Below, in pieces: positions 1 to 64,000 of a DNA stretch of 64,000 bases (position 1 is its first letter; every line of letters starts with the position of its first letter). A program made the translations under genes and the position numbers. Source of the stretch: Squalus acanthias (Eukaryota); the NCBI GenBank assembly GCA_030390025.1, contig CM059432.1, positions 89,716,001 through 89,780,000 on the forward strand, given 5' to 3'. A model generated the notes under the pieces. That model searched no databases. It was not told where the DNA came from and worked only from the letters and a program-made list of their open reading frames with translations.

Positions 1-1742
1 GACCAATTAAATACATACTTTGGTTCTGTCTTCACAAAGGAGGACTCAAATAAACTCCCAGAGATATCGGGGAACATAGGGTCTAATGGGAGGGAGGAAT
101 TGAATGAAATCAGTATTTGTAGGGAAATGGTGTTAGGGAAATTGATGGGATTGAAGGCCGATAAATCCCCAGGCCTGATAATCTACATCCTAGGGTACTT
201 AAGGAAGCGGCCCTAGAAATAGTAGATGCATTGCTGGTCATCTTTCAAAATTCTATAGACTCTGGAACAGTTCCCATGGATTGGAGGGTAGCGAATGTAA
301 CCCCACTATTTAAAAAAGGTGGTCGAGAGAAAACGGGGAATTATAGTCCGGTAAGCCTGACATCGGTAGTGGGGAAAATGCTAGAGTCCATTATAAAAGA
401 TGTCATAGCAGAGCACTTGGAAAACAGTGACAGGATCAGACAAAGTCAACATGGATTTACAAAAGGTAAATCATGCCTGACTAATCTACTGGAATTTTTT
501 GAGATGTAACTGGTAGAATAGATAAGGGAGAACCAGAGGATGTGGTGTATTTGGACTTTCAGAAGGCTTTCGATAAGGTCCCGCATAAGAGATTAGCGTG
601 CAAAGTTAAAGCACATGGGATTGGGGGTAAGGTACTGATTTGGATAGAGAACTGGTTGGAAGACAGGAAGCAAAGAGTTGGAATAAACGGATCTTTTTCC
701 GAGTGGCAGGCAGTGACTAGTGGGGTACTGCAGGGATTGGTGCTAGGACCCCAGCTATTCACAATATATATTAACGATCTACACAAGGGAACTAGATGTA
801 ATATCTCTAAGTTTGCAGATGACACAAAGCTGGGTGGGCGTGTGTGCTGTGAGGTGGATGCAGAGAAACTCCAGTATGATTTGGACAGGTTGGGTGATTG
901 GGCAGATGCATGGCAGATGCAGTATAATGTGGATAAATGCGAGGTTATCCACTTTGGTGGCAAATACAGGAAGACAGATTATTATCTGAATGGCAACAGA
1001 TTGGGAAAAGGGGAAGTGCAATGAGATCTGGGAGTCCTTGTGCACCAGTCGCTGAAGGTAAGCATGCAGGTACAGCAGGCAGTTACGAAGGCAAATGGTA
1101 TGTTGGCCTTCATAGCGAGAGGATTCGAGTACAGGAGCAAGGATGTCTTGCTGCAGTTGTACAGGGCCTTGGTGAGACCACACCTTGAGTATTGTGTGCA
1201 GTTTTGGTCGCTTTATCTGAGGAAGGATGTTCTTGCCATGGAGGGAGTGCAGCGAAGATTTACCAGACTGATACCTGGGATAGCAGGAATGACGTATGAA
1301 GAGAGATTGGGTCGATTAGGCTTATATTCGCTAGAGTTTAGAAGAATGAGAGGGATCTCATTGAAACTTATAAAATTCTAACAGGACTAGACAGACTAGA
1401 TGTAGGAAGGATGTTCCTGATGGCGGGGGAATCCAGAACCAGAGGTCACAGTCTAAGGATAAGGGGTAAACCATTTAGGACTGAGATGAGGAGGAATTTC
1501 TTCACCCAGAGAGTGGTGAACCTGTGGAATTCTCTACCACAGAAGGCAGTTGAGGCCAATTCAGTAAATATATTCAAGAAGGAGATAGATATATTTCTTA
1601 AGGCTAAAGGGATCAAGGGATATGGGGAGAAAGCAGGGACAGGGTACTGAATTTGGATGATCAGCCATGATCTCATTAAATGGCGGAGCAGGCTCGAGGG
1701 GCTGAATGGCCTACTCATGCTCCTATCTTCTATGCTTCTATG
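1..1742 (+). mobile_element. CR1-clade LINE family A (HER1-like), cut by window start, degraded RT plus 3' tail
   Basis: ORF fragments with YLDFQKAFDKVPH, GVLQG-VLGP and KFADD RT motifs. Tail GATCAGCCATGATC...GGCCTACTC..CTCCTAT ends in TTCTATG repeats. Stops and frameshifts present. Confidence 0.95.
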
Positions 1743-2269
1743 AAGTCCTTGCTCAAGTCAGTAGTATTTTACAAGTAAGTCCATGTCCATAGTGTTTCAA
1801 CATCATTTAAATCTATACATTTTTCAGCAAACACTCAGTGAATTGAACAAGCTTCCTGTAATTTAATTATTTACTGTTACTTGGCTGGCATACTCTAAAT
1901 GCTGGTGAATAGAGGCCCAAGTCTGTTAATCATAAATTAGCAAATACAATACAAACCTCTTTACAAAAACCAAGCCAAATGTATCATACAGCGTGTTTAA
2001 TTTTAAACGAGAATTAATTTACTTCTCTTTCTTCATTTGAATGATAACTCAATCAACTGTATTTACAATGATTTTTAAATGACTAGCATAAATGCCTAGT
2101 AACATATACTGTTGTCATTTTGTTCTGGGCAATCCTATAAACTTCTGCTGCCAAATGATATTCAGATTATCTTAAATAATTAAAAAAAAAAAAATTGCAG
2201 AATAATTTAAAACAAATCACACCAAAAAAATTACACCTAAATGCAATCCTAGACTTTTAAACACCATCA

Positions 2270-2659
2270 GCCCCACTAACAAACAGCGTAGATGGCTAAA
2301 GATCGGGAGAATCCTCATGGAATTTCCAGGCCTTAGTGTTGTCTGGTGGATTTATTTATTTTTTGTCTTATAATACTCCTGTGAAGCGCCTTGGGACGTT
2401 TTACTACGTTAAAGGTGCTATATAAATACAAGTTGTTGTTGTTGTTTCAAATGATAAAGTCCCATCTGTAAACACAGTGGGGGTAAGTTTCTGCAGGAAT
2501 TCTCCCACTCGCCTGCCATAACCTCCAAAGTACGAATCCTAAAATAATACATTTAACCTTACATTATAGGCCCTGCAACCCAATTGTCTCCTTTCCTGCT
2601 TAACACTACGTGCCCTACTCTCCCGCATTAGGCACATTTCCAACACGATAGCTGTATAG
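2270..2659 (+). repeat. Local direct duplication, copy 1 (paralogue of 8340-8642)
   Basis: Near-identical to 8340-8642 (e.g. CAAATGATAAAGTCCCATCTGTAAACACAGTGGGGGT, ending ATAGCTGTATAG). Only this copy carries an L2-tail insert. Confidence 0.9.
2356..2444 (+). mobile_element. Short L2-type 3' tail insertion
   Basis: CTCCTGTGAAGCGCCTTGGGACGTTTTACTACGTTAAAGGTGCTATATAAAT..(GTT)n matches the L2 end at 6200-6270 and is absent from the paralogue at ~8420. Confidence 0.85.
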
Positions 2660-3274
2660 CATCAGGAACATTTGACTCATAAACAAAGCAGTGAATTGGA
2701 AGCTTTAGAGTCAGTGATGAAAGTACATTTATAAAACTTTAGTCATCTGGGAGAGTCATATTTCCACAGTTTGCCATGTAATCAGTCAGAATACTTGTAA
2801 TATTTACCCAATAGACACAACGCCCTAGTTTCTAAAAATACACTTGACTGTTCTTCTACCTGTATTGAGGCACTTTCTGACGGTAGTAGTGCATTTATGG
2901 CCTGGTGTGTTCTATGTGACGTTGCAGTAAGAAAAACTGAGATGGTAAGAGAAGTTTTTCTTTGATTACGACACTTGCTGATTTTAAAAAGCACTTGTGT
3001 GTGTGTGAAATTCAAGCTGACATGGCTTACTGATGAAAAAATTGCCTTTGGGGCCAAGATGGTTTGGTGAATTTAATATTTAACTCCTGCTTAAGGGATT
3101 TTCTATGGTAGGCATCATTTTGGGAGTGGGATGAGAAGCAGCTTAAGTAACATAATAGCAAGTGCCAAAGTACTCCCAGTGAATTAAAATAAACTAAATC
3201 AATAAATAAACTTCAATATAGAACAGGCCTTGGAGATCCGTAGTATCCTGGTTGTCTACCGCCCACTCAAGTAC

Positions 3275-5217
3275 CCTGGTTCAATGAGGAGTATAGAAGA
3301 GCATGCCAGGAGCAGCACCAGTCGTACCTAAAAATGCGGTACCAACCTGGTGAAGCTGCAACACAGGACTACATACATGCTAAACAGCGAAAGCAGCATG
3401 CTATAGACAGAGCTAAGCAATTGCCACAACCAATGGATCAGATCAAAGCTCTGCAGTCCTGCCACATCCAGTCGTGAATGGTGGTGGACAATTAGACAAC
3501 TAATGGGAGGAGGAGGCTCCATGAACATCCCCATCCTCAATGATGGCAGAGCAAAAGCCAAGGTTGATGTGTTCGCAACCATCTTCAGCCAGAAGTGTCG
3601 AGTGGATGATCCATATCGACCTCTTCCCAAGGTCTCCACCATCACAGAAGCCAGTCTTCAGTCAATTCCAACAATTCCAACAACATCCCAGCTGTTGTGC
3701 TGAAGACTTGTGCTCCAGCACTAGCCGTGCTGCTAGCCAAGCTGTTCCAGTACAGCTACAACACTGGCATCTACCTGACAATGTGGAAAACTGCCCAGGT
3801 ATGTCCTGTTAACAAAAAGCAGGACAAATCCAATCTGGCCAATTACCGCCTCATCAGTCTGCTCTCAATCATCAGCAAAGTGGTGGAAGGTCTCATCAAC
3901 AGTGCTATCAAGCAGCACTTACTCACCAATAAACTGCTCACCGACGCTCAGCTTGAGTTCCGCCAAGACCACTCGGCTTCAGGCCTCTTTACAGCCTTGG
4001 ACCAAACATGGGCAAAAGAGCTGAATTCCAGAGGTGAGGTGAGAGTGACTGTCCTTGACATCAAGCCAGCACTTGACCAAGTGTGGCATCACAGAGCCCT
4101 AGTAAAATTGAAGTCAATGGGAATCAGGAGGAAAACTCTCCACTAGCTGGTGTCATACCTAACACAAAGGAAGATGGTTCTGATTGTTGGAGGCCAATCA
4201 TCACAGCCCCAGGACATCACTGCAGGAGTTCCTCAGGGCAGTGTCCTAGGCCCAACCATCTTCAGCTGCTTCATCAATGACCTTCCCTCCAACATAAGGT
4301 CAGAAATGGGGATGTTCGCTGATGACTGCAAAGTGTTCACCGCCATTCACAACTCCTCAGATAATGAAGCAGTCCATGCCCGCATGCAGCAAGACCTGGA
4401 CGACATTCAGACTTGGCTGATAAGTGGCAAGTAACATTTGTGCCACACAAGTGCCAGGTAATAACCATCTCCAAAAAGAGAGAGTCTAACCACCGCCCCT
4501 TGACATTCAATGGGATTACCATTGCCGAATCCCCCACCATCAACATCCTGGGGGTCACCATTGACCAGAAACTTAACTGGACTAGCCACATAAATACTGT
4601 GGCTACAAGAGCAGGTCAGAGGCTAGGTATTCTGCGGCGAGTGACTCACCCCGTCCTGACTCCCCAAAGCCTTTCCACCATCTACAAGGCACAAGTCAGG
4701 AGTATGATGGAATACTCTCCACTTGCCTGGATAGGCGCAGCTCCAACAACACTCAAGAAGCTCGACATCATCCAAGGCAAAGCAGCCCGCTTGATTGGTA
4801 CACCAACCACCACCTTAAACATTCACTCCCTCCACCACCGGCGTACTGTGGCTGCAGTGTGTACCATCTACAAGATGCACTGCAGCCACTTGCCAAGGCT
4901 TCTTCGGCAGCACCTACCAAACCCACAACCTCTACTGCCTAGGAGGACAAGGGCAGCAGGCACGTGGGAACACCATCACCTCCAAGTTCCCCTCCGAATC
5001 ACACACCATCCTGATTTGGAAATATATCGCCGATCCTTCATCATCTCTGGGTCAGAATACTGGAACTCCCTCCCTAATGGCACTGTGGGAGTACCTTCAC
5101 CTCACAGATTTCAGCGGTTCAAGAAGGCAGCTCACCACCTTCTCAAGGGCAACTAGGATGGGCAATTAATGCTGGCCTTGCCAGCGACGCCCACATCCCA
5201 TGAACGAATAAAAAAAA
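3275..5217 (+). mobile_element. LINE family B (CR1/L2 group), 5'-truncated copy
   Basis: RT motifs NYRLISLLS, GVPQGSVLGP and MFADD. Tail GGATGGGCAATTAATGCTGGCCTTGCCAGCGACGCCCACATCCCATGAACGAATA(n). Confidence 0.92.
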
Positions 5218-6270
5218 TCTGTCTCTAAAATGTCAGACTGCTTGTCCAACATCTAGTACTGGATGACCAGAAATTTCCTCCAACTAAATACTGGGAAGAC
5301 TGAAGCCATTGCCTTTGGTCCTTGCCACAAACTCCGTTCCCTTGCCAATGACTCCATCACTCTCCCTGGCAATTGTCCACGGTTGAACCAGACTGTTCGC
5401 AACCTTGGTGTCATATTTGACCCTGAGTTGAGCTTCCGATCACATATCCATGCCATCATTAAGACCGCCTATTTCCACCTACGGAACATCGCCCGTCTCC
5501 GCCCTTGCCTCAGCTCATCCGCTGCTGAAACCCTCATCCATGCCTTTGTTACCTCTAGACTTGACTATTCCAATGCACTCCTGGCTGGCCTCCCACATTC
5601 TACCCTACGTAAACTTGAGGTGATCCAAAACTCGGCTGCCCGTGTCCTAACTCGCACCAAGTCTTGTTCACCCATCAGCCCTGTGCTTGCTGACCTACAT
5701 TGGCTCCCAGTTAAGCAACGCCTCGATTCTAAAATTTTCATCCTTTTTTTCAAATCCCTCCATTGCCTCGCCCCTCCCTATCTCTGTAATCTCCTCCAAA
5801 CCTACAACCAATGTTCCTTCTAATTTTTTTTTATGTGTGGTCCCTTTAAATTTGCTGCGCAGTATCTTCTCCAGCATCAACAGCTGGTGAGCGGCCTGCG
5901 CGGGACCTCCCAATCGATGCGCGGTCGCGTGCCCGCACAGCTTAGGGGGAAAATAGCCTAAAACCCTCCGAGATATCTGCGCTCCTCTAATTCTAGCCTC
6001 TTGAGCATCTCTGATTTTAATTGCTCCACCATTGGTGGCCGTGCCTTCAGCTGCCACGGCCCTAAGCTCTGGAATTCCCTCCCTAAACCTCTCCGCCTCT
6101 CTACCTCTCTTTTCTCCTTTAAGATGCTGCTTAAAACCTACCTCTCATCTGCCCTAATATCTCCTTATGTGGCTCGGTGTTAAATTTTGTTTTATAACGC
6201 TCCTGTGAAGCGCCTTGGGGCATTTTATTCCATTAAAGGCGCTATATAATCACAAATTGTTGTTGTTGTT
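5218..6270 (+). mobile_element. L2-clade LINE 3' fragment
   Basis: ORF 5263-5823 has NFLQLNTGKTE, RNLGVIFD, SRLDYSNALL and LHWLPVKQR, typical of the L2 RT C-terminus. (GTT)n tail. Confidence 0.92.
5809..5956. mobile_element. hAT-like MITE inserted in the L2
   Basis: Imperfect TIR CAATGTTCCTTCTAA / TTAGGGGGAAAATAG. 8-bp TSD CCTACAAC (5801-5808) / CCTAAAAC (5957-5964). Confidence 0.75.
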
Positions 6271-6337
6271 TGGAGCGTAAAATATTCTTGTCTAATAAGG
6301 CACATGCTCACACACCTTGGCAAGCTACAGTCACAAT

Positions 6338-8104
6338 GGCCGCGATTTCACCAGCCGTGGCAAGTCCGGTGCAGACAGCGGCCTCAAACTCTGCACCCGT
6401 CGTCATCCCGCCTCCTCCAAGTGATTTTTCCCTGATTGGGCTTGTTAAGTCCACCCTGCGAGGTTCCCGGCCAATTAAAAGGAAGCTGGTCTGATGACGT
6501 CATTTGATGATGTGTCATCAGCCGGTTTCCTTAAAGGGGCCATGTCCACATTCATTTTGTCAGTTGTGCTGTCAGTGTTCTGCAGCATTGAGGTGCTGCA
6601 AACACTGACAAGCACTGCACAAAGGTGCACGGCTGCACCCAGGCTCTCCCATGACTCCCTCCATATGCTTATGGAGGGAGTCACAGCACGCAGGGAGGTT
6701 CTCTTCCCTTCCAATGGGCAGAAAACACCTCCCCAGGACACCAACGCAGCCTGGTTGCACATTGCACAGGAGGGCACAAGCCAGGATGTCGTCAAGAAGA
6801 CCAGGCTGCAGTGGCGCAAACCTTTCAATGATCTCAGTAGATTACTGCCAAGTCACACTCAACCTCATCCTGCTATGCCACTCATCGCATCCCCATCACT
6901 CTACCTTCCCTACCCTATTCCTGCACATCTTTACTCACACCAACTTACCTTGAACCTCCACCTATCCCTCTCTATCTACATTATCACTTCACCATCTCAC
7001 TAGCCACCCCTCACACTCACCCTCATCCTAGTCCAATCATACCAACTAACAACACACAAGGGTAAGCACTTGGGTGGTTTAGCCAATGTTCATGGTTTCT
7101 GGTAATATGCTGTCAAACATTGAAATCTTTATTTTCAACACTTTGCATTCTTGGACAGATATGTGTGCACCTTTGGAAGTGGCTTAGTGAGTTGCAGTGA
7201 ATGGTGAGACATAACAGTACCTCCCGCAATGGTGATGAGTGTGAAAGGAATGGCTTGGGCTTTGTATTGATGCTTTATGGTGCTGGTCTGGGGTGGTGCC
7301 AACCTGGTGCATCATGTGGCAGCCAGGGTGTACAGTGTTAAGTGAAGCTAATCTGAACATGGTGAGGCCATCGTTGGTGTCCCGGGCAGCAATGTGCACG
7401 GGTGATGATGCCCTGTGTCCAGGGCAGCATCAGTTGATTGCGGAGAAGGTTGGTGTGGATGTTTGTGCTGCTGGTGTGCCCGGTGATGCTGGTGTTGGGG
7501 CTGATCGTGTTGGGATTCTGAGGACCAAGGTGAGATTTTTTCAAGGGCACCGATGCTGATGGAATAGATGGCAGATGAGGTTCAGATAACAGAAGTAATC
7601 TGTCAATGTTGATATAGGTTGTTCCAAGGAGGTGACAGTGGATAGAGAGATTACTCCAAACACTTCAAAAGTGCATAAAGCTCAAAAGTGGGTTCCAAAT
7701 CATTAATGCTCCAGCTTCTAAGATTGGGAAGTGAACAGCTGTGAAATGGTAGGTTTTATACCACTTTTGCAGCTTTCACCTATTCACAGCAATGGAGAGT
7801 CATTGAAAACCCAATATACTTACCTGATGTGATAGCTGCTCTCTGGGAACCTCATTGAAGACCTGGTAAAATGGTAAGTACATGGGAAAATGGTTCTTAA
7901 CTACCTTTTAATAAGCTTTTAACTATCTAAATTGGCTGACCCGCCGCTTGGTGTCGGGTCTGTTCAGGGATGACAGACCCAACACTTGGGAAACTGACAA
8001 GGAGGCGGGTTTACAGCAGGATACCGACCTGCTGTCAATCTTTGTGATTTTTACAGCAGACCCGCCTCCAAACCTGTACTCTGAGCGCTGGTAAAATTCC
8101 GGCC
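6338..8104. mobile_element. Non-autonomous PIF/Harbinger derivative
   Basis: TIRs GGCCGCGATTTCACCAGC / GCTGGTAAAATTCCGGCC. Contains a Myb/SANT-like coding remnant. Confidence 0.75.
6600..6840 (+). pseudogene. Harbinger Myb/SANT-like DNA-binding protein remnant
   Basis: APRLSHDSLHMLMEGVTARREVLFP...AWLHIAQ...RLQWRKPFNDL fits the Myb_DNA-bind_5 pattern. Confidence 0.7.
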
Positions 8105-8274
8105 AAAGTGTGGAATGAGGTCTTTAAATTATGACTTGGCACTTCACTTGGCACCTGGCACGATGAAGAATTCAATATGTGGGTAATTGCACCTCCATCC
8201 TAACAGCCCATAGCACAGTAAGTTCAAATGTGCTTTGTTACTGTGATCTGTGGCACAGGATCTTTAAAGTTTAT

Positions 8275-8400
8275 GGCCCTGAAATTCCACAGTGATTCTC
8301 CCAACTCTCCGCTGTAATTTCGACGGGAGCTTGATCGAAGCCCCAGAGAAACAGTGTAGATGCCTAAAGATTGGGAGAATCCTCATGGAATTTCCAGGCT
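8275..8400. mobile_element. Small MITE with Harbinger-type TIRs
   Basis: GGCCCTGAAATTCCACAGTGATTCTCCCAA is the imperfect inverse of TTGGGAGAATCCTCATGGAATTTCCAGGCT. No clear TSD. Confidence 0.7.
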
Positions 8401-8642
8401 CAGTGTTGTTTGGTGGATTTTTTAAATTTCCAAATGATAAAGTCCCATCTGTAAACACAGTGGGGGTGAGTTTCTGCAGGAATTCTCCCACTCGCCTACC
8501 GAAACCTTCAAAGTAATAATCCTAAAATAACACATTTAACCTTACATTATAGAGTCTGCATCCCAATTGTCTCCTTTCCTGCTTAACACTACGTGCCCTA
8601 CTCTCCCGCATTAGGCACATTTCCAACATGATAGCTGTATAG
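8340..8642 (+). repeat. Local direct duplication, copy 2 (paralogue of 2270-2659)
   Basis: Direct sequence comparison with 2270-2659. Confidence 0.9.
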
Positions 8643-10448
8643 GTAGAAGAGCCACAGAAACCCTGGAAAAACCCTGAGATAAAGTGTTGATGCCGTTTTT
8701 CTGGGGTTTTGGCACCTCTTCTATTGAAGTTTCAGTGGATGAGTTGCAGAGCCCCCGTGTAAATCCATCCCCCAGTGATATCTTGCCACTGAATGTCAAT
8801 GTGCTAATATGATTTATACATGTGTGCATTAGAGGCATCACATATTTTGCTTTGAGAAGATCTGGAAGTGTTCCCTGTTTCAAAGTACAGAACAGAAGAG
8901 ATTTTGAGGTTGATTTTATTGCTCAGTAGCTTGTTTTCAGACCCAGACCCCAAACTGAGATAGAATGGAATTCCTCACCTTACAACCACCGCACCCCACC
9001 GCACCTGCCCCTCTATCCCCCACCCCGAATAGCACCTCATCCTGGTCCATAACATTTTCTGTTTGGGCCTGAGTCAGGCCATGGAAGCTGGCCAAGGCAT
9101 GTGGGACTTTATTAGGATATGCAAAATATGGTGGGGAATGACACTGCTCCATTTAACAGGAAGTTGGCGTACTGGATGCCAAGTCCCCAGCACACCCAGA
9201 AAATCTGTTGAGAATGGAGCCTCAGGGTAGACTTCCAAAATGGCCAATGATTTCAATGGGAAAGATTTTTCGACTGTTCTGGGCCTTATGTGTTAATTGG
9301 GTTTTGTTTCTGCTTATTTTTGTTTCAATTTTTTTTTGCCTCAAGCTCCCTTTACTGACACCAATGGGTTTACCAAGAGTCTGAGCTGATGCCCTTGGAA
9401 GAAGATGAGGACTTGCAGATGATACCAGGCAGGTGAGGCTGCCCAAGTGGTTTGTACTCTCCCACTGGCACCCATGCAACCACATCTGCAGAGATATGTG
9501 AAATGACCTCATTTTGCCAGACATTGTTCCCAAAGGAAGGTGTGCCAACAGATCCCAGTGGAGTCACTATTAGCTGTGAATGTCGAAACTAACTATTTTG
9601 CTGGAAGGTTCCTCAGAAGCACCACAATCACAGCATATCATGCTTTGCATGGTATTACATGAAAGAAGGCATGCCAGGGTGGTCAATAGCCAGCACTGCC
9701 TAATTGGCCACCTCTGTCAAGATGCCCCCAAGCATTTCTGCCCACCTAACTGGGAATAACTTGTTTTCTCAGGGACAGAGAGGCTGATGCCATGCACCTA
9801 CAACAACCTTGCAGCATATTGTTGGCACATGTAAGGATATGCAGGACAGTCAGGATCCGCTGTGGCCTGAAATGTGGCGCGAATGCGAACCAATAAGTAC
9901 GGTACTGTGGAGAGGGAGAGAGAGCAACTCTCCTCGCAAGCACTTCATACAGCTGCCATCAAACACGGGGGTGAGGTGCAGGTCTATTCTATTACTCCTT
10001 CAGGAAAAAAGGATAGAAAAAGGTAGGAACAAAAAACATTCCAAGCCTCAGGCATTGCCTATCAATTGATGGACACTGTAGACCTTGAAAAAACACAATG
10101 GACCAATTTTTTTCTGTAGGGTTGCTGCTGACATCAACTTAAGAGATAAGCAAAAGTCAGAACTCTGCCATTAAAACCCCAGCATGATCAAGGATTTCTA
10201 AAAGAAGAAGCATCTCACTGTAAATAAAAGTAGGTGCAGTGCAGCTCAATGGCATGTCTGTCACAAGTGCAGAATCGAGTTTAAAAATGAAGTCTTTGTG
10301 AAGTGAAATGAAGATTGTACTTTTTAATATGAATTCAAGGTTAATTGTTTCAAGGTTCACAAAATTACCTGTATACAATGGGTTTAAAGAGGTACCAAAG
10401 TCCATTAGTGAAGTCCTTCCTTTCATTAGAATGCACACCTTTCTCAAA

Positions 10449-10995
10449 TCATACAATCATAGAATGATGCAGCATAGAAGGAGGCCATTCGGCCCATCAT
10501 GCCTGAGTCAGCTCTTTGAAAGAGCTGTCCAATTAGTCTCACTCCCAGAGCCCTGCAAATTTTCCAATTCAAGTATTTATCCAATTCCCTTTTGAAAGTT
10601 ACTATTGAATCTGCTTCCATCACCCTTTCAGGCATGGCAACTCACTGCTTAATTGTCTTTCCTCACGTCATTTCTGGTTCTTTTGCCAACCACCTTAAAT
10701 CTGTGTCCTCTAGTTACCAACCCATCTGCCACTGGAAACAGTTTCTCCTTATTTACTCAATCAAAATCCTTCATGATTTTGAACACCTCTATCGAATCTC
10801 CACTTAACCTTCTCTGCTCTAAGGAGAACAACCCCAATTTCTCTGATCTTTCCGCGTAACTGAAGTCTTTCATCCCTGGTACCATTCCAGTAAATCTCCT
10901 CTGCATCCTCTCTTACGGCCTTGACAACCTTCCTAAAGTGTGGTGCCCAGAATTGACCACAATACTCCAGCTGGGGTCGAACCAGTGTTTTATAA
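10449..10995 (-). mobile_element. CR1 subfamily C, 3' fragment
   Basis: YKTLVRPQLEYCGQFWAPH on the minus strand. Tail matches 40040-40153 in reverse. Confidence 0.88.
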
Positions 10996-12010
10996 ATGGG
11001 CAACGTCTTCATGATGTGGACAAGCCTTTGCTCATCTATTTACAAACATATGATGCAGTGACATAAATCATGTCAAAATGCATCATTACAAGACTTGCAT
11101 GTAACATCATGATGAATGACAAATTCCACTTCTGGCTTTCATCACTCCCCAAGGAAAATAAGTTTTGCCAACCACTTTTTCATGAAGATTCTGCCCCTTT
11201 AATTATTATGATCTTTACCCAGCTGCTTTGTATTCTCTTTGTTAGGTCATTGTGTGCTGTCTTATTTTGGGCCTCCTAGATTGCTTTGGCACGTAATTCT
11301 TATTAAGAATTATGGGTAAACATCACCATGGATTCACAGTTTCTGTGTCAAGCCCCTTTCATTGCATTATTTTCATTTCAGTAACAAAACTGATGTCCTG
11401 GGCTTTACAATATGAAACAAGCTTTACATGTGAATTATGAGTCCGTCGTGACATAATTTACCCATAAATCTCAGCAGGAAACAAATATGGCAACCGAGAA
11501 GGCCAGAATAAGTGAATACATGATCCTTTGATCAAAGAAATATGAAACAGCTGAGAAAAAAATCTGAATAATTAAGTAGGGAGAACAGTGTGAAATTTCA
11601 TTCACCTTAATCATGAAGTATCTGGGCTAAAAATTCGAGGGCTTAACGCCACCCGTTACCAGCAAAAAATGGCAAGAAGAGGGGGGCCACCTCTCTTTCA
11701 CCAGCTGGTGGTGGGTCCTGCGGCGTCCTCCATTTTCCTAGGCCCAGTAGGGCTGCCGTTAAGAAGTATTGCCCTGCAAAGAAAAATGGCGAAGTGGCGA
11801 CGTCACACGCCGACTTAACGCCACCACGACGAACGTCGACCCTAGCACAGATTTCAGGGCTGGGTCCTAAACACGCCAGGTAAACCCAGCGTGCAAGCAG
11901 ACTCACAGAGGTGCTGTCAGTACCTCTTAAAGGGACATGCACATGTTTCAGGTAAGTTTGCATTTAAGCTTTTGGACTGTGTTTTTTTGATTTTACTGAA
12001 GTAGTGTCAT

Positions 12011-14268
12011 ACATAGAAACATAGAAACATAGAAGATAGGAGCAGGAGTAGGCCATTCGGCCCCTCGAGCCTGCTCCGCCATTCAATGCGATCATGGCTG
12101 ATCATCCAAATTCAGTACCCTGTCCCTGCTTTCTCCCTATATCCCTTGATCCCCTTAGCATTAAGAAATATATCTAACTCCTTCTTGAATATATTTAATG
12201 AATTGGCCTCAACTGCCTTCTGTGGTAGAGAATTCCACAGGTTCACCACTCTCTGGGTGAAGAAATTCCTCCTCATCTTAGTCCTAAATGGCTTACCCCT
12301 TATCCTTAGACTGTGACCCCTGGTTCTGGACTCCCCCGCCATCGGGAACATCCTTCCTGCATCTAGTCTGTCTAGTCCTGTTAGAATTTTATAAGTTTCA
12401 ATGAGATCACCTCTCATTCTTCTAAACTCGAGCGAATATAAGCCTAATCGACCCAATCTCTCTTCATACGTCATTCCTGCCATCCCAGGTATCAGTCTGG
12501 TGAATCTTCGCTGCACTCCCTCCATGGCAAGTACATCGTTCCTCAGATAAGGCGACCAAAACTGCACACAATACTCAAGGTGTGGTCTCACCAAGGCCCT
12601 GTACAACTGCAGCAAGACATCCTTGCTCCTGTACTCGAATCCTCTCGCTATGAAGGCCAACATACCATTTGCCTTCTTAACCGCCTGCTGCACCTGCATG
12701 CTTACCTTCAGCGACTGGTGCACAAGGACACCCAGGTCTCGTTGCACTTCCCCTTTTCCCAATCTCTTGCCGTTCAGATAATAATCTGTCTTCCTGTTTT
12801 TGCCACCAAAGTGGATAACCTCGCATTTATCCACATTATAGTGCATCTGCCATGCATCTACCCAATCACCCAACCTGTCCAAATCATACTGGAGTTTCTC
12901 TGCATCCTCCTCACAGCACACACGCCCACCCAGCTTTGTGTTGTCTGCAAACTTAGAGATATTACATCTAGTTCCCTCATCTAGATCATTAATATATATT
13001 GTGAATAGCTGGGGTCCTAGCACCGATCCCTGCGGTACCACACTAGTCACTGCCTGCCACTCGGAAAAAGACCCGTTTATTCCAACTCTTTGCTTCCTGT
13101 CTGCCAACCAGTTCTCTATCCAAGTCAGTACCTTACCCCCAATCCCATGTGCTTTAACTTTGCACGCTACTCTCTTATGCGGGACCTTATCGAAAGCCTT
13201 CTGAAAGTCCAAATACACCACATCTACTAGTTCTCCCTTCTCTATTCTACCAGTTACATCCTCAAAAAATTCCAGTAGATTAGTCAAGCATCATTTACTT
13301 TTTGTAAATCCATGTTGACTTTGTCCGATCCTGTCACTGTTTTCCAAGTGCTCTGCTATTACATCTTTTATAATGGACTCTAGCATTTTCCCCACTACCG
13401 ATATCAGGCTTACCGGTCTATAATTCCCCGTTTTCTCTCTACCACCTTTTTTAAATACTGGAGTTACATTAGCTACCCTCCAATCCATGGGAACTGTTCC
13501 AGAGTCTGTAGAATTTTGGAAGATGACCAGCAATGCATCTACTATTTCTAGGGCCACTTCCTTAAGTACCCTAGGATGTATATTATCAGGCCCTGGGGAT
13601 TTATCGGCCTTCAATTCAGTCAACTTCCCTAACACCATTTCCCTACAAATACTGATTTCATTCAGTTCCTCCCTCTCATTAGACCCTATGTTCCCCGACA
13701 TCTCTGGGAGGTTATTTGTGTCCTCCTTTGTGAAGACAGAACCAAAGTATGTATTTAATTGGTCAGCCATTTCTTTGTTCCCCATTATAAATTCCCCTGA
13801 TTCTGACTGCAAGGGACCTACGCTTGACTTCACCAATCTTTTTCTCTTCACATATCTATAGAAGCTTTTACAGTCAGTTTTAATGTTCCCTGCAAGCTTA
13901 CTCTCATATTATATTTTCCCCCTCTTAATTAATCCCTTTGTCCTCCTTTGCTGAATCCTAAACTGCTCCCAATCCTCAGGTTTGCTGCTTTTTCTGGCCA
14001 ATTTATATGTCCTCTCCTTGGATCTTATGCTATCCCTAATTTCCCTTGTTAGCCATGGTTGAGTCACCTTTTTTGTTTTATTTTTATGCCAAACAGGGAT
14101 GAACAAATTCTGTAGTTCATCCATGCGATGTTGAAATGTTTGCCATTAACGCTTTAAGTAACGTTCCGCAATCCATCCTAGCCAACTCGCGCCTCATACC
14201 ATCGTAGTTTCCTTTATTTATATTCAGTTGCCTAGTCTCTGAGTCAACTACTTCACTCTCCATCTTAA
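12011..14268 (-). mobile_element. CR1 family A copy, 5'-truncated, inserted in H1
   Basis: RT ORF 12112-13287 open for 391 aa, continued by 13291-13851 and 13909-14124. (CATAGAAA)n tail at 12011-12035. Confidence 0.95.
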
Positions 14269-14435
14269 TGAAGTGGCTTGCTGCAATAGATGTGAAAAGA
14301 TTTTTAAGTGTGCAGGAAGTGCTGTTAGATGCGTGCAAGGCTTCGGATGGTAAAGGAAAGCCTTTGAGAATACAGAAAATGCTGGAAATACTCAGCAGGT
14401 CAGGCAACATCCGTGGAGAGAGAAATAGAGTTCTA

Positions 14436-14729
14436 GGGGGTGATTTTGCCAATGGGGGTGCATTGGAGATGGGACTGCTGCTTGTCAGGTTTCAGTCCCG
14501 CCTCCATTGACTTGTGGCCAACCCACGCTATTTTAATAGGCATTTAAGTGGCTGTACTCCCCTTCCCGCCTCCAGGAGACAGGACCCGACACGAGTCAGC
14601 TACCCATCTCCTGGGAAGATGGCACAGAGGTGGGTTGGGGGTGGGATGGGTTCCCGCCCCCAGATTCTGCCATTTTCCCGGCAGTCCTGCCTCCAAACCC
14701 GCCTCGTCAGGGCTGGCAAAATCCAGCCC
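14436..14729. mobile_element. MITE nested in H1 copy 1
   Basis: TIR GGGGGTGATTTTGCCA / TGGCAAAATCCAGCCC. Absent at the matching site (~35172) of H1 copy 2. Confidence 0.8.
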
Positions 14730-16665
14730 CACGTCGCAAATCAAGATGCTGCCTGACTTGCTGTCATTTCAGATTTACAGCATCCACTCGCAGAGGGAAG
14801 AGGAAGACGCAGAAGAGGAAGACGCAGAAGAGGAGGAAGCAAAAGAGGAGGAAGCAGAATGAAGGATGCAACCCAGACAGCCCCTTTCTGGTCGAGATAT
14901 CTGGGATGGAATCATCCGCCTGCGGTACCAGCGACCACAACCCCAATTCCCCTTTCAACATTTGTCCCACATCTTACCTTCCCTCTGTTACTGACCATCA
15001 CAGCGTCCTCTTGGCCACAATGCTGAAATAAAAGCCACCACAAAGCAAACTTTCCAATCCAACTTTATACATCTATCCATCCAATATGACATCAAGAAAT
15101 CAACTCATCACCCTTATGCATTCTCTTAGTGATTGTCTTGTGTGTGCCTTTGCCTATCCTACTGATGTCATGCAAGGCTGGTGGAAGGCTGCTGACTTTC
15201 AGTGGGGACATTATAAATGGCCTTGCTGGTCGACCTTGAGAAGCTGGTGGCTGGGAGTGTCAAATCAAGTGACTGGTGTTTCTTCTTCTTCTTCTTCTTC
15301 ACTCTCCTCTCCCTCTTCTTGGCCAACCACTGGCTGGGCTGGCTGCATTTCTTGGGTGTGTGAAATGAGAAAGGCACAAGGGTGGAGTTGTGGTGAGGGA
15401 AGGGCGGGAAAGCAAGAGGTGTATGCAAGAAGGAGGATAGCGTATGCGGATACCAACATCTTGTATCCTTTCAGCCCCACTGCTGGTCAAGGGATCAGCC
15501 ATGCCCCTGTCAAGAATGGCCTGCACCGTCTCCACAAGTGGGTGAGGTGCGGCTAGGAATGGGAGATGTGCCTCGTGATTGGTACAGATTGTTGGTAGGT
15601 GAGTGATGGGAGGGGGGAGTTGTGCATTGAGCAGTGTGTGAGGCTAGTGGTGCAGTTGGTAGGAGACGGCTTTTGAAGATGCATTCACTGATCTTGACCA
15701 GTGGTCTGAGGTCATGAAGCTTCTTTGGGCACTGGAGCCAGGTGGTGGGGGTGACACTGCTGGCAGTGACGACCTCAGTGATGTAGTCCCACATCATTTT
15801 TTCTGGAGGACCCTGTGCATATAGGATCACCTGCACAAAGCTGAAGTGCTGTGTGCAAGACCCTGGGTGCCCCTTCGCTGGCTTGCTGAGCCATTTGTGT
15901 TAGTGCTGAAGCACTTTCCCCATTTTTTGAGGTTTGTAAGGGACTTCAGCTTTAAGTGCTGCAGACTCCCATTTGGGACTTCTTCTTTTTAATGTTAATT
16001 TTTTTTTGAAAGGCAGTAAGGGCTGAAAACTGCATTTTTTCACTGCATTGTAATTTTTATTAGTTTGAATGCATTGCCCCTTTAACTTATAGCTCTTTTA
16101 ATTACCCACAAATCCTTGCAAACTCCACAGCCTCGCTCCCAGAGGCTGTTAGAAGCTGGAACGCCACTTTAGGACAGGAACTTCGCCTTCCATGCCTCCA
16201 GTAACGCCACCAGGAGGGCGTTACACGGTAAGTTAGTGCTAGGCGAAAAATCTTTAGCCCCCAGCACGAATTTTTCTTGGGTAGCGCTGCGTCCATTTTC
16301 AACGGCCGTTAACCCAAGTTGCCGGTGACGCTGGCAACTCTCGTGGCAGCCACGAATTTTTCCCCCTCTATCTTTAAAATTAGAACACAATATTTAAAAT
16401 AGTATTAGATCCTCCATGGCTTTTCCTTCAGTCCTGGTCTGCCTCCACCTTCAGATAAGGTTGATTTAGGTTATTACAACAGGAAACACCTTTGCTATTC
16501 TCAAGTGAAACTGTTCTATAATCATTAGAACTGCTGCAGAGTACTTTCAGCTTTTATGATGTTAACCTAACTCCATCCATCTATGTGTGTGTCTCTTTCT
16601 CTCTCTAACCTGCTATGTTGACAGGAAGTAGAATGAGAACCAGAGGCTTAACAGAGATTGCAGAA

Positions 16666-16757
16666 TTTTTTTTCATTTATGTATTCACGGAATGTGGGTG
16701 TTGCTGGCAAGGCCAGCATTTATTGGCCAGCCCTAATTGCCCTTGAGAAGGTAGTGG
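16666..16757 (-). mobile_element. Family B 3'-tail fragment
   Basis: Reverse complement of CTTCTCAAGGGCAATTAGGG..AATAAATGCTGGCCTTGCCAGC. Confidence 0.8.
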
Positions 16758-16834
16758 ATGGAGAAGCTCAAAAAGAAAAGGAAGTTAGCCATTTTATCCA
16801 GCCAGTAGCTGAGCCAGGAATGTGTCAATTTGAC

Positions 16835-17140
16835 CCCCATCTGTTAACTGATCTATGCTAGGATGGTAGCAGAGGAGCTGTAATTTGTTTAGCATCCTGG
16901 GCTAGGGTTAGGGATGGGAAAATCATCCAGGATTCACACTCCGCATTGCTACCGGATGAGGATAGGATTATGTTTGGCTGTAAGACTTCTTGTAGTTGAC
17001 TAGCCTGCTGACACTCAATGTCAAGCATAGACATGAATATTGGCTAGTTGGGTAAGGTACCAGAGGATGCCTCGTGCTCATAACACCGTACCTCAGCAAG
17101 GCTCATCGCCTTCAAGAAAGGAAAGAATGAGGGGAAATTG
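16835..17140 (+). mobile_element. Old SINE, AmnSINE2-like
   Basis: Recalled resemblance (CCTGGGCTAGGG..GGGAAAATCA.CCAGG; TAGCCTGCTGACACTCA). Heavily diverged and not verified by alignment. Confidence 0.4.
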
Positions 17141-17305
17141 ACAAAGAAAAGAAGGCAGGGGGCTAAAGGCAGAAGCCTGACGATGCAGTGGGATTGAATG
17201 TGCTGTGCATTTCTCTTTCAAAATCAGCCATTAAAAAAGTTAATCCAATTTCACTATACATTTCACACACTATCTCAAATTTACCTGCAATATAAATTGC
17301 GGCAT

Positions 17306-19033
17306 AAAAACAGAAAATGCTGGAAATACTCAGCAGATCAGGCAGCATGTGTGGAGAGCGAAACAGAGTTAATGTTTCAGGTCGATGACCTTTTATCAGA
17401 AATGGAAAGTGTTACAGATGTAACAGGCTTTATGCAAGTACAGAGGCAGGGAAAGTGGGGATGGAGGAAAGAACAAAAGGGAAGGTCTGTGATAGGGTGG
17501 AAGGCAGGAATGATTGAATGACATAACATAAGAATTAGGAGCAGGAGTAGGCCATACGGCCCCTTGAGCCTGCTCCGCCATTCAATAAGATCATGGCTGA
17601 TCTTCGACCTCAACTCCACTTTCCCGTCTGATCTCCATATCCCTTGATATGGTGAAATATTGAGAAAAGGGATGATGTGCAAGGCAAAAGGGGGTGGTAA
17701 TGGGACAAGAAAAGAAGCAAAAGATGGGACTAGAAAAGTTGTAAATGGGAATAGCATAATCAGCACCTGATGTCCGAAAAATTGTGAGCAGAGGTTATGA
17801 TCTGAAATTGTTGGACTCCGTGTTGAGTCCAGAATGCTGTAAAGTGCCTAATCGAACGATGAGGTGCTGTTCCTCGAGCTTACATTGAGCTTCATTGGAA
17901 CAGTGAAGGAGGTCGAGGACAGAGAGGTCAGAGTGGGAGTGGAGCGGAGAATTAAAGTGACAAACGACCGGAAGCTCGGGTTCACGCTTGCAGACTGAAC
18001 GGAGGTGTTCCGCAAAGCGGTCACCCAATCTGTGTTTGGTCTCCCAATATAGAGGAGACCGCATCGTGAGCAGCAAATACAGTATACTAAACTGCAAGAA
18101 GTATAAGTAAATCGCTGTTTCACCTGGAAGGAGTGTTTGGGGCCCTGGACGCTGGGAAGGGAGGAGGCAAAAGGGCAGGTGTAGCATCTCCTTTGCTTCC
18201 ATGGGAAGGTGCTGTGGGAAGGGGAAGGGGGAGGGGTGTTGGGGATGATTGAGGAGTGAACCAGGGTGTCCCGGAGGGAACGGTCCCTTCGGAATGCTGA
18301 AAGGGAAGGGGAGGGGAAGATGTGCTTGGTGGTGGGATCGCGCTGGAGGTGGTGGAAATAGTGGAGGATGATCTGTTGAATGTGGAAGCTGGTGGGTGGA
18401 AGGTGAGGACAAGGGGAACCCTGTCATGGTTCTGGGAGGAAGGGGAAGGGGTGAGGGCAGAAGTGCGGGAAATGTAACAGACACGGTTGAGGGCCATGTC
18501 AAACATGGTGGAGGGGAATCCTCGGTTGTGGAAAAAGGAAGACATATCAGAAGCACTGGTATGGTTGACTTTAATTCTGAGCTCTCTGTCCTCGGCCTCA
18601 TTCACTGTTCCAATGAAACTCAATGTAAGCTCGAGGAACAGCACCTCATCTTTTGATTAGGCACTTTACAGCCTTCCAGACTCAACACTGAGTTCAACAA
18701 TTTCAGATCATAACCTCTGCCCCCAATTTTTCAGAGAGCAAATGCTGTTTCTGCTATTCCCAGTTACAACTCTTCTAGACCCATCTTTTGTTTCTCTACT
18801 CGTCCCATCACAGACCTTCCCTTTTATTCTTTCCTCCCATCCCCCCTTTCCCTGCCTCTGTACTTGCTTAAAACCTGTTATATCTGTAATATTTTCCAGT
18901 TCTGATGAAAGGTCATCAAACTGAAACCATTAACTCTGTTTCTCTCTCCACAGATGCTGCCTGACCTGTTGAGTATTTCCAGCACTTTTCTGTTTTTATT
19001 TCAGATTTCCAGCATCCGCAGTATTTTGCTTTT
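17306..19033. mobile_element. Penelope-like element family P1 with inverted 3'-end duplication
   Basis: GIY-YIG remnant on - (LVYCICCSRCGLLYIG; RLGDRFAEH). 18565-19033 is an inverted copy of the 3' end. TSD ATATAAATTGCGGCAT (17290-17305) / ATATAAATTGTTGCAT (19034-19049). Confidence 0.9.
17523..17648 (-). mobile_element. CR1/HE1-type 3' tail inserted in the Penelope pLTR
   Basis: GGAGCAGGAGTAGGCCATACGGCCCC..GATCATGGCTGATCTTCGACCTCAACTCCAC matches the reverse of 38665-38790. Confidence 0.85.
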
Positions 19034-22000
19034 ATATAAATTGTTGCATTTGCAACCACAGTCTCATACTGGAAAGGGCAAAGGTCATGCATGATGGAAG
19101 TGAATGAAAGGAATAATTTTCCCTCTGGATTTAGTTTCCCTTTAAAGGTGAAGCTTGGCACTGAGTCAGTCCAAGTAAACCAGCTAAATTCAGATTGACT
19201 CAATTCTTGCTCCCCAGTGTGTATTTTTTGTTGGAATTACTATATCTGCATTGTTTAAATTATATCACATTCTTATATTGAAACTAATGTGGATCAATAA
19301 ACAATAAAATTAAAAGCTTATGTTACAACTGAGAACAGAATACGTTAAAAAATATTGCATATTATTAGCAGTTGACAAGGAAACTGAATGAAACATGCTG
19401 AGAAAGTGTTCCCTTGGATAAGCCTGATTAGCACTTCCCAGGATGTGTGTCATTACATTCTGACACATGAAGGATGTAAGAGAAATCCTTGGAGTTGGTG
19501 CCATGCCCTAGGCATAAGTAGAAGGCCAGTGTTGATGCTGCTTTGTGTAGTGCTGCATATGGTGATAATAAAGAGAGCAGGGAGTCATGTCTATTTGGTC
19601 CCTATTGAGCAGAATGCTCAGTCTATTGTGCAGGTGTTTTAATACAGCTCTCTATGATAAAATTACTGGAATGATTATGTGAGAATCAAATTCTGTTTAA
19701 TATGGTATTTGAATTAAACTTGTGTGGTAGAATGGATTTTATGGAACTCATTGATTTCAAAAGAATAAATATGTACAATTACAGGCAAAAACTCTGAATT
19801 TGCAGCTAAATATACTTTTAATTACAGTAAGTTTTCAATCATGACTCATGCTTGCCGGTAGGATCCATTGGCAGCTTTGTTTGAGCGATCATTTAATGCA
19901 CATATATATTGTATATTATCATTCCTTTCTGGCCTCACACCATCCAGTTGTCGACGGTTTAGGTTAGCTGTGTATTTAAAATACCATTGTAAAACTGAAA
20001 CTTTCTGGTTTATTCAGGAAATCTTATTAATTAAGAAGCATTCTATGGTGTCAAACATTTATCCAAATCATGTTTTTATGTTCAGAATTAAATCTGGAGT
20101 ACATTTGTGCTTCAGATGTTTATGATAGTAATTCTATGCATGTCTTAAAAACTGCAAAGCTACTTGGTAGTCAAATGGTTAATGGAATTGGAAAGCTGAA
20201 GGTTTTCTCTTTCTTTACCTTTGAGCTTTTATGTTCTCGCCCAGTTTTCCAAATAACCAAAATGTGCACCATGTCTATTTTGATTCTTTTGACAGGTTGT
20301 TTACTTTAGCTATTCTTAATGAACACATCGCTATCTGCAGTCACCCTCAAAGGTAACTGTAGAAATGTGTTGAATTATTTCTTGATCTGTTGTTTCCTTC
20401 CTTTCTCTAATCAATGTCACCTCTGAACTATAAACTAAAACATGTTTCTCTATCTGATAAAGACTTTAAAATAATGCAGTTCTACTAATTTTTTTCAAAA
20501 CTATTCATCTTCTTTCAGCAGCCCCGTCCCCTGTTGTGGTTGACTTTTAATTTCCCTTTGCTATGTCAGGTTTTAAGGCAGGCAATCAGTTTGTACTTGC
20601 GTTCAAGAGCAAATCTGAGCATTAAATAATCCGTAAAATATGAACTAGGTCTTATGTTTGATATGCACATCAAAGGCCGAAAAGGCCAAAGAAAGCCCTT
20701 GGTTAATTATTGAAGAGGTGTCTGTAAAGGAAACATGAGTGAGTAGCGTGCATGCTTTTATCCCCCAGTAACCTTTCATTGTCCTTTTCTTTAGACAGCT
20801 AAGTCAGTGCATATAATAAAAGCAGTGCATAGCGTCAAAGAAGGCAAAGGCCTAATGAATGATCCTGATTAAAGGGCTTGACGGGGTATGATCTTTGCAC
20901 AAATTTTCATAGGGTGTCAGCAAGGGGATGCTGATTGAGCGAACCATCAGCACAGCCATTTTTTTAGTACCAGGAGGAGCCTCCTATCCCCAACCCCCAC
21001 CCCAACCCTGTACCATGAAGAATGAATGCTTCAGACTGATGACTTCCAATAAGGCTAGGTCTTGAAAACTACTATAAAAGGCCAAAAGGGTCAAAAGTAA
21101 TTCATAACTGTTTAAAAATGGCGTAGACCTCCAGCAGCTGCTGCTATTGTCATGCCCACAGTGCTGCTTTCTGTATGCAAATTTGTCATAGGAAGTGCAC
21201 TGGTTTTGCTGTATCACACATAGAGCATCAATCAGACTGTGGAATACATCAGGGTATTTTCATTATGCCTAGTTATTTACTGCATCAGAACAAATTACCA
21301 CAGCAAGCCTAGCAGTGTTCTGTGGGCAGTGTGATAGGACCAACCAGGTTTCATCTCAGAAATCTTATTGTAAACAGTACAGGATAAATCTTGCAATCGC
21401 AGTCATCAATCTTTTCTGCTCATGACTGTGTGGAACTGTAAGGATTTGTGACTAGGTGGTATGGTTTCGAAATTAACTGAGAATGCCATGAATCCTGATA
21501 AAGAAACCCTGTGGCTTTTTGATTTAGTTTATTCAGTGTATTAGTTGGATTTTTAAAACTGACACTGAATTTCTTTACAGTTCTTTCAGTTAATGAATCA
21601 AACGATTTGTATACTTTCAGAAAGAAAAGTCTGTTTAATTAAATAGTTAATAGCATGTGTCAAAATACTGAGAAAGGACATTTTTTCTCCATAATAATTG
21701 CTATGTGCATCTTAAATTAAATAAAAATCTGAAAGAAATAGTGATGCATACAGATAATATATACACAAATATTTACGAATTGTTTCAGCAGCAGTGTACT
21801 TATTGACAGAATGGAAGATCCTTAGTAAATGGTGATTTACCTCATTTCCCCAAAGCATCAGCAGGCTGCTATATGTAAATTGTCTACTTTTATTGATATG
21901 CAGGTATTCAGTTAAAGGAGCAATCCTGCCTCGGTCTACCTTTTCATGTTAGAAACTGCTAATATTATGATTCCAAAGATAACAATGTCTGTCATTAATT

Positions 22001-22937
22001 GTATGGAGTTTTTTAAGTATGTTTCTTATATTTGGCAGAGAGAGAAGTGAATTTCCCCATGCCTCCATTAGGCCTGACAAATTGAGAACAGCAGGTTTGG
22101 GGATATTGAGGCTACGTGTTCCCCTCACCACCCCTGCCGCCTCCTCCATTTCTCTGACCACCCATGGAACTGTGATTGGCACAATAGGCTCACAAATATC
22201 TCAGTCACTGTACCTTACACAAATCAACCTCAGTTCAGCACTTCAGGAATCAAAGACACACCACCCTAAAATTCATAAACTTATAAAATGAATGAAAAAA
22301 ATAAATGCAGCCTCACTTGCAATGGCTTAAGATATAAAATGGCCGCTTCCTCAAATTGAAATACATTATTCAAAAAGAAATTATATATTTTAATGTACAT
22401 TTAAATATATACAATTTAAGTGTCTAAAAGTCTATAATTTGACCTGCTCGTATTTAAAAGAGAACAGTATGCATTGTGTATCTCTGTCAAAGTGACTGCA
22501 TTAAAACAATTATTTTTATGTCAGGGAACGAGCAACTTCTGTATTTTTAATAGAGATTAGGTCAATACTGACAGTGGCCATTTCAATGAGTGCTACAGCA
22601 GGAGGCAAAGGCTGCTCATTAAATGAGAGTCGCATGTGATTGTTTAACAAATTCAACACCACAGGGATATTAAAAAAAATAAGAACAGGCAGTGAAGATA
22701 TAATCTGTGAACATATCTGTGGTCATTTGAATTTTTGGTTCCTGGAAAAGGTAAAAGCAATTGTTACGTTATGGATTTTGTTCAGTAGATATACTAATGT
22801 TTATTTTACTGTAAATATTCATCTAGTTGTTTACTGTCTTATTCTTTGTGTTGAATCTATAGTCATCTTTGGTCATCTTCAATGGATCTGCCTCTAAAGT
22901 GTGACAGACTAGTGTCCACTAAAAATTACCACACTTT

Positions 22938-23090
22938 GGGGATGAAATTTGACTTTGGTGGCAGTGCAAAATGAATCGCCCTTTTTACACCCACTCCTCT
23001 GATTGTCTTTTAAATCGGGCAATATGTAAAACAGTCTGCCGATTCGCTATTGCCCATTTTACACTATTGCCAAAGTCGAATCTCACTCTC
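22938..23090. mobile_element. Old small MITE
   Basis: ~36-bp imperfect inverted termini (GACTTTGG / CCAAAGTC core) flanked by TTT on both sides. Confidence 0.65.
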
Positions 23091-24861
23091 TTTAAATCTT
23101 GATTGTACTTACAAGTTATTTTCTAATCAAATATTCTATTAATTCTTGAAGTAATTAATTTACTTCTTACTCAGGTATATTGTACTAACATCATGGTAAG
23201 CTTTTCACATTTTACACAATAAGGTGTTGACACCATGCTGAACAAACCCCAGCTTCTTTAGATTATATTTTGTAGCCAATATACATATGTCAACTGCCCA
23301 ATTATTAAACTGAAGACTAAATATGTATTTCAATATTTGTTTTGTTATTCAAATTATGTCAGTTTTCTGTAGAACAGGCTCTCAAAAAGCTGATTGAATG
23401 AATGTGTAATTCTACATACCGACTATGTTGGCTGGCTCGACTAGTTGATTATTAATGTTTCTGTCAATTAAAAGTTTTAGCTGATAAATTAATTGCATCC
23501 AATTATTTGTACAGTTTCAGTTACATTTATAATTGTCATTTTGAAATTTACATATTATAACATACTCTGTTTTTTTTAATTGAACAAAAGATAGCTGGAA
23601 TGTCATCTTTATCACAGGAAAATTATTTTTCTACTCAGCTTGTTACTTATAGAATATGGAGAGTGAAATTGTTTGATCCCAGATTCCATACACTAGCAGA
23701 GATGATCCATCAACTTCATCCAATTTCCTTATTGTACTGAGGAAATGTCATGGTTTTCATGCCTCAGTTCAGTACATCTCATTTCAAGGAAGCCCACAAA
23801 GGAAACCTCGCAACCATTTATAAATACTAGCCTCGAAATGTTTGCAGTTTTATACTGCCAAAATCGTGTAATCTGGGCAGGGAACAAAACGGTGTGGGAT
23901 CCTGATCTTCTGAAGTACCGCCTTTTTTGCTGTTGTCATAATTTCTGCTGGAAGTGGGAGTGGTCATACAAAGTGCCTGCCCCCCACCCCCACTGGCTGC
24001 AGCAGCATATCAAGGTGCAAGTAACATTGTTAAAGGTTTCTGGGTGTCCGGCAAGAAGTGGCTTCCTGAACGGATTTACGTTTTGTTTTGTTTTGTGGCT
24101 ATGCAGGGACCTTCTATGTGCTCATGTCTACCATCTGGAGAAAATGTCACATTTTTTGCTGAAACCTGACAGAAACTTGACGATGGGTTTCCCAATAGTG
24201 ATTCCTCACTATTTTATGGGGTCGGGGGAATTCTCTTCCACAATCCTGCACAAAATCAATGAATGTCAGAAAATGTTGGCGATGACACATCTGGACTCCA
24301 CCCCAAGCTGAATTTCCCTCCCTCCAGCCCGGTCAGGACCACCGCCATGAGGTGAAGGTCATCCAGCAGGTCATGTACAAATGGTGGCAGGAGGGCAGAG
24401 TCCCAGGTGGATTTTCTTCTTTTCCACCCCGTAACTGCGGCTTCCTTGGGCCACGATGTGGAAGATGGTGGTAGGCCCTGGGAAGTGGCAGTACAGGCCC
24501 AGAGTACTCCCAGTGGAGGCAGAGGGGCTTGTAGTGGCCTCCTCTCCTTCCACTCAGCCTCAGACACTTGCATATTGATGGCCTCGGTCACAGCCTTTCA
24601 TCCAATCCTTAGAGTTCCTCTGCCCTTTTAACATCCCTCACCATCTCTTCTGATGCTGCAGCACTACCAGAGTTTCCTTGAGGGCACTTGCAGGCTCCAC
24701 CTTGGCAGGTATCCCACCACCATGAAAAGGAGCATTCCCCCTCTATCTTGGAATGCACTTCTCATAAGACATTACAGGTGGAGGCTGTCACCTACTCGCT
24801 GCTACCCTACAGCTCATGTACACAGGTTCTGGTGCTCCTTTGAAAATGACACTCAAGAGAG

Positions 24862-25001
24862 TACTGCAGGAGTACCTTCACATCATGGATTGCAGAGGTT
24901 CAAGAAGGCAGCTCACCACCACCTTCTCAAGGACAATTAGGGATGGGCAATTAATGCTGGCTTTGCCAGTGACGCCCACATCCCATGAACGAATAAAAAA
25001 A
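24862..25001 (+). mobile_element. Family B 3'-tail fragment
   Basis: GGTTCAAGAAGGCAGCTCACCACCACCTTCTCAAGG...CCCACATCCCATGAACGAATA(n). Confidence 0.88.
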
Positions 25002-26074
25002 AGATCTGTTTAAACGAAGCTGTGCTTCAACAAAGCTCTGGATGAGCTTTGTCTTCTGCTGCAGCCTGACCTGTAAACCACCTCTTCCAATAGGGCAGCA
25101 CTTGCTATCCCTGTAAAGGTAATTCTTTTTCCTCCAAGTTCTTTTCAGGGTGCTACAGGAACTTTTACCAAATTAAGTCACTATGCTGACATTGCTGCAT
25201 ACGTCAGGTGACATGCTTTGTACCACTCACTACTCCTGTTCCTGTGTTCCAATGCTCCTTTTCTCTATGCCCAACCATCTCTTTAAATCTCTCTCTCCTT
25301 CCCCTCCACCCTAACTTCTAAGAACAACTGCAAGAAACTCATGGATTTCTTTGTCACCAAGATAGGGACTATCTGTTCAGCTACTTCCCCCCCACCCCAC
25401 CCCCCCCAGCCCTCCTCTTGCTCACCCTGGTTCCCCAGTTCCTCTCCTACCCTAGTCCTGAACCACTGCCTCTCTGTAGTTTCACCCACATCTCCCACCC
25501 TAACCCTAACCCACCCTATCCAATTTCATCTCATCCATGGGACCTACCTCCTGTTCTCCAGATCCCATTCCCATTAAACTACTGACAACCCCACTTTCCT
25601 TTCTGGCTTGCTTGCTAGCTGACATACTGTTCTCTCCTCCCTTTCAAAACTGCAGTCATCACCCTACCCTCAACCCGTCTGTCCCCACTAACTACCACCC
25701 AAACTCGACCCTCTCATTCCCCTCAAAGATCCTTGAATGTGCCATAATTTCCCAGGTCTAGGCCCACTCTCCCACAACTCCCTGTTTGAATCAGTCCAAT
25801 CAGATTTCTGCCCCTCCCGCTGCACCAAAATGGGCCTACCCAAAGGCACAAATGACATTGTGATTGTGTCCTGGGTGCATTATCCCTCTTCATGCTCTCT
25901 GAATGCTTCGACACAGTTGATCATACCATCCTCCTCCAATGACTCTCCTCCGTTGTCTCGCTTGATGGGATTGCCTTCAATTAGTTCCACTCTTACCGCA
26001 TCATTCATAGCCATAGCATCTCTAGCAATGCCTCCCTCCTCCATCTCATTTACATGCTGTCCCTTGGCAATATT

Positions 26075-27449
26075 GGCCAATCCGGCCAATTACCGCTCCA
26101 TCAGTCTACTCTCAATCATCAGCAAAGTGATGGAAGATGACGTCGACAGTGCTATCAAGCGCCACTTACTCACAAATAACTTGCTCACCGATGCCCAGTT
26201 TGGGTTCTGCTAGGACCACTCAGCTCCAGACCTCATTCCAGCCTTGGTCCAAACATGGACAAAAGAGCTGAATTCCAGAGGTGAGGTGAGGTGAGAGTGA
26301 CTGCCCTTGACATCAAGGCAGCATTTAACTGAGTGTGGCATCAAGGAGCCCCAGTAAAATTGAAGTCAATGGGAATCAGGGGGCAAACTCTCCACTGGCT
26401 GGAGTCATACCTAGCACAAAAGAAGATGGTTGTGGTTGTTGGAGGCCAATCATCTCAGCCCCAGGATATCGCTGCAGGAGTTCCTCAGGGCAGTGTCCTA
26501 AGCCCAACCATCCTCAGCTGCTTCATCGATGACCTTCCCTCCAAATAAAGTCAGAAGTGGGGATGTTCGCTGATGACTGCACAGTATTCAGTGCCATTCG
26601 CAGCTCCTCAGATAATGAAGCATGTCCATGCCCGCATGCAGCAAGACCTGGGCGACATTCAGACTTGGGCTGATAAGTGGCAAGTATATTTTGGGCCGCA
26701 CAAGTGTCAGGCAATGACTATCTCCAACAAGCGAGAGTCTAACCACCGTCCCTTGACATTCAACGGAATTCCCATCGCCGAATCCCCCACCATCAGCATC
26801 CTGGGGGTCACCATTGACCAGAAACTTAACTGAACCAGCCAGATAAATACTGTGACTAAAAGAGCAGGTCAGAGGCTGGGTATTCTGTGGTGAGTGTTTC
26901 ACCGCCTGACTCCCCAAAGCCACCATCTACAAGGCACAAGTCAGGAGTGTGTTGGAATACTCTCCACTTGCCTGGATGAGTGCAGTTCCAACAACACTCA
27001 AGAAACTCGACACCATCTAGGACAAAGCAGCCCGCTTAATTGGCACCCCATCCACCACCTTAAACATTCACTCCCTCCACTACCATGGTTGCAGTGTGTA
27101 CTATCTACAAGATGCACTGCAGCAACTCGCCAAGGCTCCTTCGACAGCACCTCCCAAACCCGCGACCTCTACCACCTAGAAGGACAAGGGCAGCAAGTGT
27201 ATGGGAACACCATCACCTCCAAGTTCCCCTCCAAGTCACACACCATCCTGACTTGGAATTATATCGCTGATCCTTCATTGTCGCTGGGTCAAAATCCTGG
27301 AATTCCCTCCCTAACAGCACTATGGGAGTACCTTCACCACAGGGACTGCAGCGGTTCAAGAATGCGGCTCACCACCACCTTCTCATGGGATGGGCAATAA
27401 ATGCTGGCCTTGCCAGTGACGCCCACATCCCAGGAATGAATATAAAAAA
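26075..27449 (+). mobile_element. LINE family B, 5'-truncated copy
   Basis: NPANYRSISLLS, GVPQGSVL and MFADD motifs with the family B tail. Confidence 0.92.
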
Positions 27450-27560
27450 TATCATCTGTTGACATGGACTCAGCTGCCGTATGTGCGCTGATGACATGCA
27501 TCTTTACTTCTCCACCACCTCTCTCAACACCTCCACTGCTTCTGTGTTATCAGACATTTA

Positions 27561-28741
27561 GGCCAGAATTTTAATTTGTAGGTGGATTGGGATCGGGGGC
27601 GTGACTGGAAAGCGGTTGGGAAAACCGGGAGAACAGGCTTCCCGCAGGCCCTACGAATTTAACAGCAGGGCCTGATTAGCTTTTCAAAGCACTGATTCCC
27701 ACCCACAGCCAGCCAGATGGAGAGTGGCTGGCTGTCGGGCGGGTAGTCCTGTGGCACCAGAGAGGAGGGAGGGATCGGGGAGATGGATCGGATGCTGGAG
27801 GGTGATTGGGGGCTGGAGGGGAGAGGTCGGAAGGAGATCGGGGACCGGAGGGCAATCGGGGGCCGGAGGGGGACAGGTCGGAAGGGGAACGGGGGCCGGA
27901 GGGGGGAGGTCGTAAGGGGATTGTGAACTGGAGGGTGATTGGGGGTCAGAGGGGGGAGGTTGGAAGGTGATCAGGGGCTGAAGGTTGATCAGGGGCCTGA
28001 GGGGATAGGTTGGAAGGGAATCGGAAGCCGGAGGCTGATCGGGGTCCGGAGGTGGGAATTTGGAAGGAGATTGGGGGCCAGAGGGGGACAGGTCAGAATG
28101 GGATCAGAGGCCGGAGGGTGTTCGGGGGCCGGAGAGGGGAGGTCGGAATGGGATCGGGAGCCGGATGGAGGAGGTCGGAAGGGGATTGGGAGCCGGAGCT
28201 TGATTGGAGGCCAGAGTGGGGAGGTCGTAAGGCCGGAGGGGGATCAAGGGCCGGAGCAGGGTTCGGAGTTCGGGGATCAGAGGCCAGAGGGGGAGATTGG
28301 AGGCCCCGTGGGTGGGGGGGGAGGTGTCGGAGACCTCAGGGTGTTTATCGGAGGCCTCGGAGGGGCAGATTGGAAGGGTCGGGCGGGTGTCTGATTGCAG
28401 GGGTTTGGCGAGGCAGCGACGCTGGATCCAGCAGGTAAGTGGAAAGGCAATTACCTCCTGGATCCAGCAGTCCTTGCCTTCCTTTAGCTGGCAGGTACCC
28501 CGAGGCCCGACCAGCCAGAATTAAATTTAATATGGTGGTTCACGTTGAGGCATAGAGCCTAATTATAATATTTGAAGTGCCAACCCGCCTTCTGGGAGTG
28601 GGTTGGCTGCCCGCCTCCATTAAAACCGGAAGTGGGTGGGTTGGAGGCGGGTTGGGGTCGGGATTCAGATTTTTAATTCTTTAACCTCCCACCTGACCAC
28701 AACCCACCAGTTTTTGGAGTTAAAATCCCCCCCCCCCCCCC
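27561..28741. mobile_element. Non-autonomous TIR element containing a G-rich minisatellite
   Basis: Termini GGCCAGAATTTTAA / TTAAAATCCCC. Interrupts L2 sequence. Confidence 0.55.
27770..28390 (+). repeat. G-rich degenerate minisatellite, unit ~15-31 bp
   Basis: Recurrent GGGGCCGGAGGGG and AGGTCGGAAGGGGATC motifs. Confidence 0.85.
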
Positions 28742-28799
28742 ATAGTCTTGGATCAGTCATAGTTTCCTTCAACTAGACTTTGTGAAGAGTAAAGATTTT

Positions 28800-29692
28800 G
28801 GGGGGAAAATTCAGTTGGTTGCGCCTCCCGTTAGCGCCTTAAGAGGGCGCTAATGGGGCGCAAAGCATCTAGCGCCCAGGCGCGGCGATGTTTGCGCCGC
28901 TCGCAAAATTAACTAGACATTTTGCGGTGGCGCTAAACACTACCGCCACGATTTCCTGCGCCGACAGATTGTGACGTCAGTCGAGTGCGCAACGCCCCAG
29001 TATCGCCCCGGAGCAGATATTGAGTGGTGCCCCCTGCCTTACCGCCTGACGCTAGCAATGACAGGTTGAGGGGAGCGAATTGCAGTCATGAAGGGACTGG
29101 GGGAGCGCTATTTAAAGGCGACCGCTTCCTGCCTTTTATTGTTGGTGCCATTTTTGAACCACGCATTCTGAGAGAGAGAGAGAGAGACTTCTGGAGAGAT
29201 TCAACGCTGTGTGAAGGAGTTTTGAGTACTGAGCAGCACTTTGCAGGTCCATTTTGATTTGCCATTCCTTGTATCGATTTAGAAGAGACTGTGGGGGCTG
29301 CACTCTAAGCTCTTTCCCTGGTACTCTCCATTGTTCTTTCCAGCACATTTGATGTGCAGGTCTCTCCAGGCAGAGATTCAAGGCTGCAATGAGCAGGATG
29401 TGGATGGAAAGCAAGATCAACCATCCCCTTTAAGAACTGGCCGGTGCCATTGTGTGTGTGTTCCATTGCTGACTGACATCACATGAGCTTCGCCAGCGCT
29501 CTGAGGTAGCGCCTCGCTCCTCGGCCTTTGCGCCTTAAGACAGGTGTAAAGCGCCTGATTTAGCGCTCCAATCACCTCCAGGGGCGATAAAAGTCAAGTT
29601 TGCAGTCGGTGGCGATAATTAGCGCCAGGCGCTAATCTTTGCGCCCGGCCGATAATTGCGCCCCAAATGGGGCGATACTGAATTTCTCCCCC
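28800..29692. mobile_element. GC-rich Harbinger-type MITE family M1, copy 1
   Basis: TIR GGGGGGAAAATTCAG / CTGAATTTCTCCCCC and TSD TTT. Left end closely matches 52259-52345. Confidence 0.85.
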
Positions 29693-30267
29693 TTTGTCTT
29701 GTTCCCCCGCCACCCCCCGCCCCCCCCCCCCCCCAAACTCTGTATCTTCATCACCAACTCCATCACCCGCCCTGGTTACTGCCTTAGGTTGAATCAGGCA
29801 GAGTTGAAAATCTCTCAGTTTTCCAGTCAGTAAATTAAACCAAAAACCTCAGTTGTGCCTAACAGGACACCCAATACCTTGCCCTCTCCTTCGTGGACCA
29901 ACTCTATACAATCATCTCTAGGATTCCCATCATGGCTCTCTCCAGGAAGATTCCCAGGATATTACTTACATTCCCAAACTATGGACAGTTTTTATTATCA
30001 CCACAAGGCTATTTAACATTAAATTTTTTGACGAGATCCAAACCACTACATTCTGTCTTTCTTCTGAAAACCTGTGCTTATCTTTAGTTCTCCAGTGTGC
30101 TGTCCTTAAGCCTATTCTGGTACTCCTGACAGCCAGGGATGCCAGAGCTTTTTGATCTACATGAGCCTCTTGTGACGGATGTGGCCCTCTACTTGAGCAG
30201 CTGAATCCAAGGAGCACTCTGCTGCATGCTGTGTTTCCACTACTTCTGCATGGTCTTGCCTCCTTCT

Positions 30268-30648
30268 AAAAGAAAGACTTGCATTTATATAGCGCCTTTC
30301 ATGACCACCGGACATCCCAAAGTGCTTTACAGCCAATGAAGTACTTTTTGAAGTTTGGTAACTGTTGTAATGTAGGAAACACGGCAGCCAATTTACGCAT
30401 AGCAAGCTCCCACAAACAGCAATGTGATAACAGGCAGATAATCTGTTTTAGATGTTGATTGAGGGATAACTGGGGATAACTCCCCTGCTCTTCTTAGAAA
30501 TAGTGCCATAGGATCTTTTACATCCACCTTAGAGAGCAGATAGGGACTCGGTTTATCGTCTCATCCGAAAAACGGCACCTCCGACAGTGCAGCACTCCCT
30601 CAGCACTGCGCTGGAGTGTCAGCCTAGGTTTTTTTGCTCAAGTTTCTA
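30268..30648 (-). mobile_element. SacSINE1-like Deu-domain SINE
   Basis: L2-like tail (TTGCATTTATATAGCGCCTTT) and Deu-like core (GTCTCATCCGAAA..GGCACCTCCGACAGTGCAGCACTCCCTCAG). Second copy at 50052. Confidence 0.8.
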
Positions 30649-31642
30649 GTTACATGAACAGTCATCTGAGGGGAGCTAACTAGAGAGGAAGAGCTCACAC
30701 GTTCTGCCATCAGAGTGAGAACAGCATCATGGTTACAGACTGCAGCTGTGCTACTTGAACTGGACCCTGGTCAGTGGGAGGGTGACAGTTTCATCCTGCA
30801 AAACTCCCAAAACTGTCAGAAGCCACTTACTATCATTCTCTTCAACTGGTCTCACAAGGTCTAAAGCCAGTAGTCAATATTGGATCCATATTGGAGGCAT
30901 TGACTGGTTTAGAGGCCTTCCTATTAGGGGAGATTGCAGTAGAGGCTTTTGGAGCATCCTCTGAAAAGCTCCTCAATCCCTGCAGATCCAGCATCCTTCT
31001 TTTCAGAGCAGGACCCTGAAATCTTCAGCCAGGGATTGACATCTGCTGAGCCTCAGCTCAGCACCATCAGATTGCACTTTCATTCCTGACCTCTCTGCCA
31101 CTGTCACCCTCTGCGTCTCGCCCACTGACAACACCGCATCAGCTATCACAGAAAGCCTCACCATTTCAATCTCTCTGGGTTGGTGACTGCAAGAAAAGGG
31201 ATGAATGACAGCATGAGTGAGGTTGTGGTGCCATGACGTGAGGCTGTGGGACTTTGCCCATTTTCTTCCCCCTGTTCAGCAGCATCTTGCTATTTTTTAT
31301 CGAGGAAAAGAAGACGAGGAAAAGTTCGAATATTTAGCATCTAAAGGAGCACCAATAGGTTCTTTACAAAGATGTCTGTGCTCCCACACAATAAGGTAAA
31401 GAAGCAACAGATGGCACAGACAATCCACCTGCTGCCACTGCCGGAAATCAAGGCGATTATCAGAAAGTAATTGGGGGCCAGACTGGAAATAAAGAAGGCT
31501 ACTATAAGGGCTATCCCTCCATTGGGGGAACTCAGGGCTGTTACCGCCACGGAGAGGGTTGATGAAGGTAGTGCGGTTGATGTTGTGTATATGGACTATC
31601 AAAAGGTGTTTACGTAAAAGGTTATTACGCAAGATAAGGGAA

Positions 31643-31730
31643 TGGTAGCATAGTGGTTATGTTACTAGACTAGTAATCCAGAGGCCTGGACTAATGATCC
31701 AGAGACTGTGAGTTCAAATCCCACCACGGC
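31643..31730 (+). promoter_or_regulatory. tRNA-derived Pol III internal promoter (A box 31646-31656, B box 31710-31721)
   Basis: TAGCATAGTGG; anticodon-like arm CTAGA-CTAGTAA-TCCAG; T-arm GTGAG-TTCAAAT-CCCAC. Confidence 0.8.
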
Positions 31731-32016
31731 AGCTGGGGAATTTAAATTCAAAAATAAAAATCTAGTAAAAACTATCAGATTGTCATAAAAACCTATCTGG
31801 TTCACTAATGTCCTTTAGGAGAAGGAAATCTGCTGTCCTTACCTTACCTGGTCTGGCATATATGTAACTCCAGACCCACAGCAATGTGGTTGACTCTTAA
31901 CTGCCCTCTGAAATGGCCCAGCAAGCCACTCAGTTGTAACAAACTGCTATGAAAAGCAATAATAAGAATAAAACCAGACGGACCACCTGGCATCGATCTA
32001 GGCACCAGCTTCGGAC

Positions 32017-34170
32017 ATGAAAACAACCCAGCCCAGTCGACCCTGCAAAGTCCTCCTCACTAGCATCTGGGGACTTGTGCCACAATTGGGAGAGCTGTCC
32101 CACAGACGAGTCAAGCAACAGCCTGACATAGTCATACTCACAGAATCATACCGTTCAGCCAATGACCCAGATTCCTCCATCACCATTCCTGGGTATGTCC
32201 TGTCCCACCGGCAGGACAAACCCACCAGGGTTGGCAGCACAGTCGTATACAGTCGGGAGGGAGTGGCCCTGGGCATCCTCAACATTGACTCCGGACCCTA
32301 TGAAGTCTCATGGCTTCAGGTCAAGCATGGGCAAGGAAACCACATGCTGATTGCCAGCTGATGAATCAGAACACCACTTGGAAGAAGCACTGAGGGTAGC
32401 AAGGGTGGGGGACTTCAATGTCCCCTTCAATCACCAAGAGTGGTTCAGTAGCACCACAGCGGGCCAAGTCCTGAAGGACATAGCTGCCAGACTGGGCCTA
32501 CGACAGGTGGTGAGAGAACCAACACGAGGGGAAAAACCTACTTGACCTCGTCCTCACCAATCTACCTGTCGAAGATGCATCTGTCTATGACAGCATTGAT
32601 AGCAGTAACCACCACACAGTCCTTGTGGAGATGAAGTCCCGTCTTAACACTGAGGAGGACACCCTCTATCGTGTTGTGTGGCACTACCACCGTGCTAAAT
32701 GGGATAGAATCAGAACAGACCTAGCAGCTCAAAATTGGGCATCTATGAGGCACTGTGGGACATCAGCAGCAGCAGAATTGTATTCCACCACAATCTGTAA
32801 CCTCATGGCCCGCCATATCCCTCACTCTACCATTACCATCAAGCCAGGGGACCAACCCTGGCTCAATGAGGAGTGCAGGAGCAGCACCAGGTACCTAAAA
32901 ATGAGGTACCAACCTGGGGAAGCTGCAGCACAGGACGACATGCAGAAGCAGCATGCTATAGACAGGGCTAAGCGATCCCACAATCAACGGATCAGATCAA
33001 AGCTCTGCAGTCCTGCCACATCCAGTCGTGAATGGTGGTGGACAATTAAACAACTAACGGGAGGAGGAGGCTCCATGAATATCCCCATCCTCAATGATGA
33101 CGGAGCCCAGCCGCGAGTGCAAAAGACAAGGCTGAAGCATTTGCAACCATCTTCAACCAGAAGTGCTGAGTGAATGGTTCATATCGGCCTCCTCCTGAAG
33201 TCCCCACCATCACAGAAGCCAGTCTTCAGCCAATTCGATTAATTCCACATGTTATCAAGAAACGGCTGAGTGCACTGAATACAGCAAAGGCTGTGGGCCC
33301 CGACAACATCCTGGCTGTCGTGCTGAAGACTTGAGCTCCAGAACTAGCCGCGCCTCTAGCCAAGCTGTTCCAGTACAGCTACAGCACTGGCATCAACCCG
33401 ACAATGTGGAAAACTGCCCAGGTATGTCCTGTCCACAAAAAGCAGGACAAATCCAATCCGGCCAATTACCGCCCCATCATTCCACTCTCAATTATCAGCA
33501 AAGTGATGGAAGATGTTGTCGACAGTGCTATCAAGCAGCACTTACTCAGCAACAACCTTCTAACCTTCTTATCGATGCTTAGTTTGGGTTCCGCCAGGAC
33601 CACTCAGCTCCAGACCTCAGTACAGCCTTGGTCCAAACATGGACAAAAGAGCTGAATTCCAGAGGTGAGGTGAGAGTGACTGCCCTTGACATCAAGGCAG
33701 CATTTGACCGAGTGTAGCATCTGCGGCGAGTGTCTCACCTCCTCACTCCCCAAAGCCTTTCCACCATCTACAAGGCACAAGTCAGGAGTGTGATGGAATA
33801 CTCTCCACTTGCCTGGATGATTGCAGCTCCAACAACACTCAAAAAGCTCGACCCCATCCAGGACAAAGCAGCCCGCTTGATTGGCACTTCATCCACCATC
33901 TTAAACATTCACTCCCTACACCACTGGTGCACCGTGGCTGCAGTGTGTACCATCTACAAGACGCACTGCAGGAACTCACCTGCAAGTTCCCATCCAAGCT
34001 ACACATCATCCTGACTTGGAAATATATCGCCGTCACTTCATCGTCGCTGGGTCAAAATCCTGGGACTCCCTCCCTAACAGCACTGTGCGAGTACCTTCAC
34101 CACACGGACTGCAGCGGTTCAAGAAGGCGGCTCACCACCACCTTCTCAAGGGCAATTAGAGATGGGCAAT
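32017..34170 (+). pseudogene. APE endonuclease-reverse transcriptase ORF of family B, disrupted
   Basis: APE motifs LTSIWGL, PDIVILTES, GDFNV, LDLVLTN and SNHHTV, then RT motifs ANYRPI and LDIKAAFD. Confidence 0.88.
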
Positions 34171-34663
34171 AATTACTGGTCTTGCCAGCAACGCCCACAT
34201 CCCATGAACAAATAAAAAAAAGAGTTCATGGGGTTGGGGGTAATATATTAGCATGGATAGAGGATTGGTTAATACACAGAAAAAAGAGAGTAGGGATAAA
34301 TGGTTCATTTTCAGGTTGGCAGGCTGTAACTAGTGGGGTGCCGCAAGGATCAGTGCTTGGGCCTCAGCTATTTACAATCTATATTAATGACTTAGATGAA
34401 GGGAACGAGCGTAATGTATCCAAATTTTCTGACGATACAAAGCTAGGTGGGAAAGTAAGCTGTGAGGAGGACACAAAGAGCCTGCAAAGAAATATAGACA
34501 GGTTAAGTGAGTGGGCAATAATGTGGCAGATGGAGTATAATGTGGAGAAATATGAGGTTATTCACTTTGGTAGGAAGAATAGGAAAACAGAATATTTTTT
34601 AAATGGTGAGAAATTATTAAGTGTTGTTCAGAGAGATTTAGGTATACTCATACAAGAAACAGA

Positions 34664-37600
34664 GGGCTAAAAATTCGGGGCCTTAACTCTACCTGTTACC
34701 GGCAAAAAGTTGCATTCAGAGAGCAACCGCTGATGTTTCACCAGCTGGTGGCGGGTCTCGCAATGTCCTCCATTTTCCCAGGCCCGACAGCGCTGCCAGG
34801 AAGATCCATCACCCTGCAAATTAAAATGAGGGAGAGATGATGTCAGTCGGCTTGCAACTCAGTTCAGCGCTGGGTCCTAAGCTCGCCATGTAAACCTAGT
34901 GTGCAGCAGACGGACAGAGGCACTGTCAGCACTTCTTAAAGAGACACACACTTATTTCAGGTAAGTTTGCATTTAAGCTTTTAGTCTGGGTTTTTTTTTA
35001 TTTTATTGAAGTAGTGGCATGCTGCAATACATGTTAAAAGTATTTTTAGTGTGTAGGGAGTGCTGCTGGATGCTTGCAAGGCCTCAGATGGGAAAGGAAA
35101 GCCTCTGAGAAGTCATAAAATGCTGCAAATACTCAGCAGGTCAGCAACATCTGTGGAGAGAGAAACAGAGTTCACATCTCAGGTCAAGATGCTGCCTGAG
35201 CTGCTGAGTATCTCCAGCATTTTATGCTGTCATTTCATATTTGCAGATTCCGCTCGCAGAGGGAAGAGGAAGAGACTGAAGAGGAAGAAACAGAAGAGGA
35301 AGAAGCCGAAGAGGAGGAAACAGAAGAGGAGGAAGCAGAAGGAAGAATGCAACCCAGACAGCCCCTTTCTGGCCGGGATATCCGGGATGGAATCATCTGC
35401 CTGCAGTACCAGTGACCAAACCCCAATTCCCCTTTCAACATTTTTCCCACACCTTACCTTCCCTCTGTTACTGACCATCACAGTGTCCTCTTGGCCACAA
35501 GGCTGAAATAAAAGACACCACAAAGCAAACTTTCCAATCCAACTTTATACATCTATCCATCCAATATGTCATCAAGAAATCAACTCATCACCCTTATGCA
35601 TTCTCTTAGTGACTGTCTTGTGTGTGCCTTTGCCTATCCTACTGAAGTCACGCAGTGCTACCGCAGTGGCTGCAGCATGGCTGGTGGAAGGCTGCTGGCT
35701 TTCAGTGGGGGACACTGCAAATGGCCTTGCTGGTTGACCTTGAGGAGCTGGTGGCTGGGAGTGTCAAATTGAGTGATGGTTCTTCTTCCTCTTCTTGACT
35801 CTCCTCTCCCTCTTCTTGGCCAACCACTGGCTGGGTAGGCTGCATTTCTTGGGTGTGTGAAATGAGGAAGGCACAAGGGTGGAGTTGTGGTGAGGGGAGG
35901 GCAGAAAAGCAAGAGGTACATGCGAGAAGGAGGATAACATATGAGGATACCAGCATCTTGTACCCTTTCTGCCTCACCGCTGGCCAAGGGCTCAGCCATG
36001 CCCCTGCCAAGAATGGCCAGCACCGTCTCCTCCAAGGGGCTGAGGTGAGGCTAGGAATGGGAGATGTGCCTCGTGATTGATACAGGTTATTGGTAGGTGA
36101 GTGATGGGGGGGAGTCAGCATTGAGCAGTGTGTGAGGCTCGTGATGCAGTTGGTAGAAGATGGATTTTGAAGATGCATTCACTGACCTAGACCAGTGGTC
36201 TGAGGTCATGAAGCTTCTTTGGGCACTGGAGCCAGATGGTGGGGGCGACACTGCTGGCAGTGACGACCTCGGTGATGTGGTCCCACATCGTTCTTTCTGG
36301 AGGGCCTCCTGGCCCCTGTGGGTAGAGGACCTCTCTTGCAGTGTTGACCCGCTGCACAAAGCTGGAGTGCTGCATGTGAGACCCTGGGTGCCCCTTCCCT
36401 GGCTTGCTGAGCCATTTGCATTAGTGTTGAAGCAGTTTTCCCATTTTTCGAGGTTCGGAAGGGAATTCACTGGAATCCACTGGAATTTTTTGAGGATGTA
36501 ACTGGTAGAATAGATAAGGGAGAACCAGTGGATGTGGTGTATTTGGACTTTCAGAAGGCTTTCGATAAGGTCCCGCATAAGCGATTAGCGTGCAAAGTTA
36601 AAGCACACGGGATTGGGGGTAAGGTACTGTCTTGGATAGAGAACTGGTTGGCAGACAGGAAGCAAAGAGTTGGAATGAACAGGTCTTTTTCCGAGTGGCA
36701 GGCAGTGACTAGTGGGGTACCACAGGGATCGGTGCTAGGACCCCAGCTATTCACAATATATATAAATGATCTACATGAGGGAACTAGATGTAATATCTCC
36801 AAGTTTGCAGATGACACAAAGCTGGGTGGGTGTGTGTGCTGTGAGGAGGATGCAGAGAAACTCCAGTATGATTTGTACAGGTTGGGCAGATGCATGGCAA
36901 ATGTCATATAATGTGGATAAATGCGAGGTTATCCACTTTGGTGGCAAAAACAGGAAGACAGATTATTATCTGAATGGCAATAGATTTGGAAAAGTGGAAG
37001 TGCAATGAGACCTGGGTGTCCTTGTGCACCAGTCGCTGAAGGTAAGCATGCAGGTGCAGCAGGCAGTTAAGAAGGCAAATGGTATGTTGGCCTTCATAGC
37101 GAGAGGATTCGAGTACAGGAGCAAGGATGTCTTGCTGCAGTTGTACAGGGCCTTGGTGAGACCACACCTTGAGTATTGTGTGCAGTTTTGGTCACCTTAT
37201 CTGAGGAAGGATGTTCTCGCCATGGAGAGAGTGCAGCGAAGATTCACCAGACTGATACCTGGGATGGCAGGAATGATGTATGAGTAGAGATTGGGTCGAT
37301 TAGGCTTATATTCGCTAGAGTTTAGAAGAATGAGAGGGGATCTCATTGAAACTTATAAAATTCTAACAGGACTAGACAGACTAGATGCAGGAAGGATGTT
37401 CCCGATGGCGGGGGAGTCCAGAACCAGGGGTCACAGTCTAAGGATAAGGGGTAAGCCATTTAGGACTGAGATGAGGAGGAATTGGTGAACCTGTGGAATT
37501 CTCTACCACAGAGGCCAATTCATTAAATATATTCAAGAAGGAGTTAGATATATTTCTTAAGGCTAAAGGGATCAAGGGATATGGGGAGAAAGCAGGGGCA

Positions 37601-38108
37601 GGGTACTGAATTTGGGTGATCAGCCATGATCCCATTAAATGGCGGAGCAGGCTCGAGGGGCCGAATGCCCTACTCCTGCTCCTATCTTCTATGTTCAGCT
37701 TTAAGAGCTGAAGACTCCCATTTGGAACTTCTTTTTAATGTTAATTTTTTTTTAAAGGCAGTAAGGGCTGAAAACTACATCTTTTCACTTCATAGTTATT
37801 TTTATTAGTTCTGAAGGCATTGCCCTTTTAATGCATTGCCCTTTTACTTTCCCACAATGCCTAGCAAACTCTTGCCTGGCTTCCAGAGGCTGTTCGAAGC
37901 TGGAACGCCACTTCTGGACGGCAATTTCGACTCCCATGCCTGCACTAACGCCACCAGGAGGGTGTTACATAGTAAGTTAGCGCTGGGTAAAAGTCTTTAG
38001 CTCCCAGAGCGAATTTTTCTCTGGCAGTACTTCGTCCATTTTCAGCAGCCGTTAACCCGAGGCCACAGTGACACCGGCAACTCTCATGGTGGCCACAAAC
38101 TTTTCCCC
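34664..38108. mobile_element. Non-autonomous Harbinger family H1, copy 2
   Basis: TIR GGGCTAAAAATTCG / CAAACTTTTCCCC and TSD AGA inside CR1-D. Collinear with 11624-16366. Confidence 0.88.
36474..37693 (+). mobile_element. CR1 family A copy inserted in H1 copy 2
   Basis: Near-identical to 485-1742 and absent at the matching site (~15945) of H1 copy 1. Confidence 0.95.
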
Positions 38109-39339
38109 AGAGAGTTAGCTTGCAGGTACAACAAGCAATTAGGAAGGCAAATGCATGTTGGCCTTTATTGCAAGGGGGTTGGAGTACAAGAGTAAGGAAG
38201 TCTTGCTACAATTGTACAGGGCTTTGGTGAGACCACACCTGGAGTACTGTGCAAAGTTTTGGTCCCCTTATAGGATATACTTGCGTTAGAGGTGGTGCAA
38301 CGAAGATTCACTAGATTGATTCCTGGGTTGAGAGGGTTGTCCTATGAGGAGAGATTGAGTAGATTGGGCTATATTCTCTGGAGTTTAGGAGAATCAGAGG
38401 TGATCTCATTCAAACATGCAAGATTCTGAGGGCGATTGCCAGGATAGATGCTGAGAGATTGTTTCCCCTGGCTGGAGAGTCTAGAACTAGGGGGCATAGT
38501 CTCAGGATAAGGGGTCGGCCTTTTAAGACTGAGGTGAGGAGGAATTTCTTTACTCAGAGGGTTGTGAATCTTTGGAATTCTCTGCCCCAGAGGGCTGTGG
38601 ATGCTGAGTCGTTGAGTATATTCAAGGTTGAGATAGATAGGTTTTTGGACTCTAGGGGAATCAAGGGATATGGAGATCGGGTGGGAAAGTGGAGTTGAGG
38701 TCGAAGATCAGCCATGATCTTATTGAATCATGGAGCAGGCTCGAGGGGCCATATGGCCTACTTCTGCTCCAAATTCTTATGTTCTTATATGTTCTTATGT
38801 TTGATAAAATGCCACATAAACGAATTGTTAGCAAAATTAAAGCCCATGGGATTACAGCAGCCTGGATACAATATTGGCTGAGAGACAGAAAGCAGAGACT
38901 AGTGGTGAAAGGTTGTTTATCAGACTAGAGGGGAGTGTACAGTAGTGTCCCCCAGGAGTTGATATTAGGACTCCTGCTCTTTTTGATATATATTAATGAC
39001 CTGGACTTGGGTATAGGTGGCATAATTTCAAAGTTTGCAGAAGACACAAAACTTGTAAATGTAGTAAACCATGAGGAGATAGTAGCAGACTTCAGGAGGA
39101 CATGGACAGACTGGTGAAATGGGCAGACACATGGTAGATGAAATTTAATGCAGAGAAGTGTGAAGTGATGCATTTTGAAGGAAGAACGAGGAGAGGCAAT
39201 ATAAACTATATGGTAACATTTTAAAGGGATTGCAGGAACCGAGATATTTGGGTTCATTTACACAAATCTTTGAGGTTGGCAGGACAAGTGGCAAAGGCTG
39301 TTAAAAAGCATACGGAATCATGGGCTTCATAAATAAAGG

Positions 39340-39550
39340 TCATGATGCGGAGATGCCGGTGTTGGACTGGGGTGGACAAAATTGAGAGGTCGCACAACAC
39401 CAGGTTATAGTCCAACAGTTTTATTTGAAATCACAAGCTTTCGGAGCTATCGATTTGCTCCTTCCTCAGGTGAAGTGTCGATAGCTCCGAAAGCTTGTGA
39501 TTTCAAATAAAACTGTTGGACTATAACCTGGTGTTGTGCGACCTCTCAAT
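39340..39550. mobile_element. Short Penelope-like pLTR insertion (family P2) forming a perfect hairpin
   Basis: Identical 75-bp inverted arms 39379-39453 / 39478-39552. 14-bp TSD TTCATAAATAAAGG (39326-39339, 39551-39564). Confidence 0.8.
39431..39473 (-). ncRNA. Minimal type I hammerhead ribozyme motif
   Basis: TCAC-CTGAGGA-A-GGAGC-aaatcgata-GCTCC-GAAA-G-CTT-GTGA: intact core, stems I and II, palindromic stem III AAGCTT. Confidence 0.8.
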
Positions 39551-41020
39551 TTCATAAATAAAGGCATAGAGAACAAAAGTAAGGAAGTTATACGAAACAT
39601 TTATAATTAACTGGTTAGGCCTCAGCTGAAGTATTGTGTCCAATTCTGGGCACCACACTTTAGGAAGTATGCCGAGGTCTTGGAGAGTTTCTGATGAGAT
39701 TTACTAGAATTATACCAGAGATGAGGGAGAGACTAGAGAAGCTGGGCTTGTTCTCCTAGAGCAAAGAAGATTAAAGGGAGATTTAATAGAGATGTTCTAA
39801 ATTATGGCAGATTTTGATAGCGTAAATAAGGAGAAATTGTTTCCACTGGCAGAAGGGTCGATAACCAGAAGACACAGATTTAAAGTAATTGGCAAAAGAA
39901 CCAGCAGGGATATGAGGAGAATTTTTTATGCAGCGAGTTGTGATGATTTGGTATTCACTGCCTGAAAGGGTGGTGGAAGCAGATTCAATAGTAACTTTCA
40001 AAAGGGAATTGGATATATATTTGAAAAGGAAAATTTTGCAGGGCTATGGGGAAAGAGCAGGTGAGTGGGACTAATTGGATAGCTCTTTCAAAGAGCCAAC
40101 ACAGGCACAATGGGCTGAATGGCCTGCTTCTGTGCTGTATGATTCTATGATTCCCTATGACTTCTCGGGACCTGCCAACATGGTCCCAGGAAGCGGTGAT
40201 AAAATCCAGTGGGGCACCACGCCGCACCCCCTATTACATGTGATGGGCAGGGAAGGAGTGGCTAGCAACTGTCCCACTAGAGAGGGGGAAAATTCCAAGT
40301 AGGAATGATGAGGCAGTGGTAGGCCTCATTCTTCACCACTATCGTAGCCTATTTTGGGCAGGATCACAGAGGAGAATCCAGACCTAGATCTTAAAAGTAA
40401 GTTTTCAGTTGTCAGATCTATCTTCGGCTAGAAGAGGTCAATATCAATTGAATCTGACACTTCATACTCCAAGATTCATTTGGACAGGTGTCCATAAATC
40501 AACACATATTTGCTATATATAAAAAGATCTAAAATTAAAAATGGCATTATGTTAACAGAAGCAGATAACCTGATAGTAACATCAATTAATATGGAAAGAA
40601 AACAAATTCAAGATAATAGTGTGACATGTTGTCAACTCCAGAAGTGGCAATCAAGATGTATATTAAAAAGAAATTTCATTGAAGATTCACGGCAATATTC
40701 TTTTTGCTAATTCTTAAAATATGCTGATGTATATGCAGTGAAGCTTCCTGTAGTATCCATGTTCTCCAAATTTAATTGGTTATTCCCATTAAAGGAAGTA
40801 TTTCCAAAGAGAAATTTCTATTCACGGCTACATCATTCCATTTAAAGACAAGCCCAATATAAATTTACCTTTGTCTTCCAAAACAATGGGCAGCTAGCAT
40901 TTTCTGTAAGCAACAGTATCTTGCATTGAACACACACCAAGATTATCCATATATAATATAAAAACAGAAAATGCTGGAGACACTCAGCAGGTCAGGCAGC
41001 ATCTGTGAAGAGAGAAACAG

Positions 41021-41057
41021 AGTTAACGTTTCAGGTCGATGACCTTTCGTCAGAACT
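41021..41057 (-). ncRNA. Minimal type I hammerhead ribozyme motif in the Penelope pLTR
   Basis: AGTT-CTGACGA-A-AGGTC-atc-GACCT-GAAA-C-GTT-AACT with palindromic stem III AACGTT. Confidence 0.85.
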
Positions 41058-41353
41058 GGAAAAAAGCAGGAAATGGAACAGATTTTAAAGCAAGTTAAGG
41101 GGCTGGGAAATGGGGGAGGGGATGAAAGAACAAAAGGGAAGGTCTGTGATAGGATAAAAGGCAGGAGAGGTTAAGAGACATTAAGAGATATTCAAGGCAA
41201 AAGGAGACTTTAAGAAACAAAGGATGGCTCTAGATGAAGTGTGAATTGCGCCGGCAGAATGAAAGACAGCTGCCATGTGGGAGAGAAGTAAAAAAAGACA
41301 CAAACAAAAAGTGTGGATAAAAAATATATATGAAAATATGATAGGTGCCGAGG

Positions 41354-42529
41354 TTATGATCTGAAATTGTTGAATTCGATGTTGAGTCCAGAGGGCTGTA
41401 AAGTGCCTAATCGAAAGATGAGGTGCTGTTCCTCGAGCTTACGTTGAGCTTCAGTGGAACAATGTAAGAGGCTGAGGACGGTGAGGTCAGAGTGGGAGTG
41501 GAGCGAAGAATTAAAGTGACAAGCGACCGGAAGCTCGGGGTCCCCCTTACGGACTGAACGGAGGTGTTCCGCAAAGCAGTCACCCAATCTGCATTTGGTC
41601 TCCCCAATGTAGAGGAGACCACATCGTGAGCGGCGAATACAGTATACTAAATTGCAAGAAGTACAAGTAAATCGCTGTTTCACCTGGAAGGGGTGTTTGG
41701 GGCCCTGGACAGTGGGAAGGGGGGAGGTATAAGGGCATGTGTTGCATCTCCTGCGCTTGCACGGGAAGGTGCCGGGCGAAGGGGAAGGGGTGTTGGGGGT
41801 GATAGAGGAGTGGACTAGGGTGTCGCGGAGGGAGCGGTCCCTACGGAATGCTGAAAGGGGAGGTGAGGGGAAGATGCGTTTGGTGGTGGGATCACGCTGG
41901 ATGTGGCGGAAATGGCGGAGGATGATCCGTTGAATGTGGAGGCTGGTGGGATGAAAGGTGAGGACAAGGGGAACTCTATCATGGTTCCGGGAGGGAGGGG
42001 CAGGGATGAGGGCAGAAGTGCGGGAGATAGAACGGACACGGTCGAGGGCCATGTCAACCACAGTAGAGGGGAATCCTTGGTTGAGGAAAAAGGAAGACAT
42101 GTCGGAAGCACTGGTATGGAAGGTGGCATCGTCAGAGCAGATGCGGCAGAGACGGAGAAACTGGGAGAATGAAATAGAGTCCTTACAGGAGGCGGGGTGG
42201 GAGGAAGTGTAGTCCAGGTAGCTGTGGGAGTCAGTGGGCTTGTAGTGAATATTTGTCAATAACCTATCCCCAGAGATGGAGACGGAGAAGTCGAGGAAGG
42301 GAAGGGAAGAGTCGGAGATGGACCATGTGAAGGTGAGGGAAGGGTGGAAATTGGAAGCAAAGTGAATGAAATTATCTAGTTCAGGGCGAGAGCAGGAAAC
42401 GGCACCAATACAATCATCAATGTACCAGAAAAAGAGGTGAGGGAGGGGACCCGAGTAGGACTGGAACAAAGAGTGTTCCACATATCCCACGAAAAGGCAG
42501 GCATAGCTAGGACCCATGCGGGTTCCCAT
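41354..42529 (-). CDS. Penelope RT C-terminal half plus GIY-YIG endonuclease (N-terminally truncated, 391 aa open)
   Basis: MGTRMGPSYA, YIDD, FLD, YKPTDSHSYL, CNTC, LVYCI..LYIGET and FAEH motifs. Confidence 0.9.
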   Translation of the reverse strand: MGTRMGPSYACLFVGYVEHSLFQSYSGPLPHLFFWYIDDCIGAVSCSRPELDNFIHFASNFHPSLTFTWSISDSSLPFLDFSVSISGDRLLTNIHYKPTDSHSYLDYTSSHPASCKDSISFSQFLRLCRICSDDATFHTSASDMSSFFLNQGFPSTVVDMALDRVRSISRTSALIPAPPSRNHDRVPLVLTFHPTSLHIQRIILRHFRHIQRDPTTKRIFPSPPLSAFRRDRSLRDTLVHSSITPNTPSPSPGTFPCKRRRCNTCPYTSPLPTVQGPKHPFQVKQRFTCTSCNLVYCIRRSRCGLLYIGETKCRLGDCFAEHLRSVRKGDPELPVACHFNSSLHSHSDLTVLSLLHCSTEAQRKLEEQHLIFRLGTLQPSGLNIEFNNFRS

Positions 42530-44570
42530 AGCAACACCTTTGATTTGGAGGAAATGAGTGGATTATCCATATGTTTAGTACCATTTTAAATAATCTAGAA
42601 TCAATTTGGGCTGTTCTCTCAAAATATATATACATATATATATATATTACATGTGTTGCCTGAGAAGTAAGGGTGTAACATTTCTAAATTGGTACCTTTT
42701 TCATTGTCCCTGCAAAAATCAATGTACTAGGGAATGTGCTTTCTTAATTTCTCAGATGACCACACAGGCATCTTCCCATCTCCTCCAAGCACTCTCCTGT
42801 CTAATTCCTTCTTGTTGCTTTCCTTCTGTATCTATTTCACTGAACTGCTTTTAACACTTTTCATCAAAATTTATGTTCAGATTTTCCTTGTCCTGACTGC
42901 TCTTCTCAGCCCCCAAAACAAATCATGGCAAAAATAAGAGGAACAGTATCAATATATGCCATAATTTTGTTGCTTTTTTAACTGATTTTATGGCTGACTG
43001 AAAATTAGTCAGCAATGGAATGTGAATTTTAATGGGTGGTCTTTTACATGACTTGTTTTTTTCTAACGTACCCAGGGGAAGCTATCTATGGGTACAATTT
43101 GTATCAAAACAATCCAATCTGTAGCTCTTCCTGTTGCCAGTTTCACATTGCTTTCCATCTAACCCAGATGTCACTTTTCCTAGACCTAATCACGCTGGCC
43201 CTGAAATCCACAGGGATTCCACTAATGTCCCATCAGAACTCCAGCTAGTCACCAGTGGAACCCACCAGAAAACAGAAGGGACCCGCTTGTGCTAGGAGTC
43301 CACTGTTTCCATGAGTTTCTGACATGCCTCATAACAGGTGGAACTGCACCCCCCCACCCCACTACTTATAAGGCAAATGTCATGGAGGGGGTGGGGGCGG
43401 CAGAGACTCTCTACAGCAAGTATTGCCACATCTCCGGCTCAATTAGGGCCCAGTGTATCTCTGGAGGCCAGTACACTGAGTGAGATGAAGCATACTGACC
43501 TCCTCTGGGGAGGTCCAGGTCAGCAAGGACAGCATAGTCCCTAGAAGAAAGCGCAGAATTTTTTTCAGCCCCCTTACAAAGTGGGGCAAGAAGACATGAC
43601 TGGGGTCTGAAGGAGGAGCATAACAATCTGCTCCCCTCCAAGCGGCATGGTTGGCACCCGATTTTATAATTGCACGTGGCATGCAGGCACCAAAGACAAG
43701 CCCATAGTGGTGCTTGCGCACGCCTGTTGCATGCAAGTTATGTGCCCCCCTTCTGACCTCTGTCAGGTCAGCGCTGGAGAGTAGTTGGTGTGATCCCAGT
43801 ATAACTGCTGGGATCATGTTCCAAGGATTACTTGGATCACTATCTTTCTCCATAGCATCCTCTCTGTCCTTCTGCATCAGCTTACTTCCTCTTACAGCAT
43901 ATAGACTGATCGACTTCAAGCTAAAACCTTACTGCCAACCTGATCATACAACTCTCCTGATTCTACCTATTGCACCCTTCAATTATAGTTCAGCCTTCAA
44001 TTATACCATTTTCCAATATAAATATATCACAATAGGGTCACCTCAGAGAGTTTAAAGATTTGGATCAATTATCCAATTAAGTGCAACATCATATGACATT
44101 GCAACCAAATTGACAACCTTCCTCAAATATAAAAAGTCCCCCCTTATTTCTGATCTTCTCAAAATGCTGGAGATCAAATCCCATAATTAAATCTTTCACA
44201 AAGTAATAGTGAATATGTGCTCCTTTAAGATTTCACATCAGCGTTCTCAGGATCTTTTTGAGCAATACACACAGTTTTATGAGAATATGATTTTTTTTCT
44301 CAGTTCAGTTTAAATTTAATTTCAAATATGTGGTTATTTAGGACACCGTACAAGTGCAGGGCAATATGTGGAACAAGGTTTCTCCCTTTACTTTGGTTCC
44401 TCATCCTAGAGAAATAATTCACTTCAAAAACATTAATCCTTGTGCTCTCATGTGCGTTCTAATTTTCATAAGATTTTCTTTCACAGATTTTTTTTCATTG
44501 TTTACGGGGCTATTGGGGGATTGTCAGTCATTTTATGTGAAAATTGCCATTGTGAAGTAAATAGCTGTCC

Positions 44571-46877
44571 AGGCCTGCGGCAGGAGGTGAGAGAACCAAC
44601 AAGAGGGAAAAATCTACTTGACCTCGTCCTCATCAATCTACCTATCACAGATGCATCTGTCCATGACAGCATTGGTAGTAATGACCACCGCACAGTCCTT
44701 GTGGAGACGAAGTCCCGTCTTCAACTGAGGACACCCTCCATCGTGTTGTGTGGCACTACCACCGTGCTAAATGGGATAGATTCAGAACTCAAAACTGGGC
44801 ATCCATGAAGCGCTGTGGGCCATCAGAATTGTATTCCACCACAATCTGTAACCTCATATCCCTCACTCTACCATTACCATCAAGCCAGGGGACCAACCCT
44901 GGTTCAATGAGGAGTGCAGAAGAGCATGCCAGGAGCAGCACCAGCGTAACTAAAAAATGAGGTGCCAACCTGGGAAAGCTGCAACACAGGACTACATACA
45001 TGCTAAACAGCAGAAGAAGCATGCTATAGACAGGGCTAAGCGATCCCACAATCAACGGATCAGATCAAAGCTCCGCAGTCCTGCTACATCCAGTCATGGA
45101 TGGTGGTGGACAATTAAACAACTAATGGGAGGAGGAGGCTTCATGAATATCCCCATCCTCAATGATGGTGGAGCCCAGCACGTGAGTGCAAAAGACAAGG
45201 GTGAAGTGTTTGTACCCATCTTCAGCCAGAAGTGCTGAGTGGATGATCCATATCGGCCTCCTCCTGAGGTCCCCACCATCACAGAAGCCAGTCTTCAGCC
45301 AAATCGATTCACTCCATGTGATATCAAGAAACGGCTGAGCGCACTGGATACAGCAAAGGCTATGGGCCCCGAAAACATCCTGGTTGTCGTGCTGAAGACT
45401 TGTGCTCCAGAACTAGCCGTGCCTCTAGCCAAGCTGTTCCAGTACAGCTACAACACAGGCATCTACCGGACAATGTGGAAAACTGCCCAGGTATGTCCTG
45501 TCCACAAAAAGCAGCACAAATCCAGTCTGGCCAATTACGGCCCCATCAGTCTACTCTCAATCATCAGCAAAGTGATGGAAGGTGTCATCGACAGTGCTAT
45601 CAAGCGGCACTTAATCACCAATAATCTGCATACCGATGCTCAGTTTGGATTCCGCCAGGACTGCTCAGCTCCAGACCTCATTACAGCCTTGGTCCAAATA
45701 TGGACAAAAGAGCTGAATTCCAGAGGTGAGGTGAGAGTGACTGCCCTTGACATCAAGCCAGCATTTGACCAAGTGTGGCATCAAGGAGCCCAAGTAAAAT
45801 TGAAGTCAATGGGAATCGGGGGAAAACTCTCCATTGGCTGGAGTCATACCAAGCACAAAGGAAGATGGTTGTGGTTGTTGGAGGTCAATCATCTCAGCCT
45901 CAGGACATCGCTGCAGGAGTTCCTCAGGGCAGAGTCCTAGGCCCAACCATCTTCAGCTGCTTCATCAATGACCTTCCCTCCATCATAAGGTCAGAAGTGG
46001 GGATGTTCGCTGATGATTGCACAGTGTTTAGTTCCTTTCATAACTCCTCAGATAATGAAGCAGTCCATGCCCACATGCAGCAAGACCTGGATGACATTCA
46101 GGCTTGGCCTGATAAGTGGCAAGTAACATTCGCGCCACACAAGTGCCAGGCAATGACTATCTCCAACAAGAGAGTGTCTATCCACCGCCCCTTGACATTC
46201 AACGGCATTACCATTGCCGAATCCCCCACCATCAATATCCTGGGGGTAACCATTAACCAGAAACTTAACTGGATCAGCCACATCAATACTGTAGCAACAA
46301 GAGCAGATCAGAGGCTGGGTATTCTGCAGCGAGTGTCTCACCTCCTTACTCCCCAAAGCCTTTCTACAAGGCACAAGTAAGAAGTGTGATGGAATACTCT
46401 CCACTTGCCTGGATTAGTGCAGCTCCAACAAAACTCAAGAAGCTCGACACCATCCAAGACAAAGCAGCCCACTTGATTGGCACCTCATCCACCACCTTAA
46501 ACATTCACTCCCTCCACCATCGGCACACCATGGCTGCAGTGTGTATCATCTACAAGATACTCTGCAGCAACTCGCCAAGGCTTCTTCGACAGCAACTCCC
46601 AAACCCGTGACCTCCACCACCTCAAAGGACAAGGGCAGCAGGTGCATGGGAACACCATCACCTCCAAGTTCCCCTCCAAGTCACACACTATCCTGACTTG
46701 GAAATATATCACGGTTCCTTCATTGTGGCTGGGTCAAAATCCTGGAACTCCCTCCAACACATAGACTGCAACGGTTCAAGGAGGCGGTTCACCACCACCT
46801 TCTTAAGGGCAATTAGGATGGGCAATAACTGCTGACCTTGCTGGCGGCGCCCACATCCCATGAACGAATAAAAAAAA
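44571..46877 (+). mobile_element. LINE family B, 5'-truncated within the APE domain
   Basis: LDLVLIN and SNDHRTV motifs, full RT region and family B tail. Confidence 0.93.
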
Positions 46878-47419
46878 GGCATTAAGGTTACATTGGGTGA
46901 TAGCAACGATATTTCATACATTCTGATATAAGTTTACCGCAGTGCTGTTTTACATTTGTGGGTTGAAACAGTAACGGAGCCAAATATTCAGGGGAATGGA
47001 TGAAGGATAATTCAATTGTTTAAAGCAAGCAGCTTGTTTTGAATTTTAAAATTATATATTTAATTATTTCTGTAAATCACATTGGCACCAGGATTTTAAA
47101 AACGCTAATAAAATAAATGTTGTCGCCTGATGGGAGAGAACTTGGAATTTGTACCATCAGCTCTAACAATAGAGCTATAATAGGAAAAGGTGAGGGGTGG
47201 GCATACATGAGAAAGATAATGTGGTGAAAACCTTACTGTAAGTAAGGGGTGTATAGGCTTTTCATGGATATCTAAGCCTATAAGAATAGCACTGTATACA
47301 AAGATTCAGACATTCTGGGAAGGTATAGTTTGAGATACTTGCAAAGCTGGAAGCTGACGTAAAGGAACATCAGTACTCTAAACTGCTCTGCCTGTGGCTG
47401 TCAAAGTGAGAGCAGCCAT

Positions 47420-47660
47420 TAATTTTCTGGCTACTTGGTTCTTTCAGGCACCAGTAGGTGATTTATTTTCTTGTATACAAGATAAGGCACTATGTCCACC
47501 TGCATTCAAGAGGTGACTGATGCACTGTTCTAGAAGGCTCACAGGTCCATCCATTTCACAAAAATGGAAGAGAAACAGTTAGAGTATCATGCAAAGTGTT
47601 AGATTTTTTGTAGTTTACCGCACTCTACATAACTTAATCATTCAGAGGAACATCCACCTA
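47420..47660 (+). pseudogene. Ancient Harbinger transposase remnant
   Basis: Fragments FLATWFFQAPVGDL, STCIQEVTDALF and FFVVYRTLHNL parallel the transposase at 61440-62465. Confidence 0.5.
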
Positions 47661-50051
47661 GACATTAATGAAGAACGGTCCTATGACATGCCTATGGATG
47701 AAGAAGGATGTCAACAGCCTGCACCAGTAGAAGGTGAGCCAGCGCTGCACAAGAAATTTGTTAAACCAAATGTGCACTCATTTTAATTGAGGGAATCACA
47801 TGTGCCAATATGATTGCCATCATCCACTGTTCAGTATTGTGCCTGCTTCATGTTATTCAAATTTACTCACTAATCAATCCCTGCTCGAAAGGTATAGGTG
47901 ACCTTACTGTTTCTGCCTGAATTCCACAAAAACTTATCCCTATTTATTCCTTGTAAGGACAAATACACTGGAAATTCAAAAATATTCATCAGTGAATGGC
48001 TTTATGGATATTATGTGATACAAAATGATTTATTTTATAGGAACATTTTTGTGCCCACTCTATTTTGTTATTTTACCATGTGGCACGTGTACATTACTCA
48101 CTGTACATTAGGTGCTTGTTTTCTTTATCCTTTGTGATGCGCTGTGATAGCAGTTCCACTAAAGGAACTGTATTGATGCAATTTGGGATGTGAGAGTGTT
48201 GTGAGGTATCAGCATGAGAATACCTCAAACCATTGTAGAGAGCTCAATGTCTTGGAGTGGGCTTAAGTGGATTTGTTACCTGGACTGTCCAACACTATGG
48301 TTAAATCACTGACTTGAGACCAACATCCTGGGTTTTGTATCCCAAGCACTGGTCTAAGATGTTTTGGAGCTACTCCAGCTAATTATCAGTCTGCCAAACC
48401 TTCCCTCACAATTTACTGCATTGTCGTCAAGATCTTCAAGCCCTGATTATAGACCTGATTGGATAATTGACTTCATGTCAGACATACCCACAGTCGGAGC
48501 ACTTTGTATTGATGCTATTACCTCTTACCCCTGAATCACGGATATTTCTAACAGTCACAATGTTAAATATTCTTTCCCTTATAGTGTTCTACAGTACAGC
48601 CGTGCACAGCATATATGTCAGAAAGAAAGTTGTTCATGCTTCCTAATGGCTAAGGTTAAGTTCTCTACTGCAATTTCAGGCTAACACCCATTGTAACAGG
48701 CACTCACAGTGACGATGCTGCAGTCAGAAGTTGGAATTCTCCAGCAGTCCAAACTGAAAGTAAAACTTTTAGTGGGAGTATTTTTTGCTGGTATCTAACT
48801 TGTTATGGCATGTTTGTAGCATTATTTGTTTCACTGGTACTGTCTTCCGCTGGTCTCTACTTAAATGCTCCAATCAATGTCTGCAAAACTGGAATTAAAA
48901 TAACGGGAATACAACAACAGGTGTACTGATACAGAAGGCAAAGGGTTGATACCAGTATGTACAAAGAAAGTGGGGGCACCCAGTCTTTAAGGTACAATGC
49001 TTTTAATGTGAAGAATAATCTTGTGTTGAACTTTAAGTATTGTGTCGTCCATCTTATAGGTATTTCTTTCGTCCTAACTCTATGTGCAGGTTTTTCCTTT
49101 AAAAGAGCAATAGGGATTAAAACCCATGGTATTTCTCCTTCTCTTTATGATATGTGTAATATTTTAGAAGGAAATAGTTCAATAAAATTCCAAAAAGCCT
49201 GTAATGCTGACAAGGTACTGGATATAGTGGCAAGCTCTGTTCTGGAGATGTGTCAATGCTGCTATTTCCCTTCTAATATCTTACATGCTACATTCTTCCT
49301 AACATTTCTCTGTTTCAGTACAGTATTTTTTGCATGTACTCTTAACAACTATTACTTTCCTACGTGTTCATATATAGTGGGAGTACTTTTCAACTTCAGT
49401 GCCTGGACATTAATCTGGCAGAGCCTTTCTGCAACCCACCAGATTTTCATCCTATTGAATTCATACTTTCCCACTAAAAATCTGCTCAAATTTCTTTGTG
49501 AGTTTTTCCAGTTGTCATTGAGCCATATCTCTCCAAAATTGCACAACTCACAACTGGATTCCAAACTTTCTTACATTTATATCAATTAAATGACTCATTG
49601 GCTGCTTGAGAGCATTAAAAGATCATTATTACAGGTGTGTTGTGATTGACTGCTATTGTTTCATTCTCACAACTGAAATTGCGTTCTCAGCAATCACAAG
49701 TATTAAAACTGTGCGTTCCCACAATTTTGTTAGTGGGTTGTAAATTACAATGGTGAAATGCCAGTTTTCCATTATTTTTTAAATGAAGGAAAAATTGGCT
49801 CCAGATGGTCCAAAAGAAGGGTGCAGATAGTGTATCACAGTATCTTCATAACAATATCAGCAATAAAACTAGTATCGGTGTGACTTTTATGATTGAATTT
49901 ATTGTTGCAGTCATCTTCCAGACACCTTTTGCGGAAATAATAAAAGTAATTATAAATCAGGAGGTGTATCAATCTTCTTAGAGATGAAAAATTAGAGAGT
50001 AAGTGTTAGCATAGAGCAGATGCCGCCTTGCCATACTGTGGCAACACTAGT

Positions 50052-50505
50052 AAAGAAAGAACCTGCATTTATATAGTGCCTTACACATCCTCAGGATGCC
50101 CAAAGCGCTTTACACCCAATGAAGTACTTTTCAATTGTAGTCACTGTTGTAATGTAGCCAAACGCAGCAACAATTTTGCACACAGCAAGGTCCCACAAAC
50201 AGCAATGAGAAAAATTACCAGATAATCTGTTTCAATGGTGTTGGTTGAGGGATATATGCTGACCAGGACAATTCCCCAGCTCTTCTTTGAAAAGTGCAAT
50301 GGTATCTTTTAGATCAACCTAAGAGGGCAGACATGCTTCCACTTAATGTCTCACCTGAAAGGCAACACCTCTGACACTGCAACATTCCTTTAGTTCTGCA
50401 CTAAAATGCCAGCCTAGATTTAATTCTCAAGTCTCTAGATTCTGGCTTGAACCCATAACCTTCTGGCTTAGAGACAAAAGCATTCCCACTGAACCAAGCC
50501 TGACA
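50052..50505 (-). mobile_element. SacSINE1-like Deu-SINE, older copy with tRNA-like head
   Basis: Collinear with 30268-30648. B-box-like GGGTTCAAGCC on - at ~50445. Confidence 0.75.
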
Positions 50506-51849
50506 CTCTCATGGCAGAATAAATAGTGCTAGTTCCTGAAAGAGTTATAGGGTCTGAAGTAAATGAAGATGCTCGGCCCCCAATATCAGAGCATCACTCT
50601 TTATTATTTTTTCAATTATGCTGTTTCTCTACTGTAGGTCATTTCAAGATCTTCCTTGGTAAATAAATGATATTTTCAATGTATACGGCTAGTATGTATT
50701 GCTTGGCTTCACAAGGGTTTGGTTCATGCAGAATGGTGGAGCGTTTTGTGGAGGTATTGCCATATTGGAAATTGGGCCACACATGCTCAGTCTTAACACA
50801 TGTGAGAGATGCCATTTCTTTTCTTTCCCAGATAAGTATGGGCGCTTTTAATATAATGGGGTCAGCGAGCCCCAAAACACTGGTCTGACCATTGCTTAGC
50901 TGTTAATGCATCCTTACACGAGTCAAGTTAAATATGTACAAGTGACAAGGATTATGGGAGTAGCAGTGAAAGCTGATTGTAACAAGTGGAAAAGGGTTGT
51001 TCAGCAGGAATGATTTTAGATAAAATCCAACAGTATGTGGACTTCATACCACTTTGGAATGCCTGAAAGCCCTGTTCAAGTCAAGAATAAAACTCGTTCT
51101 TTGTGTAAGTTTAGTGGCTTTTCAATATCGCATTCCTAAACATTTTGGAGCTAAAAAATTATTAACCTTCCAAAGCATCCCCACCTTAATTTCAGTGTAA
51201 GTGTGGCTGATGGACAGCAAATTCCATTGGAAGTTTACAAATGGCCTCGTAAGGGGAAAAGCCTTCACTCACCCCAAATAAAACCATTGATGTAGGAGGG
51301 GGAAAGACCAGGGAGGAGTCTCCCAAACTGGGAGTTCCCACATCCCCAACATAGCATTGATTCAGTGATTCAGTGAACCACGACACTAAGTGCAACAAAA
51401 TGCAGAAATGAAGTCTACCTGGTGATATTGATCTGGATTGTGGCCTGGACCCCTGAAGATTTTGGCAAAAGGGTGTTTTTTTTGGCCCTCTTAAAAAGGG
51501 GGCTGAGGAAGCAGTTCCTACAGTTGTTCACCTTCTCCCCACAGCCAGATTTTCTGGCCCAAGGGGAATGACAGATGCCTGAGCAGCACTCCTAGTAGAA
51601 CAGGTGCCCACTTGGTATAATAACATAACAGGACCTCCTCTGAGCCTGTGGCCTTATGCTGGGATGCTGAGACTTCAGATTTTCAGCCCTGCTATCTTTG
51701 GATCATGTCCAGCAGTGTCACAGCATGTTTTATCATGGGGACAACCTCTGTGTTAAATATGATCTGAGTGCTTTCTGAGTTTTCTGATGATGCCAAAATG
51801 GGGGCTTGAAGTAGGAGGGGATTGTAAATAACATGGAACAAGAGGTTCA

Positions 51850-51986
51850 TATAATATATGTGGGTAGAACAAATGAAGGACAGAGACACGATGAGTTGCC
51901 AGTCCACGTGCTTGCTTTATTAGGCCAGAGCGAACTGAGCATGCTCATACTAAACCATGTGACAAACCATGTGATAATACATTACA
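51850..51986 (-). repeat. 3' LTR (polypurine tract at 51987-52000)
   Basis: Matches 56731-56855 with about seven substitutions and a 12-bp tandem indel. AAAGGGGAAAGCAG precedes it on -. Confidence 0.92.
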
Positions 51987-52111
51987 CTGCTTTCCCCTTT
52001 AAAAAAAATGTACATGTTCCCCTCTCAAATACAACAAAACTATGGTCCCACCTTTCCCAGCATTACATGAACCACATAACAAAAACACTTGGTTTTTGTC
52101 TTTCAAATGAA

Positions 52112-55100
52112 CTACAAATCCAGTTTAATAACAGGTTTGCGGAGCCTTCCTGACCTCCTTACAGAAGGTTTTGGTGTTGAACCAATTTTCGGGCTGTTTT
52201 GTTTTGGTTCCGCACTCAAAGATGATCCTGTTTCTATCTCAGACTTGTTTGAACCTATGGGGGAAATATTCGGTTGCTTTGCGCCTCCCGTTAGCACCCT
52301 AAGAGGGTGCTAACGGGGCACAAAGCAACTAGCGCCCGGGCGCGGCACCACCAACGTCTCCCGCAAAATTCAGCGAGAGGTTAGCGGCGGCGGTAACCGT
52401 TAGCGCCCCGCGGTGCTGCACCGGCAGCGATGATGTTGTCGCAGTACGCAGCGCCCCGCTCGCGCCCCGGCCGCGATCCTCGGTAGCGCCCCCTGACGCT
52501 ATGTCCAACAGGGTCAGGGGGGCCTACCTGCGGCTGGAGCGGCGCTAATTAAAAGCGAGGTGCCGGGTGGCCATTTTTGTTGCTGGCCACCTGCCAGCAC
52601 CTGCCCCCGTTGCCGTCCCCAGCCTCCTTACCAGCCCCCCGCGGAGTGCCGACTGCGTTCCGTGAGCCCGGCACTTCTCTTGAGTGCTGGGCTCTTTTGC
52701 CAGCTCTCCGATCCCTGGTGGCCCAGCTGGGCCCGGGTTGCGCTGTGCAAGGCCCCTCCCCTTTAAGAAGGGGAGGAAGGCTTGCAGTACTGTGGCGTGA
52801 CGTGCCGCAGCGTGTGGCGCTGCGGCACGTCGCGACGCAATATTCCCTTGCAGCGCCCCAAGAGGGAGGCGGGGCGCTTCCAGTAGCGCCTGCTTCCCTC
52901 TTGGGGTGCTGCCGATGAATTTCGGCCGTGGGGGCGCTAATTTTTTCGGGGCGCTGGCGAAGTTAGTGTCCCAAAGGGGGCGTGACTCAATTTTTCCCCC
53001 TATATGTTTCACTTCAATCCACTTTGAGTGACTATCTACAAATACCAGGAAATAATCATTTGCTTTCTCACAGAAGTTTACATGTACTCTCTGAAAAGCT
53101 CTACTTGGCCACGACCAGGGTTGTAGTGGAGTTTTGGGTGGTTTGTTTCTGCAATTTTGGCAAACACGGCATTTGCTGACAAGTGATCCAAGATCACTGT
53201 CCAATTCATGCCAGTAAACAAAGCTTCTTGCAATTGATTTCATACTGACGATCCCTGGATGTTCAGTGTGAAGTTCAGCCAGCATTCTATCTCTCAAAGA
53301 AGTAGGTACCACCACTCTGTTTCCCATTTGATATAACCTTGCTCACAATTCAGTACAATGGTTATGGAATGGTTTCAATTCTGTGTCCATACACTGCTCA
53401 GTCCATCCATTCAAGGTTTTTTCATACACTCTTTTCAGTACTGAGTCCTTGAGTCTCAGATGCAATCTCAGTTGCATTCACAGGAAAGTCTTTGTCAACT
53501 ACACCTAGCGTCAAAATAGTACCTTTACTCCCAACACAAATTCTCATGTGGCAACCTGGACAAGGCATCTGCAATTGCGTTTTGCTTTGAAGTGCGATAT
53601 TCAACCGTATAGTTGGAAGCATCACACGCTAACTTAAGCTCACGCTCTGTGTCATTGTGCACAAGTAGAGCATCGCTAGAGAGACTTCTCTTACAAGCGT
53701 CGTAAGCTTCCTGTTGCGCTTCCGTCCACTTCCACTGGACACCTTTCTTGAGGAGCTCGTGCAATGGAGTTTCAATTAAATTGGATTTGTAGTTCATTTG
53801 AAAGTAAAAAATCCAGAAGTTTTTGTTATGTGGTACATGTAATGCTGGGAAAGGTGGGACCATAGTTTGAGAGGGGAATATGTAATTTTTTTTTAAGGGG
53901 GAAAGCAGTGTAATGTATTGTCACATGGTTGAGATAACACTGCCCAATGTTGCATTCTTGATGCGGCCATTGCAAGGATGGCAGATTTGGGTTCCAATAT
54001 TGCTCGGAGCGGTTTGTGATCGGTTATCAGGGTAAACTTTCTGCTGATCAAGAACTGTTGGAATTTCTTGATTCCAAACACTATGGCAAGTGTTTCCTTT
54101 TCAATTTGCACATAGTTTCTTTTGCTCTTTGTGAAGGTTCGCGATGCGAACATGATTGGTTTCTCTTGGCCATCATCCATTACATGGCTTATGATAGCTC
54201 CCACACCGTAGCTGGAAGCATCACACGCTAACTTAAGCTCACGCTTTGTGTCGTAGTGCACCAGTAGAGCATTGCGAGAGAGAGACTTCTCTTACAAGCA
54301 TAGTAAGCTTCCTGTTGAGCTTCCATCCACTTCCACTGGACACCTTTCTTGAGGAGCTCGTGCAATGGAGCTAACATGGTCGCTAACTCAGGTAAGAAAC
54401 GTGCGTAGTACTGGACCATTCCAAGGAAAGATCTTAATTCAAACACGTTCTGTGACTTTGGAGCATTGATTACCGCATTAACCTTTTCCTTCACTGGTTG
54501 CAAGCCATTTGCATCAACTTTCAGACCAAGGTACACAACCTCAGGCTGCACAAAAGCACATTTGCTCCTTTTAAATTTGACATTGGGAGCATTCAACCTT
54601 TGAAGCACTATATCTAACACTTCTAGATTTTCTTCCTCGCTGCTTGTTGCGATCAGCACATCGTCTTGATTGCAGAAGCAATTTGGAACTCCTTGCAAAA
54701 TCTTATCCATCGTAGCCTGGAAGATTTTGGGAGAGGACTTTACACCACATTTGGCAGCTTGGTGTATGAGTACAGTCCCTTGTGTGTGTTGATGGTGAGA
54801 TACTGTTGACTCTCTGTCAACATTCAGCTGAGCGGAAGCATGCGACAGGTCAAGCTTGGAGAAAACCTTTGACCCAGAGAATGCTGCATACAAATCTTGC
54901 AATGTAGGTAACGGGTACTGCTCATCATCAACTGCTTGGTTGATAGTAACTTTGTAGTCACCGCACAAGCGTACAGTTTTGTCTGCTTTGGGCACTACCA
55001 CAATCGGGGTAGCCCATTCACTCTTGTCAGTTTTTCCTAGCACTCCATTCTCTCTGAGCTTCGCTAGCTCTTGATCCACCTGACTTTTCAACGCATAGGG

Positions 55101-56473
55101 GACCAGCCTTGCCTTACAATAGACAGGCTTCGCGTTGGACTTGATGTGGATATGCGCCTCACACCCAGTGATGCCCTCATAACTGTCTGTGAACATGCTT
55201 TCATACTTGTTCAGCATTGTGTCGAATCACTTCTTTGAAGCATTTACACTGAAGATGTTTTTCCAGTCTAATTTTAACTTTCTCAACCAGTCTTTGCCCG
55301 TGAGGGTTGGCCTGTTGTAGCTCACTACAATAATAGGCAGCTTTACTGACTGGCCATTGTGGTGAACTGTACATTCCATTTGTCCACATGTCTCTAGGAT
55401 TTCTCCTGAGTAGGTTTTTAACTCTACGGTACTCTTTGTAAGTTGTATTTTATTGAACTTACACTCATATGTGTCCTTACTCATGATAGAGCAGTCCGTT
55501 GCCGTGTCAATACACATATCAATATATTGCTCGTTGATCAAAAGTTTTGTACAGAAGTCTTTCTCACGACTGCTAGCGTTGCTGCTAGTGGCATAGATAC
55601 TGTAGATGCCTAGTTCTTCAACACCAGGTGTGTTCACTTCAATATTGTGAATTCCTCCCTTTTGTTGTCGCTGCTTTGCATTGCCACTAGAATGGTTCTT
55701 ACTTCCTGCTTTCAATCTAGCTCTGCAAGCTGTTGAAATATGGCCTTGCTTCTGGCAGTTGAGTGATTTCCTTTGCAGCGATATCAATTCACTGAACTGC
55801 TCTCACCGACATGCTTTTGACTCGGTCTCACAATTTTAGGTTTGGCGGTGGCTTTATGAGTGTAGACCTCAGCTGCACTAGTCACTTGAGTTGGACGGAG
55901 CTCCCTAGCATTCTTAGACACAATCTCCATAGATAGGGCAATTTTGAATGCTATGTCAAACATTAGGTTCGGAGTGTTCAGTAACTTGGACTGTGTGCGC
56001 TCATCCACCAGTCCACACACAAACTTATTTCGCAATGCACAATCCAAAAATGTGCCAAAGTTACAATGCAAAGACAGGTTCTTAAGAACTACAATGTACT
56101 CACTGATGGTTTCACTTTGTTTTTGGTTTCTGGTACCAAACTTATAGTTCTCTGCTATTTCCAACGGCTTTGGGTCGAAATGGTCCTCGAGTTTCTCAAC
56201 AATGTCTTCAAACGATCCAACCTTCACTTTCCCTGGCACGAGTAGGTTTGTCAATGTTCCATAGACATCGGGCCCGATCTCCATTAGAAAAATTGCTTTT
56301 TTTCATTCATGAATTACTTTATTTTGCACTTGAACATTCTCATCTGCACCTTCGGTCTCAATAATGTTATTGGCCCTAAAAAACATCTCCATCCGCTCAA
56401 TGTAAGAACTGAATGGTTCGCGAGCTCAGTCATACATGCCGAGGCTTCCGATTAATCCCGTAGGCGGGGCCAT
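52112..56473 (-). pseudogene. gag-pol polyprotein, disrupted
   Basis: Gag (LEDHFDPKP, RNKFVCGL), protease (IDTAT), RT (WATPIVVVPK, RLCGDYK, NQDD), RNase H (LACDASSYGVGA) and integrase HHCC. Confidence 0.9.
52259..53000. mobile_element. GC-rich MITE family M1, copy 2, inside the Gypsy integrase
   Basis: TIR GGGGGAAATATTCGG / CAATTTTTCCCCC, flanked by TAT on both sides. Confidence 0.85.
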
Positions 56474-56709
56474 GATTGTCCCGATCCCATCGAACAGTGA
56501 CTCAGCAAGCTACCTGTGTACCTGTGAGAATCAACGCCGCTGTTGCTGTGTATACATACACACGAAGGCAAAGCACAGACGATTCTGCGTCAGCGTTAAC
56601 AGTAAAACATAGCAAAAAATTCAGTTTAGGTGTCACAAATTCACCTTAAACTTGTCCACTCGAATGTTGAACACTGTGTCCTTCCATGATCCCTAAAAAT
56701 GGCTTTGCG

Positions 56710-56727
56710 ATCCCATCCTCATCACCA
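56710..56727 (-). promoter_or_regulatory. Primer-binding site, tRNA-Ser(GCU)-like
   Basis: TGGTGATGAGGATGGGAT 3 nt after the 5' LTR. Differs from the recalled TGGCGACGAGGATGGGAT by two CpG transitions. Confidence 0.8.
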
Positions 56728-56730
56728 AAA

Positions 56731-56855
56731 TGTAATATATATAGGTAGAACAAATGAAGGACAGAGACAGGATGAGTTGCTAGTCCATGTGCTTGCTTTA
56801 TTAGGCCAGAGCGAACTGAGCATGCTCATACCAAACCATGTGATAATACATTGCA
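56731..56855 (-). repeat. 5' LTR
   Basis: TG...CA termini, AATAAA on -, matches 51850-51986. Confidence 0.92.
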
Positions 56856-57169
56856 GTTCAATACAAAGAGAGATGGATAGATTCGGACTTGAGTTGACAA
56901 GTGACAGATGATATTAACATAGATAAATGCAAAGTGATGAGACTGGGGAGAGGGAATAAGCAGTGGGAATATTGGGAAAGAGTCAGCATCTTGTGCACCA
57001 GAAGAGCAGGTGTGCAACTGGCAGAAGAGCAGGCCCTGTACCAATTTCTTTATGGTCTGCAATGTAGTGCAGCTCTGCCTTTAGTGAACTGAAGCTCTTG
57101 TATCCATTTTATGCCTCATCCTGCTTAAGGCCCCAGATTTGATCAAAAATATTTAACTGGACATCTATC

Positions 57170-57400
57170 ACAAGTCTTCAGCTGTCTTGGGCCTACTCTC
57201 TGGAATGTCCTCCATAAACCCCTTCAGCTCTCCACTTCTTTCTCCTCCTTTAAAAATATTGTTAAAACCCATCTTTTCGATGAGGCTTTCGATCACCCCT
57301 CCTAATCATTCCCTCCAAGGCTCAAAGTCATTTATATCTATATCCATTTATGAACCACCTTGAGAGTTTTTTTTACATTCAAGGCACTTTAAAAATATCA
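57170..57400 (+). mobile_element. Old L2 3' end
   Basis: Diverged match to 6040-6260. Confidence 0.55.
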
Positions 57401-59059
57401 GTTGATGTCTCTCTTGTCTTCCATTTCTGTCACTCTAACTCCAATTCAATTTCTCTCCTTCATTTCCTTCTCTCTTGTTCTCTTTACTTTTCTCACTTTT
57501 CCATTTTTATCCTCTCCTGTTTGTCTCTGCAATTTTGGGCAACAACCACAACAACAACAACTTGCATTTGTAATGGAGAGGCAGCAGCCTCTGGACTTGG
57601 GCTGAGCAGGTCGAAGCGACAGCAGTTGGCTCCAGACTCCAAAGAGGGCTGTCCTCTTTCTCATCCCTGTCCCAGCGGAGAACCACAGATAAGTGAGATG
57701 AGGTGAGCGGTAAATGAAAAGCGCTCTCCTCTGAAAAATAACTGCCAATGGAAACAGCTGAATTTCCAGCAGGGTCATGGGAATTTTAAAAAAAATCATT
57801 GATCGTGCTGCTGGATTGCTCAGCAGAACACTGGGTAGACAGGTGCTACTGAAGGAGAAGAGCAGCTATCCTGGGAGCAAGGGTACATGTCAAACAAATG
57901 TGCTCCCACTGAGAAAACCAACAGCTCTGTTTGTCCTTTCTTAAAATTTCCCACAATGTCACTGGAAGATCAGCTGCCTTAAATGGCAGAAGAGATCAAA
58001 AGGCGGAGCTCTGCAGGCTGATTCAGAGCTCAGAAGGCGGAAGCTGGGCAGACAGTTTGGATTTAACTCGATTTTACTTTGAAGGTGGCGAATATTTGGG
58101 ACAGATAGTTCAGGGAGATAGTGGAGATGAATAGTCCTGGCAAATTCAAGAGGGAATTGCATGGATATTTTTGAACTTTGGGTCCAGACAACTAGATCAC
58201 CGTGGTCTTTTTGTGATTCTGTACAGTCCTTTGTACCAATGGGTGATGAGAGCTAGCAATTTAGAAGGCCTAGGAAGTGTATAAAATGGGGCTGCACTCT
58301 AGCCTTGCTCAGTTCCTTCTCGAGTTGGAATGAGATTTAAATGAAAACAAAAACCTAATAACCCAAATTATGAAACTTTGAGTGATATGTGGATAGTTGA
58401 ATTTGGTTAATTTGGATTTTTCTTTTTGACCTCACCTTACCAGAATGTTCATCAATTCCACCTATCAAAAGACTGGAGAAGCACACTTGGGCATGTGCAA
58501 ATTTACAGTATCGTGAGAAAAGGAGTACCCGTTGTTACATCCCATGAGTTATACCCCTGTATAAGTAGATTGGATAGTGTTTCTCAACTCTAGAATGTGG
58601 AATCCACCAACGCCTGACATTACTGAACCAAGAAGGTATCCATGGCGGAGTCTAACTTGTAACGATTGGCACTTACATGGGATGATGATTCACACTGCTG
58701 ACGAAGGCAATTCAAAACATTTGAAATTTAAAAGTGAATGGAACAGGAACAGAAATATTTGAAATGTTGATCTGAGCAAAAGAGGCAGAAAGTGAAATGA
58801 CACATTTAGTAGAGGAAGAAAAAGTGAGTGAGAGGATTTCAGCTGAAGGAGTGAGAGTTTCTTTGAGAACACGACAGCTTCAGCTAGAGAAAGAACAAGA
58901 GCGAAGTTGACAAGAAGACAAGCGGGAAAAAAACAGGAAGACAGGAAAGGACATAAATTTCCAATCAATGAGAGGGAGCAAGAGCGTTAGCCTCTTAAAC
59001 TGGCAGTAAAACATGCAGCAGCAGTGAGCATGGTCACAGAACTTGGGACCAACTAATTT

Positions 59060-59600
59060 ATTAAATCAAATCTTATTCCAATTTTCAAAGAAAGAGATGA
59101 TAAAGATAGTTTTGTCTGGATATTTGAACTGTTAGCCAGTCACAACATGGACAAGCCACTTGGTCAGGCAGCTGCTCAGCCTGCCAGCGTGAGGCTGGAG
59201 GAGGGCGGTCAAGCAGATGTCAGAGATCTGACGACAATGAGGAGAAGCATGTTTTAAATGTGGTGAGGCAGTCCACAGGGGGAACCACTGCTGATTTCAT
59301 AAAAATTATGTGACGCAAACCATGAGCTCATGAGGTATGAGATGGCCTATTTTGAGGTAGCTCTGTTACGCACCCAATCATTGCGAGTCACCAGCTGCTC
59401 TTTCACAATAGCACATGGCTGCCTTATGTAGGATGACCATTAAATAAAGGGAAAGGCTGCTTACATTCAGGGACAATGGATGGTCAGAGAAATACCTATT
59501 GCTAGAGTTTGGCTGGAATATTTAGGTTACACAGGAGTCACAGAAGTGGGAGTTTATGTATTCATGTCATTGGATCTTTTAATAGGGAATGACATAATAC
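59060..59600 (+). pseudogene. Highly degraded Gmr1-like Gypsy gag/protease remnant
   Basis: NLIPIFKERDDKDSFVWIFELLA and IPIARVWLEYLGYTGVTEVGV..DLLIGND resemble recalled Gmr1-type motifs. Confidence 0.45.
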
Positions 59601-61439
59601 CGAGAGAGGTTATAGGCAAGCAGCTCAGCGAAGAGGAGATCAGGATGGGTGACACAGTGTAGGGCTGGCCTCATTACTTCGATGAAGACAGCTGCAGAAG
59701 TCACTGACTGAGTTGCACGAGATCTGGGGCTTCCCACACGTGAAGAAACTTGGGTGATAAGATGATGGAAGGCAGAGGACTTGAGGAGTTAGCTCCAAGC
59801 AGTGCAGAGGCTGGGTGAAGAGTGGTGGGGTGTTGGTCAGGGTGTTCAAACAGCCACTGAAATTTCTATGGCTATTTTTATCGGAACACTCCTTCTTTCG
59901 AAAGAACGTGCCTTAGATCACTTGATAGAAACACTGAAACAGCGAATGTTCTTCCAGAACTGGTCAGTTCTGCAAGTTGACCAGTGAAAACCAATTAGTT
60001 GAGCTTGCGTTTCTAAATGTTCACTGGGATATTGCTGTGAATAGTAACAAAGTTATTGCTGGACTTGGGACACATAACCAGTGCTTGGACTTTGTGCTTT
60101 TGAGTTTTTGTCCGACAAGTGTGTTTTCTCTTTCCATTTGGTTTATTTGAATTGTTAGATTAAAAGAAGTTGTAATGTGTCCAATTGAACCTTTTTGTGA
60201 AATTCCCCTTTGAAAAATAGACCTTTTGAAGTCATTTTGTTTGGTCTGGCAAGCTCATATCCAAACACCTCCACACACGGAAAAAAATCTTGCCTCCACC
60301 ACTGGAGAAGCAGGCGAGATGACATAAAGCAGTGTGTCAAATGATTTTAGAGGTTTCACGGTACATGGCAACCCAGATAGCACAAGTCAAGGGAGAGTGG
60401 AAGAGTTGTTGCTGGCCAACCATGTCCAAGAGCTATGGGGAAAGCAGAGAGAAAGCTCACCCAACACCTCACAAACTGAATTTAAAAGAAAGAGTGGCAG
60501 TTCAGTCACACAGGGGCAACTGGGTATTTGGAGAGCAGGTCTGCACCACACCTCATGCAGCATGAGTCTTACCTACTTTAAGGGGGTGGCTCAGGGAGGC
60601 CACCATTCAGCTAGGGACAGGGCGAGCTGTTCATTACACCCAGCTGCTTTGGTGAAGTGGCAGATGGATGGGCGGAGGGAGCCCCTGGCAGGAGCATCAC
60701 CGAGCTAACATCCTGGGACCATGCTGGGATGGGCATTGGCCCAGTTGCAGGACTGTAAGGGCAGTTTGGCACCTGCTAGGCAGTGCAGACCCCGTCATAC
60801 AATACATCGGCCCAGATATTCGGGGGTTTAGTGACAGTCATTGAGGCCCGTTTTGAAGAAAACATGGCGGCCAACTCGCTTCCGCCCGCTTCCAGCGGGT
60901 CCGGTGGCTGCTACCATTTTGGGTAGGTCAGCAGCGCTGCCATTGCTGTAGAAATGGAAATGAGGCAGATCGCGACGTCAATAAGTGGGCAATGCTGATT
61001 TGATGCAAGATCTACCATTTTGGGTGTCGCCGCTCCACTTACCGCCTTCTCTTAATCACGATCAGCTGACCAAGAGTTCAGCAGCAGGAGGGAGGTTCCA
61101 GCAGCGCTATTTAAAGAGATCATCAGCAACAACTTACAGCTGACATGGTTTTCCAGTTTTACTGGCTCTGTCGAAGTTTCTACAACCTCTTGCATCTTTC
61201 TAAACTTGGTTAAAGTTGCTGAGGTCACAGGGAGCACTGCTGCAAGTGGAGAACACCTTGATTTTCATTTAAAGGCTCCTGCTCACACCACTCGCTCACA
61301 GTCATGGGGCTCTACTTGCAGTCCCCTTCGCACTTGAGTAGCTTCGAGAGAAGGGGCGGAAGCGGTGAAGAAGAGGACAAGATGCTCACAGAGGGAGGAG
61401 GAGGAGGGCCAGGAGGGCCCTCAGCAAGAAGCTGAGCTA

Positions 61440-62465
61440 GGGTCTTCCCAGAGCACTTCTCCTACCTCCACTTAAGTGAGGAGCAGTGTATTCGGAGGCT
61501 CCGCTTCACCAAGGAGGTGGTCACAGAACTCTGCCACCTCCTGCGACCAGACCTGCAGCCTGAGAGCAGGGCGACCTCGGCTCTCCCAGTGGCCCTCAAG
61601 GTCACCGTGACCCTCAATTTTTGCGCCACCAGAACCTTCCAGTCTGGAGCAGGCGAGATAGCTAACATCTCCCAGTTCGCCGTCCATCGCTGCATCCGGG
61701 AGGTCACAGAGGCTCTGTACTCCAGGAGAAGGGACTTCATTGTCTTCTCTCTGAACAGAGAGAAACAGAAGGAGCGCGCATGTGGCTTTGCCAGGATAGC
61801 GGGCTTCCGCAGGGTGCAGGGCGCCATCAACTGAACACACGTGGCTTTGCGGGCACCCTGTAACAATGCTGAGATGTTCCATAACCGCAAAGGCTACCAC
61901 TCACTTAATGTGCAGTTGTTGTGCGACCACACCCAGCGGTGAATGATGGTGAATGCCCACAGTCATGCTGCCTTCATCCTGCGCCAGTCCGGTGTGTCAG
62001 CAATCTTCCAGCCACCACGTCAAACCTGAGGGCGGTTGCTCGGAGACATGGGCTATCCACTCTGCACCTGGCTGATGACTCCCCTCCGCAACCTCACAAC
62101 TTGTGCGCAGCACTCATATAGTGAGAGCCATGCTGCCACCAGGAACCTCATCAAGCAGACTATCAGGGTTCCGCTGCCTTGACCACTCAGGAGGAGCCTT
62201 CCAGGCCTCGCTGGAGCGGGTGTCCCATTTTGTGGTGGTCAGCTGCACGCTCCATAATTTGGCCATCGTAAAGGCCCAGCCCTTGCCACCAGGGATTGTG
62301 GGACCACTTCCGGAGGAGGAGGAGAAAGAGGAGGGTGAGGTAGAGGACAAGAACAAGGAGGAAGAGAAAGAGGTAGAGGAGGAAGAGGGAGGGAGGAGGC
62401 AGACAGCAAATCCCCATCCCGGACGGGCTGACCGTGAGAGCCTCATCAGACTCCAATTTCAGTGA
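61440..62465 (+). pseudogene. Harbinger DDE transposase (HARBI1-like), disrupted
   Basis: VQGAIN*THV, NRKGYHSLNVQ, LLGDMGYP, FRCLD and CTLHNLA motifs plus acidic tail. Contains stops and deletions. Confidence 0.9.
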
Positions 62466-62681
62466 ATGAAACCCCAGATCCCCCCTGCTCACCACTTCCC
62501 CATCACACCATCACTCTGTTACAGAACATTACAGCGTCCTCCTGGGCACAAAGCTGAAATGAGAGCCACCACAAAACACACATTCCAAACAAAATTCATA
62601 AATTTATCAGAATCCAATCAAACTGACACTATCAACTATTCACCCGTGTGCCTTCCCTTAGTGTCTTTTGTGTGCATTTAC

Positions 62682-63914
62682 CTACTCTAGTGCTCCTACA
62701 CAGTGCTCTTCCAGTGGTTGCAGCATGGCTGGTGAAAGGCTGCTGACTTTCAGTGGGGGAGACTGCAGATGGCCTCGAGCAGCTCTGAACCTAGAAGGCC
62801 TGGCTGTAGACTGCACCATCTCGGCATGGGCGGCAGCAGTCTCGGCTGGCTGGCTGACAGGCAGCAGCAAGGGCACTGGCGGAGTGGCAGTGTTGGGAGC
62901 AGGAATACTGCCATCCTGAGAGAAGACAGCAGGTTCTTGCTCTACAGACCTCAGCATTCCTAGCAATCTGGTGGAGGACAGATTGCTGGTCTGCTGCAAC
63001 ACCTTTCGAGACTCGTAAACCCAGCAACGATGGCAGCAGTCTGAGCTTCTACTGCAGCAGTGAGACATTGGGTCGCTTCCGCCTGTGCTGCAATGGAAGT
63101 TGTGAGATCGTCCATCACACCCAGCATCATCTGTGGGTCCACAAGATCTCTCCTGGAGTTGTCCATCATTTCTATCCTGGAAATCATGGGCTCCAAGCTC
63201 TGAGGAAAGACCCGTGCAATGTTGGAGCCGGACTGTTCCATGCTCCTTGACACTGACAAGAGGCTCTCTGGAAGGCTTGTCATTGCACCAAGCATTTCCA
63301 TGTGCATGCGCATCACCCTTCTTCTGAATGCCGCCCCATCGAGGTCATCATCTGAGTCCTGTGAAGCAGAACTCATGCACGAACTCGCCCTCCGGGGAGC
63401 TGGCACCCGAGCTACCCTTTCCCCTTGGCCTGGCTGCAGCCCACTCGTGCCCAGTGACTCACCATGTGCAGATCCCGCCTCTATACTACCCTCTAAAGTC
63501 TGCGCAGTGCCATTTTCTGAGCTGGGGGTGTCTGCGAGTGTCTCTTCTTTTTGCTGATGATGAGAGACAGGCTGGCCTGCTGACAGTTCTTGGGTATCTG
63601 AAAGCAGAAAATCACAAAGGTCAGGTTATGGTGAGGGGAGGAGGGAAAAGTAAGATATCCATGCATACACCATCAGCAGCTTGTAAGTGAGAAGAGATTG
63701 TGGGATGAGGGGGAAGTGGGATGTGAGAAGAAGGATTAGGTATGACAATACCGTCATCATCAGCAATGGTTTCAACTTCTCCGCTGACCACGGACTCCAT
63801 CACTGCCCCTCCAATTAGTTCAAGCACGGATTCCTCCAGGTCCATCAGGTTCTCTATTGTGGCTTGGCCACCTCCAATCTGTTGTTGCTCCCTCCTGTTA
63901 TGTGCCACCTTGGC
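62682..63914 (-). pseudogene. Harbinger partner (Myb/SANT-type) gene, 3' exons 63914-63752 and 63597 onward
   Basis: GT-AG intron 63751-63598 joins AKVAHNRREQQQIGGG.. in frame to ORF 62960-63406. The Myb domain exon is presumably outside the window. Confidence 0.7.
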
Positions 63915-64000
63915 CTGCAAGAGAAAGGGAAGTGTGTCAGTGAGTGTAGTGCAATGTGTTTGGGTGATGAATAGCTGGAAGTGTGTGCAAGGTGTGAGAT

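Follow-up and report, generated by a model that had tools for sequence, protein, structure and literature searches.

By working rule, LINEs are transcribed by Pol II and SINEs by Pol III, and SINEs are non-coding (available portions of PMC10886601 and PMC5786205). The bipartite tRNA-SINEs Bov-tA, AfroSINE, SINE2_Gav and SINE2-1_ACar join a tRNA head to a LINE 5′ UTR and a LINE 3′ end, and the donors of such SINE bodies listed in the accessible part of PMC5786205 are RTE and Vingi only. The same source describes a tRNA-like sequence within an autonomous LINE for RTE-1_DAn and related elements (Kojima 2018, PMC5786205), the only precedent that we found. Pol III promoters of small-RNA genes are also carried by certain non-SINE retrotransposons, the TRIMp3 elements Cassandra, Helenus and Ajax; the available text of PMC10886601 assumes that autonomous TRIMp3 partners need Pol II, and regards Pol III as too weakly processive for autonomous elements.

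The closest described LINE is Zenon, of the CR1 group. As described in the accessible part of PMC6740152, lepidopteran Zenon and the SIDE Persaeus combine a single-ORF, poly(A)-tailed LINE with short, internally deleted derivatives, and neither Persaeus nor the 5′ end that it shares with Zenon is homologous to tRNA or holds a Pol III promoter. In the part seen of Stuart et al. (2026, PMC13343379), Zenon is described from coelacanth, hagfish and five elasmobranch species. Every element described there lacks ORF1 and ends in a poly(A) tail, a tail unique to Zenon among CR1-group elements. The elasmobranch consensuses (SquAca_Zenon-1/2/3, CarCar, ScyCan, RhiTyp and HypSab_Zenon-1) exceed 84% identity across sharks and rays and were absent from repeat libraries. 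Intact copies are given in Table S3 of the same paper as 3/612 for the ray and 1/1419 for whale shark.

A 64,000-nucleotide stretch of the Squalus acanthias genome, here called the window, contains a copy of such a LINE at 31638–34221 on the forward strand. It sits cleanly within a CR1 RT, the left and right parts of which (31552–31637 and 34222–34665, both forward) join in an unbroken frame when the insert is removed (...KRLLRKI/RVHGVGGNILAW...). An earlier sequence-only reading had recognised this block as splitting the CR1 RT and bounded it at 31639–34220; the block stands, with each end moved by one base. Apart from A residues merging with the tail, no target-site duplication (TSD) flanks the insert in the window.

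All parts of the insert lie on the forward strand. The copy is 5′-complete and opens with a tRNA-derived head (31638–31730) in which the expected tRNA-like boxes are present: the A box, TAGCATAGTGG (31646–31656), resembles that of a Pol III type-2 promoter, and the B box, GAGTTCAAATCC (31710–31721), lies with the T arm. Between them (31665–31702) stand an anticodon-like hairpin (31665–31681) and a second hairpin (31686–31702), and the acceptor stem is lost. The leader follows (31731–31939), with an in-frame AUG (31913) and a stop (31937) at its end. The remnant of a single APE-RT ORF (31940–34159) lacks a separate AUG ahead of APE motif I, and its coding remnants end at the stop at 34159; the 3′ UTR and a tail of eight A residues (34160–34221) contain a mutated form of the family's AATAAA. 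Head and APE frame are only ~300 nt apart, which, as noted earlier, leaves no room for an ORF1. Relative to 14 other copies, the window copy has nine deletions totalling 730 nt, among its losses 543 nt of the RT core after 33719, together with frameshifts and stops. Pfam returned only a weak RT match for it (E 0.016), whereas better-preserved copies bear out the assignment of APE (PF14529, E 4.5e-15) and RT (PF00078, E 3.4e-26). The window copy is dead and cannot be autonomous, as was once proposed; its family is an autonomous-type single-ORF LINE.

When the 5′ 762 nt served as query, the genome yielded 10,483 candidates, and the 40 of them that were scored showed 81–87% identity excluding the locus itself; 19 of the 20 matches extended to 8 kb continue as far as the element's 3′ part. 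Fourteen near-uninterrupted copies measure 3,120–3,311 nt (pairwise identity 91%), with a non-coding 5′ end of ~320 nt, and the family has a single ORF of ~975 codons encoding APE and RT, with no ORF1. Exact-pattern searches, whose counts are lower bounds, found at least 922 B box–leader–APE loci, at least 2,707 leader–APE loci, at least 5,969 head cores and at least 30,229 A-rich 3′ ends genome-wide, against 0 for each reversed-pattern control, so the junction is not unique to the window. For an unbiased view of the 5′ end, 20 of 40 matches were chosen by APE sequence alone, which avoids selection for the head. Ten reach the head, and ten are 5′-truncated at scattered points with no common sequence beside their junctions; no alternative 5′ UTR occurs among the 20, and the head is integral to the LINE. 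The TSD-pair test put forward with the sequence-only reading does not apply, because the copies mostly lack TSDs: a TSD of at least 4 nt was found in one of 13 copies, against a rate of 9.6% in mismatched controls, and TSDs were discarded as a marker of the unit. A unit of 3.2–3.3 kb, from head and leader through the single APE-RT ORF to the A tail, is what moves in this family.

Comparison with PMC13343379, covering the initial 400 nt of each consensus, identified this unit. By eye, the first 400 nt of SquAca_Zenon-1 (3,314 nt) are near-identical to the family, as they are to the window copy, and the published elasmobranch Zenon has the same length of 3.2–3.3 kb, single APE-RT ORF, missing ORF1 and poly(A) tail. 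Our family likewise combines a single APE-RT ORF without ORF1 with an A-rich tail, seen in its exact 3′ ends. A quick RT tree built without named Zenon references set the element far from shark CR1 (24% identity), nearest to single-ORF proteins at 36–43% identity; the Zenon placement itself follows the tree in PMC13343379. RTE, Vingi and RTEX, considered as clades, were dropped after the consensus match. On this sequence match, the family is elasmobranch Zenon, of the CR1 group. A consensus of the family, SquAca_Zenon-1, has already been published, and the absence of ORF1 stressed in the sequence-only reading is, rather than a novelty, a trait that defines Zenon in PMC13343379; neither the element nor its missing ORF1 is new. 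The words "tRNA", "promoter" and "Pol III" do not occur in the main text of that paper or its preprint, nor does "tRNA" in the portion of its supplement covered. What appears to be new is the conserved, SINE-type, promoter-like head on a published LINE family, unremarked in those parts of the source. In the openly accessible literature we came upon neither a tRNA-headed Zenon nor an autonomous LINE transcribed by Pol III.

The head is tRNA-derived but is not a tRNA gene. Rfam gave a weak tRNA match at 31645–31725 (21.9 bits, E 0.06, below the gathering score of 29) that spans model positions 7–64 only, ARAGORN called 0 tRNA genes, and a functional gene was rejected because the head forms no cloverleaf with an acceptor stem. 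Both the B-box context and the anticodon arm are found again at 284 sites of the genome where the anticodon is CTG or TTG; among the matches listed, most lie in one tandem array, and from the position of the anticodon we read these sites as putative tRNA-Gln genes. The arms and loop flanks of the hairpins are common to this array, and the head probably derives from tRNA-Gln, although the B-box context in the heads of other sharks is less Gln-like. The family thus has the tRNA-derived 5′ head with A and B boxes that marks tRNA-SINEs (SINE2), yet at 3.1–3.3 kb with an APE-RT ORF it is not the short (100–700 bp), non-coding element that the class otherwise comprises; only its deletion derivatives are. 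As to an HDV-like 5′ ribozyme of the kind found in RTE and Vingi elements, no ribozyme family is among five Rfam matches at E ≤ 10, and the fold of the 5′ 342 nt is not unusually stable (z −0.95).

All seven published elasmobranch consensuses, from five species, begin with the head when their first 400 nt are compared by eye. The A box is present in 7/7, and GTTCRAATCC is retained as the B box in 6/7, the ray consensus having lost its C. Across these seven shark and ray sequences, changes within the boxes fall on degenerate positions, whereas the rest of the head has diverged, and species differ in the bases ahead of the A box and in those separating it from the B box (by eye). Two B-box motifs searched in the covered part of the PMC13343379 supplement gave six matches, all of them elasmobranch Zenons. 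The 3′ ~150 nt of the leader are nearly invariant across the sharks and one ray and, by eye, this block is far more conserved between species than the head. Two hagfish and one coelacanth Zenon consensus have no head in their initial 400 nt, moth Zenon has a 5′ end without homology to tRNA (PMC6740152, in part), and 47 metagenomic relative loci gave no tRNA call upstream of the ORF; because all of these lack it, the head is best seen as an elasmobranch acquisition. It is either as old as the shark–ray split or has spread sideways. That split dates to ~250–300 My. Most probably, either a tRNA head was first acquired by a bipartite derivative and then returned to the LINE by way of the leader common to both, or the LINE took one up directly.

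Several features bear on the polymerase. Of 30 loci selected by their head, 24 begin at one position, 8 nt upstream of the A box. Since the head is inherited through retrotransposition, transcription would have to begin no later than the head itself, and the simplest cause of such a start would be intact, suitably spaced boxes. Runs of four T residues (T4) are also scarce: none is common to more than 2 of 15 copies and nine of the 15 have zero, against 15 A4, 10 C4 and 7 G4 runs common to at least 8 of 15. A span of 973 codons contains 0 T4, where the expectation is 3.0 (P 0.038) or 4.7 (P 0.007). For comparison, shark CR1 has 5 T4 in 404 codons, ten relatives have 7–18, and 41 metagenomic relative ORFs, from 47 loci of which six had no long ORF, have 4–33 each and no tRNA head. 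By eye, T4 occurs in the initial 400 nt of 0/7 elasmobranch versus 3/3 hagfish and coelacanth consensuses in PMC13343379.

This depletion has limits as evidence. Order-1 and order-2 Markov nulls give P values of 0.13–0.67, not significant, the leader alone gives P ~0.35, and one relative, L079, is as T4-depleted against its own null, yet keeps 10 runs. A headless shark RTE has 0 T4 in 862 codons (P 0.07, 0.04). This control is not itself tRNA-headed: of eight copies examined, five extend beyond APE on the upstream side, where they have an ordinary 5′ UTR with an AUG, and the two low-threshold ARAGORN calls in its copies are not common between copies. A unit free of internal T≥4, as Pol III transcription demands, is thus what we find in Zenon but equally in the RTE; since the headless control passes, T4 absence is necessary but not diagnostic, and it was ruled out as proof of Pol III. 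The family's 3′ UTR, moreover, carries AATAAA, as Pol II mRNAs do.

The start of translation is unusual as well. An AUG in the leader lies in the APE frame in 19 of 24 scorable copies, 39–46 codons upstream of the APE motif, but stops soon follow, TAG as codon 3 in 15/24 and TAA as codon 9 in 21/24. Except in L007, the sole copy with neither stop, the frame closes within nine codons, and no AUG freely opens the APE frame. By eye, AUG-GCC-TAG also occurs in the published consensuses of the other four species, in the APE frame in three, as far as their initial 400 nt show. A basic N-terminal stretch resembling the N-termini of relatives follows the leader AUG and stop. An out-of-frame AUG just before the APE frame was rejected as a start, being ATA in many copies. 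The arrangement of a leader uORF before an AUG-less ORF suggests reinitiation, readthrough or IRES-like entry, which would suit the needs of an uncapped RNA but is not proof of one. The headless relatives P0027 and P0078 likewise have no Met near the APE start, so this odd start may predate the head.

Deletion junctions joining leader to tail number 1,873 and fall into several recurrent, SINE-sized types that keep the 3′ ~150 nt of the leader. Among the matches listed, at least four of these derivatives have a head core 215–290 nt upstream of the junction. Their layout is that of the bipartite tRNA-SINEs (PMC5786205, in part), but there the head sits on the non-autonomous form only, whereas in shark Zenon the coding LINE itself is headed. 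Lepidopteran Zenon and Persaeus are the same in having one ORF, a poly(A) tail and short, internally deleted derivatives (PMC6740152, as available); the shark derivatives, however, are SINEs, unlike Persaeus, because they are born with A and B boxes. RTE-1_DAn differs in being an insect element of the RTE clade, and TRIMp3 elements, like Zenon in their small-RNA-gene promoters, differ in being 0.3–1.3 kb long, non-coding and of the LTR class (PMC5786205 and PMC10886601, in part).

Fixed start, box conservation, T4 absence, derivatives and the lack of an open AUG, taken together as sequence features, favour Pol III. We propose that an ORF1-less Zenon of the shark and ray lineage acquired a tRNA-derived, SINE-type head as an internal promoter. 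TFIIIC would bind both boxes and Pol III would start 8–10 nt before the A box, so that each new copy would carry its own promoter; with no T4 on the sense strand, the polymerase could read on for the full 3.3 kb. The RNA would gain or carry an A tail and be translated without a normal capped-AUG start, through reinitiation, readthrough or IRES-like entry at the conserved leader, where a tiny in-frame AUG-stop uORF stands before the AUG-less ORF, and the encoded protein would copy its own RNA by target-primed reverse transcription. A single internal deletion would then yield a ready-made tRNA-SINE, and would have done so repeatedly. That shark and ray Zenon is autonomous in this way, as a 3.3 kb Pol III RNA with a captured tRNA promoter translated without cap or own AUG, we hold at a probability of roughly 0.45; that Zenon RNA is made by Pol III and is itself translated appears about as likely as not. 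An ORF preserved between species speaks for the same RNA being translated; on the other side, an uncapped Pol III RNA of 3.3 kb is not known to be translated.

Three other accounts compete with this one. A SINE that landed by chance before a 5′-truncated LINE at the window locus would be in keeping with the abundance of SINE-sized elements bearing the same head, but the genome-wide counts of the exact junctions (922 and 2,707 loci) and the same junction in the consensuses of five species refute such a chimera, and its probability is negligible. A more serious possibility, which we nonetheless think rather doubtful, is that the LINE is driven by Pol II from its leader block or from flanking promoters, yielding capped RNA, and that the head is a passenger obtained by recombination with a bipartite SINE. 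The boxes might then persist as TFIIIC or insulator sites, through exchange with SINE derivatives, or by slow decay. The much stronger conservation between species of the leader block than of the head (PMC13343379 consensuses, initial 400 nt) agrees with this account, as do AATAAA with an A tail, the lack of T4 in a headless RTE, the general status of LINEs as Pol II products (PMC10886601, in part) and the non-tRNA 5′ UTR of moth Zenon (accessible text of PMC6740152). It leaves unexplained, however, the fixed start 8–10 nt before the A box, the confinement of box changes to degenerate positions in five species and the absence of a scannable AUG in the ORF.

Labour might instead be divided, with Pol III making a giant-SINE-like template RNA and the protein supplied in trans from capped Pol II read-through transcripts, whether of that copy or of others. 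No uncapped RNA would need translating, the enzyme does act in trans on derivatives, as the 1,873 junctions attest, and consensuses with large deletions are known (SquAca_Zenon-2, 2,886 nt; PMC13343379, in part). Retention of the ORF across sharks and rays at over 84% identity (same source) would be hard to maintain without a cis preference, though, and a capped RNA would equally lack an open in-frame AUG; we regard this account as improbable.

A coding LINE with a tRNA promoter-like head retained in both sharks and rays offers a direct test of the rule that assigns LINEs to Pol II and SINEs to Pol III. Should Pol III make the Zenon RNA and that RNA be translated, vertebrates would possess a natural mRNA that is long, uncapped and AUG-less, a Pol III-transcribed message kept across sharks and rays that gives rise to SINEs through one deletion each. 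The conserved 150-nt leader would in that case be a candidate element for cap-independent entry and might serve in Pol III expression cassettes. Even if transcription is Pol II-driven, SINEs are born here by plain deletion from a head-bearing LINE, a route lying within the CR1 group, a clade absent from the SINE-body donors listed in the available part of PMC5786205.

Two comparisons with known SINEs concern the head and the leader. SacSINE1 and CmiSINE were set aside as partners of the head on their description as Deu/CORE SINEs with L2 tails in the accessible part of PMC5499810. Leader and tail may resemble a marsupial SINE; WALLSI4, tried as this counterpart, did not match. At the 3′ end, T≥4 precedes the A tail in 4,167 of ~30,229 cases (14%), and these T runs could be a relic of Pol III oligo(U) or reflect ordinary decay of the A tail. 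Single-hairpin heads also occur among the head cores.

Zenon has given rise to derivatives of SINE size, in which the head and leader are followed directly by the last codons and the 3' UTR. At least 1,873 such loci are present in the genome, with several deletion junctions, each of them recurrent, and in some of these derivatives the head has a single hairpin and the spacing normal for a tRNA. Examples lie on one contig (G000:C1:12910768-12911120, 27084593-27084853 and 63341338-63341646) and in the flanks of loci L040 and L049; no existing name for them was found. These non-coding derivatives retain a leader block of ~150 nt (window 31788-31937) that shows almost no change between sharks and a ray and contains several hairpins, one of them GNRA-capped. 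This block may resemble a marsupial SINE.

At family 3' ends genome-wide, a T run of variable length separates the element end from the A tail. Counting by hand the first 100 of the matches listed revealed zero, one, two and three Ts in 7, 57, 15 and 8 cases, respectively, and four or more in 13. The run may be a relic of Pol III oligo(U) or else a product of A-tail decay. Sense-strand TTTT, a Pol III stop signal, is absent from the ORF of a young RTE-clade LINE family, as in Zenon. Copies of this family (2,654 candidates; L048:1-2680, minus strand, and L118-L125) are 96-97% identical, and its 5' UTR is ordinary-looking, GC-rich and tandemly repeated.

Five further copies of the same Zenon family lie within the 64-kb window, all 5'-truncated: 3273-5217, 26077-27450, 44553-46878 and 24863-25009 on the plus strand, and 16669-16757 on the minus strand. 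Copies of the CR1 RT region also occur at several places (1-1742; 12020-13764, minus strand; 36474-37693; 38114-39177); they are nested with other repeats and belong to two or more subfamilies. Palindromic elements at 39379-39552 (175 nt at 91%) and 52273-52329 (59 nt at 85%) are probably MITEs.

Pieces of the Zenon ORF, 67-79% identical, occur inside three shark RefSeq proteins (P0001, P0002 and P0003) annotated as aldo-keto reductase, storkhead-box and chitobiase, and are probably gene-model artefacts or exonised copies. Finally, two gene types, probably tRNA-Gln(CTG) and tRNA-Gln(TTG), alternate in a long tandem array with a period of ~1.2 kb (G000:C21:3337426-3411693).
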